Source: Candidatus Micrarchaeum sp. | Lineage (GTDB): Archaea; Micrarchaeota; Micrarchaeia; CABMEP01 | NCBI GenBank assembly: GCA_020723065.1 | Contig: DYJP01000002.1 | Span: forward strand, 7,464-71,463 | Reading direction: 5' to 3' | Length of the DNA stretch: 64,000 nucleotides | Shown here: positions 1 to 64,000 of the stretch, piece after piece | Layout: each line of letters opens with the position of its first letter | Numbering within the stretch: the first letter of the stretch is position 1 | Notes under the pieces: model-generated | The model's input: only the letters and a program-made list of their open reading frames with translations | The model's database searches: none | Told to the model about the DNA's origin: nothing | Program-made: the position numbers and the translations under genes

Positions 1-1190
1 TGACCAGAATCTCTCCAGATTGCATTGACGACAAGTCTGCAATGTCCAAAATAACCCTAACCTTTCCTGAAGTAAAGCCGGGGCTGGCCGGCAGTCCCTT
101 GAATAGGACCTTGGCCTTTGAGGCTTCAACTCCGCGCTCAATCTTCTCTTCTTCTCTAAAACCCTCCTCGAATGTCTTATCTCCCATCTTAACCCCTTTT
201 CTAAACGAATCGCCCACTTCCTTTCTCAAGGTAGTTATCGGGCGCGACTGAACTATGTAAATTTTATCGTTTTCCACCGCCCACTCTATGTCCTGAGGCC
301 ATCCGTAATGCTTTTCTATGTCCCTTCCTATCTTCGCAAGCTCGATTATCTTGTCATCCGAAAGCTTCTGGACCTGTTGATAGTCTGGCTTTATTCCTGC
401 CTTAACGTTTGCGTTTTCCGACTTTATGAGCATCCATTCCTGTTTTGCGATGTGCCTACTTAAGATATCCAGATTCTTCTTGTCTATTATATATGTATCC
501 GGAGTTACTGCGCCCGAGACCACAGTCTCTCCAAGTCCGAATGCGGCCTCGATCACCATCTTTCCAGTGTCTTGTGTGACTGGATCCACTGTGAAGAAAA
601 CCCCTGACTTTTCAGATTGAACCATATGCTGCACTACAACTGCAATCTTCACCTTTGAATGCTCGAATCCCTGCTGGACTCGGTAATAAATCGCTCTTGG
701 AGTGAAAAGGGACGCCCAGCATCTCTTGACCGCGTCGATTAGGTTCTGGTCATTATAAATGTTAAGGAACGTTGCCTGCTGGCCAGCAAAGCTTGCACTC
801 GGAACGTCCTCCGCAGTCGCACTGCTCCTGACAGCCACATATTCTACTTTTGAGCCTGTCTTCTCCTTCAGCCTTGAGTATGCCTCGATTATTTGATCCG
901 CCATTTCTTCTGGCACAGGATAGGACATTATCGCATTTGATATTTTCTTGGAAGCATCGTTGAGCTTGTTCGTATCCTCAACATCCAATGAAACAAGAAG
1001 ATCGTTCACGATAGAATCGATACCGTGGAGCTTGACGAACTCATAATAAGAATCAGCGTTCACTACGAAACCAGGTGGAATCGGAAATCCCGAATTCGCC
1101 ATTTCGCCAAGGTTCGCGCCCTTACCGCCTGCAACGGGCAAACTGTCCTTGGACAGCTCCTCAAACCAGTAGACATGCTTCATGAAATTA
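1..1190 (-). CDS. ppsA: Phosphoenolpyruvate synthase (pyruvate, water dikinase), N-terminal part; the gene continues beyond the window start
   Basis: Reverse-strand translation from ATG at 1188-1190 reads MKHVYWFEELSKDSLPVAGGKGANLGEMANSGFPIPPGFVV... and continues ...VRSSATAEDVPSASFAGQQATFLN... These are the PEP-utilising ATP-grasp N-domain motifs of PpsA/PPDK. The reading frame stays open to coordinate 1. It is absent from the supplied ORF track because it runs off the window edge. Confidence 0.8.
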
Positions 1191-1293
1191 ATTGTAAAAG
1201 AATGTTTTTAAACGATGTGAAAACAAGAAAACCTCCTGCTGACGCTAAGGATTTTTGAAAATAAAAAATAAAATAAAAGAAAAAATCAGAAAC

Positions 1294-1767
1294 TTAGCTG
1301 TATCTTACCACAATATCGATCGGCATCGACTTGACGAAGCTGTCGGAGCCCACCGGATAGTACTGGATCAGCATGGTGTCCTGGAAATAGTCCTTTCCTG
1401 CGGTCGGGTCGTCCAATGCGCTTGTCGATGTGCTGCAGTTGAACCTTACTTCCTTGGTGGACCCGGGGGATATCTGAACGTCATCGATATCTCTGAGTGT
1501 TCCGTCGTACGGGCATGCTGTCGCATTTATTGTGTAAACAACTGAACCGAGATTCAGGATGTTGACCCTTACAATCGTATCTGCGCCAACTTTACTTACA
1601 ACATACTGATCTGCCTGGCATTGAAACGGTGTCGCAATTGTGCAAGATTCAACCTGCTGCGGCCTTACCAAATAAACGAGAATACCCATAATTGCAAGGA
1701 CTATTAGGATAGCCCAGCCATATGTCATGAGATATTCCATAGCTGCTTGTCCTTTTCTTGAAACCAT
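1294..1767 (-). CDS. Archaeal type IV pilin-like protein with class III signal peptide (DUF361-like)
   Basis: N-terminus MVSRKGQ|AAMEYLMTYGWAILIVLAIMGILV: a basic stretch, KGQ, then a hydrophobic helix typical of prepilin-peptidase (EppA/PibD) substrates. The start is trimmed to the MVSRKGQ methionine. Confidence 0.65.
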   Translation of the reverse strand: MVSRKGQAAMEYLMTYGWAILIVLAIMGILVYLVRPQQVESCTIATPFQCQADQYVVSKVGADTIVRVNILNLGSVVYTINATACPYDGTLRDIDDVQISPGSTKEVRFNCSTSTSALDDPTAGKDYFQDTMLIQYYPVGSDSFVKSMPIDIVVRYS

Positions 1768-1856
1768 AATATCACATTTTAAGTTCAAATAGGAACTTAT
1801 CTTAGATAAATATTGTAAACACAGCTTAAAAAGTTATCCCTAGAACTGGGAATAAA

Positions 1857-2522
1857 CTATCCCTTCAGCTTTTTGAAATATTCGCAGTATCTGGAGATCG
1901 GGCACTCCCAACACTTTGGCTTGGCCTTACATATAGTCTGGCCATGCTGCACAAACAGCTCATTGATGTATTTCCACTGCTTTCTTGGAACTATCTTATA
2001 AAGCTCCGCTTCCGTCTTGTCCGGATGGTTTGTTTTGACCAAACCGAGCCTGTTTGAAACCTTATGGACATGAGTATCTACTGCGATATAATCTGGATTG
2101 CTGTATGCGTATGAAAAAAGAATGTTCGCAGTCTTTCTTCCGACCCCTGGAAGTGCGACTATCTCTTCGTATTCCCTTGGAACTTTTCCGCCATATTTCT
2201 CGACAAGAATCCGGCTTATCTCCTTTATCCTTCTTGCCTTAATATTGTACATTCCGACTGGCTTAATCAACTCCCTGAGCACATTCACTCTTGCGCTTGC
2301 AATGCTCTTTGCATCTGGAAACTGTGAAAAGAGCTTCTTTGAGCCGATTATCGTCATTTCATCACGTGTCTGGTGAGAAAGCACAGTGCCTATGAGAACC
2401 TGGAACGGCTCTTTAGTTATGTTCGAGCCGACAAAGCCGTCTGGATATCTTTTCTTGAGCAGGGAGATTATCTTGCTTATATTTTTTGCAGCGGTTCCTT
2501 TGCTTTTTTCGAATCTCGGCAT
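1857..2522 (-). CDS. nth: Endonuclease III (HhH-GPD DNA glycosylase with 4Fe-4S cluster)
   Basis: HhH-GPD motif LPGVGRKTANIL. C-terminal C-x6-C-x2-C-x5-C cluster (CKAKPKCWECPISRYC). The start is trimmed to MPRFEKS (ATG at 2520-2522). Confidence 0.85.
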   Translation of the reverse strand: MPRFEKSKGTAAKNISKIISLLKKRYPDGFVGSNITKEPFQVLIGTVLSHQTRDEMTIIGSKKLFSQFPDAKSIASARVNVLRELIKPVGMYNIKARRIKEISRILVEKYGGKVPREYEEIVALPGVGRKTANILFSYAYSNPDYIAVDTHVHKVSNRLGLVKTNHPDKTEAELYKIVPRKQWKYINELFVQHGQTICKAKPKCWECPISRYCEYFKKLKG

Positions 2523-2573
2523 TATAATATTAAGAATCAAAACATATTTTATATTTAGGATTGTAATAGGTTC

Positions 2574-3422
2574 ATGGCGCAGATACAAGCGGTAGCCAAT
2601 GAGCCGGCTTTGCTAATAACAGAGGAAAAGTCAAAGAAAAGGACCTTAGTGATAGGTGACTTACATATCGGAGTCGAAGTAGGGCTTGGAACGGAAAGAA
2701 TAGCGAAAAAGGCAATAAAAGATATGATCGAGCACATAGCAGATCTTGCAAAACAAACTAAATCGGACAGCCTGATGCTTGTGGGAGATATCCGCCACAA
2801 GCTGCCTTCCGAAAAGGAGTACTGGCAACAAATGGACGAAGACGAGGAAGTCGCGCACCGGATATCTGTAGAGATACCAGACATGTTGTTCAAGCTTAAG
2901 AAATGCTGTGAAATAAAGGTCATCCCCGGAAATCACGACGGAGGGCTGAAAAGTTATTTCGAGACTTCAGATGAAATGGTGATTGAAAACATCGGAATAG
3001 TGCACAGTCACAAGTGGCCCAGCGAAAAGATGATAAAAAACATCGACACGTTAGTGGTGGCCCATTCCCATCCTGCAGTGGTGTTCAAGGATGAATTTGG
3101 ATACAAAACAAGGGAGAAAGTGTGGGTGATGGGGGAAATTGATTCAAAAGAATTAAAAATACAATATCCGTATATTAATACGGGCAAAATAAAGGTAATC
3201 ATCATGCCCACATTCAATCCGCTTGTGACAGGAACGCCTATAAATGAAAGATCTGAAAAGAAGTTTTTGGGACCGTTACTGAAGGACAAGATATTCAAAA
3301 TTAAAAAAGTCGAAACATTTCTGCTTGATGGAACTTCTATAGCGATTGATTACACCGCAAAGGAGTCCAAGAAAAAAGGTGAAAAATATGGGAAGAGGAA
3401 AAACAACTCTGGTAAGATGTAA
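2574..3422 (+). CDS. Calcineurin-like metallophosphoesterase (SbcD/Mre11-related small phosphoesterase family)
   Basis: Motifs LVIGDLHIG, LMLVGDIRH, GNHDGG and VVAHSHP correspond to metallophosphoesterase signatures I-V. Confidence 0.6.
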   Translation: MAQIQAVANEPALLITEEKSKKRTLVIGDLHIGVEVGLGTERIAKKAIKDMIEHIADLAKQTKSDSLMLVGDIRHKLPSEKEYWQQMDEDEEVAHRISVEIPDMLFKLKKCCEIKVIPGNHDGGLKSYFETSDEMVIENIGIVHSHKWPSEKMIKNIDTLVVAHSHPAVVFKDEFGYKTREKVWVMGEIDSKELKIQYPYINTGKIKVIIMPTFNPLVTGTPINERSEKKFLGPLLKDKIFKIKKVETFLLDGTSIAIDYTAKESKKKGEKYGKRKNNSGKM

Positions 3423-3609
3423 CGCTTGTGGAAGAAGCGTTCCAAGGGCAAAGGCGGTGGTGGACTACAGACCAATCGTCTATACAACCGACCTTAGGAC
3501 GGCAGATGACCTCAGATACATGGAAAAGAGGAAGGTCTATTACTGCGTATCCTGCGGTAAGAGTTTGGGAGTCTACGAAAGAAAGAAGAAGCAGCAAAGA
3601 CGATATTAA
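3388..3609 (+). CDS. rps26e: Ribosomal protein eS26
   Basis: MGRGKTTLVRCNACGRSVPRAKAVVDYRPIV...YYCVSCGKS matches the eS26 zinc-ribbon signature (RC.NC.R.VPKDKAI ... YCVSCAIH). A GGTGA Shine-Dalgarno lies 6 nt upstream. The start is trimmed to MGRGK (3388). It overlaps the 3' end of the upstream phosphoesterase gene by 35 nt. Confidence 0.7.
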   Translation: MGRGKTTLVRCNACGRSVPRAKAVVDYRPIVYTTDLRTADDLRYMEKRKVYYCVSCGKSLGVYERKKKQQRRY

Positions 3610-3693
3610 ACTTAACTCGGTAAAACTTATTAAAAATCTTGTTTTATTTTCTCTTTTTTTATTTAAACTGAATAAGGCACACTCTGTTTATGA

Positions 3694-4212
3694 TCAAAAA
3701 AGATTATCTATCAACAGATGCGAAAGGAATCCCAAAAATCCCCAGAAAGAGATGAAAAGCGGATCGCTCAATCCATAGAGCATGGAAATAAGCAAAATTG
3801 CAATAGAATAGATCAGCCCTGCAAATATCCTGTGGATAGATCCTCTATGCCTGGGAATGAACCTCTCCAATACGGTTGTAAGTATAACCGCAAGAAACAA
3901 TGAAACTGAAAATGAGACCAGAACCAGAAGGATCTCGTTGCTGAACGTCTTGTTTATGGCACTGAAATCTATCTTCACAAAATAGGAAACTGCAAAATAC
4001 AGGAACAAGACAAATCCTATGATCAGAAGAGACCTAAATAGGTTGCGTATCTTGCTCTTAGGATGGTCGATGTCTGGGATGACCGAACCAAGAACTGTCG
4101 CTATTACTGCAGAAACAAGTATTGCTGAGTTTATTCCCGGATAAAGCATAATGCAAAGCAACGCAAGAATTGCCCCAGATAATGAATGTATGAACCAATT
4201 GCTCATCTGCAC
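3694..4212 (-). CDS. Membrane-bound metal-dependent hydrolase (DUF457/YdjM-like)
   Basis: Polytopic membrane protein with HSLSG...PDIDH motifs characteristic of the DUF457 inner-membrane hydrolase family. Confidence 0.5.
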   Translation of the reverse strand: MQMSNWFIHSLSGAILALLCIMLYPGINSAILVSAVIATVLGSVIPDIDHPKSKIRNLFRSLLIIGFVLFLYFAVSYFVKIDFSAINKTFSNEILLVLVSFSVSLFLAVILTTVLERFIPRHRGSIHRIFAGLIYSIAILLISMLYGLSDPLFISFWGFLGFLSHLLIDNLF

Positions 4213-4340
4213 ACCTATATCGCCATTTGAATGTAATTATGTAAATGATAAAAAATATAAACTGTACCGCACATACTACTACAGATAAGAGACTTTTATT
4301 TATGCGAACCATATGTAGTTTTAATTGGAGTGGTGATTAT

Positions 4341-4880
4341 ATGGCAAAAAAAAGAAGATTTCCTTTTGGATTCGGATTCGATGATGACGATTTCTTCGGA
4401 AGAAACATATTCGATGAGATAGAACGCATGATGAAGGAAATGCGCGGACTAGATATGAATGAGCTTGAAAAAAAATCAAGAAAAGGAAAGTCTTTCGTAA
4501 TGGGATATTCAATAACGATTGGCCCGGACGGCAAACCTGTGATAAGAGAATTCGGGGACAAACCTACCATCACTCCAAAGGGAACTGAAGACAAGAGAGA
4601 ACCCCTAGTGGACATAATAGAGGAAAAGAACAAAATAAAAGTAATAGCTGAACTGCCTGGCGTATCCAAGGCGGATATCGAGCTGAACGCGACAGAAAAG
4701 AATCTTGAAATCAAGGTCGAAAATGCAGAAAGGAAGTACTATAAGTCTGTTGAACTTCCTGCAAAGATAAAGCCAGACACCGCAGACGCGAAATACAACA
4801 ATGGAGTACTGGAGGTTTCCATCGAAAAGAAGGAGCCTTCCAAGGAAGAGAAAAAAGGAAAGAAGATAAACATCAAATAA
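4341..4880 (+). CDS. hsp20: Small heat-shock protein (Hsp20/alpha-crystallin family)
   Basis: Alpha-crystallin domain (IKVIAELPGVSKADIELNATEKNLEIKVE...AKYNNGVLEVSIEKKEP). Start at MAKKRR (4341) with a GGTGAT RBS. Confidence 0.85.
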   Translation: MAKKRRFPFGFGFDDDDFFGRNIFDEIERMMKEMRGLDMNELEKKSRKGKSFVMGYSITIGPDGKPVIREFGDKPTITPKGTEDKREPLVDIIEEKNKIKVIAELPGVSKADIELNATEKNLEIKVENAERKYYKSVELPAKIKPDTADAKYNNGVLEVSIEKKEPSKEEKKGKKINIK

Positions 4881-4905
4881 GAATTAATTGAAATAGGTGA
4901 AAAAA

Positions 4906-5805
4906 ATGGCAATCAAGGGATCTCCAGATCTTAGCGTAATGTTAACGACAGCATTAGTTTTCGGATCTATTGCGGGACTGCTTTACGGGCTGTTCATGAT
5001 CACGGGAACCGATGTCTCCATAATGGGAATGCTTGCGTTCTCGATCGTTCTTTTAGGGATTCAGTGGTACATCGGACCCACAATCGTTAGATGGACGAGC
5101 GGAGCCAAAGAAATAGCTTTGCAGCAGGCGCCGGAGCTTCACGCAACGGTTGAAAGGATTGCGAAAAAATCCGGAGTCCCGAAGCCCAAGCTCTATCTTG
5201 TAAACAGCCAAATCCCAAATGCGTTCGCATTCGGAAGGGGCAAGAATGATGCGGGCATTGCAGTGCATGCAGGGTTGCTTCAAAAGCTAAATAAAAAAGA
5301 AGTGGAAGCAGTTATAGCCCACGAAATGGGCCACATCAAGCACAACGACGTAATTATCATGACAATAGCGAGCGTAATACCTGTGCTCCTTTATTACATC
5401 ACCATAATGATACTGAGCAAGGACGACGACAGACCGAACCCTGTAACTGCCTGGATTGGTGGGATTGCCGTACAGTTCCTCGGCCAGCTTATGATCCTCT
5501 GGCTTTCAAGGCAAAGGGAATACTACGCAGACGCGCACAGCGCAAGAATAATGGGTGAACCGATGCCGCTTGCAAGCGCATTAACAAAGATAACCTATAA
5601 CATTCCGGCAAACACGGGAAACAGTTCCTTAAACACATTGTATGTAGCGGAACACGGCTTTGTATCTGAAAGCGTTGTCCGCGCGCTCAGCATGAACGAT
5701 TCGAAGGCGCTCCTTTCCGCTGTCGAAAGTGAAAAGGACAGCCCGTTTGAGATAATCGGAACGCATCCAAGCCTGAAGAAGAGGTTAAAAAGTTTGCTTA
5801 GCTAA
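4906..5805 (+). CDS. htpX: M48 zinc metalloprotease HtpX homologue
   Basis: HEMGHIKHND (HExxH) motif, N-terminal TM helices and an HtpX-like layout. Start at ATG 4906. Confidence 0.85.
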   Translation: MAIKGSPDLSVMLTTALVFGSIAGLLYGLFMITGTDVSIMGMLAFSIVLLGIQWYIGPTIVRWTSGAKEIALQQAPELHATVERIAKKSGVPKPKLYLVNSQIPNAFAFGRGKNDAGIAVHAGLLQKLNKKEVEAVIAHEMGHIKHNDVIIMTIASVIPVLLYYITIMILSKDDDRPNPVTAWIGGIAVQFLGQLMILWLSRQREYYADAHSARIMGEPMPLASALTKITYNIPANTGNSSLNTLYVAEHGFVSESVVRALSMNDSKALLSAVESEKDSPFEIIGTHPSLKKRLKSLLS

Positions 5806-5842
5806 GATAAACATCTATTATTTAATTAACAGGGGGTTTAGC

Positions 5843-6364
5843 ATGTTGACTATAAAGCATTACAGAAGGCCCATATCGGCAATAGCAATATCTGGAGAAA
5901 GAGCAAGGCTCACCCCCAATGTCTTGATGAAATTCATGGATCCGCTTTCCGCAAATAATATGCAGATATATGCAATAGCAACCGGCGAAAAGGAAGTAAT
6001 AATTTTCATCGACGAGGCAGAAACTGACAAGGCAATGTTAGTTTTGACCGATACAGCAACGCAGAGTCCGTTCGAAAGCATTTCAGTGAGAAGGAACCTC
6101 GGAATGATCACAGTAACAGGACCAGAACTGGTAAACACGCCAGGTCTGCTCAACAAGTTAACAACACCGCTTGCAAAGCAGAAGATAAACATAGTATCCA
6201 TAACTTCCGCATTCGACTCAGTTATATTTTTCTTCGATAAGAAGGACACGGAAAGAATATTCAACTTCTGGGAGAACTACGTACCTGAGAAGATAAATAT
6301 CTTTAAGAAAACAAGCCAAAAGGTTTCAGGGCTTTTGAAGAATATAATCCCAAAAAGAAGATAG
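5843..6364 (+). CDS. ACT-domain-containing protein
   Basis: Two ACT-like beta-alpha-beta-beta-alpha-beta repeats (ISGERARLTPNVLMKF... / ITVTGPELVNTPGLLNKLTTPLAKQKINIVSITSA) resembling aspartokinase regulatory domains. Confidence 0.45.
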   Translation: MLTIKHYRRPISAIAISGERARLTPNVLMKFMDPLSANNMQIYAIATGEKEVIIFIDEAETDKAMLVLTDTATQSPFESISVRRNLGMITVTGPELVNTPGLLNKLTTPLAKQKINIVSITSAFDSVIFFFDKKDTERIFNFWENYVPEKINIFKKTSQKVSGLLKNIIPKRR

Positions 6365-6385
6365 CTTATTTTTCAATTTCACATA

Positions 6386-8341
6386 TCAACAAATACCACA
6401 TACTGTACGTACCGACTTCGCGTTGGAAAGAAGCCCCTCTACAAACGGATTCGGCATGTAATATTCGTTGTAGATCCTGTTGGAGATCTCTCCATTGAAT
6501 CCATTGTCTCCGGAAACTATTCCATACAATGAGAGATAGGCTCTTACAAGCGAATCATTCGGGAACGAATTCTTAGCCTTGTTTTCATAATATCCTAATG
6601 TCTGGGCCACGCAACATATGTTTTTCTGAATTCCTTCATAAGTGTCGCAACTGCAATGAGGATTGGAAAGGAACAGTTCTCTTGCTGGAATTCCTCCTGA
6701 ATCATACTGCCCCTTGTAGGCCAATGCCGCCATCAGAACTGAGGCATCTATCTTATTTTCAGATGCCATATTTTTTATAAAAAGCGAGTTCTGCATGCAA
6801 TAGCCTGCATCGAACGAACCAGGCAGCACGGACTGCATGTCTATACAGAAAAGATTCCCACATTGGGTGGTGCTCACCGTCTTCTGAAGGTTTATCTTGT
6901 TGTAATCCGTTACCTCAAGGTCGAGTATATCATTATTGTATCCATACTGGTTGCACTGTGAAGCGACATTGTCTCCTGCTTCAGAGAACACTGCGAATGA
7001 TGAGTATGTGGAAGTGGGTGAACTGCTCGAATAGTATATTGTGCAGAACAGACCAAGACTGTTCAGCCCTTCCTTGGGCAAGGATGAAATGTCCTTAATT
7101 GATATTCCGATGACACCTGATCTTGAAAGGGCTGAAATTGATTTTATCAATGCTTGATAAAAGTCACCTATAGTTGTATTTGTCCAGGTGCAGGTTTCTT
7201 TCTGGTTGGTTCCCTGCCTTACATCTATGTCCAGAATCATGGTCGGCTTCCCGTATGTTTCAATGACGTGCTGCGCGAATGCTTTTATGGAGCTGTCCTT
7301 TTTCACATTTGAATCGGCATCATACTCCTTACTGTACAATATTATATTTGGCTCGCAACTTTCAAACGAATTTACATCCACCGTAAATCCTACAACATCT
7401 ATGCTATCCATGTCTCCGGAAGCCTTGTAGAAATCGAGTGTTTCAGTATCATTAAACCTAACAACCGCTACAGTCAAGCATTTTGGACACCAGGACTTTA
7501 TGGATGAAAAGGTTCCGCTTGGACTCCTTACGTTTTCAGTATTTAAGGATCTTTTTATAGAGTAACCAAAGCCGGGAGCAATAAACGCCGCACCTTTTTT
7601 GTTAGCTGCTTCGGCAAGCAGACTTGGGTATTCTAGATAATTGTATTTATAAAATGGGATTGTTCCGGAACTAAGGATGCAATCTGAAAGAAATTCCACT
7701 TCAGAAGCATCCACCTTTTGAGATTCCAATTTTAATATGATGAATCCCAAATTTCCTCCACACAACGACTTAAATTCCTCTCCCACGAATACAGAATCTC
7801 CAGTTCCAATCATTACGGTCTGTATGAATGTTCCGGTTGATTTCATAGTGTTCGATCCAGAATTTATTATGGCTTCAAGAGCCGATTTCTGCGTTGATTG
7901 AGTTAGATCAAACTTTTTCAATGAGCAGTTGCCTCCCGCCAAAGACGCCACTCCTATTTTTTTCTCAGATGTGAACATACTAACCAGGGAATCCCAAATC
8001 TTTGTAAATATAGATGCTTCCTTATAGTCACAAATGAGTGCAGTACAGGTATTCACTTCCTTGACCTCTTTCTGCTGATATTCTATAGTTTCTGCGGAAA
8101 GATATGAAGTGAACGTTGCCTTCTTAATGCATCCGAAAAGGAACAGTGTCGAAAACGCCAATAAAAGTAAAAGATAATTACTCTTCATAAGACCACTAAA
8201 TGAAAGAGATTCAATCTGAATCGTCTGGCCCCTCAGACTTGTCTTTTGAATCCTTTTTCTCTTTCTTGTATTCCAAAAGCTTCTTCTCTTCATATTCAAT
8301 TTCCTTCTTCTTTTCATACCATATCTACTTCTTTGGTTCAT
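6386..8341 (-). CDS. Large cysteine-rich exported/anchored protein of unknown function, last gene of the membrane-paralog operon
   Basis: A very basic N-terminus (RRRK/KRKR) is followed by a hydrophobic signal/anchor YLLLLLAFSTLFLFGC. About 590 extracytoplasmic residues carry ~20 Cys (CPKC, CGGNCS, CSCDTY...ICCVAQ). An alternative start at ATG 8188 (MKSNYLL...) is possible. An SD-like GGAG lies upstream of the 8341 start. Confidence 0.5.
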   Translation of the reverse strand: MNQRSRYGMKRRRKLNMKRRSFWNTRKRKRIQKTSLRGQTIQIESLSFSGLMKSNYLLLLLAFSTLFLFGCIKKATFTSYLSAETIEYQQKEVKEVNTCTALICDYKEASIFTKIWDSLVSMFTSEKKIGVASLAGGNCSLKKFDLTQSTQKSALEAIINSGSNTMKSTGTFIQTVMIGTGDSVFVGEEFKSLCGGNLGFIILKLESQKVDASEVEFLSDCILSSGTIPFYKYNYLEYPSLLAEAANKKGAAFIAPGFGYSIKRSLNTENVRSPSGTFSSIKSWCPKCLTVAVVRFNDTETLDFYKASGDMDSIDVVGFTVDVNSFESCEPNIILYSKEYDADSNVKKDSSIKAFAQHVIETYGKPTMILDIDVRQGTNQKETCTWTNTTIGDFYQALIKSISALSRSGVIGISIKDISSLPKEGLNSLGLFCTIYYSSSSPTSTYSSFAVFSEAGDNVASQCNQYGYNNDILDLEVTDYNKINLQKTVSTTQCGNLFCIDMQSVLPGSFDAGYCMQNSLFIKNMASENKIDASVLMAALAYKGQYDSGGIPARELFLSNPHCSCDTYEGIQKNICCVAQTLGYYENKAKNSFPNDSLVRAYLSLYGIVSGDNGFNGEISNRIYNEYYMPNPFVEGLLSNAKSVRTVCGIC

Positions 8342-8348
8342 AGCCTAT

Positions 8349-10859
8349 CTACTCCTTCTTCTCGTAACCGAGCTTGGGGGGGCTATATTTCCTTATGAAC
8401 TCTTTCGCGTAAGTGAGCGCCTTGTCCCGGTATTCCGATTTCGGAGATGCGGAAAGGACTATCTGTTCCCGTTCCATCTTGATGAGAAGATCATTGAGCG
8501 AATATCTCTGCATCAACCGCGTATCAAGAGTGAAGTCTTCCTCGACAGGATCAATGTTTCCTGCGAGCATCTCACTGAACGTCTTGTCGAACACTGTGCG
8601 CCCAATATCCTTGTTTTCAACTAGATCGATCCTTTCCAAGGCGAATTTAACCTCTTCGTCCTTTGCGTAAGGCGACATCAGTCTGTTGAAAAGAAGCTCG
8701 AAAACTTGGTCCTCATCCTTTCTTAATATTGTCGCATCAAACATCTGCCTCGCGGTTGTTTCGTCCAGCACCGGCTTGTCCCCGTAATAGTCCTCGGTCC
8801 GATTGTAAATATCGGCAAGAAAGCTATTTGCCTTGTTTGTTAGAATGTCGAAGGATATGAGCGAATTGAATGCGGATTGCTCCTTTGTTTTCACATCGTA
8901 GGAGCTGTTGTACTTTTCCACGTCGTGAAGGAACTTGTCTACGGAAGCCTCAAGGTTATTTCTTGCAGATATGATGTTGTCCATCCTCTCTTGGAAAATC
9001 TTGCCTTCCTGCTTTTCCAAGCCAACCAGAAGCGAAACGACCGCCTCTCTCTTTTCCTTTGATCCGAGAATCTCCTTTTCGATCTCGGCTTTTAATTTGC
9101 CGTCTTTTTCGGAGACATATTGGTCAAGCATGTTGTTTGAGATTCCCAACTTTTCGCTGACATTAAGCTTGTTTAGCAGTTCCTTGTATTCAGAATTTTT
9201 CACAAGGGAATCTTGTTTGGACACTATCTTAGTAAGAAGCGGGTCCAGCTCGCCCTTTTCAAGCTTCTGCACTCCGTCGTTCTTTACGGCCAGCTTGCGC
9301 TTATCGAATTCATTTAGTGTAAGATCGTTTAAAATGGCCGCAATCGAATCCACCCTCTCTTTCTCGGGAGTAATGGCGTTCATTGCGTTCTTATAATGCT
9401 TACTGTTCTGCGGATCCCCCATGATGTCCAGGACGTTTTTATTTATCATGTTCAGGCTCTTTATCATTTCGGCAATGTATATTCTTTCCAGCTCTATTTT
9501 CGTCTGGACTACTGCATCGATTTTCTTTGCGATTTCCGGATGTTCGGAAAAGTCCTTGGTCACCTTGAGCCCGACCTGCTCACGCAAGTCCTGGAAAAAG
9601 TTCGGATTGAGCGCCCTTCCGGGATCCCTTATGTATTGCACGTATTCACTAAGTATATACGTGTCTACGCTCTTCAGCTCTTCTTTTATAATTTCAGGAT
9701 TAATGCTTTCCAGTTCCGCTTTTTTAGCAAGAGTAAGCGCGGAAAGCGCCTTGAGGTCCTTTTCGTATTCCTGGATCTTCTTGACATACTGCTGCATCAT
9801 TTCATTTATCTTTTTTTCAGCCTGGTTTGCTCTCCAAATCTCCCCCTCCGTCCTTGCCTTTGCCTTTATCTTCTCTAATTTTTCCTTGCGCTTTTGCAGC
9901 GTGTTCACCCTACTCTTAGACGTTGCCAATCCTTTCATCAACTTGCTTCTCACCCCGAATTGGTTCAGTCTTCTTGCAAGCTTGAGCATCCTGTCCTGCT
10001 CTGATCTAGAAGTATAAACTTCCATTAGTTCTGCATATTTGTTTCTAGGCGTGTATTTCTCCAAAGTATTAACGGCCGAGAGCGAATTCAAATCTACATT
10101 TTTCGCTTTATAGAATGCAACGGCAACCGAAGTGAATACTTTTGCCATAGTACCTTTCATCACAGAAGTGCTTGTTTTTAACGAAAGCTTGGTAACGCGA
10201 GGCACCTTAATTCCTTTAACTTTGGGCATAGTTATGTCGAAAGCGGACATTGGCTTCCTTCCGGATGCGTAAAGTGCTGCTGCAAGAACACCTATAAACA
10301 AGAATACTATGAACCAACTTGAATCCACAAGCTCCTTAAACGAAAATACTGAAGATGAAAAGACGGTTTCGAATCTTTGAGTTGGAAAAAAAGTGGAATC
10401 GCCTTCAAAACGGACTTTTATTACTGCCTCATTTGAAGAAACTGTGGCAATGCAGAACCCTTTTCCTTCTGAATTGGTTATCCAGTTGCAAAGCTTAACT
10501 TGGTTAGATTGATCATTTGGATCAACCAAGTATGCAACAACCGATTGCCCCGCAACTGGCGAGAGACCGTAATTGCTAGATATGACTGATGGATCGATTT
10601 GGCCTGTCTGAGCATATTCAGCCAAAGTCTGTTTTGACTCTGGAAGAACGAAGCTAGATAATGTTGCGGATATGTTTAGGCTGGTAGTTGAAATGCTTGC
10701 AACTCTAAACTCTGAAAAATAAGTAGAAGTTTTAGTAGCGGCGAATATCATTTCAGAAAACAGAATGGTAACTAAGAAAATGCTTAGATATGAAAAGAAC
10801 AGTTTACGGATGCAAGGCATTCCAATGCATTTTCTTCTTAAAACCATATCTCTCCCCAT
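8349..10859 (-). CDS. Bitopic membrane protein: N-terminal signal/anchor, ~170-aa extracytoplasmic domain, TM helix, then ~620-aa K/E-rich coiled-coil cytoplasmic domain
   Basis: N-terminal hydrophobic segment FFSYLSIFLVTILFSEMIFA and a second TM WFIVFLFIGVLAAALYA. The long tail has a heptad-like K/E/L pattern with no Walker motifs. Confidence 0.5.
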   Translation of the reverse strand: MGRDMVLRRKCIGMPCIRKLFFSYLSIFLVTILFSEMIFAATKTSTYFSEFRVASISTTSLNISATLSSFVLPESKQTLAEYAQTGQIDPSVISSNYGLSPVAGQSVVAYLVDPNDQSNQVKLCNWITNSEGKGFCIATVSSNEAVIKVRFEGDSTFFPTQRFETVFSSSVFSFKELVDSSWFIVFLFIGVLAAALYASGRKPMSAFDITMPKVKGIKVPRVTKLSLKTSTSVMKGTMAKVFTSVAVAFYKAKNVDLNSLSAVNTLEKYTPRNKYAELMEVYTSRSEQDRMLKLARRLNQFGVRSKLMKGLATSKSRVNTLQKRKEKLEKIKAKARTEGEIWRANQAEKKINEMMQQYVKKIQEYEKDLKALSALTLAKKAELESINPEIIKEELKSVDTYILSEYVQYIRDPGRALNPNFFQDLREQVGLKVTKDFSEHPEIAKKIDAVVQTKIELERIYIAEMIKSLNMINKNVLDIMGDPQNSKHYKNAMNAITPEKERVDSIAAILNDLTLNEFDKRKLAVKNDGVQKLEKGELDPLLTKIVSKQDSLVKNSEYKELLNKLNVSEKLGISNNMLDQYVSEKDGKLKAEIEKEILGSKEKREAVVSLLVGLEKQEGKIFQERMDNIISARNNLEASVDKFLHDVEKYNSSYDVKTKEQSAFNSLISFDILTNKANSFLADIYNRTEDYYGDKPVLDETTARQMFDATILRKDEDQVFELLFNRLMSPYAKDEEVKFALERIDLVENKDIGRTVFDKTFSEMLAGNIDPVEEDFTLDTRLMQRYSLNDLLIKMEREQIVLSASPKSEYRDKALTYAKEFIRKYSPPKLGYEKKE

Positions 10860-10919
10860 TATATTTAATTGATTTATATATAAATGCTTTCCGATTTGCT
10901 TAAATTTACAGATATAAGG

Positions 10920-12113
10920 CTATATGAGTTTTGCTAAACCTTCAGCAAAGTCCTGAGCATCCACATTAAGGAATATGGAAAATGACTTTATGAATGTATA
11001 AGCAAGAACTGCTGCAATAAATGGATAAGCAACTCCGAATATCACCATCTCCCCAATTATTCGCTGCGTATTGGTCATATATGAGATTATGGATGTACTT
11101 TGATATTCTGTTTCACCTATTGAGCTAGTAAATAAGTCCATTGTTTTTGAAAATATTCCAGCAGAAAGTATGTCTGTCAAAATCGGACATGGTACGGCAG
11201 ATAAAAGTGTTGCACTGGTGACACCAGATGTTCCACAAAGGCCGTCAACCCCGCCCGAAGTTGTCCCAAGTACCATCAATATGCTGTATGATATCGGATA
11301 AACGAAATAAAGCCCAATTGAAACGGCAATAAGCAGGTTTCCGACAGAACGAACTACAGGAAAGCCCCTTAAGACCACTCCTACTGGAAGAAACACAGTA
11401 AGCATTGTTGTTTGAATAAAGAGCAGGAGCTGCTTTTGGAAAAAGAACATGTAAATTATGTATGAAATATCTGAAAGCAATCTGTTTATGGCACTTATCG
11501 GAACGCTAAGACCCATTTTAGCAATCTGAGTGACAAAGGAAGACGATGAAAGAACTGAAGATATGCTTCCTAGTGCTGAAGGAACTGAAATGCTCGAAAT
11601 AACCTTATTTGATTCTATTGTATTCAAGACCATCGGAATAGCAACAAGGCAAAATCCATCCTCGTATCGCTTCTGGGCACACACGAGTGTTCGGTTCATA
11701 TAATATTCTGCAACCACAAAGGGAGACTTGTCATTGGCCAAAACAGTTTGAAGTGCGATGCGGTCTTTCGACATTATTCCGACAAATTCTGCAGACTTGC
11801 TTGCAAGGACGTCTACGAACATAATTAGAAATGACAAAAGCACAACTGTAGATATTGCATAAATGAATTCTGATTTCGCAAGCTTCTCCAGGTCACTGGA
11901 TTGAAAAAGCCTTCCAAACATGAATGTAAGAGCCGAAAATGAAAATGAAATAGTCACAGCTATTACGGCAATCAATTCCCAGGGAAAGTCAACCGAATAC
12001 CAAGTCTTTGAAAGTTCCGAAGCAGGTGTTGTTGATGAAGAATAAGTTGACTGTGCTAATGAGATGGAAACGAAAGCCAGGAAAAATACAAACCAATTCG
12101 ATATTCTTCGCAT
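10920..12113 (-). CDS. Paralogous polytopic membrane protein, family member 6 of 6 (397 aa)
   Basis: Signal-like N-terminus. Shared motifs SDLEKLAKSEFIYAISTVVLLSF, LPVGVVLRGFPVVRSVGNLLIAVSIGLYFVYP, and C-terminal tail ...AQDFAEGLAKLI. Confidence 0.6.
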   Translation of the reverse strand: MRRISNWFVFFLAFVSISLAQSTYSSSTTPASELSKTWYSVDFPWELIAVIAVTISFSFSALTFMFGRLFQSSDLEKLAKSEFIYAISTVVLLSFLIMFVDVLASKSAEFVGIMSKDRIALQTVLANDKSPFVVAEYYMNRTLVCAQKRYEDGFCLVAIPMVLNTIESNKVISSISVPSALGSISSVLSSSSFVTQIAKMGLSVPISAINRLLSDISYIIYMFFFQKQLLLFIQTTMLTVFLPVGVVLRGFPVVRSVGNLLIAVSIGLYFVYPISYSILMVLGTTSGGVDGLCGTSGVTSATLLSAVPCPILTDILSAGIFSKTMDLFTSSIGETEYQSTSIISYMTNTQRIIGEMVIFGVAYPFIAAVLAYTFIKSFSIFLNVDAQDFAEGLAKLI

Positions 12114-12140
12114 ACGACCACTAAAAATTACAATACATAA

Positions 12141-13772
12141 CTATATTATCTTCCATATGGAGGCAATATCCATTTCAGAACCAAGCGCGCTAGACAGGCC
12201 TCTTATTCCCTTAGATATTACCGTAAGATTAAGTATTGGAAGCAGAATTCCGGCAATGAACGAGACTACAACCAGATCGAAAAGTTTTCTTATTGATTCG
12301 GATATTGTCGAATCAGAACTGGCGCTTCCTACTATTGTTTGTGAATATGAAGATGTTAGCAAAGTTGTTTGTGTATCCAAAACTTGAAACTGTGCAGACG
12401 GTGACGTTTCGGAAATAGCATAGCTTGCTGCGAGAAGATAGTTTACATCAGATTCAGTCAGAATTGTCTTTGTACAAACTTCATTTGGAGCAGCACCAGT
12501 ACAAGCCCTAGAGGCACACTCTCTCCAATCACCGCACTTTTCCCCATTTGATTTCTTAGGTATGCAAACCTTTCCACCTTCGATCTCATTTGAAACTGTT
12601 CTGTCCCCCACATAAATTGTACTGTAGACATGACTTGTCGAATTGCAAATGCCAGATATGCATTCCGAATCTTTAGTGCACTCTACCCCGTTTGCCTTCC
12701 CTATCTCACATTTTCCAGTGATTGGATTTTTCACAAAACCCTCACAGCATCGTATTGCAACCGAACCTTCTCCACCACAGGAACTACAGTTCTTCCCGGA
12801 AGAAGTCTGCTCACAGTATCCAGACTGGCATTGATCATCTGTCTCGCACGGCTGACCAACATCTTTCAATGGAGAACAAAGCTTAAGATTTTTAGATTGA
12901 TCGAATTCACACATATGCGAATAGCAGTCAAAATTGTTTGTGCATGAAAGTTTCTCAAATATTTCATCTGAATTAACATATTTGTCTACCATTGCCTGAT
13001 TCAAAAGCAAAACGAAAGGAATTAAGATATAAAGACTAATGCCTGCGCCAAGAAGTGCACCGCCAAATTTACGGAAAGGCAAGATGGATCTAAGAACCAA
13101 CCCTATAGGGACCAAAAAGAACAATGTTAAATACGGGACTATCTTTATTATATGAAGCTGAACCACGGTCAACAAGTATGCAGACAAGGCTATCCCATAA
13201 AGAACAAACGTTGAATCGGAAACATATTTTATCGGGTCTGATAATATCTCGAATGTTTTAGATGGTGTTGCATAGCCTTCAACAGATACAGTGGAAAGAA
13301 GCTGCAAGCTTGCTCCTATCGCACCTATTGCGATAGTTGTTTTGCCTAAATATCCAGAAAGTCTAGAAAGATATGATTCGGCAGCAATGAATGTAGGACC
13401 TTCCTTGCCGAAAAGATCGCTCACAACATCGCTACACATAAAGCCGACTATCGCAGTAATTGACACCAGGATAAGTGCGGTGAATACTAGCTGATAAAAC
13501 TCATTTTTAGACTTAGAAATGAAAGAATTGTCGATCGTAGAACCGTACATGTACATAAATCCGACCAGTAAAATTCCAATAATAAGCCCGATGAAGGCGG
13601 TTGCCCTCCAATCATTTATTGAAAGCATGAACTCGCATCCTGCTGTTTGCGCGCTTTCTGCCGTTACTGCGGCTTGAACAAAATAAGAAATGAAAAAGAA
13701 TATGAATAGTGATCTGAATAGAACTGAATCCTGGAAAGTTCCTAAATTCAAATTAAATTTTTTGGAGTCCAT
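12141..13772 (-). CDS. Paralogous polytopic membrane protein, member 5 (543 aa), with a disulfide-rich extracytoplasmic insert
   Basis: Shared motifs KNEFYQLVFTALILVSI and VPIGLVLRSILPFRKFGGALLGAGISLYILIPF. A ~110-aa insert carries repeated C-x(3-4)-D-x-C-x-S-G-x-C modules (CETDDQCQSGYC, CTKDSECISGIC, CTNNFDCYSHMC). Confidence 0.6.
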   Translation of the reverse strand: MDSKKFNLNLGTFQDSVLFRSLFIFFFISYFVQAAVTAESAQTAGCEFMLSINDWRATAFIGLIIGILLVGFMYMYGSTIDNSFISKSKNEFYQLVFTALILVSITAIVGFMCSDVVSDLFGKEGPTFIAAESYLSRLSGYLGKTTIAIGAIGASLQLLSTVSVEGYATPSKTFEILSDPIKYVSDSTFVLYGIALSAYLLTVVQLHIIKIVPYLTLFFLVPIGLVLRSILPFRKFGGALLGAGISLYILIPFVLLLNQAMVDKYVNSDEIFEKLSCTNNFDCYSHMCEFDQSKNLKLCSPLKDVGQPCETDDQCQSGYCEQTSSGKNCSSCGGEGSVAIRCCEGFVKNPITGKCEIGKANGVECTKDSECISGICNSTSHVYSTIYVGDRTVSNEIEGGKVCIPKKSNGEKCGDWRECASRACTGAAPNEVCTKTILTESDVNYLLAASYAISETSPSAQFQVLDTQTTLLTSSYSQTIVGSASSDSTISESIRKLFDLVVVSFIAGILLPILNLTVISKGIRGLSSALGSEMDIASIWKII

Positions 13773-13780
13773 TAAATCAC

Positions 13781-14917
13781 TTATAATTTTTTGATTACTT
13801 CTGAGAAATCCACATCGGATCCGAAGAAGTACCCAAGCTCCTTTGCAACTATAATCGTTATAGTAAAGTCAATTATAGGTATTATCGTAAACAATAAAAA
13901 TGCGAATGACGCTTCGTTGAATAAGACAAGCGGGTTCAAATATTCATTTAGCAACGATGGAAGTTTAGATACAGTATTTATGGAAAAAGCCAATGAAGCA
14001 AATATTGAATTCGTATCATCCTTAAATGAAGTTTCAAGATTCGTCATGAACTTGCCCATTTCTGTATTCTGGGTTCTTGCATCCAGAATATCACTCCATC
14101 CCCCTGGCTTATTCAGAAGTGTATCTACTATTGTTTGATTAATTACAAATGTAAGTGGATAAACTATGTAGAACGAAATTGCAACAACAATCAGAAAATT
14201 ACCAACATTTCTTAAAAAAGAAAAGGTTCTTAATAATAAACCAACTGGCAGAATCAGAGTAAATGCAAGCTTATCTATAAAGTCTAAAAAGTATATCTGC
14301 ATTGTAGTAAGTCCAAGAACTGAAGCAGAAGAGGTTAATATGAAATTGACCATGTTAATTATACTTTCAAAAATAGAGCTTATTGCCCTATCTATGTCAA
14401 ATAAAGGTACTTCCGCAATTTTCGTAAGATAACTGTTGCCAACCACTAATGCAACTTTGAACATATTGGCTGAAGTGACGATTGAAAGCACATATTTTTG
14501 AACGGAAGAAAGATAGATCTTAGCGTTTTCTATCGCTCCGTTTGGATGCTCCACTGTGGCTGTAAATCCGTAAGCCTCAAAAACCATATTCTCTATCTTT
14601 ATCGCTGAAAAGAATAGGAAAACCACTAGCGACATCATGATTACCTGATATAGCTCATTGTTTGCCCAACCGCCCAATTCCCTGACTCCAAAAACCTTGG
14701 AAACCATAAATGCAAGAGAGATAACACCGAGATTTAAGAAGAGCGCTGCAAGAACTATTATTTCCCACGGCAGCGCTCTTAAATTGTAAACTACGACCGA
14801 ATCTTCCTGAGCGAATGTCGCTGGAATTAAAGCAATAATAATCATAAGAACAAAAATGAACGGATGGACACTATATGATTTGAAAGAAGCCGTTCCTGTT
14901 TTTTTAATTTCATTCAT
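13781..14917 (-). CDS. Paralogous polytopic membrane protein, member 4
   Basis: Shared motifs NNELYQVIMMSLVVFLFF and LPVGLLLRTFSFLRNVGNFLIVVAISFYIVYP; tail FGSDVDFSEVIKKL. The start is trimmed to MNEIKK (ATG 14915-14917), which removes the 47-nt overlap with the upstream gene; the track start is 14980. Confidence 0.55.
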   Translation of the reverse strand: MNEIKKTGTASFKSYSVHPFIFVLMIIIALIPATFAQEDSVVVYNLRALPWEIIVLAALFLNLGVISLAFMVSKVFGVRELGGWANNELYQVIMMSLVVFLFFSAIKIENMVFEAYGFTATVEHPNGAIENAKIYLSSVQKYVLSIVTSANMFKVALVVGNSYLTKIAEVPLFDIDRAISSIFESIINMVNFILTSSASVLGLTTMQIYFLDFIDKLAFTLILPVGLLLRTFSFLRNVGNFLIVVAISFYIVYPLTFVINQTIVDTLLNKPGGWSDILDARTQNTEMGKFMTNLETSFKDDTNSIFASLAFSINTVSKLPSLLNEYLNPLVLFNEASFAFLLFTIIPIIDFTITIIVAKELGYFFGSDVDFSEVIKKL

Positions 14918-14933
14918 GTGATCACGATAAGTG

Positions 14934-16148
14934 TTATATAAGTTTAGAGAATCCAGCAAGATCCACGTCTCCTCCAACAAGCTGGGAGAATTCCTTAATG
15001 AATGAGACTAGTCCATAGATAGAAATTATGAATGGAACAAGGATCCATACTGAAAGCACCGAGAGATTATCAAGAAAACCACCGGGCATTATTGTTCTAA
15101 ATATAGTGTATGATATTCGGTCAACTGTATTTCCTTCGGATGTTTCAACCCAAAGATATTTCGTAGTTAAATCCTTTGAGAATTTCACAACTCCTGTTGC
15201 CCAGTCTTTATTTGATTCATCGATATTTTCAGAAACTACTACAATTCCGCCAGTTCCTGCTGCGGAACTTTCAGAAGGAACGTTTGAAATTTGGGACGTT
15301 TCAGCGGTTATAAACTGGGAATTGTCTGAAAATGCAGATACAAACGCATTTGGATCAGGTGAAAACAAAGTCGTCGAAAATACTATAAGCATCGGATATA
15401 TGAAATAAGTTCCGACTGCTATTGAGAAAAGAAGACCGCCCACCCCTCTGAATAATGATATTGACCTCAAAGCAAGACCCGCAATTATTAATGCTGGAAA
15501 GAGCGACTTCATTACAAAAAATAAAAACATTGAATTGGCCTTCAGAAGTATAAGAAGGTTGAAGCCGATTTGAATAAAGTTTGAATAGATTTGGCTTATA
15601 TTGGAGAGAACCGCCAAGGGGGTCGCTTTAAACGCACCATAACCCATAGATACTCCGGCAAGGAGATCGACCCAACCTGCAGAAACCACTTTGTTTGCAA
15701 GATAATACCGCACCACATCATAAGTGTGCTCTAGCTGCGTTATTGCAATCACCATATGGCAAGGAAGTTCGTCTCCTCCGCAGCTCACCTGTACCATTTT
15801 AACTGCAGCATTGAGATTCTCTGGACTTTCAGTAATTATTCCGTACTTTTGGAATTCTATCTTATTGAATGTGCAGTAATCTGTGCTGCAAGAAAGGCTG
15901 AGCGCTGGATTTATCGCAGAAATTACGCCATACATCAGATTGTTCGCTATAGCGACCATGAGCACAGCAGAACTCAGAAGAAATGCTGAAGCAAAAATCT
16001 GGTATATCTCATTCTGGGCCCATTTCTTTAAATTGTCATTGTCGAGGGCCCTTGCGATCATGTAGAATAATGAAATGAAGGCTAAGGAAATCACCAAAAT
16101 TAAAGAGGTGACGGGAGCCCAAGCCTGAAATATCATTTCATATACCAT
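14934..16148 (-). CDS. Paralogous polytopic membrane protein, member 3 (404 aa)
   Basis: Shared motifs LKKWAQNEIYQIFASAFLLSS and IIAGLALRSISLFRGVGGLLFSIAVGTYFIYP; tail VGGDVDLAGFSKLI. Confidence 0.6.
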   Translation of the reverse strand: MVYEMIFQAWAPVTSLILVISLAFISLFYMIARALDNDNLKKWAQNEIYQIFASAFLLSSAVLMVAIANNLMYGVISAINPALSLSCSTDYCTFNKIEFQKYGIITESPENLNAAVKMVQVSCGGDELPCHMVIAITQLEHTYDVVRYYLANKVVSAGWVDLLAGVSMGYGAFKATPLAVLSNISQIYSNFIQIGFNLLILLKANSMFLFFVMKSLFPALIIAGLALRSISLFRGVGGLLFSIAVGTYFIYPMLIVFSTTLFSPDPNAFVSAFSDNSQFITAETSQISNVPSESSAAGTGGIVVVSENIDESNKDWATGVVKFSKDLTTKYLWVETSEGNTVDRISYTIFRTIMPGGFLDNLSVLSVWILVPFIISIYGLVSFIKEFSQLVGGDVDLAGFSKLI

Positions 16149-16163
16149 ATAATCACTTTAAGC

Positions 16164-17054
16164 TTAATCTATGCTATCCAAGAAATTTGTAAATGTCTCT
16201 ACAAATGAAACAGTAATTGTAAAATTGATCAAAGCGAGAAATGTCGCTTGCGGAATCAGAATCGCCATCTGGTCAAAGTAGCCTAAAACATCTATAATTT
16301 GTGAAGATAACTTAAATGTTTCTAAAGGTTCAATAGTTGTCTTTGCAAGACCGTTGAAATTCGGATCAATTGTGTTGTATATTGCATAGTCCATAACGTA
16401 GGTCATTGGAAATACAATATAAAGACCAAAGGCTAATGCCATTAGGAATGAGCCTCCTTTGCGCATCATTGGAATCGTTCGCAATACCATTCCGAGTGGA
16501 AGCAATAATGTCATCGCAAACGCCTCCGAAAACTGAATAAGTATCAATTGAGCATGAAGACTTCCTACTATCACATTGAACAAGGATCCAAAAAGACCTA
16601 TTATCTTAGAAAAAGGAGTGAGCACTTTTCCTGGAGAGAATTTAACTGAACTCTTAGCCGCTGGAAGACCGGTTTTAATCTCTAAAGATGAAATCATGTC
16701 GATAATGAAACCACTGACCCAGAGATTTTGAATTGTCGGAAGCCCTTTCTTATAGATAAGGGTCGTAAGATATTGGCTGCTTGCGGTGAACTGGTTTCCT
16801 TCCCCTATAGTGCTCTGCACCAGATTCTGTGCTGCCCCGCAAGAGGCAGTGGCAAGCCCAACTATTACAACTGCAACTATCAATGCAACGAAAAGCTGAC
16901 TTAGTTCTTTCTTTGCCATCGCCTCGAATTCGCTCTTAATAAGAAGCCTACCGAGCATAAACAGCAAGGAAACAAATGCAAGCGTGGTAATTGAAGCTAA
17001 ACCTATGAAAGTCCAAACATCAATTACAGGCATGCATGCGTCAAGAACAACCAT
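16164..17054 (-). CDS. Paralogous polytopic membrane protein, member 2 (296 aa, minimal core without a large insert)
   Basis: Shared motifs EFEAMAKKELSQLFVALIV and LLPLGMVLRTIPMMRKGGSFLMALAFGLYIVFP. Confidence 0.6.
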   Translation of the reverse strand: MVVLDACMPVIDVWTFIGLASITTLAFVSLLFMLGRLLIKSEFEAMAKKELSQLFVALIVAVVIVGLATASCGAAQNLVQSTIGEGNQFTASSQYLTTLIYKKGLPTIQNLWVSGFIIDMISSLEIKTGLPAAKSSVKFSPGKVLTPFSKIIGLFGSLFNVIVGSLHAQLILIQFSEAFAMTLLLPLGMVLRTIPMMRKGGSFLMALAFGLYIVFPMTYVMDYAIYNTIDPNFNGLAKTTIEPLETFKLSSQIIDVLGYFDQMAILIPQATFLALINFTITVSFVETFTNFLDSID

Positions 17055-17066
17055 ATAAACACCAAA

Positions 17067-18755
17067 TCATATCAGTCTTCCCATTTCTATTATTTTTGTT
17101 TCGCCACCAAGTGTCTGTGATATTGACTTAAATGAACCTACAAATATCGCTATGGTAAGTGCAAATGTAAAAAATATCATCAATGGCGGAAACATTATCT
17201 TGTCTATATTATCTGTAAGATACAGAAACAAATAACCCGAGGAAACGGGACTCAGTGCGACACCAATTAATGATGCATCTGAAGCAGTTGAAAGCAGGCC
17301 CTTCATAAATGTATTGGTGCCGCTGAAAAATCCTTTTATTCCGGATGCAGTAAGCCTCAAATAGCTTATATCATTCAACTCATTTTCCTTTGTTGATGCT
17401 GACAATTTGCAATAAAAACTAGACCAAAGCCCTTCTTTGCAGGGATCTCCAAAATAAAAGCTGTAATTGTCGATATACTGCAAGTTCTTCTCTTCCGACT
17501 TAACAGCTAAAACGATCGTATTTTCATCGTCTGCCTTGAATGATGCAGAATTTAATGCTTGAGTTATATTCTGACCTACAGTAACTGCACCTCTTCCAGT
17601 AAGCTTGAAACAGTTTGTCACATCAAATTTAGATGTATATGGTATTCCATCTTGATCATAAGTGGTAATAGTTTCTTCTCTAATTGTCTTCCAGTAAACA
17701 TAATCCTTTGGAGGCAAATTAGCGTAAATTGAAGATTCAAAAGAAGATGAAATATCAGAAACATAAATTTTGTAATTCAATATATCGTTACACTGAACCT
17801 GTGACCAAATAGAATAATTGAGCGGTACAAGCGCCTTCCATTCGAATTTGTCGCTTTCATTGAGATAATACTTTCCTGGAGCTGGCGAAGTCTTGAGATA
17901 CAGTCCAGCGCCAGTGGGATCGAAGTTTGGCAATTCGCCTAAGATGCCACTACCTGGTTCCATCTCTGTATACAATATATTTTTCATCTCAATGTACATT
18001 GCGTTTGAAACTATAAGCGAAATAGGATAGATTATGTAAGCTGCCAAGGCAATTGCAATTAAGGTGGAACCTGTTTTCCTACTCAATGGGAAGGCACGAA
18101 GCAATACACCCAAAGGCAATACGATTGGAAGCATTGTCTTTTGAATTATATTAAGCAATTCGTGCTGAACAAACATTGCAAAAAACATAGGTTGCATAAA
18201 GGATTCAAAAGATGAAAGCGGGCCTAAAAGCATTCCAAAGGGGCTTCCATATTTTAAGCCAAAATTACTTACAATTGCTGCAAAACTTCCCAACAACCCA
18301 GGAAGATTTACACTTGCAGCAGAAAGTAATGCAGTAAGCCAGCCTATTTTAAATTCGAAAGTTGAAATGAAAGTTATAATCGTTTTAAGAGAAATGACGT
18401 GAGTATATGCCTCTATAAGATCAGCTTGTGCAGTGTCAAGAAATGCGGCAGCAGATTCATAAGGAGTTTGACCGACATATGCAGTAGTTAGTGCAGTAAT
18501 AATTATTATCAATGAATATGCAATTCCAATCAAGGCTCCAGTAAATATGAATTCACTGAGCTCCTTTTTCGCCCAGCCTTTCAACTCATTAGACTGGAAT
18601 GCAGTGGAAAACATCCATGCAAGAGAACTCATTATGGCAGAAAGAATAAGGGACAACACGCAGGTTGCGAACCAGTTTCCATTTTGAAAAACAGAATCGA
18701 TTGAGGACTGGACTACTGTTGTAAACGTGCTCATTTCTGTCGCCATTAATATCAC
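17067..18755 (-). CDS. Paralogous polytopic membrane protein, member 1 (562 aa), first gene of the block
   Basis: Shared motifs NELKGWAKKELSEFIFTGALIGI and VLPLGVLLRAFPLSRKTGSTLIAIALAAYIIYP. A ~250-aa extracytoplasmic insert is present. Tail LGGETKIIEMGRLI. Confidence 0.6.
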   Translation of the reverse strand: MILMATEMSTFTTVVQSSIDSVFQNGNWFATCVLSLILSAIMSSLAWMFSTAFQSNELKGWAKKELSEFIFTGALIGIAYSLIIIITALTTAYVGQTPYESAAAFLDTAQADLIEAYTHVISLKTIITFISTFEFKIGWLTALLSAASVNLPGLLGSFAAIVSNFGLKYGSPFGMLLGPLSSFESFMQPMFFAMFVQHELLNIIQKTMLPIVLPLGVLLRAFPLSRKTGSTLIAIALAAYIIYPISLIVSNAMYIEMKNILYTEMEPGSGILGELPNFDPTGAGLYLKTSPAPGKYYLNESDKFEWKALVPLNYSIWSQVQCNDILNYKIYVSDISSSFESSIYANLPPKDYVYWKTIREETITTYDQDGIPYTSKFDVTNCFKLTGRGAVTVGQNITQALNSASFKADDENTIVLAVKSEEKNLQYIDNYSFYFGDPCKEGLWSSFYCKLSASTKENELNDISYLRLTASGIKGFFSGTNTFMKGLLSTASDASLIGVALSPVSSGYLFLYLTDNIDKIMFPPLMIFFTFALTIAIFVGSFKSISQTLGGETKIIEMGRLI

Positions 18756-18796
18756 TGCCCTTAAGTACTAGATATATAGTTGAATAGCCTTAAATT

Positions 18797-18818
18797 TATT
18801 TCTATGTATATAGAAATA
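18797..18818. promoter_or_regulatory. Inverted repeat TATTTCTA-n6-TAGAAATA with a TATA-like spacer, in the divergent leuS / membrane-array intergenic region
   Basis: Perfect 8-bp arms (18797-18804 and 18811-18818) with spacer TGTATA. It lies 59 nt upstream of the leuS ATG and ~40 nt upstream of the 562-aa gene start on the other strand. Confidence 0.3.
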
Positions 18819-18876
18819 TACTGTGCAAAGTAGAATACTATTCCAGTCTAAACTCAACATATAAACTAGTGATTAT

Positions 18877-21438
18877 ATGAATCCAATTGAAGCCAAATGG
18901 CAGAAAGAATGGGAAAACAGCAATCTTTTCAGCTCTTCAGTTTCAGAAAAACCAAAATTCTATCTTGTTTTCGCATATCCTACTGTTTCTGGAACACTCC
19001 ATATCGGGCATGCAAGAAGCTATTCAATACCAGACATAATCGCCAGATATAAGCGAACCAAGGGGTTCAATGTCTTTTTCCCGCTCGGATTCCATGCAAC
19101 TGGAGTGGATTGTGCAAAAATCTATGAAGAATGCAAAGTCGATCCTTCAAAAGGAACCAAAAAATACGGATTAGAGGAGAATGCAGCCAAATCGTTCAAA
19201 TCTCCACTTGATGTCGACAAATATCTTGAGAAAAGGATAATCTCTGCGCTGAAAAGGATGGGGCTCAGCATAGATTCCAGCACCGCAGTATCTACGATAG
19301 AACCGCATTACAACAAATTCATTCAATGGCAGTACAAGCGTCTCAATGATCTTGGCTATCTCAAGCAGGGAGACTATGTCCTTCCCTACTGTAACGAATG
19401 CCAACAGGTGATAAGCATTGATGCTGCGCAGGCGGAAATAGCGGAAGGAGCAGAAGCTGAAGTAAAGGAATATGAAGTGCTCAAATTCAAAGATGAGAAC
19501 GAAACTATTTATCCGATTGCAACACTGAGGCCTGAGACAGTCTTCGGAGTCACTAACCTTTGGGTGAATCCTAAATCAGACTACGTTGAGGCTTCAGTTG
19601 ACAGTGAAACCTGGGTGGTAAGCCAGCATGCAGTGGAGAAGCTCAGAAACCTTGGCAAAAATGTAGAAGTCAAAAAGAAACTTAAGGGGATAGAGCTAAA
19701 AGACAAAGAAGTTTCGAATCCTGCGAACGGAAGCAAGGTCAAGATAATACCTGCGACATTCGTAGACTCATCTGAAGCTACTGGAGTGGTCATGAGCGTG
19801 CCCGCGCACGATCCCTATGATTACAGACATTATAAGGAAGCAACAAACGCTGACGACAGCATGATACCATTTGTGGTTGATATGCGAATGAACGGAATTC
19901 CAAGCGCAATAATCCTCCAAAAAAACAAGGGAGATGCAGAAGCCGCAGTAAAGGAACTCTATAAAATGGAATACCGTGGAACAATAAAGAAAGACATCCC
20001 TGTTATAGGCGGACTTCCGACTGCAAAAGCGAAAGACGCGATAATCGCCTATCTTTCTCAAAAAGGACTTACGGATAAAATTTACGAGTTCACAGTGAAG
20101 GAAGTGAAAGATAGGTTCGGACATCCTGTTATAATCAAAAGCATAGGCGGACAATGGTTCGTGAATTATGCGGACCAAAAATGGAAAGGTCTGGCTAAGG
20201 AATGCGTGGAACAGATGAACACTTATCCCCCAGAGTACAAGAAAGAGCTTCCAGGAATAATCGATTGGCTGAGAGGAAGACCACTCATCAGAAAGAGGGG
20301 ATTGGGAACTGAATTCCCGTTCGCAAAAGGGTGGATAATCGAGGCCCTGTCTGATTCCACAATCTATATGGCGTTTTATGTTATTTCCAAGGCGGTAAAC
20401 ACAGGAAAGCTTAAGGTCGATGAAATTGACGACGCATTCTTCGACTATATTTATCACGGAAAGGAGGGAAGCCTCAAGTGCAGCAGGGAAGTCGCAGATC
20501 AGATCAAGAAGGAATTCGAGTACTTCTATCCCCTTGACCTTAATTTCGGAGGAAAGGAACACAAGACAGTGCATTTCCCGTTCTTTATATTCCACCATGC
20601 TGCGCTATTCGACAAAAAGTTCTGGCCGAAAGGGGTGTTCGTCAACTGGCACCTAATAGTTGAAGGAGAAAAGATGTCCAAGAGCAAGGGCAATGTAGTT
20701 TTCTGGGACGATGCGATAGAAAAGTACGGAGCAGACGCGATCAGATTCTACGAAGCACACGGCACCAGCCAATGGAACGACTTCGATTGGAAGAATGCAG
20801 AAATGGAAAGGTACGCGATTCATCTTGAAAGTATAAAGAAAATGCTAGACGAAATGATCTCTGAAAAAGAAAACAATCTCGAAATCAACAAATGGGGAGA
20901 AGCGATGTTTGCAAAGAGACTAAAGGCGTTAGAAACTGAATTCGAGAAATACGAAATAAGAAACGCAGCCTCACTTGCATTCTTTGAGATAAGAAACGAC
21001 CTACAATGGCTCAGGAGCCGAGGTGGAACGCCGAGCAAGAAGCTGCTATCAGACTGGCTAAAAATACTCAGTCCGTTCATACCCCATGTCGCAGAGGAAT
21101 ACTGGCATAAGCTTGGAAATAAAACGTTCATATCGACCGAAAGCTGGCCGGAAGCCAGAGAAATAAACGAAAATATACTGAAAGCGGAAGAAGAAGTAAG
21201 GACCCTAGTGGATGACCTCAACAACCTAATGAGAATTGTAAAAGAGAAAAAGACCAAACTTTACGTATACTCGATGCCCAATGAGACACAATATCTCAAA
21301 GATGCCTCTGAATTCATAAAGCAGAGATTCAAATTCGATGAAGTGAACGTTTCTTCCGTAGCCGACAAGGAAAAATACGATCCGATGAAAAAGGCAAGCA
21401 AGGCGAAGCCTGGCAAACCCGCTATATACCTCGAATAA
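18877..21438 (+). CDS. leuS: Leucyl-tRNA synthetase
   Basis: Class I aaRS motifs HIGHARSY and KMSKS; 853-aa archaeal/eukaryal-type LeuRS layout. Confidence 0.95.
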   Translation: MNPIEAKWQKEWENSNLFSSSVSEKPKFYLVFAYPTVSGTLHIGHARSYSIPDIIARYKRTKGFNVFFPLGFHATGVDCAKIYEECKVDPSKGTKKYGLEENAAKSFKSPLDVDKYLEKRIISALKRMGLSIDSSTAVSTIEPHYNKFIQWQYKRLNDLGYLKQGDYVLPYCNECQQVISIDAAQAEIAEGAEAEVKEYEVLKFKDENETIYPIATLRPETVFGVTNLWVNPKSDYVEASVDSETWVVSQHAVEKLRNLGKNVEVKKKLKGIELKDKEVSNPANGSKVKIIPATFVDSSEATGVVMSVPAHDPYDYRHYKEATNADDSMIPFVVDMRMNGIPSAIILQKNKGDAEAAVKELYKMEYRGTIKKDIPVIGGLPTAKAKDAIIAYLSQKGLTDKIYEFTVKEVKDRFGHPVIIKSIGGQWFVNYADQKWKGLAKECVEQMNTYPPEYKKELPGIIDWLRGRPLIRKRGLGTEFPFAKGWIIEALSDSTIYMAFYVISKAVNTGKLKVDEIDDAFFDYIYHGKEGSLKCSREVADQIKKEFEYFYPLDLNFGGKEHKTVHFPFFIFHHAALFDKKFWPKGVFVNWHLIVEGEKMSKSKGNVVFWDDAIEKYGADAIRFYEAHGTSQWNDFDWKNAEMERYAIHLESIKKMLDEMISEKENNLEINKWGEAMFAKRLKALETEFEKYEIRNAASLAFFEIRNDLQWLRSRGGTPSKKLLSDWLKILSPFIPHVAEEYWHKLGNKTFISTESWPEAREINENILKAEEEVRTLVDDLNNLMRIVKEKKTKLYVYSMPNETQYLKDASEFIKQRFKFDEVNVSSVADKEKYDPMKKASKAKPGKPAIYLE

Positions 21439-21527
21439 GGAGTATCTTCTCGACAAGCTGAAGCACAATAAGAAGTATTAAAAAAGATAATAGATATAAG
21501 ATAAGCATCTGAAAAACAAGTGATCGT

Positions 21528-21941
21528 ATGGCGTCTGCAATGAAAACCAAGAAGGAGATAAAGAAAAGGATGGACATAATCAAGTCGGTCCTTACTTTGA
21601 TAAAAGGAAGGCTATCTCCTCCAGAATATAATCACGTTAAAAGATTGATGACAGACGGGACAGAAAGAGACCTTGTTTTCATACAGGGGCTATCCACAGG
21701 CATTGAACTCGCAGTGTTGGATGCAGACGAACTTAAAATAATAATTAAGATACTGAAAGACGCCAAGCTAAGATCGAAGGATGGAAAGCTCGTCTTCAAC
21801 AAACAGGAGATCAAAACCATGGACGAGATACTTGAGCACAAGTTCCCGCTTGCTGCAAGAAGAAGGATAATGGCAGTAATAGCGAGAGCGGATTCCATGC
21901 TCCTTGATGGCCTTATTGAAACTCTAAGCAAAGCTCTTTGA
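21528..21941 (+). CDS. Hypothetical protein (137 aa)
   Basis: Intact ORF with ATG start, coding-like composition and no recognisable motif. Confidence 0.4.
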   Translation: MASAMKTKKEIKKRMDIIKSVLTLIKGRLSPPEYNHVKRLMTDGTERDLVFIQGLSTGIELAVLDADELKIIIKILKDAKLRSKDGKLVFNKQEIKTMDEILEHKFPLAARRRIMAVIARADSMLLDGLIETLSKAL

Positions 21942-21945
21942 AAAA

Positions 21946-22416
21946 TCAGAACTTTCCTTTTTTGACCAAAGAATAGGCTAATTTGAGCTGTTTCTTAGAC
22001 GATTCGTAGGTGAGAAGCTTCATTGAATCCTTAAACGACGCCCACCTGTAACCGTCGTGCTCTTTTATGTCATTATTCTGTATGGAGACCTTGCCGTAGT
22101 ATTCCACGAGGAAAACTTGAAACTCCATTCGAGTGTATCTGTACTTTTTAACATATTCTGGGGGTGTCCTGAACTTCATCTTTGACGAAATAGGAATTAT
22201 ACTCCCTATCATATGTTTTTCTGCGTTTATCTCTTCCTTGAGTTCACGCATGAGAGTGGAAACTGGACTTTCTCTTCCGATTCTTCCGCCTTTTAGAATC
22301 TCCCAGCCGATCCACCTTTTTACTCTGTGAAGAAGAAGGAATTCTGGCTGACCTTTTCTCATCCTGAAGACTATCGCACTCGCTCCGCGCCTAATTCTCT
22401 CTTTTTTAGTTGCCAT
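21946..22416 (-). CDS. NUDIX hydrolase
   Basis: Nudix box GGRIGRESPVSTLMRELKEEI (G-x5-E-x7-RE-U-x-EE). Confidence 0.75.
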   Translation of the reverse strand: MATKKERIRRGASAIVFRMRKGQPEFLLLHRVKRWIGWEILKGGRIGRESPVSTLMRELKEEINAEKHMIGSIIPISSKMKFRTPPEYVKKYRYTRMEFQVFLVEYYGKVSIQNNDIKEHDGYRWASFKDSMKLLTYESSKKQLKLAYSLVKKGKF

Positions 22417-22429
22417 CTAACCAACTTAA

Positions 22430-23419
22430 TCATTTTATTTTTGAAAAATCTATAATTCTATTCTTTTTCGCTTTTTCATCTCTGCAAAGGAGAACGATTC
22501 TTGAAGGCTTGTGCTCATCAGTATATATGTAACCTGTCTCTTTTGCCAATTTCTTTGCGAACTCAACGATTTCATCATGCAAAGGCATTCCTAAAGGACC
22601 GATTCTATTTCTTGAGAATCCCAAGGCCATATACGCCTTTACCTCCACATAATCTGGATTGCCCATCTTTATAAGTTCAGCATACTTTTCTGGATGGGCC
22701 ATATTACTGTCCTTGATAATGGTCATGCGTATAACTGTTCGTGTAAACTTGCCCGCCTCCTTAAGCAATTTAAGTGAAGCGAGATACCTTTCCCAGCCAT
22801 CGGGAGAATTCGGCCTTACAATCAAATTGAAGCTTTCCTTATCGTAAGAAGACATCGAAAGATAAAGTTGGGTTGGAAGTGTTTTATTATTTATCAGATT
22901 CTCTATTGCACTTGGCGATCCACCAGCAGTCACGATAAATGTACTCATTCCCCTCTTATGGAACGCTTTGAGAAGCTCCGGCATTTTGGGATAAACGATT
23001 GGTTCTCCGAGAACGCTCAATGCCACGTGCTTCGGATCCTGTGCTTCAATCCAGAGCTTCTTGTCCGCATGCGGGTGTCCTCCTAAGCCGGAAAGAAGCT
23101 TTCTCTGCGCCAAGATCATCTCTTCGATTATCTCTTCCGGATCATCCCATTTATCAATTTTAATTGAATCCATATCAACTTCGATCTCTCCTGGCTGCGC
23201 TCTCCAGCAGAAAACGCATTTGTTAAAGCAGAACGGAACGACCGTGCATTGGAGACATCTATTACTCTTTATACCGTAAAACTGGTTTTTGTAGCACCAA
23301 GAACCCTTAATTATCGAATCTTTGGTATATTGGCAAATCTTGACCAATGAATGTTGGTTCTTTCCAGCGAACCGGTACTTCTGTTTTTTCAAAACAGCTG
23401 CAAGCTTATCCGGAATCAT
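22430..23419 (-). CDS. taw1: Radical SAM enzyme, tRNA 4-demethylwyosine synthase (Taw1/TYW1-like)
   Basis: CFNKCVFCWR radical-SAM cluster motif, plus an upstream Cys-containing region (KICQYTKDS...GSWCYK) typical of Taw1. Confidence 0.65.
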   Translation of the reverse strand: MIPDKLAAVLKKQKYRFAGKNQHSLVKICQYTKDSIIKGSWCYKNQFYGIKSNRCLQCTVVPFCFNKCVFCWRAQPGEIEVDMDSIKIDKWDDPEEIIEEMILAQRKLLSGLGGHPHADKKLWIEAQDPKHVALSVLGEPIVYPKMPELLKAFHKRGMSTFIVTAGGSPSAIENLINNKTLPTQLYLSMSSYDKESFNLIVRPNSPDGWERYLASLKLLKEAGKFTRTVIRMTIIKDSNMAHPEKYAELIKMGNPDYVEVKAYMALGFSRNRIGPLGMPLHDEIVEFAKKLAKETGYIYTDEHKPSRIVLLCRDEKAKKNRIIDFSKIK

Positions 23420-23503
23420 AGCATCACAAAAAAGGATCTTTGATATCGACCTTAATATTAATACAAAAGGACATTATTTAAATTTAATCCGAGATATAAA
23501 ACC

Positions 23504-24655
23504 ATGCCTATAACCATTCTTTTGGAAAAGAACAAACTCAAGGTAAGAAACCAACAGGATTACGAAGCGCTAAGAAGGGCTTTCTACGGAGAGAAGCGCG
23601 GACCCGAAATAGAGCTCACTGTAGAGGAAGCCCTCTATCTGATGGAAGTTCGAAATGCTATTTGCCTAGATGGAGAGCGATCCGTCACATTCAGTGAACT
23701 GGTGCAAAAATTCAACAAACCGAAACTGTTCGCAGAATACATCACATTCAGGGACTGGAGAGAAAGGGGACTCATGGTAAGACCTTTCTCAGACTCGAAA
23801 GGAAACTACAACAAGAATCCGACAGTCAAGTATCCGTTCAAGAAAACAAAATTCAATAAGGTGAATGCCAGCGGATTGTTCTTCAAAGAAGATAAGATGA
23901 CGATCCTGGAAGATGAAGAGACAGGAAAAATCCTGTATCAAAGTCATTGGTTCGGCCAGTACGGATCCTACAAGGCGGAAGGAAGGGGAAGGTTCCTAAA
24001 ACTTGACAAGTTCGAGACGATGTTCCTTGTGAAAAACTGTGGAATGGAGCTCATGAACTGCACGGAAGCAGAGCTCGACGCCAACCTGAATGAGGATCCT
24101 GATTTTCTGTCGATGTATCAAGTTTATGAAGATTGGAGAAATGCTGGATTCATAGTAAAAACAGGATTCAAATTCGGAACGCACTTCAGAATATATTTCC
24201 CAGGCGCATTGCCTGGAAAGAGCAAGGATTGGACCCATTCAAAGCACGTCCTCCACATATTCCCAAGGGAGAAGAGAATGGTAATAGCTGAATGGGCGAG
24301 AGCGATCAGGGTGGCTCACGGAGTCAGGAAGACGTTCATACTCGCCATACCTGGAAAGAAAAAAAAGGAAAAGAATAAATCCATAGTCAGTTTCATATTA
24401 TACCATAGGAAAGGAAACGCCATAGAGACCCCGGACAAAGACGGACCTTCTTTCGCCATGGTTTCATTGAGCGAAGAGGAAATGATCGGAGGAAACGAGC
24501 TTGCAATAGCGATCGAAGAATCCAAGAACCACGGGCTAGATGTTGTCCTGGGTATAGTTGATAGAGAGACTTCTGTCACTTATTACAGGGTAAAAAGAAT
24601 CGACTTGCCGGAAAGCAAGTACGAATATTACGAAATAGAATGGATACAGCCATGA
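23504..24655 (+). CDS. endA: tRNA-splicing endonuclease EndA, three-unit architecture
   Basis: Central catalytic motif GFKFGTHFRIYFPG...WTHSKHVLHI (Tyr/His/Lys triad region). It is preceded by an N-terminal EndA-like domain and followed by a ~130-aa extra C-terminal unit. Confidence 0.75.
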   Translation: MPITILLEKNKLKVRNQQDYEALRRAFYGEKRGPEIELTVEEALYLMEVRNAICLDGERSVTFSELVQKFNKPKLFAEYITFRDWRERGLMVRPFSDSKGNYNKNPTVKYPFKKTKFNKVNASGLFFKEDKMTILEDEETGKILYQSHWFGQYGSYKAEGRGRFLKLDKFETMFLVKNCGMELMNCTEAELDANLNEDPDFLSMYQVYEDWRNAGFIVKTGFKFGTHFRIYFPGALPGKSKDWTHSKHVLHIFPREKRMVIAEWARAIRVAHGVRKTFILAIPGKKKKEKNKSIVSFILYHRKGNAIETPDKDGPSFAMVSLSEEEMIGGNELAIAIEESKNHGLDVVLGIVDRETSVTYYRVKRIDLPESKYEYYEIEWIQP

Positions 24656-24681
24656 TATGATTGTATGTTTAAAGTGATAAA

Positions 24682-25983
24682 ATGGATCTTGGAGACGGCA
24701 TCAGAAAGGCACTTACAAAAATAACTGGCAAGGCGCTTATCGATGAATCTGTAATAAAATCAATGCTTAAGGACATCCAAAGGGCGCTGATACTCTCCGA
24801 TGTCAACATCGAATTAGTCTACAAGATATCTAAAGAAATAGAAAAGAGGGCGCTTAATGAGAAGCCTCCGATCGGAAGGAGCATGAATGAGCACGTAAGC
24901 GCCATAGTATATGAAGAGCTTACCAAGATAATGGGTGAAGGAAGGAAAATAGAGCTCAAGAAGCAGACCATAATGGTGCTCGGCCTTTTCGGTTCCGGAA
25001 AGACAACTCAAATAGGAAAGATATCTAATTACCTCAAGAAAAGGGGAATGAGCGTCGGAGTGATAGCGGCGGACATGATGAGGCCGGCCGCATACGACCA
25101 GCTTGAACAACTTTCAAAGCAAGTAGGCTGCAATTTCTATGGAAAACGGAATGCAAACTCATCCGACGTGGTGAAGGAAGGACTGCAAAGGCTCAAAAAC
25201 GATGTCATAATTATAGACACCTCCGGAAGAGACGCTCTTGATGACGAGCTGACAACAGAACTGAAGAGCATAGAGCAGATTGCAAAGCCGGATGAAAAAA
25301 TACTGGTCATGTCTGCAGACATAGGGCAAATTGCAAAGCAACAGGCAGAGGAATTCAACAAATCCGTAGGCCTGACAGGAGTCATAATCACAAAAATGGA
25401 CGGAAGCGGAAAAGGAGGGGGAGCACTTACCGCCTGCTCTGTTGCGGGAATAAAGGTAGTATTCATAGGTGTCGGAGAGAAGCTTGACGACATAGAAGAA
25501 TTCAATCCGGGAAAATTCGTGGGAAGGCTCCTTGGGGTTCCTGACTTCGAGGCCCTGATCGAAAAAGTCAAGACTGCAATGCCGGAAGGGGCAAACGAGA
25601 TTCCCGAAGAATTCGATATTGATACTTTTTACAAGCAGCTCAAGGCTGCAAGAAACATGGGCCCTTTGAAAGGTCTCTTTGAGATGATGGGAATGGTAAA
25701 CGTTCCGAAAGATGTTGTCGAACAGGGAGAGCAGAAGATGGATCAATACGAAGCTATAATCAATTCGATGACTAAAGCGGAAAGGAAGAACCCGGATCTG
25801 GTAAGAAAACACCCAAGCAGGGTAACCCGAATTGCTAACGGTTCAGGAATAAGCCCTTCCACGGTCAAGGAATTCATAACGCAATTCGGGAAGATGAAGA
25901 AGATGTACGAGCAACTTCAGAAGAACAAAGGAATGCAAAAGAACCTGCAAAGAATGCTAAAAGGAAAAGGCTTTGGATTTTAA
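24682..25983 (+). CDS. srp54: Signal recognition particle protein SRP54
   Basis: N domain, G domain with GLFGSGKTT and DTSGR motifs, and a Met-rich M domain. Confidence 0.9.
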   Translation: MDLGDGIRKALTKITGKALIDESVIKSMLKDIQRALILSDVNIELVYKISKEIEKRALNEKPPIGRSMNEHVSAIVYEELTKIMGEGRKIELKKQTIMVLGLFGSGKTTQIGKISNYLKKRGMSVGVIAADMMRPAAYDQLEQLSKQVGCNFYGKRNANSSDVVKEGLQRLKNDVIIIDTSGRDALDDELTTELKSIEQIAKPDEKILVMSADIGQIAKQQAEEFNKSVGLTGVIITKMDGSGKGGGALTACSVAGIKVVFIGVGEKLDDIEEFNPGKFVGRLLGVPDFEALIEKVKTAMPEGANEIPEEFDIDTFYKQLKAARNMGPLKGLFEMMGMVNVPKDVVEQGEQKMDQYEAIINSMTKAERKNPDLVRKHPSRVTRIANGSGISPSTVKEFITQFGKMKKMYEQLQKNKGMQKNLQRMLKGKGFGF

Positions 25984-25990
25984 ATAATCA

Positions 25991-28627
25991 CTAGGATGCC
26001 TTTGAAGACCGGATCATTTTCATTATTTCTATGTAAACAAAACCTGTAGATGCAATAAGGATCACTGCTCCAAGCTCCAGTGCTGTTAAAGACGTGGTAT
26101 AGAACAAGGATTGGACTGGCTCGAAATATATTATAACCATCTGAAGGAGGAATGAGAACAAGGCCGCAAGAACCAAATACTTATTATTGAAAAGAACTCC
26201 AAACACTGGTCTTTCAAGCGACCTGCAGGAGAAAGATTGGAACATTTCAAAGAAAACAATTAAGCTGAACGATATCGTTTGTGCCTTAAGCAAGTCTCCC
26301 GTAACACTAAGAACATAAGCGAAGGAAACGAGAACAGCAACAGTCAATATAATCGGATAATGTATAACGTAAAGGTCAAGTTTGGAAATTATGTCTTCAT
26401 CTGGGGGCCTCGGCCGCCTATTCATAACATCTTTTGATATCGGATCAACTGCAAGCGAAAGAGCGGGCAGCCCGTCAGTAATAAGATTTATCCACAGAAT
26501 CTGAATTGCAATTAATGGAAGCGACAACCCGATCAGGGCTGCCAGAAATATTATGAAAACCTCCGCTATGTTTCCGGAAAGCAGGAATGCGATATTCTTC
26601 CTTATATTCTCGTATATTCCTCTTCCCTGCTCTATCGCCTTGACTATTGTGGCAAAATTGTCGTCGGATATGACAAGGTCTGCGACTTCTCTGGTGACAT
26701 CAGTTCCTGTTTGGCCCATAGCCACGCCCACGTCTGCCGTCTTTAGGGCAGGAGCGTCATTTATCCCGTCTCCAGTCATTGCAACTATCTCTCCCTTCTC
26801 CTTCAAAATGCGCGTTATCCTTACCTTGTGCTCCGGAGAGACTCTTGCAAATATCTTGACTCGTGAAATCCTTTTCTTAAGCTCTGAGTCACTAAGCTCG
26901 TCCAATTCCAAGCCAGTAAGGGCACTCCCGCCATCTATTATTCCAAGTTCTTTCCCTATTGCGAGCGCAGTCTCCTTATGGTCTCCGGTGATCATGATGA
27001 CGTCTACGCCTGCTTTCTTGCAAATGGAAATCGCATGCTTCACTTCAGGCCTCGGCGGATCTATCATCGCCTGAAGACCCAAAAACACGAATCCGTTCTC
27101 CTGTATCTTATTTGCAGAAGTACACTTCATTGCAAGTGCCAAAACCCTGAAGCTTGATCTTGCGTATTCTTTCTCCTTTTCAAGTATTTTTGACTTATCT
27201 TTAGAGTTTATCTTCTGGATTTTTCCTTCTTTTAAAATGAACTGGCATTTCTGAATTATCTTTTCTGCCGCACCCTTGGACCAGACAATCTTTTTATGTT
27301 TGTTAGAAACTGAAGCGTAAAGAACCGACATCATCTTTCGCTCGGAATCGAACTGAACCTCATCTAATCGCTTAAAATCCGACCGGTGATCTGGAATGCC
27401 TGCTTTTTTAGCTGAGACCAAAAGGGCCAATTCAGTAGGATCTCCAACCGGTTGGCCTGTTATGAAACTGTCATTACAATAAGAGCCAGCTTCCAAAGTC
27501 AATGAAAGATCCTTGTCTATTCTCTTTACTTCCTTGTTCTTGAACAGCACCTTTCCTTCTCCTTTGTAGCCTTCTCCAGTGAAAACGTATTCTTTTCCAT
27601 AATTCCAAACTTTCTTAACTGTCATTTCATTCACTGTAAGGGTTCCGGTCTTATCTGTGCAAATAGTAGTAACGCTGCCGAGCCCTTCTACTGCCGTAAG
27701 CTTTCTGACTATGGCATTGTGCTTTGCCATCTTGTTAACACCTAACGAAAGCGCAATAGTTATGGAAGCGAGAAGACCTTCCGGCACCGCCGCCACTGCA
27801 AGAGATATTGAAGTAAGCGCGATATCAATAAGCTTCATGCCATTAAGCAGACCAAGCAGAAAAACTACAGTACATATCGCAAGAAACACGATTCCGATGA
27901 ATTGACCGAACCTATCAAGCTTCTTCTGAAGCGGAGTGACGTCTTCTTCGGCCTGTATTGAAAGCGCAATCTTTCCGAATTCGGTACCCATTCCAGTGGA
28001 AACTACCACCGCTCCACAACGGCCATAAACTACGGATGTTCCCATGAAAAGCATATTCGCCTGGTTCTGTACCAACTGCTTTCCGTTTATGACTTCAGAA
28101 ATCTTCGAAACTGGATGCGACTCGCCAGTAAGGATTGATTCGTCAACTTTAAGATTTATTTGGGATATAACCCTGCAGTCTGCAGGAACCCTGTCACCAG
28201 TATTCAAAACTACGAAGTCGCCGGGAACAAGCTCTCTGGAAGAGATGGTCTTCAGCTCTCCATCTCGGATAACCTTGACAGTCGGAATTGTAAGCTTCTT
28301 TAAAGCTCGAATCGCCTCTTCTGCCTTCTTTGTTTGGATGTAACCTAGAAATGCATTGAGAAGAATTATTACAAGTATAAGGAGTGCATCCACGTATTCA
28401 TTGAATGCGAATGAAAGCAAAACTGCAATGATCAAAATCAATATGAGAAAACTCTTGAACTGATCGACTAATAAGTCAAAATCGGATTTCTGTTTCTTTT
28501 CCTGAATTTCATTATAGCCAAATTCCGCCAGTCGTTCCTTTGCTTCAAAAGAAGTAAGTCCGTTTGTAGATGTCTGAAGTGTTTCCATCACTTCCTTTGC
28601 AGACAGAATATGGTACGGTTCGTTCAT
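25991..28627 (-). CDS. P-type cation-transporting ATPase (P2/Ca2+-type)
   Basis: DKTGTLT phosphorylation motif, TGDGINDAPAL hinge motif, a cation ATPase N-terminal domain and 10 predicted TM segments. Confidence 0.9.
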   Translation of the reverse strand: MNEPYHILSAKEVMETLQTSTNGLTSFEAKERLAEFGYNEIQEKKQKSDFDLLVDQFKSFLILILIIAVLLSFAFNEYVDALLILVIILLNAFLGYIQTKKAEEAIRALKKLTIPTVKVIRDGELKTISSRELVPGDFVVLNTGDRVPADCRVISQINLKVDESILTGESHPVSKISEVINGKQLVQNQANMLFMGTSVVYGRCGAVVVSTGMGTEFGKIALSIQAEEDVTPLQKKLDRFGQFIGIVFLAICTVVFLLGLLNGMKLIDIALTSISLAVAAVPEGLLASITIALSLGVNKMAKHNAIVRKLTAVEGLGSVTTICTDKTGTLTVNEMTVKKVWNYGKEYVFTGEGYKGEGKVLFKNKEVKRIDKDLSLTLEAGSYCNDSFITGQPVGDPTELALLVSAKKAGIPDHRSDFKRLDEVQFDSERKMMSVLYASVSNKHKKIVWSKGAAEKIIQKCQFILKEGKIQKINSKDKSKILEKEKEYARSSFRVLALAMKCTSANKIQENGFVFLGLQAMIDPPRPEVKHAISICKKAGVDVIMITGDHKETALAIGKELGIIDGGSALTGLELDELSDSELKKRISRVKIFARVSPEHKVRITRILKEKGEIVAMTGDGINDAPALKTADVGVAMGQTGTDVTREVADLVISDDNFATIVKAIEQGRGIYENIRKNIAFLLSGNIAEVFIIFLAALIGLSLPLIAIQILWINLITDGLPALSLAVDPISKDVMNRRPRPPDEDIISKLDLYVIHYPIILTVAVLVSFAYVLSVTGDLLKAQTISFSLIVFFEMFQSFSCRSLERPVFGVLFNNKYLVLAALFSFLLQMVIIYFEPVQSLFYTTSLTALELGAVILIASTGFVYIEIMKMIRSSKAS

Positions 28628-28748
28628 AATTTAGATTTAGAGACAACTTATAAAAATATTGGTAGCTTGAATAAGGGGTTTAACGACAGTATTTAAAAGA
28701 CTAGGTATATAAAAAATCTTTTTAAATCTAATTAAGTATATAATATAG

Positions 28749-29258
28749 ATGAACGACACTATTACTCAGCAAATACAAGAGCTAGAAGATGAAAAAAAAG
28801 ACAAGCTGGAAAAAGTAAAAAAGCTCAGTAGCGAAATCAGAAACTTAGCAGAGCAGATAGAAAAGGTCAGGAAATCTAGCGGATTGGGATCCATCGATGA
28901 AGAGAAGAGGATCATGAAGCAGATCAACCTGATTGACTTCAAGATTTCCACAACCAAGAACCTTCCACTAAAACAGGAAAGGGAGCTGGCGAAAGAAATA
29001 CATTCTCTCGAAGCAAGACTCAAAAAGATAAAAGAAATGAAGCAGAAGATGGGCGAGCTTAGGGAAATGGAAAGCAAGATTTCTGCACTAAAGAAGGAAA
29101 GAGACGAGATCAAAACAGGACTCGACGAATTCAACGATGAGATCGAACTCTTAAAAAGTGAAAAGAAGTTTTCTGCAAGAAGAAAAGTCAAGGAAGCCGC
29201 AATCGAGCAGTTCTCGCTTGGAGACATCGCAGCAATAAAGAAGAAGAAAACCAAATAA
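28749..29258 (+). CDS. Coiled-coil protein of unknown function
   Basis: Continuous K/E-rich heptad pattern across 169 aa. Confidence 0.4.
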   Translation: MNDTITQQIQELEDEKKDKLEKVKKLSSEIRNLAEQIEKVRKSSGLGSIDEEKRIMKQINLIDFKISTTKNLPLKQERELAKEIHSLEARLKKIKEMKQKMGELREMESKISALKKERDEIKTGLDEFNDEIELLKSEKKFSARRKVKEAAIEQFSLGDIAAIKKKKTK

Positions 29259-29335
29259 CTTGTTTTTTATTCTTGCACTTTAATTTTGTTGAATTTGCAT
29301 TGAATTCTTGAAACTTTTATCTGAAAGGTAGTGGT

Positions 29336-31714
29336 ATGTCTAAGAAACAAGCCATTTTAATTGACGTAGATTCTGTAACCAAGAACGGCAGGACCATTAT
29401 CAGGCTAATCCTGAAAAGGAAAGGAATGTTCAAACTCTACGACCGAACATTCTATCCCTATTTCTATATAGAAACAGAGGAAAGGATAGAGAAAGGGCTC
29501 TATAATGGGATAGAAATCATTTCCGTAGAAGAAGTAGTGAAAAAGATAGAAGGGCAGGAGCGCAAGGTGAAGAAAGTCACCTGCAGCGACCCCAGAGAGA
29601 TTCAAGTCCTTAGCAAAATGCTCGAATCTTTCGGAAAAACCTATGAAAAGGACATAAGGTTCAACAGAAGATATCTTATCGACAAGGGGCTTAAGCCCAT
29701 GAACACAGTGGAAATAGAATACGAAGGCAAGTTCGTAAAGTCGATAAGGGATGTCGGGGAAAAGATAGATGTGAACACCCTGAATTTCCTTTCTTTTGAT
29801 ATAGAAGTCTACAACCCCTACGGCATACCGAGAGAAGACGAAGATCAAGCTATAATAATCAGCTATGCGAACAAAGACGGATCCGGCGCAATAACATGGA
29901 AAAATTGCGGAGTGAAGAATACAAAAGTGGTTAAAAACGAAAAAGAAATGATAGACGAATTCTGCAATGTCCTGCGCGAAAATGAAGTGGATGTCCTTTC
30001 TGGCTACAACTCCTCTGTTTTTGACATACCGTACTTAAAAGCGAGAGCAAACGCAGTCAAAACAAAACTGAAGCTCGGACGTGGGGATAGCTCGCCGAAA
30101 ATAAACAAAGTAGGAATGACCACTCATGTAAAGATAGAGGGAAGGGTACACTCCGATATTTACTATTTAATAAGAATACTTGCGGCTGCGCAGGCAATAA
30201 AACTCCAAAGGCACACATTAGAAGAAGTTTACAAAGAGTTGATAGGGGGACCAGAATGGAAAGTAGATATGCTTTCGATATACCAGATGTGGGATGATGA
30301 AAAAAGAAGGGGCGATCTGGTTAGATACGGAATAAAGGATGCGGAAGCCACTTATGAAATATTCGAAAAAATATTTCCACTACAAGTGGAAATGGCAAGG
30401 CTGATAAAGATACCGCTCTCCATGATCAGTGGGTCAACAACTGGACAGATGGTCGAAGCGCTTCTGATGGATGAAAGCTTCAAGAGAGGCTACATGATAC
30501 CATCTCGACCTAGCGGATATGCTGCAAATGAAAGGTATTCCAAACCCATCCAGGGAGCGTATGTCAAGCTCCCGCAGCCTGGCATATACGAAAACATAGT
30601 TGTCTTTGACTTCAGAAGCCTGTATCCATCAATAATCACCTCTCATAACATTGACCCATACACTATAAACTGCACTCATAAGGAATGCAAGACGGGTGCA
30701 AATAAGGCGCCGAATGGAAACCACTTCTGCACAAAGACACAGGGACTCGTGCCTTCCGCTATAAAGAACCTTCTTGAACTTAGGAAAAAAGTCAAAGCAG
30801 AACTGAAAAACGCAGAAAAAAAAGAAGACTGGAAACTCGCGAGCACACTCAACGCCAGAGTTGCCGCAATGAAAATAATCCTAAACACAGTTTACGGGAT
30901 GCTCAATTATCCGAGATCAAGATGGTATTCAAGAGAATGCGCGGAAAGTATCACTGCATTTGGAAGAGAATATGTCCAAGAAGTCGGAAGAAAAGCTGAA
31001 GAAAAAGGTTTCAACGTACTATACAGTGATACAGATAGTATATTCATACTTTTAGGAAATAAAACGCAGGAAGAAGCACTTGAATTTATGAAAGACGTAA
31101 ATCACCACCTTCCGGAAACCATGGAGCTTGAACTTGAAAACATATACAAGAGAGGCCTTTTCGTATCCAAAAAGCAGGAGAAAGAGACAGGTGCAAAGAA
31201 GAAATACGCGCTCATTACAAAGGAAGGAAAAATCAAGATTAGAGGCTTCGAGCTCGTCAGAAGAGACTGGTCCAAGATAGCTAAGGACACCCAGCTCGCG
31301 GTTCTTAAGGCGATCTTAGAGGAAGGAAGCAGAGAAAAAGCGCTTCAAATTGTAAAGGATACAGTCCAAAGGCTTAGCAGCGGAAAAGTTCCGAAAGAGG
31401 AGCTTGTAATATACACTCAGCTAAGGAAAGCAAACTATGAAGTTCTGTCCCCTGAGCTTTCGGCGGTTGAAAAGGCAAGAAGCAGAGGAATGAATATAGC
31501 CACGGGAGCAATAATCGGATACATAATAACTAAGAAAGGAAAGACAGTCTCTGAAAAGGCGGAGCTGATAGATTTCGCCGCAGATTACGATTCGGAATAT
31601 TACATAGATCACCAGGTTCTGCCCGCGGTCATGAAGATAATAGGTGAGCTTGGCTACACTGAAGAGGACATAAAATACAGCGGAAAACAAGGCTCGCTTT
31701 CTGACTGGATGTGA
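29336..31714 (+). CDS. polB: DNA polymerase, family B
   Basis: Exonuclease motifs (FDIEV), polymerase motif A DFRSLYPSII, motif B KILNTVYG and motif C YSDTDSIFI. Confidence 0.9.
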   Translation: MSKKQAILIDVDSVTKNGRTIIRLILKRKGMFKLYDRTFYPYFYIETEERIEKGLYNGIEIISVEEVVKKIEGQERKVKKVTCSDPREIQVLSKMLESFGKTYEKDIRFNRRYLIDKGLKPMNTVEIEYEGKFVKSIRDVGEKIDVNTLNFLSFDIEVYNPYGIPREDEDQAIIISYANKDGSGAITWKNCGVKNTKVVKNEKEMIDEFCNVLRENEVDVLSGYNSSVFDIPYLKARANAVKTKLKLGRGDSSPKINKVGMTTHVKIEGRVHSDIYYLIRILAAAQAIKLQRHTLEEVYKELIGGPEWKVDMLSIYQMWDDEKRRGDLVRYGIKDAEATYEIFEKIFPLQVEMARLIKIPLSMISGSTTGQMVEALLMDESFKRGYMIPSRPSGYAANERYSKPIQGAYVKLPQPGIYENIVVFDFRSLYPSIITSHNIDPYTINCTHKECKTGANKAPNGNHFCTKTQGLVPSAIKNLLELRKKVKAELKNAEKKEDWKLASTLNARVAAMKIILNTVYGMLNYPRSRWYSRECAESITAFGREYVQEVGRKAEEKGFNVLYSDTDSIFILLGNKTQEEALEFMKDVNHHLPETMELELENIYKRGLFVSKKQEKETGAKKKYALITKEGKIKIRGFELVRRDWSKIAKDTQLAVLKAILEEGSREKALQIVKDTVQRLSSGKVPKEELVIYTQLRKANYEVLSPELSAVEKARSRGMNIATGAIIGYIITKKGKTVSEKAELIDFAADYDSEYYIDHQVLPAVMKIIGELGYTEEDIKYSGKQGSLSDWM

Positions 31715-31761
31715 TTGAAAAGGTTAAAAGATCAAATTGGCATATATAAAAGGATGATGAT

Positions 31762-32646
31762 ATGGATTATGAAGACAAGATCAAAAACACAATAGAAGCG
31801 GGAAAGGTGGCGAAGCAGATACGCGATTCTCTTAAGATAAAAGTCGGCGACAAATATTCAAATATCTGCGAAAAACTGGAAAACAAAATGAGCGAACTCG
31901 GATGCGAATACGCGTTCCCAGTGAATATATCTGTCAACGAGATAACTGCGCACGACACTGCATCACTCAAAGATGATAGAATCATAACAGAAAAGGACCT
32001 TGTAAAAGTAGATATTGGGGTACATAAGAATGGATTCATAGCGGACGGAGCAGTAACATTCGATATGACTGGAGAGTACGGGCACCTCATGGATGCTTCA
32101 AAGGAAGCTCTAGAAAATGCAATTTCAATAGTTAAAGCGGGAGTAGATACATCCAGGATTGGTGCAGAGATAGAAAGGACTGTTAAAAAAAGAGGTTTAA
32201 AGGTGATAGAAAACCTCACCGGCCACGGCCTTGATCAGTACATTATACATTCTGACCCGATAATACCCAACTATGAAACTCAAAAAGGAACCATTCTTCA
32301 GGAAGGGGACATCATAGCAATAGAGCCCTTTGTCACGTCTGGAGATATGGAAGGCCATGTGACAGAGATGGACAGGTGCGAAATATTCAGCGCAAGCAGC
32401 TTCGAACCGACCAGGAATAAAGATGCCAGAAAGATGATGGAAAAAATTGTAAACGAAAGGAGAACGATGCCATTCGCAGAAAGACATTATGTAAAAAAGC
32501 CCACCGACAAAATTGCAATACTTGAATTGATACGGAATGGTTCACTCATTGCATATCCGGTGCTGAAGGAAAAAAGCGGCGGGATGGTTGCCCAGTTTGA
32601 ACATACTATCATCGTAGGTAAAGATGCCGCTGAACTTGTTTTCTGA
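31762..32646 (+). CDS. map: Methionine aminopeptidase, type 2
   Basis: 294-aa pita-bread fold with metal-ligand context (D..D..H..E..E) and an archaeal MAP2 layout. Confidence 0.85.
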   Translation: MDYEDKIKNTIEAGKVAKQIRDSLKIKVGDKYSNICEKLENKMSELGCEYAFPVNISVNEITAHDTASLKDDRIITEKDLVKVDIGVHKNGFIADGAVTFDMTGEYGHLMDASKEALENAISIVKAGVDTSRIGAEIERTVKKRGLKVIENLTGHGLDQYIIHSDPIIPNYETQKGTILQEGDIIAIEPFVTSGDMEGHVTEMDRCEIFSASSFEPTRNKDARKMMEKIVNERRTMPFAERHYVKKPTDKIAILELIRNGSLIAYPVLKEKSGGMVAQFEHTIIVGKDAAELVF

Positions 32647-33055
32647 TTTCAGTTCGAAACCAATTCAAGTATTAAAATACGACATACTCCGTCCCTAAAT
32701 GGTATAGGATCTTTCTGACAAATCCTTATTAGCAATCCGATGACCGTATATCTGCAGTTTCTGGAATTTTAATGGATAGATCCTGAATTTATGCCACATT
32801 ACACTGACTTTTGCAATGACTACCACGGTAAACTATATGAAAATAGATTACAAACAAACTGCAAGGGCTGATTTCCGATGATCTATTAAATTTATAAAAT
32901 TTTGGCAACTGAATTTCGTGAATGAAATATCGTATTTCTGTTCACGTTCATCCTACCTCTAAAGAATATAAGTTTTTGCAGGAACATGTGCATTTCAAGT
33001 ATATGAAAATCGCATGGAATTTCCCGCTCACAAAGATTAAAAACCAATACCGCCA

Positions 33056-33787
33056 ATGATAATTATGACAAAAATCGTTGAAGTCTCGCCAATAAAACTG
33101 AAGAATCCGGTGCTAATTGAAGGTTTCCCTGGAGTGGGGATGATTGGCACAATAGCCGCCATGCATCTAATAAAGGAATGGAACATGGAACTGGTAGGAT
33201 ACATAGACTCTGAAGAGTTCCCGCCAATATGCACGATCCATGACGAGGAACCATTACCTGCGGCAAGAATATACCAATCCAAGAGATACAACACGCTCGT
33301 TCTTTTCTCTGAATTCGTAATACCAACCGATGCAGTCAACAAGGTAGCAAACGAGATCATCCTTTGGGGAGAAGACAGAAAGCTTAGCGCAATAATATCG
33401 CTTGGAGGTGTCGGCCTTTCAACAATAAAAGACGACGTATTCGGAATCGCATCGACAGACGGACTGAAAAAAGAGCTCAAAGACATCGGAATCACTGTGG
33501 TAAAAGAGGGAGTCACTACCGGAGTGACCGGACTAGTCCTCGCAAACGCATACATTAGGAAATTTCCCGCGGCAGCAATACTTACTTCTAACAAAAACAT
33601 GAACATCAACTTAATAGGAGCAGCAAAAGTGCTTGAAAAGCTCAGCGACCTGCTAAATATACCTATAAGCACCGACAAATTGCAGAAAGAAGGAGAAGAG
33701 CTTGAGAACAAACTAAAGAAAATGATAAAGGAAACCAAAGAAGTAAGGAAGACTTATGAAGACATACAGTCTCCGATGTACAGATAG
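33056..33787 (+). CDS. PAC2-family proteasome assembly chaperone-like protein
   Basis: N-terminal IEGFPGVGMIGTIA motif and a length typical of archaeal PAC2 (COG1938). Confidence 0.55.
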   Translation: MIIMTKIVEVSPIKLKNPVLIEGFPGVGMIGTIAAMHLIKEWNMELVGYIDSEEFPPICTIHDEEPLPAARIYQSKRYNTLVLFSEFVIPTDAVNKVANEIILWGEDRKLSAIISLGGVGLSTIKDDVFGIASTDGLKKELKDIGITVVKEGVTTGVTGLVLANAYIRKFPAAAILTSNKNMNINLIGAAKVLEKLSDLLNIPISTDKLQKEGEELENKLKKMIKETKEVRKTYEDIQSPMYR

Positions 33788-33819
33788 GATTATATTATTC
33801 GTTTGCTTATTCTTACTAT

Positions 33820-33925
33820 GCAGGGGTGCCAGAGCCAGGTCAAACGGGTCAGATTCAGTATTGAAGACCAAGCTTAGGACCTGATGCGCGTAGGCGCTGC
33901 GTGGGTTCAAATCCCACCTCCTGCA
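33820..33925 (+). tRNA. tRNA-Leu (anticodon TAG), class II with long variable arm and a candidate 19-nt intron at non-canonical position 30/31
   Basis: Acceptor stem GCAGGGG/CUCCUGC with discriminator A. T-arm GUGGG-UUCAAAU-CCCAC. Variable-arm hairpin GCGC-GUAG-GCGC. Removing 33853-33871 restores a perfect anticodon arm UCAGG-CUUAGGA-CCUGA. The D-arm pairing could not be resolved by eye. Confidence 0.55.
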
Positions 33926-34103
33926 TTTTATTTTTATTCGATTAGACGATGAAATAAGATATAATAAATAGTAAGAGACAACTAAACTCTTAGTGAAAAA
34001 CGGGATTTTCCTTTTACTTAGATTGCATCTAAAAAAAATAGTACTGACTTAAACTTAAAGAAAATTAAAGATGTTTTGAAAAGATATAGGAAAGAATTGA
34101 GTT

Positions 34104-35243
34104 TTACTTCTTACTCTTTTTCTCTTCTGCTTTTGCTATCCTTTGCATTGCCAGTTCCATTGCTGCATCTCTTGGTTTTATGTTTTTTTTCTTTGAAATC
34201 GAAAGGACCTTCTTAACGTTCTGCACGACCTTCTTTTCCACAAGCTTAAACATGTCTTCGACTGACTTTCCGCGGTATTCCACATAAGAAGAAATAACGC
34301 CGCCGGAATTCGCTACAAAATCTGGAACGACCAGAATTCCATTCCTGAACAGCATCTCTTCAAATTCTGGCTTTGTGGGAATATTGGATCCCTCGACAAC
34401 TATCTTCGCCTTAATTTTGTTTACGTTTGTCTCGTTTATTACGTCGGGAACTGCTGCAGTAATTATAACGTCCGCATCAATCTCAACTAAATCGGTTGTC
34501 TTCAGAATAGTTCCCGGTTTGTAATTAATCACTGAACCTGTTTCCTTCTTGACCTTGTCCAATTCCGAAAAATTAATTCCGTTTGAATTGTACAATGTTC
34601 CCTTGCTGTCACTTATCGCAACAAGCTTGGCACCCATTTCAGTAAGGTATTTTACTGCAAAATAACCTACATTACCGAACCCTTCCACTGCAAATGTGAT
34701 ATTTTTAACATCTAATTTTTTATATTTGGCGGCAACGACTGTGGCATGAGCGACGCCGAATCCGGTAGAACCGTATTCATGAGGAATGCCGCATTTGTTT
34801 TCGAAACACATGTCTTTCGGTTTGCCCGTGGTCGATTTCCATGAACCATTCTCTTCTGCAAACCATCTCATTTCCTGCTCTGCAGTATTCATGTCTGGAG
34901 CCGCAACGTATAGCTTAGGGCATAGATAACGTATCTCCCTTGAATATGCCCTTACATACTCCTCTTTCCGTTTAACATCTTTGATTACGTCTTGTGGAGC
35001 TAGAATCCCTCCCTTCGCCCCTCCAAACGGCAATCCTGCCAATGCAGTCTTGAATGTCATTACTCTGGCAAGTCTGGCAATTTCCTGGATTGTCACAGTT
35101 GGGGACATTCGTATTCCGCCTTTTCCTACACCTAATGCGGTATTGTCAATCACAACAAAACCCTTCATGCCTGTTTTCTTATCTGAAACAACTATTACTT
35201 TCTCAGGCCCGATTTGATCAAAATTTATTTCGCCAAGCTGCAT
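34104..35243 (-). CDS. gdh: Glu/Leu/Phe/Val dehydrogenase family protein (glutamate dehydrogenase-like)
   Basis: GLPFGGAKGGI lysine-active-site motif and a Rossmann NAD(P) domain (TFAVEGFGNVG). Confidence 0.8.
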   Translation of the reverse strand: MQLGEINFDQIGPEKVIVVSDKKTGMKGFVVIDNTALGVGKGGIRMSPTVTIQEIARLARVMTFKTALAGLPFGGAKGGILAPQDVIKDVKRKEEYVRAYSREIRYLCPKLYVAAPDMNTAEQEMRWFAEENGSWKSTTGKPKDMCFENKCGIPHEYGSTGFGVAHATVVAAKYKKLDVKNITFAVEGFGNVGYFAVKYLTEMGAKLVAISDSKGTLYNSNGINFSELDKVKKETGSVINYKPGTILKTTDLVEIDADVIITAAVPDVINETNVNKIKAKIVVEGSNIPTKPEFEEMLFRNGILVVPDFVANSGGVISSYVEYRGKSVEDMFKLVEKKVVQNVKKVLSISKKKNIKPRDAAMELAMQRIAKAEEKKSKK

Positions 35244-35253
35244 CGAATCACTT

Positions 35254-35868
35254 TCATTTCTTTTCTAAAGAATCAACTGTCTTGCAAAAAACAAGATAAG
35301 CTGTATGCATGAGACCGATATTCTGGGGCCTTGTGCCACGCTCCCTACTCATGATTTCTCTCACTATCGCCTCTAAAATGAAACAATCGTATCCCTTTTC
35401 TTTTGCAATCTTTGCAAACAGGGCAACCTGCTCCATGTGGGGGAGATATGCGATTATATATCCGTCTTCTGAAAGTTTGAACTTTGAATTGAATATATTT
35501 TCCGGATTTGGAAGATCTAAATTGATGATGTCAATCTCTCCTTCAATTTTTTCGATGCCTTCAAAAACCGACTCGTTTGACAAAAATATGTTATTTAGCC
35601 CGGAGCGCTTTATGTTCTTTTCTGCAATACCATAGAACTCTTCACGATTTTCAAAAGAATACACTTTCTTAGCAATTGAACCAAAAAAAACATTAGAAAA
35701 ACCGCTTCCCGCTCCAGCGTCAACCACTACGCTCTTTTTATTCATGCCCGAAAATGCAACAATCGTGCCCAGATCCTTTGGAAGAATTACTTGCGGGCCT
35801 CTTTTAAGCTTCTTAAGAATTGGAGGAAACCTGAAATCAAACCCCTGGTGCCTTGAACTTCTTACCAT
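35254..35868 (-). CDS. trmI: tRNA (adenine-N1)-methyltransferase TrmI/Gcd14-like SAM methyltransferase
   Basis: PQVILPKD resembles the TrmI motif (QIIYPKD). SAM motif I VVDAGAGSGF. The start is trimmed to MVRSSR (ATG 35866-35868); the track start is 35919. Confidence 0.55.
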   Translation of the reverse strand: MVRSSRHQGFDFRFPPILKKLKRGPQVILPKDLGTIVAFSGMNKKSVVVDAGAGSGFSNVFFGSIAKKVYSFENREEFYGIAEKNIKRSGLNNIFLSNESVFEGIEKIEGEIDIINLDLPNPENIFNSKFKLSEDGYIIAYLPHMEQVALFAKIAKEKGYDCFILEAIVREIMSRERGTRPQNIGLMHTAYLVFCKTVDSLEKK

Positions 35869-35923
35869 AGAATAAATATAAAGAGAATATTTTAATGCCT
35901 TTAGTGTAATATAATACATCTAG

Positions 35924-35995
35924 GCCCCAGTAGCTCAGTGGTAGATCGCGTCCTTGGTAAGGACGAGGCCACGGGTTCGAATCCCGTCTGGGGCT
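35924..35995 (+). tRNA. tRNA-Thr (anticodon GGT)
   Basis: Acceptor GCCCCAG/CUGGGGC. Anticodon arm CGUCC-UUGGUAA-GGACG. T-arm ACGGG-UUCGAAU-CCCGU. There is one C:U mismatch in the D-stem (GCUC/GAUC). Confidence 0.8.
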
Positions 35996-36002
35996 TGCTT
36001 AA

Positions 36003-37688
36003 TTAAACTATTTTCACCAAATCTCTTGCAACATTAAAGATGAATAGAGTTATTGGCAGAAACAAGATGAAATAACCTATAAATGTCCTTAACCTTCCTT
36101 CCTGGAACGCTATGAAAATCGAGGCCAGCAACACATATATAACCAGATATGCCTGAACCGCTTCAAAAGAAGCGGAAAGCACCGCATTCTTAAATTCCAA
36201 CGAAGTCGCATCCTGTCCGGGGGGCTGTATTCCAGAGATAATACCCAATATAACCGACAGAATGATCGGAACCATTATGCATCCGCCAACAAGTATGGTG
36301 TACTTTTGCAAGGACAGAGACGACGCTTGCTCCTTGGTCAACATGTTGAGCTCAAATATGTCTTCGGCGGTTTCCTTTATTGCATGATGGACGTCCTTTC
36401 CGGTCTTATAACACTGAATAAGAAGTGAAATGACGCGATCCAAAAGTATCGAATGGTTCCTGTCCTTCATATTCAACAACGCATGAATTGGATTTATCCC
36501 GATTTTTATCTGCCTTTCAGCTTTTTTAAACTCTTTAGACAAAGAATGGTAACCTGAATCCCCGATGTTTTGTATTATTTTCTCCATAGGGATCCCAAAT
36601 TCCAATGTGGCTGCATAAAGCAACGCATCCGGAAGATACTGCTCAATCTCATTTGACCGCCTTTCGATAAACCACAGCAGAACTAAGTAGACGATAACAG
36701 GAATGAAAAGAATAAGGAGACAGTATATACTGAAAAAAACAGCTGCTGAAATTGCAACGACAGAAGAAACAACGGAAACGGCAATAATGAAATCTTTGAA
36801 CTTTACGTCCAATCCGAGATTTCGAAGCTCTTCATTAAGCATTAGTATTTCGCGCTTAGAAAACAGTGGTTCGGAAACGTTCGTAAGCACGGAAGGAGTG
36901 GAATATTTAATATAAAATATAAGTAGGATTTCAACAACAGGAAATACGAAAATAAATATGAACCAAATGTCCGAAGGCGAAGTCGGAGAGTCGAGATACA
37001 ATCCAGCCACAACCACATAAGCAAGGTACATCGTTGGTGCTATTGCCGATACGGCAATGAACATCAGGCTCATGAAATTAAGCTTAGCTGAAAACTCCTT
37101 GAAACGGAAGCGCTGGGAATTGATCAATTCGTCTGCACTGTGCTTTAATTCTGAACCGTCCAATCCTTCTAAATACACGTGAATCAGCTGAACTATAAGC
37201 TTCTTTACTATCTGTGAATCTACCCTATCGGCCATTTGCCTTAAGGAATCCGGAATAGTGGCTCCTCCTTCCACCATGTTTACGACTTTCTTGAACTCAT
37301 AAGAACATTGATAATTGGAGTCTGCAACATTCTTCAGAGCAGATTCGAAAGGAACTTTCATGTTGATTTGAATTCCTATAGAACGTATTGCAATTGGAAG
37401 ATCTGATTCGATGCGCATCGCCCTAGATTTGGCAAATTTCATAGGAAGTCGCTTAAATATTAAGAAAAATAATAGAGAAAGTACTGCCGCAAGTACTATG
37501 GATGAGATAATATCGAAATATCCGATCTGCTGCGCAAATGCAGAGAACAATAAGCCTAGGATAACACTTCCAAATGAGATATACCGCAGATACTGGCTTA
37601 CTGAAAATGGAAAGTCCGATTTATACAATGAAATGCTCAGTTCCCTTTTCAGATCTGAAACATACTGTTTTTCTTGGCCATTCTCCAA
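36003..37688 (-). CDS. FlaJ/TadC-like polytopic membrane protein (type II secretion F-domain family), pilus assembly platform
   Basis: 561-aa multi-TM protein immediately downstream of, and co-oriented with, the FlaI-like ATPase. It has two cytoplasmic helical domains between TM blocks, as in FlaJ/TadC. Confidence 0.6.
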   Translation of the reverse strand: MENGQEKQYVSDLKRELSISLYKSDFPFSVSQYLRYISFGSVILGLLFSAFAQQIGYFDIISSIVLAAVLSLLFFLIFKRLPMKFAKSRAMRIESDLPIAIRSIGIQINMKVPFESALKNVADSNYQCSYEFKKVVNMVEGGATIPDSLRQMADRVDSQIVKKLIVQLIHVYLEGLDGSELKHSADELINSQRFRFKEFSAKLNFMSLMFIAVSAIAPTMYLAYVVVAGLYLDSPTSPSDIWFIFIFVFPVVEILLIFYIKYSTPSVLTNVSEPLFSKREILMLNEELRNLGLDVKFKDFIIAVSVVSSVVAISAAVFFSIYCLLILFIPVIVYLVLLWFIERRSNEIEQYLPDALLYAATLEFGIPMEKIIQNIGDSGYHSLSKEFKKAERQIKIGINPIHALLNMKDRNHSILLDRVISLLIQCYKTGKDVHHAIKETAEDIFELNMLTKEQASSLSLQKYTILVGGCIMVPIILSVILGIISGIQPPGQDATSLEFKNAVLSASFEAVQAYLVIYVLLASIFIAFQEGRLRTFIGYFILFLPITLFIFNVARDLVKIV

Positions 37689-37702
37689 AATTTACCACGA
37701 CC

Positions 37703-39091
37703 TTATTCCGGCTTAGAATTTTTAGCCTGAATGTTTGAAAATAACCTTTCCTGAATAGCAAAAACAGAAGTGTTGAAATCGCTGTACTGCAGGTTCTCCA
37801 GAAATTTCTTTCGCATATTCAACTCTTCCTCCAATTCACTCATGCTCAAGCCAAAATTATCTGAAATCTCTTCAAATTTCTGCGAATTCTCAACTGAACC
37901 TTCCATAATGCTGGTTTTTCTATTCAATTCGAAAACTTTATTTATGGATCCGTCGCTCTGAATTTCTGATATTTCGATTCCCTTTCGCTCCTCCCAGTAT
38001 TTCCGTTCTGCTGGGTCATACCTCATTAATCTTCGTTGTACTATAATAAAATCCATGGAATTAAGATCGTGTTTTGAAATTCCAAGCGATACCATCCTCT
38101 TCAACACCTCTTCTGAAGATTGTGCATGAAATGTCGCATAACTTCCTCTGGCCTGCCCACTCAAAATTGTTTCTATGAAGGCATCTGTTTCTTCTTTTGT
38201 TCGGATTTCACCTACAATTACCCGGTCCGGTCTCATCCTAAGGCTATCTTCCACTAAATGCTTCATGTCTATTTTCAATTCTGAGTTCGAAAGCAACTTT
38301 ATTTTATGTGGATGGGGAATATTAATTTCTGGCGTCTCCTCTATGATTAAAATTCGATCAGAAAGTGGAACAAAAGAAAATAAAGCATTGAGGGTGGTCG
38401 TCTTTCCGCTTGCAGTATTTCCAGAGATAAGAACATTATAGTCCGATTGAAAAACAAGCGAAAGAAATGCTATGGCTTCAGGAGAATAAGTACGTTTGTT
38501 GAACAACTCCGTGGGAGTAATCGGATTGTTCCTAAATTTTCGTATGGTCATCTCTACGTTTGAGATTGGAGGAATAGATGCATGAAGTCTTGAACCGTCT
38601 GGCAAAACTGCATTGATTTTCGGGTTCTGATATGTTATTCTCCTACCCACACTTCTGGCAATCTTATTTATGACTGCAATAACAACATCCTGATTTCGAA
38701 AAGAAAGATTCGAAGCAATCCAACCCTTACCGATAAAATATACATAAACTGGTTTGTTTACTCCGATTATCGCTATTTCTTCTATATTTTTGTCCAACAG
38801 GAACTCGTCCAATCCGTTATAGCCGGAGATATTATAAACTAGATATTCAGTTATGTATTTCTCCTGGTCATGGTCTAAAGAAATATTATGGTATTTACAA
38901 TAATCCACAAGAAGCTCCGCTGCCTCTCTTCTTATGTTCTTTAGAGAAATGTCTTTATTTTTTGAAACCTCTTTGAACTGGTTTGAAATTTCGACAATTA
39001 GGTTTTCTTCGTTTTTAGAAATTGGAGGGATTGATAGAGTATATTCGGCTTTTTCTTTTAGAATCTCCCATCCTAACATAGCCAACCTCAT
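37703..39091 (-). CDS. Type II/IV secretion system ATPase (FlaI/VirB11/GspE family), pilus assembly ATPase
   Basis: Walker A GNTASGKTT, Walker B/Asp box LIIEETPE, and an archaeal FlaI-like N-domain. Confidence 0.8.
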   Translation of the reverse strand: MRLAMLGWEILKEKAEYTLSIPPISKNEENLIVEISNQFKEVSKNKDISLKNIRREAAELLVDYCKYHNISLDHDQEKYITEYLVYNISGYNGLDEFLLDKNIEEIAIIGVNKPVYVYFIGKGWIASNLSFRNQDVVIAVINKIARSVGRRITYQNPKINAVLPDGSRLHASIPPISNVEMTIRKFRNNPITPTELFNKRTYSPEAIAFLSLVFQSDYNVLISGNTASGKTTTLNALFSFVPLSDRILIIEETPEINIPHPHKIKLLSNSELKIDMKHLVEDSLRMRPDRVIVGEIRTKEETDAFIETILSGQARGSYATFHAQSSEEVLKRMVSLGISKHDLNSMDFIIVQRRLMRYDPAERKYWEERKGIEISEIQSDGSINKVFELNRKTSIMEGSVENSQKFEEISDNFGLSMSELEEELNMRKKFLENLQYSDFNTSVFAIQERLFSNIQAKNSKPE

Positions 39092-39100
39092 AGAAAGAAA

Positions 39101-39814
39101 TTACTTTCCAAATCTCCTTTCTCTATGTTTATATTCCTCAATTGCTGTATAAATATCTTTCTTTTGAATTTCCGGCCAGAGTTTTTTAGAAAAATAGAAT
39201 TCTGTATACACTGACTGCCAAGGCAAGAATCCACTGACTCGTTTTTCACCACCAGCCCTAAAAATCAAATCTGGATCCCTAATGTCCGGAGCATATAGAT
39301 AGTTCCTGAACGAGATTTCATCTATCCTTTCAATCTTTCCCTTCTTCGCATCGGAAATTATCTTGTTGACTGAATCGACTATCTCCTTCTTGCCACCGTA
39401 GTTGCAGAGTATGGCAAGCGTATACTTAACATTCTTGGATGTTCTCGACTCAATCTTCTGCATTTTTTCCTGCAAGTTAGAAGGAAATACGGCTTTATCA
39501 CCAATGAAACGGATACGAACCTCTTTTCTCAGTTTTTCGAATTCTTTTGAATTAAGAAGATTGTCAAGCATTATATTAAAAAGATCGAAAAGCGCATCCA
39601 CCTCTTCCTTACTGCGCTTCAAATTTTCAGTTGAAAGTATCCATATGGAGATAGTGTCTATATTGAGGCCCTTGCACCATTCGACAAGCTTTTTCAACTT
39701 CTCAATTCCGGCTCGGTGTCCTTCCTTGGTGGACTTGTTATGCTTTTTAGCCCACCTTCTATTTCCATCTGGAATTATAGCAATATGAATCTTGTTTTTT
39801 TCTCTTTTTACCAT
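39101..39814 (-). CDS. uppS: Undecaprenyl/di-trans,poly-cis-polyprenyl diphosphate synthase (cis-prenyltransferase)
   Basis: HIAIIPDGNRRWAKK and the ...RFGK C-terminus are canonical UppS motifs. Confidence 0.85.
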   Translation of the reverse strand: MVKREKNKIHIAIIPDGNRRWAKKHNKSTKEGHRAGIEKLKKLVEWCKGLNIDTISIWILSTENLKRSKEEVDALFDLFNIMLDNLLNSKEFEKLRKEVRIRFIGDKAVFPSNLQEKMQKIESRTSKNVKYTLAILCNYGGKKEIVDSVNKIISDAKKGKIERIDEISFRNYLYAPDIRDPDLIFRAGGEKRVSGFLPWQSVYTEFYFSKKLWPEIQKKDIYTAIEEYKHRERRFGK

Positions 39815-39837
39815 CTAATCACTTCATAAAAATTAAA

Positions 39838-40476
39838 TTAAATGAAGATATAGGCCAAAACGCCAGAAACCAAAGTACATATGAAGTTGGATGTACTCTT
39901 CGTACCTATTCCTTTTTCTTCGAATACTCCTGCAATCGAATCCGCAACGCTTCCAAATAAGCCGAACAGCCCAATAAGAAGAATAGATATAGGTGCATAA
40001 TTATAAAAGAAAAAACCAGCTATACCGATTATGAGTGCTCCCACGAACGAAAGGTAAGTACCTAAGATGGAAATAGCTCCAGAGGTTCCCTGCCTTACAG
40101 TCTTGAAGGAACCGAGCGAAAGCGGATTGGGAGAGAGAACTCCCAATTCAGAACCGAATTTGTCGGCCATTGCCCCCGCAAACGCGCCGATATATGCCGC
40201 AATCCAAGCTGAATTCCCAGTGATATAATAAGCGCCACATGAAATAAGTGGAAACAGCGAATTAGAAAGAACGTTCTGCCAGCTTCTCTCGTGTTCGTAA
40301 ACTCCTTTCTCTTTCTTTTCTTCATACATGTATTTCGTTATTGCAATACCAATTATTAAAAAAATAAGGGCTATAGCAAGATTCTGAATCGCATAGCTTC
40401 CAGACATTGCAAATACAAAGAAAGCGGCGACTAATACTGCAGCAATACCTACTGCATCTAATAAAAGAAATCTCAT
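39838..40476 (-). CDS. Integral membrane protein (possibly DUF92/TMEM19-like)
   Basis: 212 aa, 6-7 TM helices and glycine-rich segments (RQGTSGAISILGTYLSFVGA). Confidence 0.4.
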   Translation of the reverse strand: MRFLLLDAVGIAAVLVAAFFVFAMSGSYAIQNLAIALIFLIIGIAITKYMYEEKKEKGVYEHERSWQNVLSNSLFPLISCGAYYITGNSAWIAAYIGAFAGAMADKFGSELGVLSPNPLSLGSFKTVRQGTSGAISILGTYLSFVGALIIGIAGFFFYNYAPISILLIGLFGLFGSVADSIAGVFEEKGIGTKSTSNFICTLVSGVLAYIFI

Positions 40477-40500
40477 TTAATCACTGAAGTTTCGGAAAAT

Positions 40501-41508
40501 TCAACCTATTCCATCTACAGATATTATGTCATCATCTATTTTAAATTCTATTCCAGTAAATAGCGGAATCACATCAAGACACGAGAGTATATGACCAGTA
40601 ATCTTTGGTACCTTGATCTTTGAAGCTCCCTTTGCTAACGCCATATATATTAGAAGTTGGTCTCCCATCCATTGGTCCACAGTCGCCTTCGATTTTATCT
40701 GCTTATTAAGCTTTCTGGCACTAGATGAACCCAATTCTTCTGCTGGAAGACCTTTTTTTCCAAGCGAATCTACTCCGATGATTGTATTATCATATTCCGC
40801 CCACAAAGTAAGAGAAGTTCCCATAGAACCGGATGGTTTCATTTTCTTATTATAAATTACACCAGGAAATACCTCCCTCACTCCCTTTTCCTCCCTTGTA
40901 AGAATATCTTCAGGAAGATTCGACTGGCTTGCATATCCATTTATGGAAATAAGGTCGGATTTCTCCAAAAGTTCTATCGAATTTAATTTTGAGGGTTTTG
41001 TATAAAGGATTACCTTCCCACCTCCTTTTGGATACCAGCCGAATTCCTGTATCTCTAACTCGGCGTTCACACCCATTTTCCTTACCATGGGCAAAAAAAC
41101 ATTGCTGTAATAGTCGATGGTTGGAGAATGAGGAACGTGGGTGCCGCCCATCAAAGTAAGGTTTGACTGCCGATCTGCGAAAACAAGCAAAGGAAGAAGA
41201 GATTGCATGAGAAGAGTTATTGAACCCGCCGTTCCGATGTCGAAAGTATAGTAGCCCCCGGTTATGTTTAAAGGAGAGAATGAAAGCTCGGTCGAACCTA
41301 TCTTGGCCCCATCCACAACCGCTCTAGAGATATATGAAATGGCATTCACACTCGTAAGATGTTGAGCTTGAAGGCCCGGTTTGGACCTATTCGCGCGAAT
41401 ATTTTCAATCTTGAATGGCTTCTTTGTTATGCAAGACAAGGCTAAAGCTAGTCTAAGGATCTGTCCGCCTCCTTCACCTTTCGAGCCGTCTATCGTAATA
41501 CTCTCCAT
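40501..41508 (-). CDS. rtcA: RNA 3'-terminal phosphate cyclase
   Basis: N-terminal IDGSKGEGGGQILRLALALS motif and the catalytic His region of the RtcA family. Confidence 0.8.
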   Translation of the reverse strand: MESITIDGSKGEGGGQILRLALALSCITKKPFKIENIRANRSKPGLQAQHLTSVNAISYISRAVVDGAKIGSTELSFSPLNITGGYYTFDIGTAGSITLLMQSLLPLLVFADRQSNLTLMGGTHVPHSPTIDYYSNVFLPMVRKMGVNAELEIQEFGWYPKGGGKVILYTKPSKLNSIELLEKSDLISINGYASQSNLPEDILTREEKGVREVFPGVIYNKKMKPSGSMGTSLTLWAEYDNTIIGVDSLGKKGLPAEELGSSSARKLNKQIKSKATVDQWMGDQLLIYMALAKGASKIKVPKITGHILSCLDVIPLFTGIEFKIDDDIISVDGIG

Positions 41509-41833
41509 GTTTAATCACTAAGGATAATTGTGAATAGAAAAAGGCCAGCGCAGAGCGCTGGCGAGGCGACCAATTTGAGGCAGATGTACAAAATTCGAAT
41601 GTACCCTCTACTAATAGAATAGTCTATTATATTTATAAATATTGCGGTTTCGATTAAATTTATATATAAATTTTGTTGTTTATCCTTAATTCTCTAACTT
41701 CCACTAAAAAAATGAATTACGACGAAAATGAAAAAGGGGAAACTTCCAATATTTTAAACAGTTAAAAAAATAGAAAATATTAAAGATTTATAACCCGAAA
41801 AAAAAGGAAAAAGGCACTTGTTTTAGTGATCAG

Positions 41834-43042
41834 ATGAAACTTGATGATTTGAACTATTTATCGAAATTGCAAGGTTGCGGCGGCCGAAGGGGCGAGAAAC
41901 CAGAAGATTTCAACGTAGAAGAGATAATCGATGGCAAAAGAGTGTCTATGCTGAAGAGGCCCGAAGGAAACGGGCTTAAGGAGTACATCTATTTTGTTTT
42001 AACCAAGAAAGGAATCACTACGGAAGACGCGTTGACCGCGATTGCCAAAGAATTGAAAATAGGTCGCGAACGCCTGAATGTTGCAGGACAGAAGGACAAA
42101 AATGCGATAACGACCCAGCTCGTTTCTTGCTGGAGTGGAGTAACGGGCGGAAAAAACGTGGAGATTTCCCCTTCCAAAATTGTCAATGTCAAAAATTTAA
42201 AGGACATAAGTATCCATAATCCATTTTATTCAAGTGAAAAACTCAAAATTGGTGATTTAACGGGAAATGCGTTCAAAATACGCTTAACTGGAGTGAGAAA
42301 AAAAGAGCAGATAGAAAAAATAATCAAGGATAATAATAGTATGGTTCCGAATTATTTCGGACCGCAGAGATTCGGCATGAAACAAAACAATGCCACGGTC
42401 GCAAGATACATCCTTCTTAAACAGTACAGAAATGCGGTTTACGCCTTCCTGGCGGAAAATGAGAAAGAATTTTTAGAACTTAATGAAAATGGAATAAGTG
42501 AAGAATACCTGTCGGGTCTTAGAAAGGGAAGCTATGAATGGCTCGTTGGAAGGCACCTTCTCGACCACGAAGGAGAATATCTTTCTGCGATCAAGAAAAT
42601 ACCTAGGACTGTAAAAAAACTCATAGTCCAATCCTATCAGTCCTACCTATTCAACTTGGAACTTAGCGAACGAATAAGGAGAAATCAGCTCTCTCCATTG
42701 GAAGGTGAAAAAACCTGCGGTTTCAATAAATACGGTTTCATAGATCCTGAAGCCACTGGAAGTGCGGTTACGGTCGGAAAAATAATTGGCTATAACACAA
42801 AGGCAAATGAGATAACTTCAAACATACTTTGGAACGAAGGAGTAGAACTTGGAGATTTCAAATTCAGGGACCTACCGGAGTTGGCAAGCGAGGGTTTCGA
42901 ACGCCCGCTCTTGATAAATGTTAAGGATTTAAAGGTTGAGAGAGAAACTAAAAGCAAAACGGTCTTAATCTTTTTTGAACTTCCAAAAGGCGGATATGCC
43001 ACTAGCGTTTTACGGGAAATTACCGCACTGAAAAGACAGTGA
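41834..43042 (+). CDS. truD: tRNA pseudouridine(13) synthase TruD/Pus7 family
   Basis: NYFGPQRFG motif with catalytic Asp context. Confidence 0.75.
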   Translation: MKLDDLNYLSKLQGCGGRRGEKPEDFNVEEIIDGKRVSMLKRPEGNGLKEYIYFVLTKKGITTEDALTAIAKELKIGRERLNVAGQKDKNAITTQLVSCWSGVTGGKNVEISPSKIVNVKNLKDISIHNPFYSSEKLKIGDLTGNAFKIRLTGVRKKEQIEKIIKDNNSMVPNYFGPQRFGMKQNNATVARYILLKQYRNAVYAFLAENEKEFLELNENGISEEYLSGLRKGSYEWLVGRHLLDHEGEYLSAIKKIPRTVKKLIVQSYQSYLFNLELSERIRRNQLSPLEGEKTCGFNKYGFIDPEATGSAVTVGKIIGYNTKANEITSNILWNEGVELGDFKFRDLPELASEGFERPLLINVKDLKVERETKSKTVLIFFELPKGGYATSVLREITALKRQ

Positions 43043-43048
43043 TACTTA

Positions 43049-44227
43049 ATGAATCTTGAACCGAACCGAATAGTTGAATACGTCATGATGTTCTGTGTCT
43101 TATTCTTCACTACTGTAATGCTATTGATATATCTGAGACATAGGAAAGACCTAAATCGAACAAAAAGAACGAACTTCGAACCCACCATCAGCGTAATAAT
43201 CCCTGCTTATAACGAAGAAGAAACGATCGTCGACACCATAAGATCCGTGCTAGCATCAGAATACCCGAAAAACAAGCTGGAGATAATAGTGGTGAACGAC
43301 GGATCGAAAGACCGGACATCCGAATCGGTCAAACAAATAAAGGACAAGCGAGTCAAATTGCTCAACAAGGAAAACAGCGGAAAGGCGAATTCCCTTAATT
43401 ACGGGATAAAGAGGGCCAGCGGAGAGATAATCATCACTCTCGATGCAGACTCCTATATCGAACCTCAAAGCATAAGGAAAATGCTCGCTTATTTTAATGA
43501 CGATGTTGCGGCAGTGACATCTGCCGTCAAAGTGAAGGAAGAAAGTAACGCGAATTTTTTGGAAAAGCTTCAGAAGCTTGAATATTTGTTTACAATATTC
43601 AACAGAAGACTGTTCGCCATGATAAATGGGGTTTATGTCACCCCCGGACCGTTCAGCGCGTTTAGAAGAGAAATTTTTGACGAAATCGGAGGCTTTGATC
43701 CGAACAATATTATGGAGGATCAAGAAATAGCGCTTAGGATACAGGCCGCAAATTACAGGATCGAAAGCTGCATGGATGCGGTGGTTTATACTGATGTCCC
43801 GAAGGATTTCTCTTCTTTCATGAAGCAGAGGGAGAGGTGGCACAGGGGAGGATTCAGGAACGTAATGAAATACAGCTACACTATAAGCCCGAAATACGGG
43901 GACTTCGGCCTTTTCGTAATGCTATACAGCATCCTTTCAATCGCTTTGCTCATCATCGTCTCTATAATGGTAGCTACCGCATTATCGAAGGGAAACATGT
44001 TCTTCTTGGAAAATCCAATGCTGTATGTAGAACCGATACACATCATATCCGCAATAGTCTTCATAGTAACTATAGCATGGACTGTCATAGCATTGAAGGA
44101 AATGAAGGAAATGAATGTGAAGAAGAGATACATTATCGCATACACAATACTCTATTGCTACCTGATAACATTGTTCATGTTCATAGCAATATTTAAAGAA
44201 TTGAAGGGAGAAAAACAAACTTGGTAA
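43049..44227 (+). CDS. Processive family-2 glycosyltransferase (NodC/chitin-synthase/CesA-like) with C-terminal TM helices
   Basis: N-terminal TM, then IIPAYNEEETI (DXD context), DADSYIEP and QRERWHRG (QxxRW), followed by 3-4 C-terminal TM helices. Confidence 0.75.
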   Translation: MNLEPNRIVEYVMMFCVLFFTTVMLLIYLRHRKDLNRTKRTNFEPTISVIIPAYNEEETIVDTIRSVLASEYPKNKLEIIVVNDGSKDRTSESVKQIKDKRVKLLNKENSGKANSLNYGIKRASGEIIITLDADSYIEPQSIRKMLAYFNDDVAAVTSAVKVKEESNANFLEKLQKLEYLFTIFNRRLFAMINGVYVTPGPFSAFRREIFDEIGGFDPNNIMEDQEIALRIQAANYRIESCMDAVVYTDVPKDFSSFMKQRERWHRGGFRNVMKYSYTISPKYGDFGLFVMLYSILSIALLIIVSIMVATALSKGNMFFLENPMLYVEPIHIISAIVFIVTIAWTVIALKEMKEMNVKKRYIIAYTILYCYLITLFMFIAIFKELKGEKQTW

Positions 44228-44886
44228 AAAGAGGTCATAGTATGGTGCTTAAAAAAATAGAAAGAAAAATCAGCTGGGACCTGTACTTAACTGCATTTGT
44301 AATATCTGTTGTCGTATTTGCAATCGGAGTATGGGTTGGACTCCAGATTGAAATCGAAGCAAGCCGGCAAATGTCAAACTTAATAGATCAGACAAGCAAT
44401 GGAATGATTGCAATAAGCAACATCCTTCTAATGGAAAAAGACCCTTCGTTCTGCACTTATCTTGAAGAAGAAATGATGATTTTTGATTCCGAAACTTATT
44501 CCTTGGGGAGGCAAATAGGCTCCATGGAAGAGAGAAGGGGGGTCGAAGACTCATTGAAAATAAAATACATGGACCTGGAATTCAGGGACTATCTGCTTTC
44601 GAAAGGCATTAATGAACGTTGCAGCCTAAATCAGAACATAGTCCTTTACTTTGTTTCAAGCTCGGATTGCGCCAGTTGCAAGCAGCAGGGAGAAGAGCTT
44701 AGCCTTGCAAGAGAGCAAACGAACACCAAAGTATATACGTTTGATATCGGCATGAACTCGAGCCTGGTGAATTCCCTTAAGGAAAAGTATTTGATTGACT
44801 CTGTTCCATCTATGGTGATCAATGAAAACAGATACGAAGGATACAGGTCTGCAAGCGAATTAATATCTGTTTTGAATTCAAAGTGA
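44221..44886 (+). CDS. Membrane-anchored thioredoxin-like protein
   Basis: N-terminal TM helix. CASC (CxxC) lies in a Trx-like context (LYFVSSSDCASCKQQ). Confidence 0.4.
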   Translation: MVKRGHSMVLKKIERKISWDLYLTAFVISVVVFAIGVWVGLQIEIEASRQMSNLIDQTSNGMIAISNILLMEKDPSFCTYLEEEMMIFDSETYSLGRQIGSMEERRGVEDSLKIKYMDLEFRDYLLSKGINERCSLNQNIVLYFVSSSDCASCKQQGEELSLAREQTNTKVYTFDIGMNSSLVNSLKEKYLIDSVPSMVINENRYEGYRSASELISVLNSK

Positions 44887-44890
44887 GAAA

Positions 44891-45196
44891 ATGGTCCTGA
44901 TAAAGATAATGAAAAATAAAGGAGAAACTGTGGTTTCTCTTTGTGACAAGGAACTACTAGGAAAAGTATACAAAGATGAAAAATACTGCTTGGACCTAGT
45001 GAAATACAAACAATTTTATGAGGGAGAATCGATAGAAGAATACGATGATCTGAAAAAGGCTCTAAAATCCGCATCTTCCATTAATGCAGTCGGTGAAAAA
45101 TCAATAAGGATTCTTAAAAGATACGGATTTGAAATTTCTAATGCCAAAAAAATTGGAAAGGAAAAGATATCTCATATACAGATTTACATGATTTAA
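44891..45196 (+). CDS. DUF424-family archaeal protein
   Basis: MVLIKIMKNKGETVVSLCDKELLGKVY... matches the DUF424 N-terminal pattern. Confidence 0.5.
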   Translation: MVLIKIMKNKGETVVSLCDKELLGKVYKDEKYCLDLVKYKQFYEGESIEEYDDLKKALKSASSINAVGEKSIRILKRYGFEISNAKKIGKEKISHIQIYMI

Positions 45197-45202
45197 CAAG
45201 AT

Positions 45203-46366
45203 TTATCTTGCAGCTGAAACGATTCTTATTATATCACCGTCATTCAAAACATGGTCCTTGGCTATTCTTATCTTTTTCTTAGCATCAATCGCGTAAAGAA
45301 AATTCTTGGCCAGATCGGTATGTATTTTTTCAGCAAGCTGGATCGCCGTAGTACCTTTTTTAACCAAAATCGCGTCCGGAAGCACATTGCCGAAATTATC
45401 TGAATATTTGTGCTCATCACTTACAGGATAGACTACTATCAGCCCAAGAAATCCGAAAACTGCACTATTGATTATCTGCTGTACTCCAGTTCCATGATAG
45501 ATATCCATCGTCTGTTTTATTTTGTTAAGGGCCACTTTCTGCTGTTCGTTTGCATTAAGTATTTCAAAAGAAGTGTCACCAGGAACATAATTTATTACTT
45601 GTTTAGCAGCTGCTTTCCTTAATGCAAGTTCCCCATCAGCATAAGTCGGAACGATGATCTTGTCTGGAAAAGTTTCCTTTAATTTCATATACCTATCATG
45701 GGCGCCTGGAATGTCTATTTTATTAGCAGCAATTATAATTGGCATCGATTCCTTTCTTACTTTCTGGCTAAAAGTAGAAATTTGCGCTTCTGTCCAATTG
45801 ATTCGCTCCAATGGAAGACCAATCTTTTTTGCAGTTAGTTCTATGTCTGCTTCACTTATTTTAAGTCCAGTAAGCATTGAATGAACCGCCTTAATATCAT
45901 GCCCTTTTATTTTACTCCAATTCCTTTGCAAAATACTTGCAATCCAAAATCCAATCTCCTCTTCGAGGAATTTTATTTCTGCTGCAGGATCATAATCTTC
46001 GCAAGGATTCCCTTCTGAATCAGTCTTACCACTTGAATCGACAATCTGGATAAGTACATCCGCGGATCTAATATCATCTAGAAATCGGTTTCCAAGTCCC
46101 TTACCTTCATGTGCTCCAGGAACTAGACCTGCAACATCGATCATGTTTATAGGAACATATCTCTTGCCGTGATCGCATTTTCCGTTTTTTGGATTGCATG
46201 AAACTCCTAATTCAACACAAGGGCAATTGACCTGCAGGTAAGTGATTCCTTTATTGGGATCAATCGTAGTAAAAGGCCTCGGACTGATTGGAACGTCCAC
46301 TAACGTTGCAGCAGAGAAAAATGTTGATTTTCCGCTTGATGGCTTGCCAGTTATTCCTATCAGCAT
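45203..46366 (-). CDS. ychF: Obg-like ATPase of the YchF/OLA1 family with C-terminal TGS domain and a Cys-rich insert
   Basis: P-loop GITGKPSSGKST, G2 FTTIDPN, the KIHTD motif, and a TGS-like C-terminus KDHVLNDGDIIRIVS. Insert CPCVELGVSCNPKNGKCDH. Confidence 0.75.
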   Translation of the reverse strand: MLIGITGKPSSGKSTFFSAATLVDVPISPRPFTTIDPNKGITYLQVNCPCVELGVSCNPKNGKCDHGKRYVPINMIDVAGLVPGAHEGKGLGNRFLDDIRSADVLIQIVDSSGKTDSEGNPCEDYDPAAEIKFLEEEIGFWIASILQRNWSKIKGHDIKAVHSMLTGLKISEADIELTAKKIGLPLERINWTEAQISTFSQKVRKESMPIIIAANKIDIPGAHDRYMKLKETFPDKIIVPTYADGELALRKAAAKQVINYVPGDTSFEILNANEQQKVALNKIKQTMDIYHGTGVQQIINSAVFGFLGLIVVYPVSDEHKYSDNFGNVLPDAILVKKGTTAIQLAEKIHTDLAKNFLYAIDAKKKIRIAKDHVLNDGDIIRIVSAAR

Positions 46367-46490
46367 TGTATCGCCTTAAAACTATAAATAACTATATAAT
46401 TATCAACAAAAAGAAATTAAACTTATTGAAAAGGAATATAAACTTACTTATGCAAATTGAAGTGAAGAACCACATGAAAACGGTGATGAT

Positions 46491-47018
46491 ATGGATCTGA
46501 CTTTCTCTATAATTATATTCCTTTTGCAAATTTTCGTAGGAATACTTTTCGCAATATTATCTGTTTATCTTGGATTGAGGTTCTTCGACAAAATGACCGA
46601 AGGCATCGATGAGATAAAAGAATTGAAAAGAGGTAATGTTGCAGTGGCGCTAATCCTCGCATCACTCATGCTTTCAATAGGGACTATAATCCAGCAGGGA
46701 GTTAACCAATTCGACAACGTCCTAATGAAAGGCGTTTCCCTTCCACTGTTCATAATTGCATTTGTAATGGCAATATTCCAGCTGGCAATAGTCATTTTAA
46801 TTGCTGTAATTGTTATATACGTCGCAATAAAAGTGCTCGATTCAATGACTGTCGGAATAAATGAACTCGAAGAGATAAAGAAAGGCAATACTGCAGTGGC
46901 ACTTGTTGTTGCAATAGTTATATATCTTGTTTCCTTCGTAGTTGCTGGTGCAGTTATTGGAATAAGCGAACTTTCGATTTTCAATCCGGAAACTATAGCT
47001 TCATTACTTGGAATGTAA
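46491..47018 (+). CDS. DUF350-family membrane protein (two repeats)
   Basis: Duplicated DEI.ELKRGNVAVAL / NELEEIKKGNTAVAL motif between TM helices. Confidence 0.6.
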   Translation: MDLTFSIIIFLLQIFVGILFAILSVYLGLRFFDKMTEGIDEIKELKRGNVAVALILASLMLSIGTIIQQGVNQFDNVLMKGVSLPLFIIAFVMAIFQLAIVILIAVIVIYVAIKVLDSMTVGINELEEIKKGNTAVALVVAIVIYLVSFVVAGAVIGISELSIFNPETIASLLGM

Positions 47019-47028
47019 TTGCTAAATA

Positions 47029-47418
47029 TCAAGAAACAAACACTGTTCCGTTCTTATTTTCTATTTTTAACTTATTACCGATGCTTGATGCACAAACTGT
47101 ATCGCAATTGACTTCAATTGAATGCGTAATATTTTGAAAAGATATACTAATTATATTTTTATTACAAAATAGTAATGCACCAGCCAAAAAATCAGAAGAA
47201 AATTCTCTTACGTTGCCATCACCAAGAATACATATGCTATTAATAATATAAGAGAAGTCGTTTTCAAGTTTGGAAATAATTATCTCATTCAGAGAGCGTT
47301 CTGTTTGATTTTTTGTCTTTGAAAATGAAACTAAAAATATTGCTAAAACAGATAGAAAAATAGCAAAAATAAGCAAAAATTCTAAAGACATCTGACCCTT
47401 CCTAAATGGAATAGGCAT
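47029..47418 (-). CDS. Type IV pilin-like protein with class III signal peptide
   Basis: MPIPFRKGQ|MSLEFLLIFAIFLSVLAIFLV (DUF361-type QxSxEF motif). The start is trimmed to ATG 47416-47418. Confidence 0.6.
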   Translation of the reverse strand: MPIPFRKGQMSLEFLLIFAIFLSVLAIFLVSFSKTKNQTERSLNEIIISKLENDFSYIINSICILGDGNVREFSSDFLAGALLFCNKNIISISFQNITHSIEVNCDTVCASSIGNKLKIENKNGTVFVS

Positions 47419-47441
47419 TGATATCGCTCCAATTATAAGAA

Positions 47442-47684
47442 TCAGCTGCAAGTCTTTGTAGCCTGATCACAAAATGAATTTTCTCCGAAACCAAAACAGT
47501 CAGAATCGGTCTCGCAAGAGGTTGTCATCTCGGAAATCGCATCGAAAGTCTTATCCGAAGTATTCTCTATGGAATTTGCAGCTTTGGATGCGGAATCTTT
47601 CATCTTTGAAGCCACCAGGAAGACCACACCCAGCAAAATCGCCAGGATGATGATCAGTTCGATTGATAATTGACCTTTTCGCAT
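47442..47684 (-). CDS. Type IV pilin-like protein with class III signal peptide (80 aa)
   Basis: MRKGQ|LSIELIIILAILLGVVFLV. Contains CETDSDCFGFGENSFCDQATKTC; tandem with the 47029-47418 pilin gene. Confidence 0.6.
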   Translation of the reverse strand: MRKGQLSIELIIILAILLGVVFLVASKMKDSASKAANSIENTSDKTFDAISEMTTSCETDSDCFGFGENSFCDQATKTCS

Positions 47685-47733
47685 GTAAAACTAAAACCAA
47701 ATGTTACTTATAAATGTTACGGAATTGTTTGCA

Positions 47734-49650
47734 TCACTTAAGCCTGATGGAATCCAGATCCATTGGAGACCTTGATTCGATATTGAGTATCCTTGTAATG
47801 CTGTTTGCAAAATCCTCGGACTTCTTTGGCTCTCCATGATTAACCAACACTAGAGAAGGCTTTGGTCTCATGGTCTTTATGAAGTTCATCATCTGCCTTC
47901 TATCACTATGACCGCTGAAACCAGATGCGGTTTCAACCCTCAGATTAACTTTTATAGTATCAAGTCTGCCATCTTCTCCGACAATTGCAACTTCCTTATC
48001 TCCTTTCTGTATCTTTCTTCCTAATGAATAGTTGGTGTTGAAACCTACGAATATAATTGCATTTTTGGGATCATGCGCAAACGCTTTGAAATATTCAACT
48101 GACGGTCCTCCTGTCATCATACCGGACGGCGCAAGAACTACGCACGGTCCTCCGTCAATTATTTCCTGCCTATTACCTTTTACAACCTCAAAAATTGGAG
48201 ATTCGAATGGACTCTTTCCACTCAGAATCATTCTCTGGAGGCTATCCTTGAGATATTCTGGATAAACAGTGTGTATGGCAGATGCTTCAAGAATCATTCC
48301 ATCTATGTAAATCTTGAAGTTTGCCTTGTCAGGATTCCTTCTTGCGAATTCTTCGAATACGAGCATAATGTCCTGAGACCTTCCCACAGAGAAAACAGGT
48401 ATGAGTACTTTTCCTCCCTTGGCTATAGTCTCTGTAACAACTCTCATCATCTTTTCTTCTCCTTCAGGCCTGGGTAAATGGAAGTCGTCCTTTCCGGCAT
48501 ATGTACTCTCTATAAGAAGAGTTTCTACTCTAGGAAACACATTGACCGCAGGATTAAGGAGCTTGGTGTGGCTAAACTTGATGTCACCAGTGTAAACGAA
48601 ATTGTGAAGACCGTCGCTTATATGCAAATGCATTATGGAACTTCCTAGTATATGGCCTGAATTGTGAAGTGTGAGCTTGATTTCTGGAGTAATATCGGTT
48701 ACTTCGCCGAAATCTCTTGTTATGCAGTGAAGAAGTGCCTTCCTGACGTCTTTTTCCTCATAGATCGGCGTCATCCCCTGCTTCTTCATAACTTTAATAT
48801 AATCAAAAGTAAGTAGTGCCATTAAGTCTCGGCTCGGTGGAGTGCAATAAATCGGACCGTCGTATCCCATAGCGAAAAAGTAAGGTATGAAACCGCAATG
48901 ATCGAGATGGCTATGTGAAAGAACAATTGCATTTATCTCGTCAACTGGAGTGTTCAAAGTAGAAAGATATGGGTAAAAATCCTTTGAATTATCTGTTGCT
49001 TCGAATTTAAGCCCAGAATCAAGAATTATTTTGTCGTTAGATGTTTCCAAATATATGCAAGATCTGCCCACTTCCTTAAATCCTCCAAGAGCAGTAATCT
49101 TGACCCAGGATGTCTTATCTACTGTAGAGAATATCCTCTTACCTGTCTTTAGCAAGAATTTCTTCCTTAATTCCGCTTCCTTAAGCAGGGTAGATCTTAT
49201 GCTTTTTTCTATTTCAGATGGAAGAGTTGGAGTTCTGAGAACCTTTGGAGCCCATCCTGTTGATTTTATTATTTCTTTCAAAGTCGATCCTCCCTTACCT
49301 ATTACCAATCCCGGCTTGTATGCTTCTATCCAAACTTCATGGAATTCCGGAGAGAATCGTATTTCATTTACTTTTGCATCTGCTTGAATTAAAGAACTTA
49401 TCTTTGCCTTTGCCTCTTCTGGATTCATTAATAAATTTGAAGCTCCTCTTACTATAACCTTCTTTTTTAAAGCGTTCGCTATATCCTTGACTGGATTGTC
49501 AACAGCATAAAACTTCTCTACATTGTCTATGTAAAGTATTATGTCCGGACCTTCAGCCTCAAGCTTTACAATCGAACATCCGGAAGGTATTAAGGGTTCT
49601 ATCTTCTTAATTATTTCGTTTGATATTGTACTTTGCATCTCACTCAACAT
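47734..49650 (-). CDS. fttA: aCPSF1/FttA: KH-domain beta-CASP metallo-beta-lactamase RNase (archaeal transcription termination factor)
   Basis: Two N-terminal KH domains (VIGKGGSTLKEI). MBL motif HSHLDHCG, beta-CASP and the C-terminal His motif. The 638-aa length is typical. Confidence 0.85.
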   Translation of the reverse strand: MLSEMQSTISNEIIKKIEPLIPSGCSIVKLEAEGPDIILYIDNVEKFYAVDNPVKDIANALKKKVIVRGASNLLMNPEEAKAKISSLIQADAKVNEIRFSPEFHEVWIEAYKPGLVIGKGGSTLKEIIKSTGWAPKVLRTPTLPSEIEKSIRSTLLKEAELRKKFLLKTGKRIFSTVDKTSWVKITALGGFKEVGRSCIYLETSNDKIILDSGLKFEATDNSKDFYPYLSTLNTPVDEINAIVLSHSHLDHCGFIPYFFAMGYDGPIYCTPPSRDLMALLTFDYIKVMKKQGMTPIYEEKDVRKALLHCITRDFGEVTDITPEIKLTLHNSGHILGSSIMHLHISDGLHNFVYTGDIKFSHTKLLNPAVNVFPRVETLLIESTYAGKDDFHLPRPEGEEKMMRVVTETIAKGGKVLIPVFSVGRSQDIMLVFEEFARRNPDKANFKIYIDGMILEASAIHTVYPEYLKDSLQRMILSGKSPFESPIFEVVKGNRQEIIDGGPCVVLAPSGMMTGGPSVEYFKAFAHDPKNAIIFVGFNTNYSLGRKIQKGDKEVAIVGEDGRLDTIKVNLRVETASGFSGHSDRRQMMNFIKTMRPKPSLVLVNHGEPKKSEDFANSITRILNIESRSPMDLDSIRLK

Positions 49651-49709
49651 TTAGTATATAAAAACAAAATACGTATAAAAAAATGACTAAAAGAAACAAA
49701 AATACTGGA

Positions 49710-50366
49710 TTATCTCTTCTTCTTCTCTCTGGACTTCTCCAGCATCTTCTCAACTTCTTCTGTCTTATATTTCCTGATTCCGTCCTTAGTTATTGCGATA
49801 ATGTCGATTCCTCCGCCGGACGCGGTGTCTCTCTTCTTGGCCGCATTGATCGCCCTGGCAACTATTGGAATCGCATCAGTTATTGTTGTCTTTTCATAAA
49901 TGTCGTCTAAAACTGCCTGCGCAGAGAACCAACCACTTCCACCATATGCAGTATGATCCTTTACAGGGGTTATCGAACCAGATGGATCCAAAGTGAAAAG
50001 CTTCGGTGTTCCATCTTTCTCCACTCCACCGATTATTATCGCAACGTAGAACGGCATATATTTATATTGATAAAGCATGTTCTGCAAAAAAGCTACTGCG
50101 GCTTCAACTGTTATAGGTCTTCCTTCCCTAAGCCTAAATAGCTTGAATTCTACGGAAAGTATCCTATCCAAAGCTTCAAGATCGCCAGCCATTCCTGCAG
50201 CAGCGAATGCGATGTGTTTTTCCGGAGTTCTGACTTTTTCTATGTCCTCGGAAATGACCACCATTCCACCTGCAGTAACTCTCTTCTCTGCAGCTATGAT
50301 AATTCCGTCTGTACAAACCACTCCGACTGTTGTCGTGCCTGTTTTAATAGTAGTGTCCAAATTCAC
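49710..50366 (-). CDS. psmB: Proteasome beta subunit
   Basis: The propeptide is followed by TTTVG (catalytic Thr1) and an Ntn-hydrolase fold. Confidence 0.85.
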   Translation of the reverse strand: MNLDTTIKTGTTTVGVVCTDGIIIAAEKRVTAGGMVVISEDIEKVRTPEKHIAFAAAGMAGDLEALDRILSVEFKLFRLREGRPITVEAAVAFLQNMLYQYKYMPFYVAIIIGGVEKDGTPKLFTLDPSGSITPVKDHTAYGGSGWFSAQAVLDDIYEKTTITDAIPIVARAINAAKKRDTASGGGIDIIAITKDGIRKYKTEEVEKMLEKSREKKKR

Positions 50367-50486
50367 TCACCAAAATAAAGTTAAAATAAAGGTAAACTTA
50401 AAGATCGCCTTATAATAAATATTTAACAGCAGTATATTTAAACTTAACGCTGAAGGATAATAATCATATATTTAGCGTGATTTTCA

Positions 50487-50807
50487 ATGACTAAAACACT
50501 ATATATTAAGAAGTATAAAATAATGAACGATTTACTCTCTCAAATCAAGGGACTTATGTTTTCAAAAAAAATTAAAGTTCCATTGATATTTGTATTTAAA
50601 AAGGATGTTAAGCTCTTATTTCATTCAGCATTCTGCCCCAAATTCGACATAGTCTTTTTAGATAAAAATAAGCGGACCGTATATACTGAAGAAGTAAGGA
50701 AAATGAAAATAATCAAACCTAAAAATTATTACAGATACGTTATTGAAGCCGCTCCTGGATTCATCAAACAAAATAGAATAAGAAAAAAAACAAAAATAAA
50801 TTTCTAA
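50487..50807 (+). CDS. DUF192 (COG1430) family protein
   Basis: GLMF...PLIFVF...FDIVFLDKNKRTV...YVIEAAPG pattern of DUF192. Confidence 0.5.
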   Translation: MTKTLYIKKYKIMNDLLSQIKGLMFSKKIKVPLIFVFKKDVKLLFHSAFCPKFDIVFLDKNKRTVYTEEVRKMKIIKPKNYYRYVIEAAPGFIKQNRIRKKTKINF

Positions 50808-50819
50808 GATGGCCAGAAT

Positions 50820-52037
50820 TCATCGTTTGGAGCTTTCCTTTCCTGCAGTTATTCTGAGAGTTCCGCCGACTTCCTTTATTGTGACATCTATATTCTTGGA
50901 ATTCTCAAAGCACTCCCTTATCTGGTCAAGAGAATAATTCCTCATTGCGGCAATGTTGGCAGATATCGCTTCATCTGTTATGTCTTTCGCTACTTTCGAT
51001 TCGAACTGCTGCTTGAATACCTTCATGTCGATCTCGAAATAAAGGAGCCTTAGAGGGGATTCCTTATCCTTCTCTTCTTTCCTTCCTACTTCCAACTTCT
51101 GGAATAGGGAGGATCGTATCTCTTTCTGTTTTATGAACGTGCTAACTCTTCTAAATTCTGCGTCAAGTTCGGATAATAGATTGTAAGCGGAATCATTTTC
51201 TGCTGCTAAAAGGAACGAAGAATCTCCAAGGTAAGATATGAATATCTTTTCCGGAGAATCCGCTATCTTGTCCTGTAGCATTTGAGAAACGAGCCTTACT
51301 ATTTTATTCTTTTCCTTTTCGGTATAAAGCTCTGCGTACTGATCTATTCCTTCTATTTCAAGTTTAATGAATTTACTGTTTTCCTCATTAAGATAAAGTG
51401 CAATATTCTTAACGAGCCTTTCGACATCTGGAAGATCGACAAGCGGATCGAATATGTTTCCGCTCTTCTGAAGAAATATATTCGCAAGTGCCCTGAGTTC
51501 CATCGGTTCGAATGGTTTCTTAATGTAGTAGTCAGCCCCGTATTGTATACCGTGGAATCGATTTACTGTAGCATCTGCTGCAGAAACAATAACTACGATT
51601 ATGTTTTTGGTATCTGGCGCTGATTTGATCTTTTTACAGACATCCAATCCATTTATGCCCGGAAGCATAAGGTCTAAAAATACAAGATCTGGCTTAAAGG
51701 TGTTTACTTTTTTCAACCCTTCTTCTCCATCATATGCAGAGTCGATTTCATACCCTTCGCCTAATGATAGTTTGATAAGGTTATTTATATCTTTGTCGTC
51801 TTCCACGATCAAAATTTTCTTCGGTTTTGTGAATTCAAGAACGTACCAAAAGTCCAACTTTCCTACTGCTCTTGATTCTATCTTGCCTTTTGTTTTAAGC
51901 CTTACTAGTGTGCCTTTAACTTCCTCTTCGGAATAACTGGAAAATTCCTTGATTATTTCCTTTGTTTCTAAAGCGATATCTTTAGCTTTTAAGAATGAAA
52001 GGAGCTCTTGTTCAATTTTTAGATCATCAATTTCCAT
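50820..52037 (-). CDS. Response regulator: N-terminal wHTH-like region, CheY-like receiver, and a degenerate GGDEF-like output domain
   Basis: Receiver KILIVEDDKDINNL...KPDLVFLDLMLPGINGL...KKPF. Output domain DPLVDLPDVERL (DxLTGLxNR-like) ... SYLGDSSF in place of GG(D/E)EF. The start is trimmed to MEIDDLK (ATG 52035-52037). Confidence 0.6.
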   Translation of the reverse strand: MEIDDLKIEQELLSFLKAKDIALETKEIIKEFSSYSEEEVKGTLVRLKTKGKIESRAVGKLDFWYVLEFTKPKKILIVEDDKDINNLIKLSLGEGYEIDSAYDGEEGLKKVNTFKPDLVFLDLMLPGINGLDVCKKIKSAPDTKNIIVVIVSAADATVNRFHGIQYGADYYIKKPFEPMELRALANIFLQKSGNIFDPLVDLPDVERLVKNIALYLNEENSKFIKLEIEGIDQYAELYTEKEKNKIVRLVSQMLQDKIADSPEKIFISYLGDSSFLLAAENDSAYNLLSELDAEFRRVSTFIKQKEIRSSLFQKLEVGRKEEKDKESPLRLLYFEIDMKVFKQQFESKVAKDITDEAISANIAAMRNYSLDQIRECFENSKNIDVTIKEVGGTLRITAGKESSKR

Positions 52038-52114
52038 AAACTCACTACGCAAGACAAGTATACAATAAAAGATTGATTGTAAAGAAATTAAAAGGTTAGT
52101 GTGAAAAATGATAT

Positions 52115-54061
52115 ATGGCGGATGCAGGGGATCAAAATATTGGCAAAATGCAACCAACTATATTAGAACTAGCTGAGCTGGAAAAGGAAAACTCAACAGC
52201 TCAGAAAATCGAGCCGAAAATAAATGAAAAAAATAATGTTAGAAGATATGAAGTGAGGTATAGGCCAGACTTCCAACAAAATGATTCTTTTCAATTACTA
52301 TTTAGACATATAGGTGAACCAGCGGTTCTAGTAGACAACAAAAAAAGGATAATGGATGTAAACCCGTCCTTTTCAAGAATGACTTCTTATCAACGAGAGG
52401 AAATTATTGGAAAAAAAATAAACAGCATATTAAGAAAAAACACTATTTTGACAAAAAACAACGGAACTAAGGAATTCGAGGCTAATGAGATTAAGATAGG
52501 TCTTAGCACATTGTATCTTTTCATAGATAAGAATGAAATAGATACTAAATTTAAGATATCTAACGAGCTTGAAGCACTAAAAACACACTTAGATGATTTT
52601 GTAATAAAGGTAAAAAAAGATGGAAAGATTATTTACATGAATCCAAATTTTAAGACCGTATTTTCAAATGCCTCTGAAGGCGAAAACTTAAAGAATTACC
52701 TTAAAATTAATAAATTTCATTCAAAACTGAAAATTGCGAGCGAAACTGGTCAACCTGAACTTTCTGAAGGAACAATGGAAATAAATGACAAAGGACAGAT
52801 AAGGAATTGTCCAATAAACGTGAAAATAATACCATCCAAAGAAGAATTAATAATTATAGTAAAAAATCAAATTGAAAAACTAGATCTTAACAAGCAAATA
52901 GAAGATGCAAAGCAAGAATACGAAGCCATAGTCAACAATGTCACCGATATTATTTGCATAATAGACAAAAAAGGCAAGTTTCAATTTGTAAACAAGCAGT
53001 TTGAACGGCAGCTTGGGTATAAGAAGGAGAATCTCCCCTTACTTCCCCAAATAATCTATCATGAAGACCTTCCAAAATTTCTTCAGACTCTTACTGAAAT
53101 AGAAAGAAACAATAGAGGTTTTCAAGAACTTGAAATAAGCCTTTATACCTCTAAACGAAAACTACTCAATTTCTCAGCAAGTGGAATATCTAAGATATCT
53201 GATGGAAACGACGTGAGATACAGTGTCACCTTAAGAGATATTACAGCAAAGAAAAAAAGTGAAAATGAAACTGCAAAAGAAAGGGAAAAATTGAAAGAAG
53301 AATACAAAAAGATGAAGGAAATTAATGAAATGAAAACCAATTTCGTAAGCATGGTATCACACGATCTTAAAACACCACTTACAAACATACAAGGATACGC
53401 TTCTCTCATGAGAAACAAAATATTGGGACCGAATAATCCGAAGCAGCAGGAAGCAACAGAAATAATAGACAAGGAATCTAAACGTCTCGCCAAACTGATC
53501 AACGACCTTTTAGATCTTTCAAAAATAGATGCGGGGGCTATGGTCATACAGAAGAAACCGTTTAAACTTAAAGATTTAGAAGACAAATGCTCCTTAAAAC
53601 ATCTCGCAGAAAAGAAAGGTTTGATACTTATATGGAACACTCCTGAATCGCTCGGCGAAGTTTATGGAGATCCAGAAAGAATAGCCCAAGTTCTCACCAA
53701 TCTTGTAAATAATGCGATCAAATTTACAGATCACGGATCCGTGACTGTCAATGCGTTCGAAAAAGGAAAAGACAATATACAAATTGATGTTATAGACACC
53801 GGACTGGGAATACCTAAAAAAGACCAGGAAATGATTTTTGAAAGATTCCAGCGAAGTAGTACTTCCTTGAAATTCAAAAAAGAAGGAAGTGGTCTCGGCC
53901 TTGCTATCGCAAGAGAGATAATGAAGCTTCATGACAGTGACATAATGGTCAAATCAGAAGTAGGTAAAGGAAGCACGTTTAGTATAATATTAAGTAAAGC
54001 ACCGAAGCAACAAAATGAAAGAGACAAGGTTAACGACTATCTCGAAAAGATGACCCATTAA
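52115..54061 (+). CDS. Cytoplasmic PAS-domain sensor histidine kinase
   Basis: Multiple PAS-like repeats. HisKA VSMVSHDLKTPLTNIQGYASLM. HATPase_c N-box LTNLVNNAIKFT and G-boxes DTGLGIP / GSGLGLAIA. No TM helices. Confidence 0.8.
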   Translation: MADAGDQNIGKMQPTILELAELEKENSTAQKIEPKINEKNNVRRYEVRYRPDFQQNDSFQLLFRHIGEPAVLVDNKKRIMDVNPSFSRMTSYQREEIIGKKINSILRKNTILTKNNGTKEFEANEIKIGLSTLYLFIDKNEIDTKFKISNELEALKTHLDDFVIKVKKDGKIIYMNPNFKTVFSNASEGENLKNYLKINKFHSKLKIASETGQPELSEGTMEINDKGQIRNCPINVKIIPSKEELIIIVKNQIEKLDLNKQIEDAKQEYEAIVNNVTDIICIIDKKGKFQFVNKQFERQLGYKKENLPLLPQIIYHEDLPKFLQTLTEIERNNRGFQELEISLYTSKRKLLNFSASGISKISDGNDVRYSVTLRDITAKKKSENETAKEREKLKEEYKKMKEINEMKTNFVSMVSHDLKTPLTNIQGYASLMRNKILGPNNPKQQEATEIIDKESKRLAKLINDLLDLSKIDAGAMVIQKKPFKLKDLEDKCSLKHLAEKKGLILIWNTPESLGEVYGDPERIAQVLTNLVNNAIKFTDHGSVTVNAFEKGKDNIQIDVIDTGLGIPKKDQEMIFERFQRSSTSLKFKKEGSGLGLAIAREIMKLHDSDIMVKSEVGKGSTFSIILSKAPKQQNERDKVNDYLEKMTH

Positions 54062-54065
54062 TAGA

Positions 54066-56117
54066 TTATTTCTTTTTTGCTTCTAGTTTCTTTATTTTCT
54101 TTACTGTTCTTGGTTTTTCTGCTGCCTTTTCTGATTTTCCAACATTCTTGTTAGAAGAGCAATATGGATTAAGGCATTTTTGATACCTTTGTTTTCCTTT
54201 TATCACCCATATCTTTGGAGAAGAGCAAATGTCGCAAGACCCGGCATATGTGAAAAGATATGTTGGGGGTAAAGAGTACGTTATTTTACAATTTGGATAG
54301 TTGCTGCATCCCAGGAACTTGCTTCCTTTGTAATTTATAATTTTTAGATAGCCGCCGCACTTGCAAGGGGCGAATTTTTCTGATTCTTCCAATTGACTTT
54401 TTAGAAAAGTTCCTATTTCTTTTTCGTGATTAAAAATATCGTTCATAATTGATGAAATAATGTTTTTTGCATCTTCGATTACTTTGTCCTTACTTACTTT
54501 TTTATTCTGTATCTTTTCCATCTCTTCTTCAAGCTGCCTTGTAAGAGTAGGATCAAGTATTTTGGGTGAATATTGCTTGAATGTCTGGTATATCGCTTTG
54601 CCTAATGGAGTGATTGTAAGCTGCTTTCCGTTTACATAACCTCTCTTATATAATGTATCTAAAACAAGGGCTCTTGTTGTTTTTGTACCTATATTCTCCT
54701 TTTCCATAAGCTGCAAAATAGATGCAGGTGTATATCTTATAGGTGGAGTTGTTGTTTTTTCGGTTATATTTATCTTGGTAATGTTTACATCCTGACCATC
54801 CGTAAATTTGAGTTTATGGTCTTTTTCATTCAAGAACGGATAGAATTCATACCAACCTCTTTTGACAATCTCTGGAATTGAAGCATTATATGTTTCTCTT
54901 GCATTGAGAGTTAGCTTATTGTCTTTTATTTCCGCGGGATCTGCAAAACATGCAAGAAATCTGTAAACAATTAAATTGTAAAGCCTTTCTTCATCCTGAT
55001 TCAATTTATCCTTGTTTCCCGTAGGATATATTGCAGGATGTACGTCTTCTTTTTTGCCTTCTCTCGGTCTGAATTTATTTTCATTTATTAATTGATTAGC
55101 CAAGTTTGTAAATGTGGAATTCTGAGAAAGCTGCTTGATTATGTTTCTTACATTTATTTGTGGCGGAAGTTTTTGGGATGCTGTTCTAGGATAGCTGATC
55201 AATGCTTTTTCATATAAGGATTGAGCAAGCTCTTGCGTCTTAACTGGAATATAACCATATATTCTATAAGCTTCAGTTTGCAAGGAGGTGAAATCAAAAG
55301 GGGGAAGTGTATAGACTTTTCTAATTGAAGAGACAATGGAAATCTTTCCTTTTTTATCTGTATTATTCTTTGCTGTTTCTGCTTCATCTTTTTTCTTAAA
55401 TGGATTTTTAGTATGTAAAAATGAAATTTCTTCCACTTCAGCATTAACTTGCCAATAAAGTTCTGGTTTAAAGTTTGCTATTTCTTCTTCTTTTTTAAAA
55501 AGAAAATAGAGCATTGGACCCTGTACTCTCCCTATTGACAAAACTCTGAATCTACCTGCATTCCTTATTGCGTTCATCACTGCCCTACTTAAATTTATTC
55601 CATAAAACCAATCGATAATGTGCCTTACTTCACCTGCATATGCGTTGTCAATATCAAAATCAATAAGATTATGATATGATTCTTGAAGTTCAGAAGGAGT
55701 GACTGTGGAAAATTTCATTCTTTTTGCTTTTTTTATGTCACTGAAGTTTCGAATAATATTGTATCCAATCAAGCTTCCTTCTATATCGAAATCTGTCGCA
55801 TTAATAACTAAGTCTGCGTTTTTTACTAGATTTTGAAGATTATCTAAATAATCTTTAATATACCATGCTGTCTTGTTAATTTGATATGAGGGAACCCATT
55901 CAAGATTAAAAATCGGTAATACGTTTGTTTTCTCCTTTAATGTAAATAAATGACCTACTGCTGGAGAAATAAAAATTGTTTTATTGTTGTTTTTTAACTC
56001 GTAATAAGACACTTTTTTGTAAACCTTTCTAGTAAGGGAAATAAATTCTGGTTTTAATGCGTATGCTATCTTCTGTGCAACAGACGGTTTCTCTGCAATA
56101 ATTACGATATTTTCCAT
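54066..56117 (-). CDS. topA: DNA topoisomerase, type IA (Topo I/III-like) with C-terminal zinc ribbons
   Basis: Toprim N-terminus IVIIAEKPSVA...DFDIEGS, a catalytic Tyr region, and C-terminal C4 zinc fingers (CKCGGY...CSNYPNC, CDICSS...C). Confidence 0.85.
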   Translation of the reverse strand: MENIVIIAEKPSVAQKIAYALKPEFISLTRKVYKKVSYYELKNNNKTIFISPAVGHLFTLKEKTNVLPIFNLEWVPSYQINKTAWYIKDYLDNLQNLVKNADLVINATDFDIEGSLIGYNIIRNFSDIKKAKRMKFSTVTPSELQESYHNLIDFDIDNAYAGEVRHIIDWFYGINLSRAVMNAIRNAGRFRVLSIGRVQGPMLYFLFKKEEEIANFKPELYWQVNAEVEEISFLHTKNPFKKKDEAETAKNNTDKKGKISIVSSIRKVYTLPPFDFTSLQTEAYRIYGYIPVKTQELAQSLYEKALISYPRTASQKLPPQINVRNIIKQLSQNSTFTNLANQLINENKFRPREGKKEDVHPAIYPTGNKDKLNQDEERLYNLIVYRFLACFADPAEIKDNKLTLNARETYNASIPEIVKRGWYEFYPFLNEKDHKLKFTDGQDVNITKINITEKTTTPPIRYTPASILQLMEKENIGTKTTRALVLDTLYKRGYVNGKQLTITPLGKAIYQTFKQYSPKILDPTLTRQLEEEMEKIQNKKVSKDKVIEDAKNIISSIMNDIFNHEKEIGTFLKSQLEESEKFAPCKCGGYLKIINYKGSKFLGCSNYPNCKITYSLPPTYLFTYAGSCDICSSPKIWVIKGKQRYQKCLNPYCSSNKNVGKSEKAAEKPRTVKKIKKLEAKKK

Positions 56118-56681
56118 TCAATCACAAAATAAATTTAAAAATTTCTATTAAGATAATAAAACAGAAATAGAAATATAAAAGTATTTTGAATTTTACAGAA
56201 AAACACAAGACGGACCCCTTAATTCCAGTAATAATGGAATTTTCTGAATATTTAATTCTAATAAACTAGAAATAAACTGTTTTAAATTAAGCTATTTTAT
56301 TTTTGTAATAAAATTAATATCTTCTATATTTATTTTATAATAATCTATCCAATCAAGATAATCTTTAAAAAATAGATCTATTTCATTTTGATATTCGTTT
56401 TCGATTAGGAATATTTGGTTTTTTAAAAATAATTTAATTTTTATGTATTTGTTTAATTTTTTAAAATTATAATAAAATCTTCTTTTAATTGTATTTTTAA
56501 CTTTTTTAGATGATGATTTTATTTGAAAAAGATAAAGAATAGTCATATTGTAACTTTAGTTACATAAATTTATATATTTATTTATAATATTGGAACTAAC
56601 CCCTCCCCCTATCAACTAAAACTGTATAAATTTAAAAGTAATCAGAAATTTACTAAAAAAAGGTAAAAAAAATAAAAAAGA

Positions 56682-57233
56682 CTAAACTACTCTTAAAACA
56701 CTGTCCTTTTTAACTCCATTTAAAATATATGAATAAGTCCTGTAATGAACATATGCATTAATTTTTACTGGTGCATTTCCAGGTGGAGTTGTACTATTTG
56801 ACCAAATCGGAACAATTATTGTATAGCTATCTCCTTTATTTAAATAACCCACTCTTATCTCTTTTGTTCTATGGATACCTGTTTGGTCAAGACCTAAATT
56901 GTTTCCAACTTCAATAACTAAAGAAGTTAAAACAGTTTCATTTGTCATGTTCTTAATCTTAATTTCTAAATCACATCTATCTATTTTGTGTGATGAAATT
57001 CTAACTGGATTAAACGAAGTTTTTATATCAAATGGAACTTTTTTTGCAATAGGACTTACATCCTTCTTTCCAAATAAATCTAAAATACCCATAAACCCAC
57101 TCTTCTTATTTTCTCTGACGAGATATTCATATTTTATTTTATAGCATTCCTTTATATTAGTTTCTTTTACTAACTTGTTTTCTTCGTTATCGAATAGGTT
57201 TTTAAATATTATACTTAATATCTCATTATACAC
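56682..57233 (-). CDS. Hypothetical protein (183 aa) inside a low-GC island
   Basis: Intact ORF with no recognisable motif. Its GC is markedly lower than flanking genes. Confidence 0.35.
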   Translation of the reverse strand: MYNEILSIIFKNLFDNEENKLVKETNIKECYKIKYEYLVRENKKSGFMGILDLFGKKDVSPIAKKVPFDIKTSFNPVRISSHKIDRCDLEIKIKNMTNETVLTSLVIEVGNNLGLDQTGIHRTKEIRVGYLNKGDSYTIIVPIWSNSTTPPGNAPVKINAYVHYRTYSYILNGVKKDSVLRVV

Positions 57234-57239
57234 AATGAG

Positions 57240-57467
57240 GTGTTTTTAATGGGAAAGAAAGTAGGATCTGAAAAAATTAAGAGAGAAGATGGTTATCTGT
57301 ACTACGTTGGAAAAGACGGTTTTGTATGGAGAGCACCAATGAAGGCAAACAAGAAAGGAAGAAAAGGAAAAGTTGGTTCTGAAAAAATTTCCAAGAAGGA
57401 TGGTTTCATGTACTACGTCGGAAAAGACGGATTCGTATATGAAGCAAAGATGAAGAACGTAAGATAA
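57240..57467 (+). CDS. Small basic protein with two tandem ~35-aa repeats (GSEKI-K-DG--YYVGKDGFV---MK)
   Basis: KKVGSEKIKREDGYLYYVGKDGFVWRAPMK / GKVGSEKISKKDGFMYYVGKDGFVYEAKMK. A GAGG-like RBS lies upstream. Confidence 0.4.
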   Translation: MFLMGKKVGSEKIKREDGYLYYVGKDGFVWRAPMKANKKGRKGKVGSEKISKKDGFMYYVGKDGFVYEAKMKNVR

Positions 57468-57555
57468 CTTAACTTAATTTCTTTTTTATTTTTTCTTTAT
57501 TTTTCTCATTTTTGATTTTTATATATTTAATTAATATTGGTCTGTATCTAATTAG

Positions 57556-57628
57556 TGGGGTCGCTGAGATTTGAACTCAGATCAACAGCTCCCAAAGCTG
57601 TCAGCATACCAGGTTAGCCCACGACCCC
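57556..57628 (-). tRNA. tRNA-Pro (anticodon TGG)
   Basis: Acceptor GGGGUCG/CGACCCC with discriminator A. Anticodon arm ACAGC-UUUGGGA-GCUGU. T-arm CUGAG-UUCAAAU-CUCAG. CCA is not encoded. Confidence 0.8.
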
Positions 57629-57706
57629 ATCAAATAAAAAATCAGAACGTACGCTTACACTATATTACATTCTACATTTTAAAATATTACTCTACGACTA
57701 TATATT

Positions 57707-58051
57707 ATGAAGCAAGTAATTGTTTTTCGTGAAGATCTCAAACTTGGAAAAGGTAAACTTGCAGCTCATGCAGCTCATGCAGCCATAGTCGGATATGAAT
57801 TAATTAGCAAAAAAGACAAAAAATTACTGTTTAAATGGTTAAATGAAGGTCAGAAAAAAATAGTAGTAAAAGTCAAAACAGAAAAAGATTTGTTTACTCT
57901 TTATGAATCTATGAAAGAAAAGATTCCATGTCAAATAATAAGTGATGCAGGACTCACTCAAATCGCCCCAGGTACCGTAACATGCATGGTAATCGGGCCA
58001 TGGTATGAAAAAGAGATAGACCCTTATATTTCAGAATTAAAGCTCCTTTAA
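57707..58051 (+). CDS. pth2: Peptidyl-tRNA hydrolase, archaeal/eukaryal PTH2 type
   Basis: GKLAAHAAHAA and DAGLTQIAPGTVTCMVIGP motifs of PTH2. Confidence 0.85.
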   Translation: MKQVIVFREDLKLGKGKLAAHAAHAAIVGYELISKKDKKLLFKWLNEGQKKIVVKVKTEKDLFTLYESMKEKIPCQIISDAGLTQIAPGTVTCMVIGPWYEKEIDPYISELKLL

Positions 58052-58410
58052 ACCAGTCTCTTTGATTCAGTGGTCATTTCTTCTTTTTTAGCCTGCGTTT
58101 CCAAAACATTTTCTTCATATATATTAGCAAAGATTTCATTTATTTTAATCGCAATCTTCGCCCCTTTTTCAGTCAAAGCAATGATTCTGTTTTTTCCTTC
58201 TTTTGTCGTTATAATAATCCCAATTTTTTCGAATTCTTTAACCTTTTTTATGACATAAGGAAAACTCAAGCCAGTTTCTTTGCTTAACTTACTTAGTGTC
58301 CATTTGTTTTCTTGAAGTAGAACAGTGATCATTTTTGCGATTTTTTTATGCATTATAAGCTCTCCAATATCTATTTCCATTGATTTTTGCTCCACTTTTT
58401 GCTTCTCCAT
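58048..58410 (-). CDS. Winged-helix transcriptional regulator
   Basis: HTH segment WTLSKLSKETGLSFPYVIKKVKEFEKIGII followed by a wing; 120 aa. Confidence 0.5.
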   Translation of the reverse strand: MEKQKVEQKSMEIDIGELIMHKKIAKMITVLLQENKWTLSKLSKETGLSFPYVIKKVKEFEKIGIIITTKEGKNRIIALTEKGAKIAIKINEIFANIYEENVLETQAKKEEMTTESKRLV

Positions 58411-58510
58411 AATTTAATCTAGTCAAGTTATTTTTTAACTTTTTTCCTTTGAACAATATTTAGTAATGTTTTTAAATATATTATTATAATAAGTTAATAG
58501 AGGCGATAAT

Positions 58511-58834
58511 ATGTCAATTCGTTTAAGCAAATTATATGGAATGGATATATTTTCCGATGGCGGAAGATACATGGGTAAAGTTTACGATATTATAGTCGAT
58601 GTAGAGAAAGGAGAAGTCGTAAGGTTGACCCTTGAAAGTATACATGCAGCATCCAGAGAAGAAGCACAGAGAATCATAAAGGAAAAGACTGTTCTTTACA
58701 AGAATGTTAGATCATTAGAAGACGTGATCGTTGTTTCCAAAGCTGTAGGCGCTCAAGTACAATACAGTTACGCACCATCGTCTACATCTACAAGAGAAGA
58801 CGAAAGCACATCAAATCTTTCATTCCTTAAGTAA
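58511..58834 (+). CDS. PRC-barrel domain protein
   Basis: LYGMDIFSDGGRYMGKVYDIIVDVEKGEVVRLTL matches the PRC-barrel pattern (L.G..V....G..LG.V.D...D...G.I..L). Confidence 0.55.
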   Translation: MSIRLSKLYGMDIFSDGGRYMGKVYDIIVDVEKGEVVRLTLESIHAASREEAQRIIKEKTVLYKNVRSLEDVIVVSKAVGAQVQYSYAPSSTSTREDESTSNLSFLK

Positions 58835-58925
58835 TTCTGTTTGTTTTTTTCTCTTTTTTTAAATTTTAAAATGTTAGTTTCAGTTTTAAAGAAACATTTT
58901 AAAATACACGAGATAAATTATTTTT

Positions 58926-59522
58926 ATGTTCATTGTATTCGAGGGAATTAACGGCTCCGGTAAGACGAAGCATGTACACAACTTTATTTCTGAATTGAAG
59001 AAGAGGGGAAAGAAAGTAAAACTTTACGAATATCCAGACAAGAAAGGAATTTTCAATAAGGGTATAAAGAGCTTTCTAAATAAGGAGATAAACATTTCTC
59101 CAGAAACACAATTCCTACTTTTCCTTGCAGATATAATTAAAGACCAAGAATCTATAAAGAAAGATTTGGACAAAGGGTATTGGGTGGTGGCAGATAGATA
59201 TGTCTTGACTACAATAGCATTCCAAAACATAAATTATATGAAAGCGAAGACAATAATCGAATCTATTAAACCAATAAAACCAGACCTAATAATTTATCTT
59301 TCAATTTCTCCGGAACTTGCAATAGAACGAATAAAAGGGAAGAAGAGATACACAAGGTTTGAACGGGACGAGGAATTCCTTCTCAAGGCTAATGTCAGAT
59401 ATAAAGAGCTTTATGAAGAGAAATTTCTTTCTAAATGGTTAAAAGTGGAAACAACAAGGCCATTTAAGGAAGTAAGCGCCGAGATAAACAAAAAATTTTC
59501 AATCACAGAAAAAACTGAATAA
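58926..59522 (+). CDS. tmk: Thymidylate kinase
   Basis: P-loop IVFEGINGSGKTK, DRY-like motif ADRYV and the LID region. Confidence 0.85.
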   Translation: MFIVFEGINGSGKTKHVHNFISELKKRGKKVKLYEYPDKKGIFNKGIKSFLNKEINISPETQFLLFLADIIKDQESIKKDLDKGYWVVADRYVLTTIAFQNINYMKAKTIIESIKPIKPDLIIYLSISPELAIERIKGKKRYTRFERDEEFLLKANVRYKELYEEKFLSKWLKVETTRPFKEVSAEINKKFSITEKTE

Positions 59523-59610
59523 TCCTTTCGACGCTAGGAAGGTATTTATTTCTTTTTGTAGTATATTATTTACTTCTTATCTTTCGCGTAAGCTTTAGAT
59601 AAGATTGCTA

Positions 59611-59721
59611 GCTCCAATCGTCTAGCCCGGTCAAGGACGTAGCCCTTTCAGAAACTTTTGAAAAGTTTCATCAAAAGTCTAAAGAAAGGCTAAAACTCGG
59701 GTTCAAATCCCGATTGGAGCA
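59611..59721 (+). tRNA. tRNA-Glu (anticodon TTC) with a 36-nt canonical-position intron
   Basis: Acceptor GCUCCAA/UUGGAGC with discriminator A. D-arm GUC-UAGCCCGGUCAAG-GAC. Anticodon stem UAGCC/GGCUA enclosing the loop CUUUCA plus intron 59651-59686, which contains a GAAACUUUU/AAAAGUUUC hairpin. T-arm UCGGG-UUCAAAU-CCCGA. Confidence 0.7.
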
Positions 59722-59804
59722 CTCTATTTTTATTATAACTAGGTTAGCTTAAGCTAAAGACTTGAATAAAAGAAAAAATAGAAACAAAAGAAAAACCGAT
59801 CAGC

Positions 59805-61019
59805 TTAGCTAAACAACAGCTTAAGGTAAAACAACGGAGAGGAGAAGCTCTTCTTCGCCTCTTCGCTTACGATCATAGTGGTGAGCTCCTTCCTTATTTC
59901 CGGATTCCTTGCGGCTTTGTCTATTACCAGATTGAGCAGGAATTCGTTCTTTCCTAGTCTTTGGAGCAGGTAGCTCATTTCAAGTTCCTTATTGAGTTCG
60001 TTCTTGATTTCCTGTTCGTATTCGCCAAGTATTTTTTGGCTGTAGGCGCCTAGCCTGAGCGCCCTGCTTATTGTTCTGAACGCGATCTTACCACTTGTCA
60101 TCGCATTACCCATCCCTTCTCCTGAAAACGGATCAATGAGCGAGGCGGCGTCTCCTAACAGTAACCAGCCGTCACCAGCTATCTGCTTTCTTATCTTGGA
60201 ACCCAACGGCAAGCTCCAGCCCTTTATTTCACTTATAAGTTTCGCATCCTTGAATCTTTCCTTAAATGTGGGGTTGAGTGTTATTTCATTTTCCATGAGT
60301 TCCTTGAGGTTGACATTTCTAGCCTTGACGTCTTTTGTAAGCATTCCTAGCCCTACGTTGGCTGTTCCATCCTCATATGGAAATATCCAGAAATAGCCGG
60401 GTATCGCCGTCTTTGTGAAGTGAAGTTCTATAACATCCTTCATTCCGGTGACACCGTCATAATAACCCCTTACTGCAAGGCAGTGGTGGTTCGGATCAAT
60501 TTCAAACACTCCGACTTTCTGAGCCACTACCGACATTGCGCCGTCCGCTCCTACTACTATATTAGCATTTATTTTCATCTCTTTTCCAGTCTTATCTGTT
60601 CCTACTATTCCGACAACCTGGTTTCCTTCCTTGATGAGGTCTGTAACTGTGAATTCCTCAAGTGTCTCTACGTATTTCTTTGCAGCTTTATAGATTATGT
60701 TGTCGAGAATCTCTCTTCTGCAGACGAATCCATCTTGGGAATCGGTCCTTATTTCAAGTATGGTTCCTTTCGGAGAAGAAAATATTACCCCATTATTTAC
60801 TCCGTGGGCCGCCTTCTTTACATCGGAAAGGATTCCCAGCTCCCTGAGCACTGCGATTGACTTTCCGCTGCATGCGTCTCCGCATGTCTTGTCTCTCGGG
60901 AACTTTGCCTTGTCCACAAGAAGGACCTTGTGACCTTCTCTTCCAAGAAAGTTCGCGCATACAGATCCGGACGGACCCGCGCCTACAATTATTACGTCGT
61001 ATTTGTTAGCAATAGTCAT
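59805..61019 (-). CDS. ggr: Geranylgeranyl reductase (digeranylgeranylglycerophospholipid reductase), FAD-dependent
   Basis: FAD dinucleotide motif YDVIIVGAGPSGS, 404 aa, archaeal GGR family. Confidence 0.85.
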   Translation of the reverse strand: MTIANKYDVIIVGAGPSGSVCANFLGREGHKVLLVDKAKFPRDKTCGDACSGKSIAVLRELGILSDVKKAAHGVNNGVIFSSPKGTILEIRTDSQDGFVCRREILDNIIYKAAKKYVETLEEFTVTDLIKEGNQVVGIVGTDKTGKEMKINANIVVGADGAMSVVAQKVGVFEIDPNHHCLAVRGYYDGVTGMKDVIELHFTKTAIPGYFWIFPYEDGTANVGLGMLTKDVKARNVNLKELMENEITLNPTFKERFKDAKLISEIKGWSLPLGSKIRKQIAGDGWLLLGDAASLIDPFSGEGMGNAMTSGKIAFRTISRALRLGAYSQKILGEYEQEIKNELNKELEMSYLLQRLGKNEFLLNLVIDKAARNPEIRKELTTMIVSEEAKKSFSSPLFYLKLLFS

Positions 61020-61261
61020 ATCTTATCACCTAAAAACTGCTTTTTTTCGTTGTTTTTTGATTATAACAATAGATTTTTGTTATTATATAAATATGGAAAT
61101 AAAAGAATATAAACATATTCATTTTTTTGTTTTTTCTTTCTATTTTTTACTTCTTAAACAATTTGTTGATGTAATCAATTTAACAGTTTGAATGAAAGAA
61201 ATTTTGCTTGCGCTAGCGGGTGTTAAAATGAAAAAAGTGAATGAAGGTTTGAATAAAAGAC

Positions 61262-64000
61262 ATAAAGAATTATGAGAAAGGAGATTTAGTATTAGCTAGC
61301 TCACAGATCGCGTTAGCTCTCTGTTTACACTACTAACCTATCAAACGGGTCTGCTACCCGCTCTCACGTTTGACTAGTTTTGGGAGATCCTTCGACCTTA
61401 GATGCTTTCAGGTCTTATGATTCGATGCGTGGCTGCCCGGCAATACTTTCAATAACCGGTATACTAGAGGCACCCGTCCCCTGTTCCTCTCGTACTCAAG
61501 GGGCGCTACCCTCAGTCAAAAACACTCCTAGTAGATACTACCGTACTGTCTCGCGACGTACTGAACCCAACTCGTGTATCTCTTTAATGGATGAACAAAC
61601 CAACCCTTGGGAGCTCCTACACTCCCAGGATGAGATAGGTCGACAGCGATGTACCAAGCCGCGGGGTCGATATGTACGCGACAGACTAGTGCTTTTAAAC
61701 GAAGACTAAACTGTCGCAGGGTACTCTCGCCCGCGACGAGCCTGTTTTGGGTCTTAACAGCTACAACTGGGACATAATTATCTTAAAATACGATATGGTT
61801 GAGAAGGAATGTATTTAAGAGAGGAGTGTATGTCCGATTACGTACGCAACTGAAAAGATTACCCCCGAGGTAACTTGTCTGACAGATTGAGCCCTTAACA
61901 AAAGGATTTCAATGTTCGTTAAGCCCGGCTTTCGCCTCTGCGTCCCACGCTTTTAAGAACACAGTCAGCCTTGCATTTCTCTTTAACCGTCTTCACCCGA
62001 CGTTCAGTGATCGAATGATGATTTGCGTCATTCGCTGTTGGCCTCTTCATATTAACGCACTAGGATTATGCAAACACTTGCGTGTCCACATCCTGCCTTT
62101 ATAGACAGATGTGCATCAGAGGTTGTTCATAATATCATCCGCGCATCGTTCGGTCATTTCTGACCGGGTTGAGCAAAGCTTTGGGCGCCCTTATTTCCTT
62201 ATTGAGGGCGTACTGCCCCAGCCAAACTATCCACCAGCCGCTGTTCCATTTCTGGTTAGAAACACAAAAAATGAAGAGTGGTGTTACACTTTTGCATCCG
62301 CCTCAGCCGCGACCGAGGTTTCTACGCTCCCACTTACGCTCTGCAACATTCTATGAATTCCAACGACAGGCTATAGTAAAGTTCTACGGGGTCTTCGTTT
62401 CCCACTAGGAGTCCTCCGCATATTCACGGAGTAGTGAGTTCACTAGGTCCCTCGTTGGGACAGTGGAAGAGTCGTTATGCCCTTCATGCAAGTCGCCAAT
62501 TAAGCGACGAGGTATTACGCTACCTTAAGAGGATCAGAGTTATCCCCGCTCTTCGCCAGCCCTTAAATCCCTTGAACGAGATGTTCGGGTACTGGTAGTG
62601 AGCAGGCATCGGCACCTATACTCGACGTTTCCATTTTGCAGGTACCTGTGTTTTTGATAAACAGTCGCTCTTCCCTTGTTACTGAGACTTGCACATGCAC
62701 CGTAAGGTACAAGCGCAGGTAATCCTTCTACCGAAGATACGGATCTATTTTGCCGAATTCCCTAACGAGAGTTCCCCTAACACGCCTAAGCTTATTCAGC
62801 TAGCCACACTTGTACTAGTTCTAGGTACGATCATCACGGATCGGATAGAACAACTTTTCACTGATCCAAGGTCTCAACAGAACCCCCAAACGAGGGCTGC
62901 TCATGCCTTGTACTGCTTCTCCTCATAACGAGACTCCACAGTATTATGTCACTTGAACAGAATCACTTCTGCTCCGTCTAACCTCAGATGTCATGTTTCT
63001 ACCTTGTGTTGCCACGTCTACCATGATGGTACAGGAATATTAACCTGTTTCCCATTCGTCCCCGAGTAATTAGCTGGGGCCTTAGGATCGACTAACTCTT
63101 GGCTGACAAACGTTGCCAAGAAAACCGTGGGCTTTCGGCGTACCGGATTCGCACCGGTATTTGCTGCTACTAACTCCAGGATATTTATTGCAATACAGTC
63201 CATTGGAACTCACGTCCCAACTTCGCTCTGTACCGCACACCTCCCTACCGGATCACACTTTTTGAGTGTGCCCTTGGGTCTCAGCATCCAGTTTAGTCCC
63301 GTTCATTTTCGGCTTGTATATATCTCCCAACAAAGTTGGTGTCGAACGGTCCGCTATTACGCGTTGCTTAGACGATGGCTGCTTCTAAGCCTACGTCCCG
63401 TCTGTCTAGATATATACCTTCCTTGTGTCTTCACACTTAACTGGAATTTTGGGGCTTTAACCCAAGACTCGTTCGTTCACGTCACGGCTCACCAGCTTAC
63501 CCGGTGAAACCCGACTCTCTATTTCTACGATGATTGTAGATTCGGAGTTTGACAATACAGCAGGCTCTTTCGAACCTATTCTGTCTAATCAGTGCTCTAC
63601 CCCACAATCTATCTCCATAAAGGTCATCCTAGGGGATGCTTCGGGAGGAACCCGCTATCGCGATGCTCGATTGGACTTTCACCCCTACACAGAAGTCACC
63701 AAAACAGATATACTAGAATTTGTTGCGGTCCTCCACCAGTCGTTAGACTGGCTTCAACCTGCTTCAGTGTAGTTCGCAACCGTTTCGGGTAAGATTATAG
63801 TGACTACACGCATTTTCATACGACGCGCCTCGTTCAGCACTACGCGCAATTGCTTTCGCTTCGCCTTTCGGCTCGCCACTACCATCTACTCCCTGGATCT
63901 TGTTTCGAGAAGTACGATACAACGCTGATCAGCTATTTTGGTCCACAGCCTTGCGACTGTATTCTTCAATAGCGTCGTCTCTTTAACGCCGTATCAACCT
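61262..64000 (-). rRNA. rrl: 23S ribosomal RNA, 3' ~2.7 kb; the 5' end lies beyond the window end
   Basis: The reverse complement contains universally conserved domain V/VI sequences: CUGAAAGCAUCUAAG (plus strand 61397-61411), GGGUUCAGUACGUCGCGAGACAGU, AACAGGCU...CAUAUCGAC (PTC/H89), and GUUGAUAGG-type helix 101 near the 3' end. Confidence 0.9.

What the first reader, a model, noticed from the sequence alone, without database searches (positions are those of the whole stretch)
23504..24655. Three-unit tRNA splicing endonuclease (383 aa) in a genome with a non-canonically placed tRNA intron
The catalytic unit with the Tyr/His/Lys region (FRIYFPG...WTHSKHVLHI) is central, not C-terminal. It is preceded by an N-terminal EndA-like domain and followed by a ~130-aa extra unit lacking catalytic residues. 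This differs from the alpha4 (~180 aa) and alpha'2 (~300-350 aa, catalytic unit last) forms. It fits the fused epsilon2-type architecture described in some small-genome archaea, which has relaxed BHB specificity. It is consistent with the tRNA-Leu intron at position 30/31 in this same window.
Basis: partly seen in the sequence, partly recalled or inferred. Interest (0 to 1): 0.55.

Follow-up and report, generated by a model that had tools for sequence, protein, structure and literature searches.

The report
Three-unit (ε2) tRNA splicing endonuclease gene
This gene encodes an ordinary member of the already characterised three-unit (ε2) archaeal tRNA-intron-cutting enzyme family of Micrarchaeota, and the same window carries a tRNA-Leu gene with an oddly placed intron of the kind this enzyme type is known to remove.

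Summary
The ORF at 23504..24655 (+, 383 aa) is real. It is an orthologue of the ε2-type tRNA splicing endonuclease (EndA) of Candidatus Micrarchaeum acidiphilum ARMAN-2. It aligns end to end with the crystallised enzyme (PDB 4fz2/9w2k, E=1.4e-122, 49% identity). An AlphaFold model (pLDDT 89.8) superposes on those structures at TM 0.91-0.93, against about 0.5 for α'2 enzymes.

Every residue shown experimentally to matter in ARMAN-2 is present: triad Y231/H245/K276, bulge-binding R269/W380, specificity-loop Y156-K157, and dimer salt-bridge partners K223/R229 and D353/E355. All are invariant in 31 family members.

The companion claim also holds. tRNA-Leu(UAG) at 33820..33925 has a 19-nt intron exactly between positions 30 and 31. 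An intron-less syntenic orthologue in the closest relative confirms the placement. Its splice motif is relaxed (outer helix degenerate). A tRNA-Glu(UUC) carries a canonical 37/38 intron.

The enzyme type has been known since 2011, an identical protein is already in public databases, and more than 120 full-length relatives exist. It is a new member of a known kind and of low interest.

The parts
23504..24655 (+). EndA gene: ε protomer of an ε2-type tRNA splicing endonuclease (383 aa plus stop)
   Evidence: ORF. Pfam PF02778 and PF01974. Full-length hit to 4fz2_A/9w2k, E=1.4e-122. Structure match at TM 0.91-0.93.
23504..23782 (+). αN unit (aa 1-93), the N-terminal EndA-like subdomain; structural
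   Evidence: Maps to ARMAN-2 residues 2-97 (PMC3488258) with 40% identity. Pfam tRNA_int_endo_N covers 7-66.
23783..23866 (+). Linker 1 (aa 94-121)
   Evidence: Maps to ARMAN-2 98-125 at only 14% identity, with the same length. The model is mostly coil here, with one short strand at 107-109.
23867..24349 (+). α unit (aa 122-282), the catalytic unit: Y231, H245, K276, R269, and pocket residues K223/R229
   Evidence: Maps to ARMAN-2 126-288 at 54% identity, and all named residues are conserved. They are invariant in 31 homologues.
23963..23986 (+). ARMAN-specific loop (ASL) equivalent, aa 154-161 GSYKAEGR, with Y156-K157
   Evidence: Aligns to ARMAN-2 G158-H165 GTYKVSEH, with K157 matching K161 and Y156 matching Y160. 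Y156 and K157 are invariant. The role of K161 and Y160 is taken from PMC3488258 and PMC12397907.
24350..24391 (+). Linker 2 (aa 283-296), Lys-rich
   Evidence: Maps to ARMAN-2 289-300.
24392..24652 (+). βC unit (aa 297-383): structural unit with L10-loop D353/E355 and C-terminal strand carrying W380
   Evidence: Maps to ARMAN-2 301-387 at 60% identity. There are weak hits to the β-subunit and Sen15 models. D353, E355 and W380 are invariant.
23475..23484 (+). A/T-rich TATA-like element (TTATTTAAAT) 20-29 nt upstream of the ATG. It is a possible archaeal promoter giving a leaderless or short-leader mRNA (inferred only).
   Evidence: Read directly from the sequence. It lies in the 84-bp divergent intergenic region shared with the Taw1-like gene. 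Not tested.
33820..33925 (+). tRNA-Leu(UAG) gene, class II, interrupted at position 30/31; a likely substrate
   Evidence: Rfam tRNA hit, 31.4 bits, with an insertion. Of the placements that keep anticodon UAG, only excision after position 30 gives a 5-bp anticodon stem; its loop is CUUAGGA with G37. The other two 5-bp placements give anticodon CAG with U37. Alignment with the intron-less orthologue places the gap after position 30.
33853..33871 (+). 19-nt intron AUUCAGUAUUGAAGACCAA with a relaxed BHB (HBh'-like) motif
   Evidence: The MFE fold has the 3-nt bulge A-G|A, the central 4-bp helix GGUC/GACC and the inner helix UUCA/UGAA. The outer helix is degenerate: only G27-C54 pairs adjacent to the motif, and A25-U56 and C22-G59 are isolated.
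59611..59721 (+). tRNA-Glu(UUC) gene with a canonical 37/38 intron; a second likely substrate
   Evidence: Rfam tRNA hit, 49.6 bits. The mature sequence folds with the anticodon loop CUUUCAA.
59651..59686 (+). 36-nt intron at 37/38 with an hBHBh'-type motif: central helix CUUU/AAAG, bulges CA|G and AA|A
   Evidence: The explicit BHB register is base-pair valid at -10.4 kcal/mol, against -14.6 kcal/mol for the MFE in a slipped register.

Best explanation
The gene encodes the ε protomer of a homodimeric ε2-type archaeal tRNA splicing endonuclease (EndA, also called VSEN) of a Micrarchaeota archaeon. One polypeptide supplies three units: αN (structural), α (catalytic) and βC (structural). Together they take the place of the two subunits or repeats that make up one half of the other archaeal EndA types. 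Two protomers are expected to dimerise, with the acidic L10 loop of βC (D353, E355) inserting into the basic pocket of the partner's α unit (K223, R229). This gives two active sites spaced to cut the two bulges of a bulge-helix-bulge motif. Y231, H245 and K276 catalyse cleavage between the second and third bulge nucleotides. R269 and W380 sandwich a bulged base. The inserted loop 154-161 (Y156, K157) holds the phosphate next to the bulge, and in ARMAN-2 this is what allows cleavage of relaxed motifs at non-canonical positions. Likely substrates in this window are pre-tRNA-Leu(UAG) (19-nt intron at 30/31, relaxed motif) and pre-tRNA-Glu(UUC) (36-nt intron at 37/38). Shown here: homology, architecture, residue conservation, predicted fold, and intron positions and motifs. 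Inferred from the ARMAN-2 experiments: dimerisation, catalysis and broad specificity.
For: The sequence matches 4fz2_A/9w2k at E=1.4e-122 over query residues 8-383. It is 49% identical and collinear with ARMAN-2 EndA, with unit boundaries mapping one to one, and K161, K228, R234, Y236, H251, R275, K282, D357, E359 and W384 are all conserved. These residues are invariant in 31 diverse homologues and in a relative only 42% identical. The AF2 model has pLDDT 89.8 and pTM 0.84. Foldseek gives TM 0.91 to 4fz2_A and 0.93 to 9w2k_B over the full length, against 0.49-0.55 for α'2 enzymes and 0.35-0.37 for single α subunits. There is no other EndA-like unit in the 64-kb window. Two of the four tRNA genes in the window carry introns, one of them non-canonical with a relaxed motif. 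The roles of the residues come from mutagenesis and crystal structures in PMC3239211, PMC3488258 and PMC12397907.
Against: There is no direct evidence of activity, dimerisation or substrate range for this protein. K241 of ARMAN-2 is Leu here, but K241A had no effect in ARMAN-2. Linker 1 is only 14% identical. Only 64 kb of the genome was seen, so another EndA gene elsewhere cannot be excluded. The strength of the Leu outer helix depends on which pre-tRNA conformer forms, so the 'relaxed' classification rests on thermodynamic prediction.
Confidence: 0.93

Rival explanations
1. It is a standard α'2 homodimeric EndA (two tandem α-like repeats) that has picked up an unrelated C-terminal domain.
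For: Pfam reports only an N-terminal and a catalytic EndA domain above threshold, with nothing significant in the last 100 residues. α'2 structures are found as weaker hits.
Against: The C-terminal 87 aa are 60% identical to the ARMAN-2 βC unit and give weak hits to the β-subunit and Sen15 models. The full-length model fits ε2 structures at TM 0.91-0.93 but α'2 structures only at 0.49-0.55 with rmsd 6-7 Å. In α'2 enzymes the catalytic repeat is the last one; here it is central.
Confidence: 0.01
2. It is an ε-like protein that is not the functional splicing enzyme: a decaying or neofunctionalised paralogue. Another EndA elsewhere in the genome removes the introns.
For: Only 64 kb of the genome could be inspected. 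No activity data exist for this protein.
Against: All catalytic, RNA-binding and dimerisation residues are intact and are invariant across the family. The ORF is full length with no frameshift. More than 120 full-length (94-100% coverage) relatives of 374-456 aa indicate purifying selection. No EndA paralogue is present in the window.
Confidence: 0.03
3. The enzyme is a genuine ε2 EndA, but the interrupted tRNA-Leu gene is a pseudogene or is matured differently, so the link between enzyme type and the 30/31 intron is coincidental.
For: The tRNA-Leu Rfam score is low at 31.4 bits, just above the 29-bit gathering score. The D stem has non-standard pairs. The closest relative has no intron at this site.
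Against: Removing exactly 19 nt restores a perfect 5-bp anticodon stem, the loop CUUAGGA with G37, and an 87-nt mature tRNA that aligns colinearly with the orthologue at 85% mean column identity over the full alignment, intron gap included. Two anticodon-stem pairs covary between the orthologues. The cut sites fall at the second/third nucleotide of a 3-nt bulge and 2 nt after a 4-bp helix, which is the geometry EndA requires. The low Rfam score is the expected result of the insertion.
Confidence: 0.05

Closest known systems
ε2-type tRNA splicing endonuclease of Candidatus Micrarchaeum acidiphilum ARMAN-2 (PDB 4FZ2, 9W2K; Fujishima 2011 PMC3239211, Hirata 2012 PMC3488258, Miyata 2025 PMC12397907)
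   Same: It has the same αN-linker-α-linker-βC order and nearly the same length (383 vs 390 aa, the ARMAN-2 length given in PMC6379350). It is 49% identical. The triad, R/W bulge clamp, ASL Tyr-Lys, and L10 loop and pocket residues are the same, and the predicted fold matches at TM 0.91-0.93. The genome context also contains both canonical and non-canonical tRNA introns.
   Different: It comes from a different Micrarchaeota lineage (closest MAG orthologue 72% identical). Linker 1 is essentially unrelated in sequence (14% identity). The His-containing loop is one residue shorter, with K241 replaced by Leu. The ASL sequence is GSYKAEGR rather than GTYKVSEH. No biochemical data exist for it.
α'2-type homodimeric EndA (Archaeoglobus fulgidus, PDB 1RLV/2GJW; Thermoplasma acidophilum 2OHC)
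   Same: It is a single polypeptide forming a homodimer, with an N-terminal non-catalytic EndA-like part and one catalytic unit per chain. The catalytic chemistry and the L10-pocket logic are the same.
   Different: α'2 enzymes have two units with the catalytic one last. They lack the ASL and the βC unit and require strict BHB motifs. Structural match is only TM about 0.5.
(αβ)2-type heterotetrameric EndA of Crenarchaeota and Nanoarchaeota (Aeropyrum pernix 3P1Z/3AJV, N. equitans 3IEY)
   Same: It has a catalytic α plus a structural β module, a Trp at the end of α used for bulge binding, and broad specificity conferred by an inserted loop carrying a key Lys (CSL vs ASL). It is associated with non-canonical introns.
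   Different: α and β are separate polypeptides in those enzymes. The CSL has no sequence similarity to the ASL, which PMC3488258 interprets as convergent. There is no αN unit.

Membership tests
ε2-type archaeal tRNA splicing endonuclease | Single polypeptide of about 380-395 aa with three units αN-α-βC joined by two linkers | tested here: met
   The alignment to ARMAN-2 is collinear, with all five segments mapping: 1-93, 94-121, 122-282, 283-296 and 297-383. The AF2 model fits 4fz2_A at TM 0.91 and 9w2k_B at TM 0.93 over the full length.
ε2-type archaeal tRNA splicing endonuclease | Catalytic triad Tyr/His/Lys located in the central α unit (ARMAN-2 Y236, H251, K282) | tested here: met
   Y231, H245 and K276 are present. 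They are invariant in 31 homologues and in L007.
ε2-type archaeal tRNA splicing endonuclease | ARMAN-specific loop (ASL) insertion with conserved Tyr-Lys (Y160, K161) next to the active site | tested here: met
   The loop 154-161 GSYKAEGR aligns to G158-H165 without a gap. Y156 and K157 are invariant. In the model the region is mostly coil with lower pLDDT (mean 74 for the block of residues 151-160), as expected for a surface loop.
ε2-type archaeal tRNA splicing endonuclease | Bulge-base clamp formed by Arg in α and Trp at the extreme C-terminus of βC (R275, W384) | tested here: met
   R269 and W380 are present and invariant.
ε2-type archaeal tRNA splicing endonuclease | Homodimer formed by the L10 acidic loop of βC (D357, E359) inserting into a basic pocket of α (K228, R234) | tested here: inconclusive
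   The four residues are conserved as D353, E355, K223 and R229. The oligomeric state itself cannot be determined with these tools, because only single-chain prediction is available.
ε2-type archaeal tRNA splicing endonuclease | Cleaves both strict and relaxed BHB motifs (broad specificity) | not testable with these tools
   Support is indirect only. A relaxed-motif intron at 30/31 and a canonical intron at 37/38 lie in the same window, and no other EndA unit is present in the 64 kb.
α'2-type EndA | Two tandem α-like repeats with the catalytic repeat C-terminal; no third unit | tested here: not met
   The catalytic domain is at 201-285 of 383 residues and is followed by a βC unit. TM is only 0.49-0.55 to 2gjw, 1r11, 1rlv and 5x89.
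(αβ)2-type EndA | Separate catalytic α and structural β polypeptides | tested here: not met
   The α and β-like parts are fused in one ORF. No separate EndA-like ORF is present in the window.
α4-type EndA | Single α unit of about 180 aa forming a homotetramer | tested here: not met
   The protein is 383 aa with three units. 1a79_A covers only the α unit, with TM normalised to the query of 0.36.

The most novel reading that the evidence does not exclude
The 30/31 intron of tRNA-Leu(UAG) is a recent, lineage-specific gain: the syntenic orthologue in the closest sequenced relative lacks it. It may have arisen by partial local duplication of the anticodon arm, since the intron reads UCAG...GACC like the arm. 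That would be a snapshot of how broad-specificity ε2 enzymes let new non-canonical introns become fixed. The presence/absence polymorphism is shown here. The direction (gain vs loss) and the duplication origin are not.
Probability: 0.1. Interest if true: 0.35.

Novelty: new member of a known kind. Interest (0 to 1): 0.15.

Why it matters
It matters little beyond correct annotation. The gene should be labelled an ε2-type (three-unit, broad-specificity) tRNA splicing endonuclease rather than a generic 'tRNA-intron lyase'. tRNA finders run on this genome need intron-aware, non-canonical-position settings, because ARAGORN in its default mode missed two of the four tRNA genes. The data modestly reinforce two known points. 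The ε2 architecture and its specificity loop are conserved across many Micrarchaeota, not only in ARMAN-1 and ARMAN-2. The enzyme type also co-occurs with non-canonical tRNA introns that come and go between close relatives.

Tried and rejected
(1) ARAGORN in its default mode found only two tRNAs and neither intron-containing gene. Rfam covariance search was needed.

(2) I tested alternative placements of the Leu intron. Excision after position 39 or 40 also gives 5 stem pairs, but yields anticodon CAG with U37 and no helix flanking the cut sites. I rejected these because the orthologue alignment puts the gap after position 30 and the BHB geometry fits only 30/31.

(3) I tested whether the intron is a diverged duplicate of the anticodon arm. 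95 of 5000 shuffles reach the local score against the arm, but 520 of 5000 against the whole tRNA. This is not significant, so I kept it only as a speculative reading.

(4) I looked for a second EndA unit or subunit in the window with a family HMM over all six-frame segments. Nothing scored better than E=1.8.

(5) The exact-match contig look-up for the identical database protein P0001 returned nothing, so I could not name the source record. The cluster look-up gave no names either.

(6) The permissive Rfam scan for further disrupted tRNAs or sRNAs added only a chance-level SNORD15 hit inside the ORF, E=0.42 and 24 bits against a 75-bit threshold.

(7) Related loci other than L001 held no tRNA within reach, so conservation of the intron could be tested in one relative only.

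Full report
**Observation.** The window has an ATG-initiated ORF at 23504..24655 on the + strand, encoding 383 aa, exactly as reported. Pfam finds the EndA N-terminal domain at residues 7-66 (E=1.1e-10) and the catalytic domain at 201-285 (E=5.5e-27). Only sub-threshold hints (Sen15, E=0.12) appear in the last 100 residues. NCBIfam gives partial matches to several EndA equivalogs, all below their full-length cut-offs except the domain-level TIGR00324, plus a weak β-subunit hit at 314-367. So the catalytic domain is central and something follows it.

**Identification.** Among sequences of solved structures, the protein matches 4fz2_A/9w2k end to end: query 8-383 against chain 10-387, E=1.4e-122, 412 bits. 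The next best hit, the fused Methanopyrus enzyme 5x89, is at E=1.1e-22, and α'2 enzymes are at about 1e-18 covering only the catalytic part. 4FZ2 is the crystal structure of the ε2-type EndA of Candidatus Micrarchaeum acidiphilum ARMAN-2, and 9W2K is its 2025 RNA complex.

The structure paper defines the ε protomer as follows:
- Units: αN (2-97), linker 1 (98-125), α (126-288), linker 2 (289-300), βC (301-387).
- Catalytic triad: Y236/H251/K282, all inactive as alanine mutants.
- Bulge-recognition residues: R275 and W384.
- ARMAN-specific loop: G158-H165. Its K161 is essential, and the loop confers relaxed-motif cleavage when grafted into the A. fulgidus enzyme.
- Dimerising salt bridges: K228-D357 and R234-E359.

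The 2025 paper adds that Y160 and K161 are strictly conserved.

**Mapping.** A global alignment gives 49% identity, collinear, with only four short gaps (1, 1, 1 and 2 residues).

| Segment | Window residues | Identity to ARMAN-2 |
|---|---|---|
| αN | 1-93 | 40% |
| linker 1 | 94-121 | 14% |
| α | 122-282 | 54% |
| linker 2 | 283-296 | 42% |
| βC | 297-383 | 60% |

The functional residues map as K161→K157, K228→K223, R234→R229, Y236→Y231, H251→H245, R275→R269, K282→K276, D357→D353, E359→E355 and W384→W380. The only change among tested residues is K241→L236, and K241A had no phenotype in ARMAN-2. In a 31-sequence alignment of family members 52-73% identical to the query, all of these residues and Y156 are invariant. 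They are also kept in the most distant genomic relative retrieved, which is 42% identical.

**Structure.** An AlphaFold2 model built from that alignment has mean pLDDT 89.8 and pTM 0.84. The lower-confidence blocks fall on the ASL and on the loop that contains the catalytic His. Foldseek against the PDB gives:
- 4fz2_A: TM 0.91, rmsd 2.6 Å, 389 columns.
- 9w2k_B: TM 0.93, rmsd 2.0 Å.
- α'2 enzymes (2gjw, 1r11, 1rlv): TM 0.49-0.52, rmsd about 6 Å.
- Single α subunits: TM 0.35-0.37, normalised to the query.

**Context.** The neighbouring genes are housekeeping genes:
- a NUDIX hydrolase (21946..22416, -);
- a radical-SAM wyosine-formation enzyme of Taw1/TYW1 type (22430..23419, -), divergent from EndA across 84 bp;
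- SRP54 (24682..25983, +);
- a P-type cation ATPase (25991..28627, -).

An A/T-rich TATA-like element lies 20-29 nt upstream of the ATG. That it is a promoter giving a leaderless mRNA is inference only. A family HMM run over all six-frame segments finds no other EndA-like unit in the 64 kb.

The window is archaeal, with a partial archaeal 23S rRNA at 61267..64000. An identical 383-aa protein is already in NCBI and Logan (P0001). The closest named relatives are all Candidatus Micrarchaeota/Micrarchaeia MAGs. At least 120 clusters of near-full-length relatives exist (mostly 374-456 aa, 51-73% identical, 94-100% coverage; one 341-aa entry covers 89%).

**Substrates in the window.** ARAGORN found two uninterrupted tRNAs. 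Rfam added two with insertions.

*tRNA-Leu, 33820..33925.* This is a class II tRNA.
- Among all 19-nt excisions, removal after position 30 is the only one that keeps anticodon UAG and restores a 5-bp anticodon stem. The loop is C32-U33-UAG-G37-A38.
- Removal after position 39 or 40 also restores 5 pairs, but gives anticodon CAG with U37.
- The closest relative (L001, EndA 72% identical) has a syntenic tRNA-Leu(UAG) about 8.7 kb downstream of its EndA gene, and it has no intron.
- MAFFT places a single 19-nt gap exactly after position 30. Two anticodon-stem pairs covary between the orthologues: C28-G42→A-U and A29-U41→G-C.
- The intron is therefore window 33853..33871.

In the MFE fold of the pre-tRNA (-41.9 kcal/mol, against -30.4 when the mature anticodon stem is forced), the 5' cut lies between the second and third nucleotide of a 3-nt bulge (A-G|A). 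That bulge is flanked by a 4-bp helix GGUC/GACC and an inner helix UUCA/UGAA. The 3' cut lies two nucleotides after the GACC strand (A-A|G). The outer helix that would close the second bulge is degenerate: only G27-C54 pairs adjacent to the motif, and A25-U56 and C22-G59 are isolated. This is a relaxed, HBh'-like motif, the class that α4 and α'2 enzymes do not cut but ε2 and (αβ)2 enzymes do (PMC3239211).

*tRNA-Glu(UUC), 59611..59721.* It has a 36-nt intron (59651..59686) at the canonical 37/38 position. The hBHBh' register is valid, with central helix CUUU/AAAG and bulges CA|G and AA|A. Its energy is -10.4 kcal/mol, against -14.6 for a slipped MFE register.

Two of the four tRNA genes seen are thus interrupted. 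This is in line with the 56% reported for ARMAN-2, but the sample is far too small to generalise.

**Mechanism.** By homology with the characterised enzyme, two ε protomers dimerise through the βC L10 loop (D353/E355) and the α pocket (K223/R229). Each α unit cuts one bulge using Y231/H245/K276. R269 and W380 clamp a bulged base. Y156-K157 of the inserted loop fix the adjacent phosphate, which permits cleavage when one bulge or outer helix is missing. Architecture, residues and fold are shown here. Dimerisation, catalysis and specificity are inferred.

**Novelty and score.** The ε2 type was described in 2011, crystallised in 2012 and solved with RNA in 2025. This protein is a clear orthologue with no distinguishing feature beyond a divergent linker 1, and its exact sequence is already public. 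It is a new member of a known kind. The corrections are the size of the C-terminal unit (87 aa plus a 14-aa linker), the position of the catalytic Lys (K276, downstream of the quoted motif), and the fact that the C-terminal unit contributes W380 and the dimerisation loop. Interest is low (0.15). The only mildly interesting by-product is the presence/absence polymorphism of the 30/31 intron between close relatives.

Noticed in passing
window 59611..59721 (+), intron 59651..59686: tRNA-Glu(UUC) has a 36-nt intron at the canonical 37/38 position. ARAGORN in its default mode misses it, as it misses the interrupted tRNA-Leu. Two of the four tRNA genes in the window are interrupted.
   Followed up: yes
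L001 19843..19929 (+) vs window 33820..33925: The syntenic tRNA-Leu(UAG) of the closest relative (Micrarchaeota MAG SKW71, EndA 72% identical) has no intron. The 30/31 intron has therefore been gained or lost recently between related lineages. Two anticodon-stem pairs covary between the two genes.
   Followed up: partly
window 33853..33871: The 19-nt Leu intron (AUUCAGUAUUGAAGACCAA) resembles the anticodon arm it interrupts: UCAG..UU.A.GACC vs UCAGGCUUAGGACC. This hints at an origin by local duplication. The similarity is not statistically robust: 95 of 5000 shuffles reach it against the arm, and 520 of 5000 against the whole tRNA.
   Followed up: partly
window 22430..23419 (-): A radical-SAM wyosine-formation enzyme (Taw1/TYW1-like; Pfam Radical_SAM plus Wyosine_form) is transcribed divergently from EndA across an 84-bp spacer. 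Two tRNA-maturation genes therefore share one intergenic region.
   Followed up: no
window 52000..60000: G+C drops to 0.27-0.34 over this stretch, against about 0.40 for most of the window. The stretch holds a PAS histidine kinase (52115..54061), a type IA topoisomerase (54066..56117, -), a 183-aa ORF with no Pfam match (56682..57233, -), tRNA-Pro, and thymidylate kinase. A response-regulator protein (50820..52157, -) lies at its edge. Whether this is an island or just local composition was not examined.
   Followed up: no
window 61267..64000 (-): This is a partial archaeal 23S rRNA gene, with its 5' part cut off by the window end. It shows local deletions and an insertion relative to the Rfam model. 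No 5S rRNA gene was detected in the window. An FAD-dependent geranylgeranyl-reductase-like gene (59805..61019, -) lies between the 23S gene and tRNA-Glu.
   Followed up: no
window 33829..33847 (D arm of tRNA-Leu): The D stem of tRNA-Leu(UAG) has non-standard pairs, marked by Rfam. By eye, position 12:23 is A·C here and C·A in the L001 orthologue. Fujishima 2011 reports a comparable oddity in ARMAN-2: tRNA-Pro D arms with a single Watson-Crick pair.
   Followed up: no
window 23881..23919 (+): The permissive Rfam scan gave a weak SNORD15 (C/D box) match inside the EndA ORF: 24 bits against a 75-bit threshold, E=0.42. I judge it a chance match.
   Followed up: partly

Follow-up and report, generated by a model that had tools for sequence, protein, structure and literature searches.

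A predicted 19-nt bulge-helix-bulge intron at position 30/31 of a tRNA-Leu(UAG) gene from an uncultured Micrarchaeota lineage

Archaeal tRNA genes are known to carry non-canonical introns bounded by a bulge-helix-bulge structure (BHB), and 30/31 is explicitly among the recorded positions (PMC4090602). Introns of this type are particularly abundant in Crenarchaeota and Nanoarchaeota (PMC4090602). In the BHB of a canonical intron, the central helix takes up the first two anticodon bases and cleavage occurs in the bulges (PMC4090602), which means that each cut falls between bulge nucleotides 2 and 3. Position 30/31 is also where the split tRNA-Lys(CUU) genes of Nanoarchaeum equitans and Staphylothermus are broken (PMC4090602).

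The closest described organism is ARMAN-2 (Ca. Micrarchaeum acidiphilum). The introns given for it in the portion of the source considered here are at 59/60 of pre-tRNA-Cys(GCA) and at 53/54 and 59/60 of pre-tRNA-Pro(GGG) (PMC3239211). In vitro, its epsilon2 splicing endonuclease (EndA) cuts introns with a strict or a relaxed BHB, including a non-canonical one (PMC3239211). K161 of this enzyme is needed for cleavage, and grafting of its specificity loop confers broad specificity (PMC3488258). Moreover, the tRNA-Pro of ARMAN-2 has weak D-stems, with a single Watson-Crick pair in the D-arm (PMC3239211).

The window analysed here is the whole stretch of 64,000 nucleotides (64 kb). Its G+C content is ~40%, and the archaeal LSU rRNA that it includes identifies it as archaeal. 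Positions 33820-33925 very probably represent a functional Micrarchaeota tRNA-Leu(UAG) gene with a 19-nt BHB intron at 30/31, which interrupts the anticodon stem on its 5' strand.

The interrupted tRNA-Leu(UAG) gene

The gene lies on the forward strand and is 106 nt long. The Rfam tRNA model (RF00005) matched exactly 33820-33925 with 31.4 bits (gathering score: 29) and a 24-nt insertion. The gene reads exon 1 GCAGGGGUGCCAGAGCCAGGUCAAACGGGUCAG, intron AUUCAGUAUUGAAGACCAA and exon 2 GCUUAGGACCUGAUGCGCGUAGGCGCUGCGUGGGUUCAAAUCCCACCUCCUGCA. Exon 1 (33820..33852, +), delimited by the Rfam match and the alignment to intron-less orthologues, comprises tRNA positions 1-30, with the 5' strand of the acceptor stem, the D-arm, G26 and U27 C28 A29 G30. 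Exon 2 (33872..33925, +), delimited by sequence, Rfam and orthologue alignment, comprises positions 31-73, with the anticodon UAG (33875-33877), the long variable arm, the T-arm, the 3' strand of the acceptor stem and A73. CCA is not encoded.

The 7-bp acceptor stem GCAGGGG/CUCCUGC, the T-arm GUGGG-UUCAAAU-CCCAC and the variable-arm hairpin GCGC-GUAG-GCGC could all be read in the sequence, just as the initial annotation had described them for a gene of 106 nt. Together with U8, A14, G18-G19 and A73, they characterise a class II tRNA-Leu in the sequence itself, in the Rfam alignment and in the alignment of Leu orthologues. After excision of the intron, the 7-nt anticodon loop is C32-U33-U34-A35-G36-G37-A38. 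This presents a leucine anticodon, and the loop is the same in the intron-less orthologues.

A TATA-like box (TTATATTA; 33790..33797, +) was read from the sequence; relative to tRNA position 1, its centre lies ~26-27 nt upstream. A similar A/T box occurs at equal distance upstream in two related loci, L081 and L083. An oligo-T tract (TTTTATTTTTATT; 33926..33938, +) follows immediately 3' of A73. The two elements may serve as promoter and, likely, as transcription stop, respectively.

The intron (33853..33871, +) corresponds to a single gap against the intron-less orthologues. The RNAfold MFE structure of the 106-nt precursor contained the helix GGUC(28-31)/GACC(47-50), the bulge AGA(32-34) and the hairpin UUCA-GUAU-UGAA (gene-index numbering). 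A scan for BHB geometry added the second bulge AAG(51-53), so that the intron extends over gene-index 34-52, which is window 33853-33871. In window coordinates, all on the forward strand, the central helix has its 5' strand (GGUC, tRNA positions 25-28; BHB scan and RNAfold MFE) at 33847..33850. The 5' bulge A G / A is at 33851..33853 and predicts a cut at 33852/33853 (MFE fold and BHB scan, with the register checked on a tRNA-Glu intron and consistent with PMC4090602). The inner helix h', UUCA/UGAA with the loop GUAU (MFE fold and BHB scan), occupies 33854..33865. The intronic 3' strand GACC at 33866..33869 and the 3' bulge A A / G at 33870..33872, with a predicted cut at 33871/33872, were obtained from the BHB scan.

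The 4-bp central helix GGUC/GACC thus stands between two 3-nt bulges, AGA and AAG. The inner helix is 4 bp long, and the outer helix h is G24-C32 alone, followed by a C.U mismatch. As folded, the motif is of a relaxed, HBh'-like form on its 3' side as opposed to the strict hBHBh' form. Since the outer helix offers only one G-C pair and a mismatch, the intron would depend on a broad-specificity enzyme. The predicted cuts produce the anticodon arm UCAGG-CUUAGGA-CCUGA. With three extra D-loop nucleotides taken into account, the break falls at 30/31.

The initial annotation had stated that a canonical anticodon arm requires the removal of 33853-33871, and excision of this segment indeed gives UCAGG-CUUAGGA-CCUGA with the anticodon UAG. 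Because UCAG is duplicated, it had also allowed an ambiguity of up to 4 nt in the position of the junction. This ambiguity disappeared: among all single deletions, only one (start 34, length 19) yields the product, and the BHB fixes the cuts. BHB folding of the exon-intron junctions, which had been proposed as a check, returned a motif whose predicted cuts fall exactly at the proposed sites. When the intron was shuffled with its junctions fixed, a 4-bp central helix together with an inner helix of ≥3 bp in register was found in 0.08% of 200,000 shuffles.

No similarity was seen between the intron and either the tRNA-Glu intron in the window or a recurrent 'UUCAYSAAA' intron element (see the following section). 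A scan of the metagenome collection with the 16-mer AACGGGTCAGATTCAG gave chance matches only, with 0 in a tRNA context; the pattern is too short for this collection.

The D-stem of the window gene has the pairs C10-G25, C11-G24, A12.C23 and G13.A22. Only the first two are Watson-Crick pairs, where a regular D-stem has 3-4. C10-G25 and C11-G24 were invariant across 13 aligned sequences, and pair 13:22 was G.A in most of them. In more distant relatives, pair 12:23 was a Watson-Crick pair (U-A, A-U or G-C); the window clade had A.C, and a sister clade had C.A. The difficulty in fitting the D-arm, which had been noted before, is real. The suspicion of a mis-parse or a second irregularity was not borne out, as the register matches that of the relatives. 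By the alignment, the odd D-arm is a trait of the lineage and not a second intron. The D-stem mismatch lowers the regularity of the mature tRNA but not its identity as tRNA-Leu.

The A/C mismatch at 12:23 (window 33831/33845) is kept in both orientations, as A.C in the window clade and as C.A in L001-L006 and L204-L206. An A+.C wobble, a base modification or editing at this pair would be speculation only. A tRNA-Pro(UGG) gene elsewhere in the window (57555-57628, -) also has non-standard D-stem pairs in the Rfam alignment, which recalls the D-arm of ARMAN-2 tRNA-Pro.

Related loci and other tRNA features

A PAC2-family proteasome-assembly chaperone is encoded just upstream of the tRNA-Leu(UAG) gene, at 33056-33787. 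Its homologues were found almost entirely in metagenome-assembled genomes of Candidatus Micrarchaeota/Micrarchaeia, which places the host in this phylum of DPANN archaea. PAC2 homologues with their flanks provided 80 Micrarchaeota loci for comparison, and look-ups with the window proteins P0002, P0003, P0004, P0013, P0015 and P0020 provided eight more, while the window's PAC2 ORF and P0001 matched no record exactly. The placement of a tRNA-Leu gene directly 3' of PAC2 is conserved in the Micrarchaeota loci.

Eleven syntenic tRNA-Leu(UAG) genes beside PAC2 were intron-less (L001-L008, L204-L208), with the loop CUUAGGA and with PAC2 56–81% identical. In a MAFFT alignment of the window gene with the intron-less genes of L001, L005, L007 and L008, there was one gap, and it coincided with the 19-nt intron. 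The intron-less L001 gene scored 50.5 bits in Rfam, versus 31.4–31.8 bits for the interrupted genes.

The closer relative L082 was identical to the window. In L081 and L083 (PAC2 87% identical in both), introns were found at the same 30/31 site: AUUCAGAAAUGAAGGCUAA with 19 nt in L081, and AUUCAGUUUCAUACUGAAGGCUAA with 24 nt and a 5-bp inner helix in L083. In the central helix, the intron strand read GACC in the window and GGCU in L081 and L083, and all four pairs were kept via G.U and U.G. The hairpin loops (GUAU, GAAA and UUUCAUA) and the length of the inner helix differed, and the conserved part was the BHB geometry only. The central helix of L081 and L083, with two G.U pairs, was absent from the MFE fold.

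A 16–18-nt BHB intron at 30/31 was also present in the syntenic tRNA-Leu(UAA) of L014, L015, L018, L019, L020, L033 and L043, a distant clade; L043 comes from the complete genome of Ca. Fermentimicrarchaeum limneticum. The BHB of this clade has the helix GGCA/UGCC (exon GGCA, 3' strand UGCC or UGUC), the bulges GG/U and AA/A and an outer helix of 3 bp. Thermodynamics favour an alternative, continuous 6-bp helix over this BHB.

In nine intron-bearing sequences the central helix was 100% paired; two of its pairs had changed in both bases (compensatory) and two in one base (wobble-type). For the inner helix, 96.9% of the cells were paired, and three of the four pairs had changed on both sides. 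The anticodon stem of the mature tRNA, which extends across the intron, was 100% paired in 13 sequences, with compensatory changes in four of its five pairs. These counts rest on two clades and three close relatives. Because the independent lineages are few, the covariation is supportive of the predicted helices but not statistically strong.

The window clade (PAC2 identity of at least 87%) carried the 30/31 intron, and every sampled relative with PAC2 at 56–81% identity lacked it. It recurred at the identical site in the tRNA-Leu(UAA) of the distant clade. A recent, lineage-specific gain, or a recurrent, site-specific gain if the insertions were independent, can be proposed only tentatively, and we consider it rather doubtful.

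Rfam at the gathering threshold gave no match in 35 'empty' relative loci. This was a false negative, as inspection by eye and regular expression revealed multi-intron tRNA-Leu genes in several of them. The tRNA-Leu genes of L016, L046, L055, L058, L061, L066 and L068 were missed both by ARAGORN -i and by Rfam at the gathering threshold. Downstream of the PAC2 match, T-loop introns occurred in L016, L046, L061, L066 and L068, and D-loop and T-loop introns occurred together in L055. The L058 gene contained three introns, including one of ~127 nt at 30/31, and may represent a third lineage with an intron at this site. Its 30/31 BHB is weak (three of four helix pairs, without an inner helix) and was left out of the evidence.

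The window holds further tRNA features. A tRNA-Glu(UUC) gene (59611-59721, +) has a canonical 37/38 intron of 36 nt at 59651-59686. Rfam found this gene at 49.6 bits, and ARAGORN -i mislabelled it 'tRNA-Stop(tta)'. The BHB of the tRNA-Glu intron consists of the helix CUUU/AAAG and the bulges CA/G and AA/A, and its cut register is the same as in the tRNA-Leu intron. The same enzyme presumably serves both, while the tRNA-Glu intron differs in its length of 36 nt and its place in the anticodon loop.

A recurrent element, GAA(A/C)C-UUUU...AAAAG-(U/C)UUCA(U/C)(C/G)AAAA, occurred six times in 1.14 Mb, always in sense to a tRNA gene. The sites were window 59651-59686, L008 at ~3924 and ~5966, L029 at ~4769, L066 at ~3867 and L068 at ~4261. 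The settings were 37/38 introns (Glu, Leu), T-loop introns (Leu) and one 3' trailer. The element was also in an intron of the gene upstream of a tRNA-Thr-like anticodon arm in L008. It looks like one intron family at different tRNA positions. Two genes for tRNA-modifying enzymes were found as well: a GCD14/TrmI-type m1A58 methyltransferase (35254-35919, -), which adjoins tRNA-Thr(GGU) (35923-35996), and TruD, the pseudouridine-13 synthase (41834-43042, +).

Splicing endonuclease, proposed processing and rival readings

An ORF of 383 aa at 23504-24655 (+), ~10 kb from the tRNA-Leu(UAG) gene in the same window, encodes a three-unit epsilon2-type tRNA splicing endonuclease, as shown by its Pfam and PDB matches. 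The ORF has the Pfam domains tRNA_int_endo (5.5e-27) and tRNA_int_endo_N (1.1e-10) and matched ARMAN-2 EndA (PDB 4fz2_A) over its full length (E=1.4e-122). Y231, H245 and K276 align with the ARMAN-2 catalytic triad Y236, H251 and K282, and the loop residue K157 aligns with the specificity-loop lysine K161. The ORF was first located by tblastn with an M. jannaschii EndA sequence, which served as a lead only. We infer that this endonuclease acts on the tRNA-Leu(UAG) precursor. A Taw1-like radical-SAM wyosine enzyme (22430-23419, -) adjoins the EndA gene.

Archaeal tRNA exons are joined by an RtcB-type ligase. None was identified among the ten larger window ORFs that were scanned with Pfam.

The following course of processing is proposed. 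Transcription would begin from the TATA-like box and end at the oligo-T tract. In the precursor, G25 G26 U27 C28 pair with the intronic GACC to form the 4-bp central helix, as sequence, folding and covariation indicate. This helix is flanked by the bulges AG/A and AA/G and by the intron hairpin UUCA-GUAU-UGAA. The BHB uses G25-C28 as well as G24, and hence C10-G25 and C11-G24 cannot coexist with it. The two D-stem G-C pairs would thus be open in the cleavage-competent form, and the D-stem would form only after splicing. The epsilon2-type endonuclease would cut both bulges, in line with the biochemistry of ARMAN-2, and an RtcB-type ligase would join G30 to G31. The spliced junction would read ...GGGUCAG-GCUUAGGA..., with the 19-nt insert gone. 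The anticodon stem UCAGG/CCUGA and the D-stem would then form, and CCA would be added. The expected product is an 87-nt class II tRNA-Leu decoding CUA and CUG.

ARAGORN gave a different picture of the locus. Default ARAGORN missed the gene in the window. Intron-aware ARAGORN (-i), which the initial annotation had named as a check, returned tRNA-Pro (agg) i(35,21) at 33819-33926, that is, a tRNA-Pro(AGG) with a 21-nt anticodon-loop intron (33853-33873), the stem GUCAG/CUGAU and the loop UUAGGAC. A tRNA-Pro(AGG) with A34 would have precedents in other ARMAN lineages (PMC3239211). However, its 3' cut would lie 2 nt past the AAG bulge, in paired or unstructured sequence, and there is no BHB at that place. 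The class II long variable arm, the Leu-type D-loop and A73 do not fit proline, and all intron-less syntenic orthologues read C32-U33-UAG-G37-A38. ARAGORN likewise shifted the Leu(UAA) genes by one base, resulting in 'Leu(AAG)'. When every segment of the gene was deleted in turn, 256 different artificial deletions were taken as tRNAs. Hence, the ARAGORN call is not discriminating and cannot fix the junction, which was set by the BHB register and the orthologue alignment instead. The check did yield another anticodon, but this model is contradicted by the BHB, the variable arm and the orthologue loop, and a tRNA-Pro(AGG) is highly improbable. The Pro(AGG) and Leu(AAG) artefacts are the same two A34 species that were reported for ARMAN-4/5 in PMC3239211.

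If the gene is instead read as tRNA-Leu, it might be a decaying pseudogene, disabled by the 19-nt insertion and the D-stem mismatch, with the real tRNA-Leu(UAG) elsewhere. The Rfam score barely over the threshold (31.4 vs 29), the A12.C23 mismatch and the clean intron-less gene in the sister clade would agree with decay, and the gene count is limited to the 64-kb window. Yet three diverged genomes have kept the insertion at one and the same site, with BHB pairing preserved by all changes. In all other respects the conservation of the exons is complete and takes in U8, A14, G18-G19, the T-loop and A73. A promoter-like box and an oligo-T tract have also been kept, and the gene stands where the intron-less tRNA-Leu(UAG) stands in the conserved synteny. 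Intron-less genes of the sister clade likewise have an A/C mismatch at 12:23, with the two bases swapped, and a pseudogene is unlikely on these grounds. Retention of the 19 nt, as part of a tRNA-like RNA with an expanded anticodon-arm hairpin or as a hairpin with a separate role, could draw on the stable hairpin that the extra segment forms in the MFE fold, and the splicing of the precursor is something we infer. But the segment has to be excised before there can be a 5-bp anticodon stem and a 7-nt loop that presents UAG. The hairpin loop and length vary freely while the BHB geometry alone is conserved, and the genome encodes the type of enzyme that removes such elements. We give retention very little credence. 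The reading as a functional tRNA-Leu(UAG) gene with a spliced intron is thus preferred. The tRNA-Leu(TAG) with a 19-nt intron at 30/31 proposed in the initial annotation is upheld by the agreement of the BHB, the syntenic orthologues, the conserved intron, the anticodon stem and the EndA gene in the window.

Significance and relation to known introns

The case is of modest interest and useful chiefly for annotation. ARAGORN either misses the gene or calls a spurious tRNA-Pro(AGG), and its Rfam score exceeds the gathering score by 2.4 bits. Its Leu(UAA) counterparts in L015 and L043 were missed by Rfam. As a consequence of such gene-finder failures, tRNA-Leu isoacceptors can seem to be missing from Micrarchaeota genomes, and non-existent A34 tRNAs can seem to be present.

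The clade with the intron and the sister clade without it lend themselves to a comparison of how the intron was gained or lost. If the insertions were independent, tRNA-Leu of Micrarchaeota would have gained an intron repeatedly and specifically at 30/31. If this is true, the before/after gene pair and the EndA in the window would make intron gain by reverse splicing or intron transposition directly testable. An in vitro test would be straightforward, since the substrate and the epsilon2-type endonuclease lie in one 64-kb window.

A literature search returned no paper describing a tRNA-Leu(UAG) 30/31 intron of this lineage; the ARMAN supplementary tRNA tables were outside the search. The intron is of a known kind, because 30/31 is already listed among archaeal intron sites. 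Non-canonical introns and the epsilon2 enzyme are already established for Micrarchaeota, and the case is ordinary for the phylum. What is new is that a 30/31 intron whose outer helix is relaxed occurs in the tRNA-Leu(UAG) of this uncultured lineage of Micrarchaeota. The finding extends 30/31 BHB introns to the tRNA-Leu of Micrarchaeota.

Like the known archaeal non-canonical introns, the window intron is short, has a 3-4-3 bulge-helix-bulge and lies outside 37/38. It differs from those in which Crenarchaeota and Nanoarchaeota are rich in its host, which belongs to the Micrarchaeota (DPANN), in the tRNA affected, tRNA-Leu(UAG), and in the outer helix of 1 bp. The split tRNA-Lys(CUU) genes are broken at the same position and are also processed via a BHB of the flanking sequences. 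They are, however, two genes joined in trans, whereas both exons of the window gene are within one 106-nt transcript unit. ARMAN-2 shares with the window the phylum, the three-unit type of endonuclease, non-canonical introns and weak D-stems. The ARMAN-2 introns described in the portion of the source considered are in the T-loop, while the window intron is at 30/31 of tRNA-Leu.

Follow-up and report, generated by a model that had tools for sequence, protein, structure and literature searches.

Why does an archaeal response regulator carry a domain that resembles a bacterial diguanylate cyclase, and what could such a domain do if it makes no c-di-GMP? The Micrarchaeota, a DPANN lineage with reduced genomes, live attached to other archaea. 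In the window, the whole 64,000-nucleotide stretch of Candidatus Micrarchaeum sp. DNA analysed here, a single two-component system is found, comprising a regulator gene (50820..52037, minus strand) and a sensor histidine kinase gene (52115..54061, plus strand). The preliminary description of this locus regarded c-di-GMP signalling as essentially unknown in archaea, and the literature agrees that its machinery is almost absent from them (PMC5847659; PMC8646023). We favor, at a probability of about 60%, a lineage-typical two-component system in which the kinase would signal to D122 of a regulator composed of a winged helix (wHTH), a receiver (REC) and a dead GGDEF domain (GGDEF*), with GGDEF* as a non-catalytic module and the winged helix as the output.

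The regulator and its partner kinase

Both genes had been delimited correctly, as judged from the open reading frames, the N-termini of orthologues and a JGI gene call. The regulator frame spans 50820-52157 on the minus strand, and its true start is the ATG at 52037, giving 405 residues plus stop; this start is backed by the aligned orthologue N-termini and by the JGI call, made independently on an identical contig. The divergently transcribed kinase gene encodes 648 residues plus stop, and the two are separated by a 77-bp intergenic region (52038..52114). In an alignment of this region with five orthologous divergent loci, a search for an operator returned only an invariant TTTAAT, a probable TATA box by its sequence, and no convincing site. 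Upstream of main-clade regulators, the same search returned only AT-rich TATA-like and GGCGAT/GGTGAC SD-like elements.

The kinase had been described as a soluble, divergent partner with several PAS repeats, and all of this is borne out. Pfam identifies three PAS domains on the plus strand: PAS 1 (52289..52504; aa 59-130; 5.2e-8), of which the N-terminal half alone fits the model; a weak PAS 2 (52568..52840; aa 152-242; 1.4e-3), whose 19.0 bits lie under the 22.6-bit gathering score; and PAS 3 (52916..53248; aa 268-378; 1.7e-10). These are followed by a HisKA dimerisation and phospho-acceptor domain (53330..53536, plus strand; 3.6e-23), with the H-box SHDLKTP and H416 at 53360-53362, and by a HATPase_c catalytic domain (53666..53998, plus strand; 9.6e-28) with the N box NNAIKF, G1 box DTGLGI and G2 box GSGLGL. 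The H-box histidine, the N, G1 and G2 boxes and the PAS sensor domains of a HisKA-type histidine kinase are therefore all present. A search of the kinase for a hydrophobic segment found none (top 19-residue Kyte-Doolittle mean, 0.84), so the protein is soluble.

The receiver of the regulator (51468..51815, minus strand; aa 75-190) is CheY-like, as first proposed, and matches Pfam REC over aa 75-184 (E 5.7e-26). It contains the acidic pocket (E79, D80 and D81), the phospho-acceptor aspartate D122 (51672-51674), the Thr/Ser position (S152), the aromatic switch (Y171) and the lysine (K174), and these seven residues are kept in 78 of 78 family proteins. From this we infer phosphotransfer within the pair: the cytoplasmic three-PAS kinase would autophosphorylate on H416, and the phosphoryl group would pass to D122 of the regulator.

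A GGDEF domain that has lost its catalytic residues

The degenerate GGDEF core, a diguanylate-cyclase palm, lies at 51084..51455 on the minus strand (aa 195-318). The window regulator alone gives no Pfam GGDEF match at E<=1; at the level of the family, 36 of 67 orthologues match Pfam GGDEF (PF00990), with a best E of 6.9e-6. When the family profile was aligned by hhalign with 10 real GGDEF domains, the probability was 94.3% (E 1e-7, 120 columns). Against the PDB, the same profile ranks GGDEF crystal structures first (6eib, 2.4e-4; DosC, 2.4e-3), and 13 of its 19 matches are GGDEF proteins. The reference alignment behind the decisive hhalign comparison was built from nine plasmid-borne cyclases (10 domains in all), because P0039, used as the only GGDEF sequence in hhalign, gave an uninformative probability of 0.2%, and a word-index search seeded with a 6eib fragment gave only three proteins. 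Structure prediction led to the same fold: an AF2 model computed with a 25-sequence alignment (mean pLDDT 77, pTM 0.73; the single-sequence run, at pLDDT 38, was useless) has WspR (3bre, 2e-13), DgcR and PleD as its best Foldseek matches in the PDB, above receiver-only structures. The family-level Pfam, PDB profile, hhalign and Foldseek results agree and show true homology between the C-terminal domain and the GGDEF domain of bacterial diguanylate cyclases, with a similarity beyond chance at the family level. The preliminary description had suggested a GGDEF-like domain, to be given up if profile searches showed no such fold similarity, and similarity was found.

Other identities were considered. 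An adenylate cyclase or a Cas10 palm was rejected, as every profile and fold match is specifically to GGDEF. A PDB match to the renin receptor ATP6AP2, obtained with a two-sequence profile (E 0.016), was spurious and disappeared with deeper profiles; a match to Tribbles (E about 0.2) stays with deeper profiles and is taken as noise. Pfam GGDEF_2 (PF17853) was sought in the family and gave no match. PF17853 and PF00990 are co-annotated on P0039.

Three independent profile alignments (6eib, DosC and hhalign against the 10 GGDEF domains) place FDPLxDLP on DxLTGLxNR and GDSSF on GG(D/E)EF. The strings singled out earlier, FDPLVDLP and the GDSSF of SYLGDSSF, are both present, and these alignments confirm their register. 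FDPLVDLP (51429..51452, minus strand; aa 196-203), in which F, D, P, L, D, L and P are invariant in the family, is the counterpart of the N-terminal DxLTGLxNR-type motif that leads into the palm core. GDSSF (51213..51227, minus strand; aa 271-275), identified from the translation and the alignments as the remnant of the active-site loop, is modelled by AF2 in a loop between strands 265-271 and 274-280, matching the site of the signature loop in the beta2-beta3 hairpin. The most conserved motif of the family, RLVSQMLQDK (51267..51296, minus strand; aa 248-257; R248 invariant), sits on the helix that bears the guanine-binding aspartate in active cyclases.

The A-site had been judged inactive, and indeed GDSSF lacks both signature acidic residues. 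For the remaining positions we used PleD numbering, transferred by way of the DIDxFKxIND..GHxxGD motif of 6eib, DosC and the plasmid cyclases. The metal-binding D327 is E227 in the window protein and Arg or Lys in 59 of 78 relatives; the guanine-binding N335 is A235, and Ala in relatives; the guanine-binding D344 is N244, and Ile, Met or Val in relatives; R366 is Y269, and GGEEF has become GDSSF. An RxxD I-site, looked for five residues ahead of the signature loop, is absent, with residues 262-265 reading P-E-K-I in the window protein and varying across the family. The degeneracy is thus wider than the A-site. The GG(D/E)EF A-site, the metal-binding Asp and the guanine-binding Asn/Asp that define an active diguanylate cyclase are all missing, as is the I-site, and cyclase activity is therefore not expected from the sequence of the window regulator. 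With every GTP- and metal-binding residue and the I-site lost, GGDEF* would make no c-di-GMP, and the regulator does not demonstrate c-di-GMP signalling in archaea.

The former active-site loop differs by clade, reading GDSSF, GxGEF or N[GS]DDF, the last being the family consensus. Most members beyond the window's clade keep this acidic pair and are also acidic at the position of PleD D329, and residual metal or nucleotide chemistry may, on the basis of these residues, persist in the N[GS]DDF relatives.

The predicted output and competing interpretations

The preliminary description overlooked the first ~70 residues of the regulator, which form a predicted winged helix (51828..52037, minus strand). 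AF2 models an H-S-H-H-S-S topology at pLDDT 83-94 (H2-19, H25-31, H37-49, E53-58 and E61-67), and in orthologues there are weak, sub-threshold Pfam matches to wHTH families (Penicillinase_R (17), MCM4_WHD (8), PaaX at 4.4e-5, TrmB, MarR and GntR). The modelled order and these similarities are consistent with a wHTH domain of H1-S1-H2-H3-S2-W-S3 topology, in which R56, G59, Y65 and L67, including the wing residues, are invariant across 67 sequences.

This domain also changes how the layout is read. A PleD-like arrangement had been proposed; Pfam finds a single REC stretch, the first 70 residues being a winged helix and not a second receiver, and the NCBIfam PleD model reaches 81 bits against a 474-bit cut-off, with the receiver alone matching. 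Having one receiver, the regulator is therefore WspR-like rather than PleD-like in layout. PleD (Caulobacter, 1w25/2v0n) shares a receiver-controlled GGDEF domain and is a structural match (E about 1e-11 to 3e-10), but it is an active REC-REC-GGDEF protein. WspR (Pseudomonas, 3bre/3i5a) and DgcR (6zxb) have, like the window protein, a single receiver followed by the GGDEF fold (Foldseek 2e-13 to 2e-11). However, they are active, with GGEEF and RxxD, and have no DNA-binding domain, whereas the window protein has lost its A-site, substrate-binding and I-site residues, has a short helical linker and has gained a winged helix.

The view of the locus as a two-component pair stands. The degenerate cyclase fold had been put forward as an output or effector domain, but the N-terminal winged helix is the likelier output of the regulator. 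It would bind DNA, and GGDEF* would most probably act as a scaffold, that is, a dimerisation or docking surface coupling receiver phosphorylation to the winged helix. Beyond the GGDEF core lies a C-terminal tail of ~85 residues (50823..51083, minus strand; aa 319-405) that is kept within the family and has no Pfam or PDB match. The confident GGDEF alignment ends at the SiGVA strand (aa ~318), and the hhalign extension toward the AD.ALY.AK..GRN region is of low confidence. In the AF2 model, pLDDT is low after aa 305 and mostly below 60 in the tail, which may supply the rest of the palm fold plus an extension particular to the lineage, with a beta-hairpin at its end. The tail could also carry a function of its own.

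Degenerate GGDEF receptors (PopA, PelD and SgmT) are well established in bacteria, and the palm fold has been reused without cyclase activity in these proteins as well as in GdpP/YybT and, as the GGDEF-like sensor domain PF17853, in PucR/CdaR transcription factors. By this precedent, GGDEF* might sense a nucleotide or second messenger, such as GTP or a cyclic di- or oligonucleotide that might come from the host, and the regulator would then integrate phosphorylation with a small-molecule signal. We consider this unlikely. The invariant lineage-specific surface motifs FDPLxDLP, RLVSQLLQDK and EFxxVxPFIYQ do point to a conserved interaction, and the former active-site loop still has acidic residues in most relatives. 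However, PopA, PelD and SgmT act through an intact RxxD I-site, which the window regulator lacks, its 262-265 region being variable in the family, and the equivalents of N335 and D344 are Ala and hydrophobic residues. The loop differs between clades, so that a conserved pocket at this site is less likely, and the scarcity of c-di-GMP machinery in archaea adds to this.

Archaeal two-component signalling has been argued to work mostly through protein-protein interactions (PMC5847659). The output might be docking by GGDEF* and the tail rather than transcription, the winged helix being no DNA-binding domain. A candidate partner would be the product of gene X, a Ser/Thr-rich, membrane-anchored protein whose gene separates the kinase from the regulator in most relatives (at least 37 loci), and the lack of an operator motif in our searches fits such an output. 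On the other hand, the winged helix is confidently modelled with invariant wing residues, and gene X is absent from the window locus and from the window's clade, where the regulator is nevertheless fully kept; we rate docking as the output as unlikely as ligand sensing. It is quite improbable that GGDEF* and the tail together are more than a scaffold and either sense a nucleotide signal, possibly derived from the host, or retain some capacity to synthesise one. If this were the case, the regulator would be a coincidence detector of phosphorylation and nucleotide, and a c-di-GMP-like node in a DPANN symbiont.

It is very unlikely that GGDEF* retains a non-canonical enzymatic activity, such as an ATPase like that of YybT/GdpP or the synthesis of another nucleotide messenger. 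The precedent is a title in the reference list of PMC8646023 (Rao et al. 2010), according to which the GGDEF domain of YybT has ATPase activity, and most relatives have DDF in the signature loop with an acidic D329 position. In the window protein, however, Ser stands at both acidic positions of the loop (GDSSF), and neither the metal-binding Asp nor either base-binding residue is kept; most relatives have Arg or Lys where the metal-binding Asp would be.

A Micrarchaeota family of regulators

The regulator belongs to a family found in 222 species-level genomes, almost all of them Micrarchaeota and including complete chromosomes; among 1.8 billion representative proteins it forms only 14 clusters. 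Among 80 related genome loci, a kinase is linked in 61: divergent and adjacent, as in the window, in 10; in the order kinase-gene X-regulator in 48; adjacent on the same strand in two; and on the minus strand ~1.2 kb upstream in one. Most of the remaining loci have no upstream sequence. ORFs of 500-639 aa in three loci (L018, L030 and L032), which might pass for fusions, are start-codon over-extensions.

Bacterial contamination of the archaeal bin, or recent transfer, is suggested by a receiver and kinase closest to bacterial types (OmpR/PhoB-type receivers; PhoR/PnpS/WalK-type kinases) and by a nearest outside relative, P0015, of REC-GGDEF*-CHAT architecture; yet it is extremely improbable, contamination being refuted by the archaeal context (archaeal housekeeping genes on both sides of the pair, with those for the proteasome beta subunit and aCPSF1 close by, and an archaeal 23S rRNA ~7 kb away in one contiguous window), by a GC content that matches that of the neighboring genes and by the phylum-wide orthologues. 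It is plausible that the system came from bacteria in ancient times.

The architecture was on record before: Galperin, Makarova, Wolf & Koonin (2018; PMC5847659) listed "wHTH-REC-GGDEF (inactivated)" for Ca. Micrarchaeum, with the entries UNLARM2_0239/EET90385, BK997_02000 and JJ59_05330, described as 'WspR-like REC + inactivated GGDEF'. They counted one or two kinases and a single regulator in the Micrarchaeum and Mia14 genomes, and raised the doubt that bacterial-type regulators in unfinished archaeal genomes might be contamination. Our results resolve this doubt: the REC-GGDEF proteins are real archaeal genes. Given the 2018 listing, the window regulator belongs to a known kind that has never been studied, of which it is a divergent member. 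It resembles the census regulators in its three-domain architecture, phylum, nearby histidine kinase and one-kinase/one-regulator economy. The census locus tags (kinase 0237, regulator 0239) are spaced as expected for the kinase-gene X-regulator order of Ca. Micrarchaeum sp. A_DKE (L072), whose regulator is a family member with a Pfam GGDEF score of 22.9 bits; family identity with census proteins such as EET90385 is drawn from this orthologue and from the architecture. The window protein falls in a clade that has diverged further: compared with the Micrarchaeum type, it has ~30% identity in the C-terminal domain, GDSSF in place of N[GS]DDF and no direct Pfam GGDEF match, and its kinase is directly divergent, without gene X.

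With intact phospho-relay residues across 222 genomes, the regulator is probably the lineage's main, perhaps only, environment-to-gene switch, and it offers an entry point for asking what Micrarchaeota symbionts sense. It is also a clean case in which a cyclase fold has outlived its catalytic function by hundreds of millions of years. Its domain order has archaeal parallels: in LtrR (Methanococcoides burtonii) and FilR1 (Methanosaeta), the DNA-binding domain precedes the receiver, inverting the order of bacterial OmpR (PMC5847659), as in the window regulator, but these proteins have no GGDEF-like domain.

The regulator and its kinase partner

The regulator gene (50820-52037, minus strand) belongs to an ORF that ends at 50820 and stays open up to a TTG at 52157. 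The real start is the ATG at 52037, which gives a 405-aa product: orthologues begin there, JGI's independent annotation of an identical metagenome contig has the same 405-aa product, and a start at the TTG would make the gene overlap its neighbour. The kinase gene (52115-54061, plus strand, 648 aa) is divergent from it, with 77 bp between the two. Its product matches Pfam HisKA (3.6e-23) and HATPase_c (9.6e-28), has the H-box histidine at H416 together with N, G1 and G2 boxes, and contains three PAS stretches at aa 59-130, 152-242 (weak: 19.0 bits, with the cut-off at 22.6) and 268-378. The peak Kyte-Doolittle mean of 0.84 (19-residue window) indicates that the kinase has no membrane segment, consistent with the preliminary description of a soluble, divergently transcribed kinase with several PAS repeats.

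That description gave the regulator two domains, a receiver and a GGDEF-like domain; both were recovered, but an N-terminal winged helix had been missed. The receiver (REC, aa 75-184, 5.7e-26) is the sole Pfam domain found in the window regulator. AlphaFold reached a pLDDT of 38 without an alignment and of 77 (pTM 0.73) with a 25-sequence family alignment, and the model comprises a winged helix at aa 1-67 (H-S-H-H-S-S, pLDDT 83-94), a receiver at aa 73-190, a palm-like beta-alpha-alpha-beta-beta-alpha-beta core from aa 205 and a tail that is poorly resolved beyond about aa 305. Orthologues show weak but consistent N-terminal matches to wHTH families, namely Penicillinase_R (17 members), MCM4_WHD (8), PaaX (4.4e-5), TrmB, MarR and GntR, and the wing residues R56, G59, Y65 and L67 are invariant across 67 sequences. 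We are confident in this predicted winged helix. The receiver is closest to the OmpR/PhoB type (36-42% identity to ArlR, VicR and a Chloroflexus aurantiacus receiver), and all seven phosphorylation residues are kept in 78 of 78 proteins.

A GGDEF homologue and its degenerate active site

Four independent lines of evidence identify the C-terminal domain as a GGDEF homologue, a conclusion much more certain than the overall mechanism. Pfam GGDEF gives no match in the window regulator even at E<=1; 36 of 67 full-length orthologues, scanned singly, match PF00990 at that threshold (best 6.9e-6), and the Ca. Micrarchaeum sp. A_DKE regulator reaches 22.9 bits (E 8.1e-5). When the C-terminal profile was run exhaustively with HMMER against 1.84 billion representative proteins, only 14 clusters matched, 13 of which are the regulator family itself (full-length members with the wHTH-REC-X layout, the others fragments); the matched region of the fourteenth, the REC-GGDEF-CHAT protein P0015, passes Pfam GGDEF (32.8 bits, E 7.3e-8). 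Family profiles placed a GGDEF structure on top of the PDB sequences each time (6eib at E 6.6e-4, then 2.4e-4; DosC at 2.4e-3), and 13 of the 19 matches at E<=1 were GGDEF proteins, with an identical register in all. When a 55-sequence family profile was aligned by hhalign with ten genuine GGDEF domains (nine from plasmid-encoded cyclases, plus the library protein P0039), the match had 94.3% probability (E 1e-7, 120 columns) and ran from DxLTGLxNR to the SiGVA strand, corresponding to aa 195-318 of the window regulator. Among PDB structures, the whole model is matched best by REC-GGDEF cyclases: WspR (3bre, 2e-13; 3i5a), DgcR and PleD outrank every receiver-only structure. Profile and structural matches thus agree on the GGDEF-like fold first proposed from the sequence; the layout, then called PleD-like, fits WspR instead.

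All alignments of the regulator with GGDEF domains agree on register. In PleD numbering, anchored on the motifs DIDxFKxIND..GHxxGD and RxGGEEF that 6eib, DosC and the plasmid-encoded enzymes display, the metal ligand D327 corresponds to E227 in the window (R or K in 59 of 78 relatives), D329 to E229 (acidic in 67 of 78), K332 to D232 (A or G in relatives), the guanine-binding N335 to A235 (A in 62 of 78) and D344 to N244 (I, M or V in relatives), and R366 to Y269 (F or Y in 78 of 78). GGEEF is replaced by GDSSF at aa 271-275 (translation checked), where the relatives' consensus is N[GS]DDF, and the I-site RxxD is absent, aa 262-265 being variable among the 78 aligned relatives. The A-site had been called apparently inactive on account of GDSSF in place of GG(D/E)EF; as aligned here, every residue for substrate, metal or I-site binding is missing, guanine contacts included. 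The former active-site loop differs by clade: the majority have N[GS]DDF, the window's clade has G[DE]SSF, and a further clade has GxGEF. Invariant or nearly so are the lineage-specific motifs F196-D-P-L-x-D-L-P203, R248 within RLVSQLLQDK, F275 and E294-F-x-x-V-x-x-F-x-x-Q304. A variable former active site beside invariant lineage motifs is what marks a fold retained for a role other than catalysis. The last ~85 residues are also kept within the family (majority YTYxELRxMLGSxxLDITITRDxxGVRLSVGK); their alignment with the GGDEF C-terminus is of low confidence, and the model resolves them poorly.

We favour, with a probability of about 0.6, a phospho-relay in which the PAS kinase would sense a cytoplasmic cue and phosphorylate D122 of the regulator, the receiver would dimerise on phosphorylation, and the N-terminal winged helices would thereby be repositioned to bind DNA, with the dead GGDEF domain as a dimerisation or regulatory scaffold. 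The role of that domain is much less certain than the overall picture; a scaffold would echo WspR, DgcR and PleD, in which receiver dimerisation joins two GGDEF domains. That the domain is instead a ligand sensor, its fold kept and its guanine- and metal-binding residues gone, seems unlikely. An output made purely of protein-protein contacts is doubtful to a similar degree. No operator was identified: the divergent promoter has only an invariant TTTAAT, and the regulator upstream regions of the main clade have only TATA-like and SD-like elements. Residual enzymatic activity, for all that position 229 stays acidic, is highly improbable, and less likely still in the GDSSF clade. The system gives no evidence for c-di-GMP signalling in archaea.

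P0015 (679 aa) is the nearest relative outside the family; it combines REC, a degenerate GGDEF (GADTF), an unknown region and a CHAT protease; here too a dead GGDEF domain is put to unusual use.

Distribution, linkage and earlier reports

When one genome per GTDB species was scanned, 222 proved to encode a regulator relative. The best 80 of these, examined as loci, are almost all Micrarchaeota/Micrarchaeia; family carriers include the complete A_DKE chromosome and a closed MAG chromosome, and the closest relatives (70-73% identity) come from hot-spring Micrarchaeia MAGs. A divergent adjacent kinase, as in the window, occurs in 10 of the 80 loci, and the order kinase(+), gene X(-), regulator(+) in 48; two have an adjacent kinase on the same strand and one (L048) a minus-strand kinase about 1.2 kb upstream, while 10 have less than 3 kb of upstream sequence and nine lack a kinase within 4 kb. 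In the window, an intact HisKA kinase and an intact receiver are neighbours, and their linkage is conserved phylum-wide. Bins labelled Aenigmatarchaeota, 'ainarchaeum' and Marsarchaeota also carry members (L014, L027, L037, L083-L085); either these are misassigned or the family is slightly wider than Micrarchaeota. On one ENA contig (L007:5534-6741) the gene calls split the regulator into products of 139 aa and 246 aa, probably through a frameshift or assembly error.

Gene X, which lies between kinase and regulator in most Micrarchaeota, divergent from the regulator, has homologous copies in 37 of the 48 loci (L017:4301-5299 (-), L072:4314-5333 (-) in A_DKE, and 35 others) and has no relative in the window. 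It encodes a 330-360-aa protein without a Pfam family, membrane-anchored at the N-terminus, with extended Ser/Thr-rich segments, many NxS/T N-glycosylation sequons and a C-terminal Cys. The product is a candidate surface glycoprotein, possibly the system's target or partner.

The architecture was already known, uncharacterised, from a census according to which regulators with GGDEF or EAL outputs are missing from most archaea (Galperin, Makarova, Wolf and Koonin 2018, PMC5847659). Its Table S3 lists UNLARM2_0239 as wHTH-REC-GGDEF, with a kinase two locus tags away, and BK997_02000 and JJ59_05330 as REC-GGDEF; the complete Mia14 genome has one kinase and one HTH-containing regulator. The tag spacing of UNLARM2_0239 matches the kinase-X-regulator arrangement in A_DKE, and we take the census proteins, compared by architecture and tag spacing rather than by sequence, to belong to the same family. 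Whether bacterial-type archaeal regulators are genuine or contamination was a question raised in that study; here, contamination is rejected. In the work of Braun et al. (2021, PMC8646023), c-di-GMP went undetected in both Haloferax and Sulfolobus, and many GGDEF-domain BLAST matches in Asgard and DPANN archaea are noted; no further paper in the literature searched joins Micrarchaeota and GGDEF. Our analysis adds that the regulator family is phylum-wide, unmistakably archaeal and tightly kinase-linked, that its phospho-relay is fully conserved while the former active site varies, and that the window represents a diverged subclade whose GGDEF domain Pfam no longer sees.

Upstream elements and genomic surroundings

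Six divergent-type loci (52038-52114 in the window; equivalents in L008-L013) share an invariant TTTAAT between kinase and regulator, about 25-30 nt from the kinase ATG, which points to a TATA box and to a kinase transcript with almost no leader. Compared with its closest relatives, the window has an insertion of ~20 bp on the regulator side. In the main clade (L017-L087), a Shine-Dalgarno-like GGCGAT/GGTGAC lies 4-7 nt before the regulator ATG and an AT-rich 'AATATTAT(C/A)CTTT' element about 40 nt upstream of it; kept across very divergent species (10-45 nt upstream), they are probably a ribosome-binding site and a promoter, respectively.

Gene content marks the window as archaeal, with an archaeal 23S rRNA at 61267-64000 and, as immediate neighbours, genes for a proteasome beta subunit, aCPSF1 (KH/beta-CASP), DUF192, topoisomerase IA, thymidylate kinase and geranylgeranyl reductase. 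By tblastn, no second kinase, receiver or GGDEF-like gene was found in the 64 kb. The small DUF192 (COG1430) gene (50487-50807, plus strand) is convergent with the regulator, their stops 13 bp apart, and neighbours it on the identical JGI contig as well. Only 4 bp separate the kinase stop (54061) from that of the convergent topoisomerase IA gene (54066), leaving no room for separate terminators. The window's lowest GC (0.27, against about 0.33-0.48 around it) is at 56001-58000. This stretch, with a tRNA at 57556-57628 and two ORFs that match no Pfam family (56682-57233, 183 aa; 56292-56546, 84 aa), might be a small segment that was integrated or is evolving quickly. Introns are common in archaeal tRNAs and are probably present in two others, at 59611-59721 (+) and 33820-33925 (+), whose matches of 111 and 106 nt each cover the full 71-position model.

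Follow-up and report, generated by a model that had tools for sequence, protein, structure and literature searches.

A very probable BHB intron of 47 nt at the tip of helix 89 in the 23S rRNA gene of a Micrarchaeota-like DPANN archaeon

Since the 1980s it has been known that introns can interrupt archaeal rRNAs at their functional centres. It is also established that BHB introns occur in archaeal rRNA genes, including those of DPANN archaea (PMC6125680, PMC4496867); the former study catalogues group I introns (at 1923, 1931, 2500, 2593 and other positions) and draws its BHB introns only schematically. The stretch of DNA analysed here (64,000 nt, hereafter the window) comes from a DPANN, Micrarchaeota-like archaeon and contains, on the minus strand, an archaeal 23S (LSU) rRNA gene (61267-64000; Rfam RF02540, 1868.7 bits, model positions 556-2987) that is truncated at its 5' end by the window edge and has three inserts in the peptidyl-transferase domain (domain V), referred to as introns A, B and C. 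The full-length gene can be read from an identical contig (L121, reached through protein P0002; L121:6968-9701 matches the window with 100% identity), where it occupies L121:6456-9700, i.e. 3245 nt, or 2928 nt when the three introns are subtracted. The GC content of the rRNA (47%) makes the host look mesophile-like. In the alignment to E. coli this 23S also shows the substitution A2503C.

Alignment to the E. coli 23S places the third insert, intron C, inside the 7-nt apical loop of helix 89 (H89), which is closed by G2470:C2480 and A2471:U2479. This agrees with the original prediction, which had described 47 extra nucleotides in this loop with the complementary ends GCGACAG and CUGUCGC, both of which are present. 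The minus strand reads GUCGCGGGCGAGAGUACCCUGCGACAGUUUAGUCUUCGUUUAAAAGCACUAGUCUGUCGCGUACAUAUCGACCCCGCGG in this region and, because UAC is repeated, the boundaries of the insert are ambiguous from alignment alone. Intron-less relatives (see below) place the junctions between C61719 and U61718 and between U61672 and A61671, so that the ORF-less intron C covers 61672-61718 (minus strand) and interrupts the 23S between nucleotides 2477 and 2478 (E. coli numbering). This is 6 nt away from the interval first proposed (61678-61724). The same relatives show that the loop after joining is GUACCCA, and not GUACAUA as had been predicted. GUACCCA departs at three positions from the near-universal GUUCAUA, while it is the 3' end of the intron together with the exon that reads GUACAUA instead. 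A junction between GAGAGUAC and AUAUCGAC, favoured for restoring the near-universal loop GUxCAUA, was ruled out, as the intron-less contigs all read GUACCC joined to AUCGAC. The flanking UAC duplication reported earlier does exist as a (G)UAC repeat, but it is the palindromic central helix GUAC/GUAC of a BHB motif rather than a target-site duplication. As for the covariance-model alignment that had been suggested as a check, the Rfam model mis-anchors and merges intron C, an exon of 27 nt and a second insert into one insertion of 167 nt, and it is the alignment to E. coli that puts the extra bases in the H89 loop.

Neither an ORF nor C/D boxes nor any recognisable guide-RNA boxes are present in intron C. 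Group I introns possess a conserved P3-P8 catalytic core and usually exceed 200 nt; the 47 nt found here are far below ribozyme size, and no Rfam intron family reached the gathering threshold in the window. Although group I introns are known in LSU genes of Micrarchaeota (PMC6125680) and domain V is the host of classic group I sites, it is scarcely credible that the insert belongs to another class, be it an intron of group I or II that splices itself or an intervening sequence (IVS) of the bacterial type, removed by RNase III. The latter would leave a fragmented 23S, whereas the intron-less contigs run unbroken through the junction, so that the exons have been ligated.

The MFE fold of intron C and its flanking exons is a strict hBHBh' motif, so that a check of the junctions for such a motif, also suggested in the original prediction, gave a positive result. 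On the minus strand, helix h consists of native H89 pairs (G61726 and A61725 with C61669 and U61670), followed by a central helix of 4 bp between the exon strand GUAC (61721-61724, E. coli 2472-2475; invariant and paired in 7/7 distinct sequences) and the intron strand GUAC (61674-61677, seen in the fold and in the alignment of relatives). The 5' bulge CCU (61718-61720) and the 3' bulge AUA (61671-61673, followed by U61670 and C61669) both have their junction after the second nucleotide, and the intron stem h' pairs GCGACAG (61711-61717) with CUGUCGC (61678-61684, again in both the fold and the alignment) over 7 bp. For the 91-nt region the folding energy is -38.5 kcal/mol (z = -4.2), a value that none of 200 shuffles equalled. 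The BHB motif alone is weak evidence, because loose BHB motifs occur at the chance rate: a scan of the 2.7-kb rRNA gave 16 versus 15.3 in shuffles (a rate of ~2e-5 per position pair). What counts is that the motif coincides with one of the ~8 registers in which a loop of 7 nt is regained, for which the expectation is about 1.6e-4.

In a signature scan, 14 relatives were recovered from metagenomes, and homologues of intron C were obtained from 11 contigs in seven distinct versions of 42-47 nt. All 11 are genomic or truncated genomic pieces (10/11 reach into the flanks), and every relative contig with genomic flanks has the H89 insertion. Two contigs were uninformative (L123 and L125, one ending inside intron C and the other without rRNA beside its GGR gene). 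No contigs that encode the GGR protein of the window or its near-identical copy P0001 are on record, and a scan of genome contigs with the 14-mer ACATCGCTGTCGAC hit unrelated bacteria by chance only, in contigs without rRNA. Among the seven distinct sequences the BHB core is invariant and the apical part variable, with 98.9% of cells paired. Two pairs of stem h' have changed on both sides (22:59, CG/UG/UA; 25:56, CG/UA), yielding a compensatory score that was reached by 31/500 shuffles with seven distinct sequences only, and the covariation backing for the structure is thus modest. The insert changes faster than its flanking exons, which are invariant. Given the lack of ORF and guide boxes and its divergence in step with the host rRNA, intron C is read as a vertically inherited, fixed and non-mobile element, whose sole demonstrable requirement would be its exact removal.

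Such removal is indicated by six contigs that are bounded by the ends of the 23S (2.6-2.9 kb), carry no flanking genes and lack intron C. These represent sister lineages, whose 23S shares about 88-90% identity with that of the window, and all read GAGAGUACCC followed directly by AUCGAC, i.e. the exact canonical BHB ligation product. Introns A and B are missing from the same six contigs, likewise at canonical BHB positions. Two of them (L131 and L135) are 99.8% identical to the genomic L122 and L139; between L135 and the 23S of L122 there are only 2 substitutions in 2927 nt, while inserts of 113 nt and 42 nt are precisely absent from L135. Retention of the 47 nt in the mature 23S, as a permanent lineage-specific extension of the H89 tip, would fit the presence of the insert in all 11 genomic relatives, its stable hairpin coaxial with H89, and the otherwise divergent rRNAs of DPANN archaea (e.g. 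A2503C). It is nevertheless very improbable in view of 23S-length contigs that precisely lack the insert at 99.8-99.9% exon identity. Moreover, an extension would have no reason to retain a pair of 3-nt bulges at a spacing of exactly 4 bp, nor would it be expected to evolve faster than the invariant exons around it.

For the six contigs to carry weight as spliced molecules, they should derive from RNA, to which their extents and one circularly permuted member point. In the latter (L138) the 3' end of the 23S is joined to its 5' end via a hairpin with a 7-nt loop, as would be expected if a pre-23S RNA had been closed into a circle by BHB ligation, so that at least this contig seems to stem from RNA. 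Co-folding of the 23S flanks in L121 gave a long processing stem with no obvious canonical BHB. It could be argued that the difference exists at the DNA level only, i.e. that the six contigs are genomic alleles of intron-free strains: the literature gave no match to the dataset identifiers of these JGI contigs, so that their RNA origin is derived by reasoning and not from the dataset type, intron B is truly polymorphic in genomic DNA, and in L135 about 21 nt of trailer follow the Rfam 3' end. This is quite improbable all the same, considering that all six contigs are confined to the 23S without flanking genes (as opposed to the 10/11 intron-bearing contigs that reach the flanks), that one of them is permuted like a circular pre-rRNA, that all three inserts are missing together, and that the deletions lie exactly at canonical BHB cut sites. 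Even under this reading, loss via a spliced RNA copy would best account for deletions at such sites, and the element would still be a BHB intron.

The two sister introns in the same domain had been overlooked in the original prediction. Intron B (61746-61859, minus strand) is a BHB-type insert of 114 nt in the peptidyl-transferase centre (PTC), between E. coli A2450 and A2451 and 27 nt upstream of intron C; it was delimited with intron-free relatives, and its boundary is ambiguous by 1-2 nt due to a run of A's. It is polymorphic in genomic DNA, in that some related lineages have it and others do not, and the genomic contigs without it (L122, L127, L128, L132 and L139) read GGGGGUAACAGG. By inspection, the register GGG:CCC(+G.A), bulge UAA and UCUU:AAGA yields this product. 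A register with four Watson-Crick pairs (GGGU/ACCC) was rejected, as it predicts two extra A's at A2451, where the intron-free relatives read GGGGGUAACAGG. Intron A (62002-62157, minus strand), about 280 nt upstream of intron C, is a textbook hBHBh' element of 156 nt, located in the loop of H84 (E. coli 2310/2311). Its RNAalifold consensus has a helix h of 6 bp, a central helix UCAG/CUGA, bulges AAA and ACG, and a stem h' of 13 bp with four covarying pairs; at this site the intron-less contigs read CCCGGUCAGAA followed directly by GUCGGG.

The interior of intron A (~62028-62138) is box C/D-like. Its layout consists of a stem GCG/CGC with AUGAUAU-N12-CUGA ... AUGAAGA-N12-AUGA, a relaxed pattern that was defined post hoc and is unique in the window versus 0.02 expected. 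A box C/D sRNA would be expected to have C/D' and C'/D boxes spaced by guides of 10-12 nt, a terminal stem and a guide that pairs with a known Nm site at the fifth nucleotide upstream of D or D'. The top match of the D' guide has U2552 at this fifth nucleotide with 9 Watson-Crick pairs of 12, a number that 241 of 300 shuffled guides reach. For the D guide there are 10 pairs of 12 at 2500-2511 (reached by 17/300 shuffles), and comparison with Rfam gave E=5.6 only. A rather unlikely, though conceivable, reading is that the domain V introns act in cis during 50S assembly, with A as a C/D guide and B and C delaying folding. Intron A may then be a box C/D guide RNP carried within the pre-23S itself, and its 2'-O-methylation targets, ~200 nt downstream, may be U2552 (in the A loop) and U2504, which adjoins the lineage-specific C2503. 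Introns B and C may hold the PTC unfolded until splicing, which would turn EndA into a late assembly checkpoint. If this were true, it would be a C/D guide borne by an rRNA intron, for which no archaeal report was found.

The window also encodes a candidate for the cutting enzyme, a splicing endonuclease EndA of 383 aa (23504-24655, plus strand) of the three-unit (epsilon2-like) type, with PF02778 at residues 7-66, PF01974 at residues 201-285 and a full-length match to PDB 4fz2 (E=1.4e-122). It agrees in length and in its internal catalytic unit with the three-unit enzyme of ARMAN-2 (387 aa; PMC3239211). This type cuts both strict and relaxed BHB motifs (PMC3239211, PMC5829648), and the enzyme is the one expected to cut all BHB motifs of the genome. 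No RtcB was found among the window ORFs scanned. An internal control for BHB splicing in this genome is given by tRNA-Glu(UUC) (59611-59721, plus strand; Rfam tRNA, 49.6 bits, 111 nt), which has an intron of ~36 nt at the canonical position 37/38 with, by inspection, a central helix CUUU/AAAG and bulges CAG and AAA. With the strict hBHBh' motif, the ligation product in six contigs and EndA in the window, the earlier proposal of an ORF-less mini-intron removed by the BHB machinery holds up well, and the 47-nt insert is very probably a protein-free archaeal BHB intron that is excised from the 23S RNA.

In the pre-rRNA, the top of H89 (G2470:C2480 and A2471:U2479) would stack on the helix between exon GUAC (2472-2475) and intron GUAC, beyond which would lie the bulges CCU and AUA and then the 7-bp stem and small hairpin of the intron. 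The splicing endonuclease would cleave after the second nucleotide of both bulges, whereupon an RtcB-type ligase would join the exons to give the 7-nt loop GUACCCA, the excised 47-mer probably being circularised. Which enzyme and ligase act, when splicing takes place and that the intron becomes a circle is suggested by established archaeal splicing biology.

The underlying biology is expected and the element is of a known kind. No report of an insertion at LSU 2477/2478, the tip of H89, was found in the literature searched, and the map of archaeal rRNA introns would thus gain this apparently unreported site, together with sites 2310/2311 and 2450/2451. Short ORF-less BHB introns are herewith extended to Micrarchaeota-like DPANN archaea with a broad-specificity three-unit endonuclease. 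The annotation can be corrected to a gene of 3245 nt and a mature 23S of ~2928 nt, covariance-model alignment misplaces two of the three inserts, and primers, probes and phylogenies based on domain V would be affected. In addition, public assemblies alone can provide near-direct evidence of splicing, namely by pairing genomic intron-bearing contigs with intron-less ones the size of a 23S.

Compared with described systems, intron C shares with the rRNA BHB introns of Crenarchaeota (23S of Desulfurococcales and Thermoproteales; 16S of Thermoproteales, PMC4496867) its location at a conserved functional site, BHB junctions of the kind cut by the tRNA splicing endonuclease, and conserved junction cores around a variable interior. 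Unlike those introns, it occurs in a mesophile-like DPANN archaeon, is 47 nt long, has no homing-endonuclease ORF and appears to be fixed and vertically inherited where theirs are sporadic. The IVS of bacterial 23S rRNAs (helix 25/45) likewise are short hairpins inserted in terminal loops and missing from the mature rRNA, but there an RNase III duplex is cut and the 23S remains fragmented without religation, whereas intron C has a BHB motif and its exons are joined. For intron A, the nearest counterpart is the euryarchaeal pre-tRNA-Trp intron that carries a box C/D guide, as cited in PMC7994747. Going by that citation, both would be BHB introns with C/D'/C'/D boxes and 12-nt spacers complementary to their own host RNA, while intron A differs in residing in 23S, in its degenerate boxes (AUGAUAU, AUGA), in pairing at only 9-10 of 12 positions and in being predicted only. 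With archaeal pre-tRNA introns at 37/38 in general, intron C has in common the motif, the cut behind the second nucleotide of each bulge and presumably the enzymes EndA and RtcB, but its host is an rRNA and its helix h is the native H89 instead of the anticodon stem. The same host, at the level of the phylum, and the same gene are found in the LSU genes of Micrarchaeota, Pacearchaeota and Woesearchaeota with BHB and group I introns (Nawrocki, Jones & Eddy 2018, PMC6125680), in which, as in the present 23S, several introns per gene cluster in domains IV and V; unlike those genes, the 23S of the window has no group I intron, and all three of its inserts are short BHB introns.

The 47-nt insert studied here (intron C) lies in the apical loop of helix 89 (H89), in the 23S rRNA gene at 61267-64000 on the minus strand (archaeal LSU rRNA by Rfam, model positions 556-2987, with its 5' end cut by the window edge). 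In agreement with the original prediction, the minus-strand sequence is GUCGCGGGCGAGAGUACCCUGCGACAG...CUGUCGCGUACAUAUCGACCCCGCGG; aligned to E. coli rrlH, the additional nucleotides fall within the 7-nt apical loop of H89, whose closing pairs are G2470:C2480 and A2471:U2479. The covariance-model alignment proposed as a check was less clear: Rfam mis-anchors on upstream sequence and gives one 167-nt insertion, in reality two inserts with a 27-nt exon between them, and does not cleanly show the H89 insert. Folding of the junctions did give the expected bulge-helix-bulge (BHB) motif, in the strict hBHBh' layout. Helix h, between the exons, consists of the native H89 pairs (G:C and A:U), the 4-bp central helix (GUAC/GUAC) is flanked by 3-nt bulges (CCU on the 5' strand, AUA on the 3' strand), and the intron stem has 7 bp (GCGACAG/CUGUCGC) followed by a small apical hairpin. 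What had been read as a UAC duplication is merely the palindromic central helix. The 91-nt region around the intron has a folding energy of -38.5 kcal/mol (z = -4.2), and the junctions as modelled are a strict substrate of the archaeal splicing endonuclease (EndA). In a loose scan BHB motifs occurred at chance rate (16 versus 15.3). Cut canonically, i.e. after the second bulge nucleotide, the motif would release an intron spanning 61672-61718 and leave, after ligation, the loop GUACCCA, which replaces the near-universal GUUCAUA as the H89 loop in the mature 23S.

Two related contigs, L122 and L124, were retrieved through homologues of the geranylgeranyl reductase whose gene adjoins the 23S gene (59805-61019); the protein is 86% identical in L122 (23S 88-90% identical) and 73% identical in L124. 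Both carry the insert, which is altered only in its interior. A metagenome scan with a lineage-specific 3' exon signature, including A2503C, gave 14 further loci. The insert is present in 11 contigs (42-47 nt, seven distinct versions), while six contigs read GAGAGUACCC joined directly to AUCGACCCCGCGG, the exact canonical BHB product. An alternative junction would give GUACAUA, closer to GUUCAUA, but the six intron-less contigs show the canonical product instead. With a strict motif in the window and its exact product in six related contigs, the reading of the insert as an ORF-less BHB mini-intron is supported. The BHB core does not vary among the seven versions, and 98.9% of cells are paired; two stem pairs are altered on both sides (CG-UG-UA and CG-UA), which lends the fold modest covariation support. 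One genomic contig (GCA_902385155.1, CABMEP010000032.1) ends at position 1 inside intron C, starting ...UCGCGUACAUAUCGAC; this may be an assembly break produced by a mixture of intron-bearing and intron-less reads, or a coincidence.

The six intron-less contigs are 2.6-2.9 kb long with both ends within ~25 nt of the 23S ends, whereas 10 of the 11 insert-bearing contigs extend into flanking spacer or genes. Introns A and B, two further inserts in domain V, are absent from all six together with intron C. Two of the six (L131 and L135) are 99.8% identical to the genomic contigs L122 and L139, and L135 and L122, aligned globally, are separated by 2 substitutions over 2927 nt and by two precise gaps, one of 113 nt and one of 42 nt. 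L138 (Ga0265598_1004143) is a circularly permuted 23S, its 3' end running into its 5' end, with a reverse-complement junction near 599-643 that forms a 10-bp hairpin with a 7-nt loop (ACCACAUCCG[GUCUUUA]CGGAUGUGGU). A loop of this size is the remnant expected of a BHB ligation (4 + 2 + 1 nt), as in archaeal circular pre-rRNAs. The 23S flanks in L121 (a public MAG contig, GCA_975302265.1, whose 23S segment is 100% identical to the window's part) form a long processing stem, in which no canonical BHB was seen. From these sequences we infer that the six contigs probably represent spliced RNA. Were they DNA, the deletions would lie exactly at BHB cut sites and would therefore still point to loss via a spliced copy.

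Intron A (62002-62157, minus strand, 156 nt) occupies the H84 loop at E. coli 2310/2311, where the covariance-model alignment has an insertion of 157 nt. RNAalifold on eight homologues returned, unprompted, a textbook BHB motif: helix h has 6 bp, UCAG pairs with CUGA in the central helix, the bulges are AAA and ACG, and the intron-intron helix h' has 13 bp, four of which covary. At this site the sequence of the intron-less contigs is CCCGGUCAGAA/GUCGGG. Intron B (61746-61859, minus strand, 114 nt, BHB-type) lies between A2450 and A2451 in the peptidyl-transferase ring, near the classic LSU-2449 intron site. It is polymorphic, being present in the window, L124, L126, L129, L130 and L133 and absent from genomic L122, L127, L128, L132 and L139, the L122 clade reading GGGGGUAACAGG. 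Sequence conservation is seen at the ends of intron B, while the interior diverges strongly. Of its registers, the one with the best pairing is rejected, since two additional A's would remain in the product; by inspection, the observed product results if the central helix contains a G.A pair.

The interior of intron A (core ~62028-62138, minus strand) has a box C/D-like layout between GCG and CGC stems (K-turn-like GCG-GAU-GA / GA-CGC): first a C-like box (AUGAUAU) and D' (CUGA), separated by a 12-nt spacer, and, beyond a variable middle, C' (AUGAAGA) and a D-like AUGA with another 12-nt spacer between them. Boxes and spacers are nearly invariant among eight relatives. Under the fifth-nucleotide rule the targets of the two spacers would be U2552 (A loop) and U2504, with weak statistics. 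In the best rRNA match of the D' spacer, U2552, the conserved methylation site of the A loop (PMC7994747), takes the fifth position upstream of D'; this match is equalled by 241 of 300 shuffled guides. The D spacer pairs 10/12 with 2500-2511, including the lineage-specific C2503 (17 of 300 equal). The pattern test was post hoc and the Rfam score is only E = 5.6, and this candidate guide is a lead, not a finding.

The window encodes an EndA of 383 aa (23504-24655, plus strand) with N-terminal and catalytic endonuclease domains, matching PDB 4fz2, presumably the ARMAN-2 enzyme, over its full length (E = 1.4e-122). It is of the three-unit, epsilon2-like type, its size and internal catalytic unit matching those of the ARMAN-1/-2 enzyme. 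The ARMAN three-unit enzymes (387/390 aa) cut strict and relaxed BHB motifs alike (PMC3239211, PMC5829648), and the type is described as limited to ARMAN-1/-2 and Mia14-like Micrarchaeota (PMC5829648). No RtcB was found among the window ORFs scanned. Two of the four tRNAs matched by Rfam are over-long and missed by ARAGORN, and are therefore intron-containing: tRNA-Glu(UUC) (59611-59721, plus strand, 111 nt), with a ~36-nt canonical 37/38 BHB intron, and a class II tRNA (33820-33925, plus strand, 106 nt).

The host is a DPANN archaeon (GC ~40%), and the nearest named homologues of the reductase are from Candidatus Micrarchaeota/Micrarchaeia. L121 shows the complete operon, with a short 16S (3907-5317, 1411 nt) without intron, an unusually long spacer (5318-6455, 1138 nt), parts of which are kept in relatives (BLAST blocks at 5788-6178), and a 23S at 6456-9700 (3245 nt; 2928 nt minus all three introns). 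The mature 23S differs from E. coli at normally very conserved peptidyl-transferase-region positions (A2448G, C2499A, A2503C and G2509A), with non-consensus bases at 61639-61652 (minus strand) and nearby; A2503C is common to all relatives found, a set biased by its use in the search pattern. Elsewhere, seven large same-strand ORFs at 6386-18755 (minus strand; 651, 836, 397, 543, 399, 404 and 562 aa, leaving out a 296-aa ORF at 16164-17054) have no Pfam match at E<=1e-5; the run encodes lineage-specific proteins of unknown function.

In the proposed mechanism the H89 tip of the pre-23S folds into the BHB; following established archaeal biology, EndA would then cut between C61719 and U61718 and between U61672 and A61671, a ligase would join the 23S exons, and the 47-mer would be released, probably as a circle. 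We found no report of an H89-loop insertion site in the literature searched. BHB introns in rRNA genes are already known from crenarchaea (PMC4496867) and from the LSU genes of DPANN archaea, where they accompany group I introns (PMC6125680), and intron C adds a further member of the same kind. What sets this case apart is the H89-loop site, the small size, the packing of three introns into domain V, and an apparent fixation with vertical descent.
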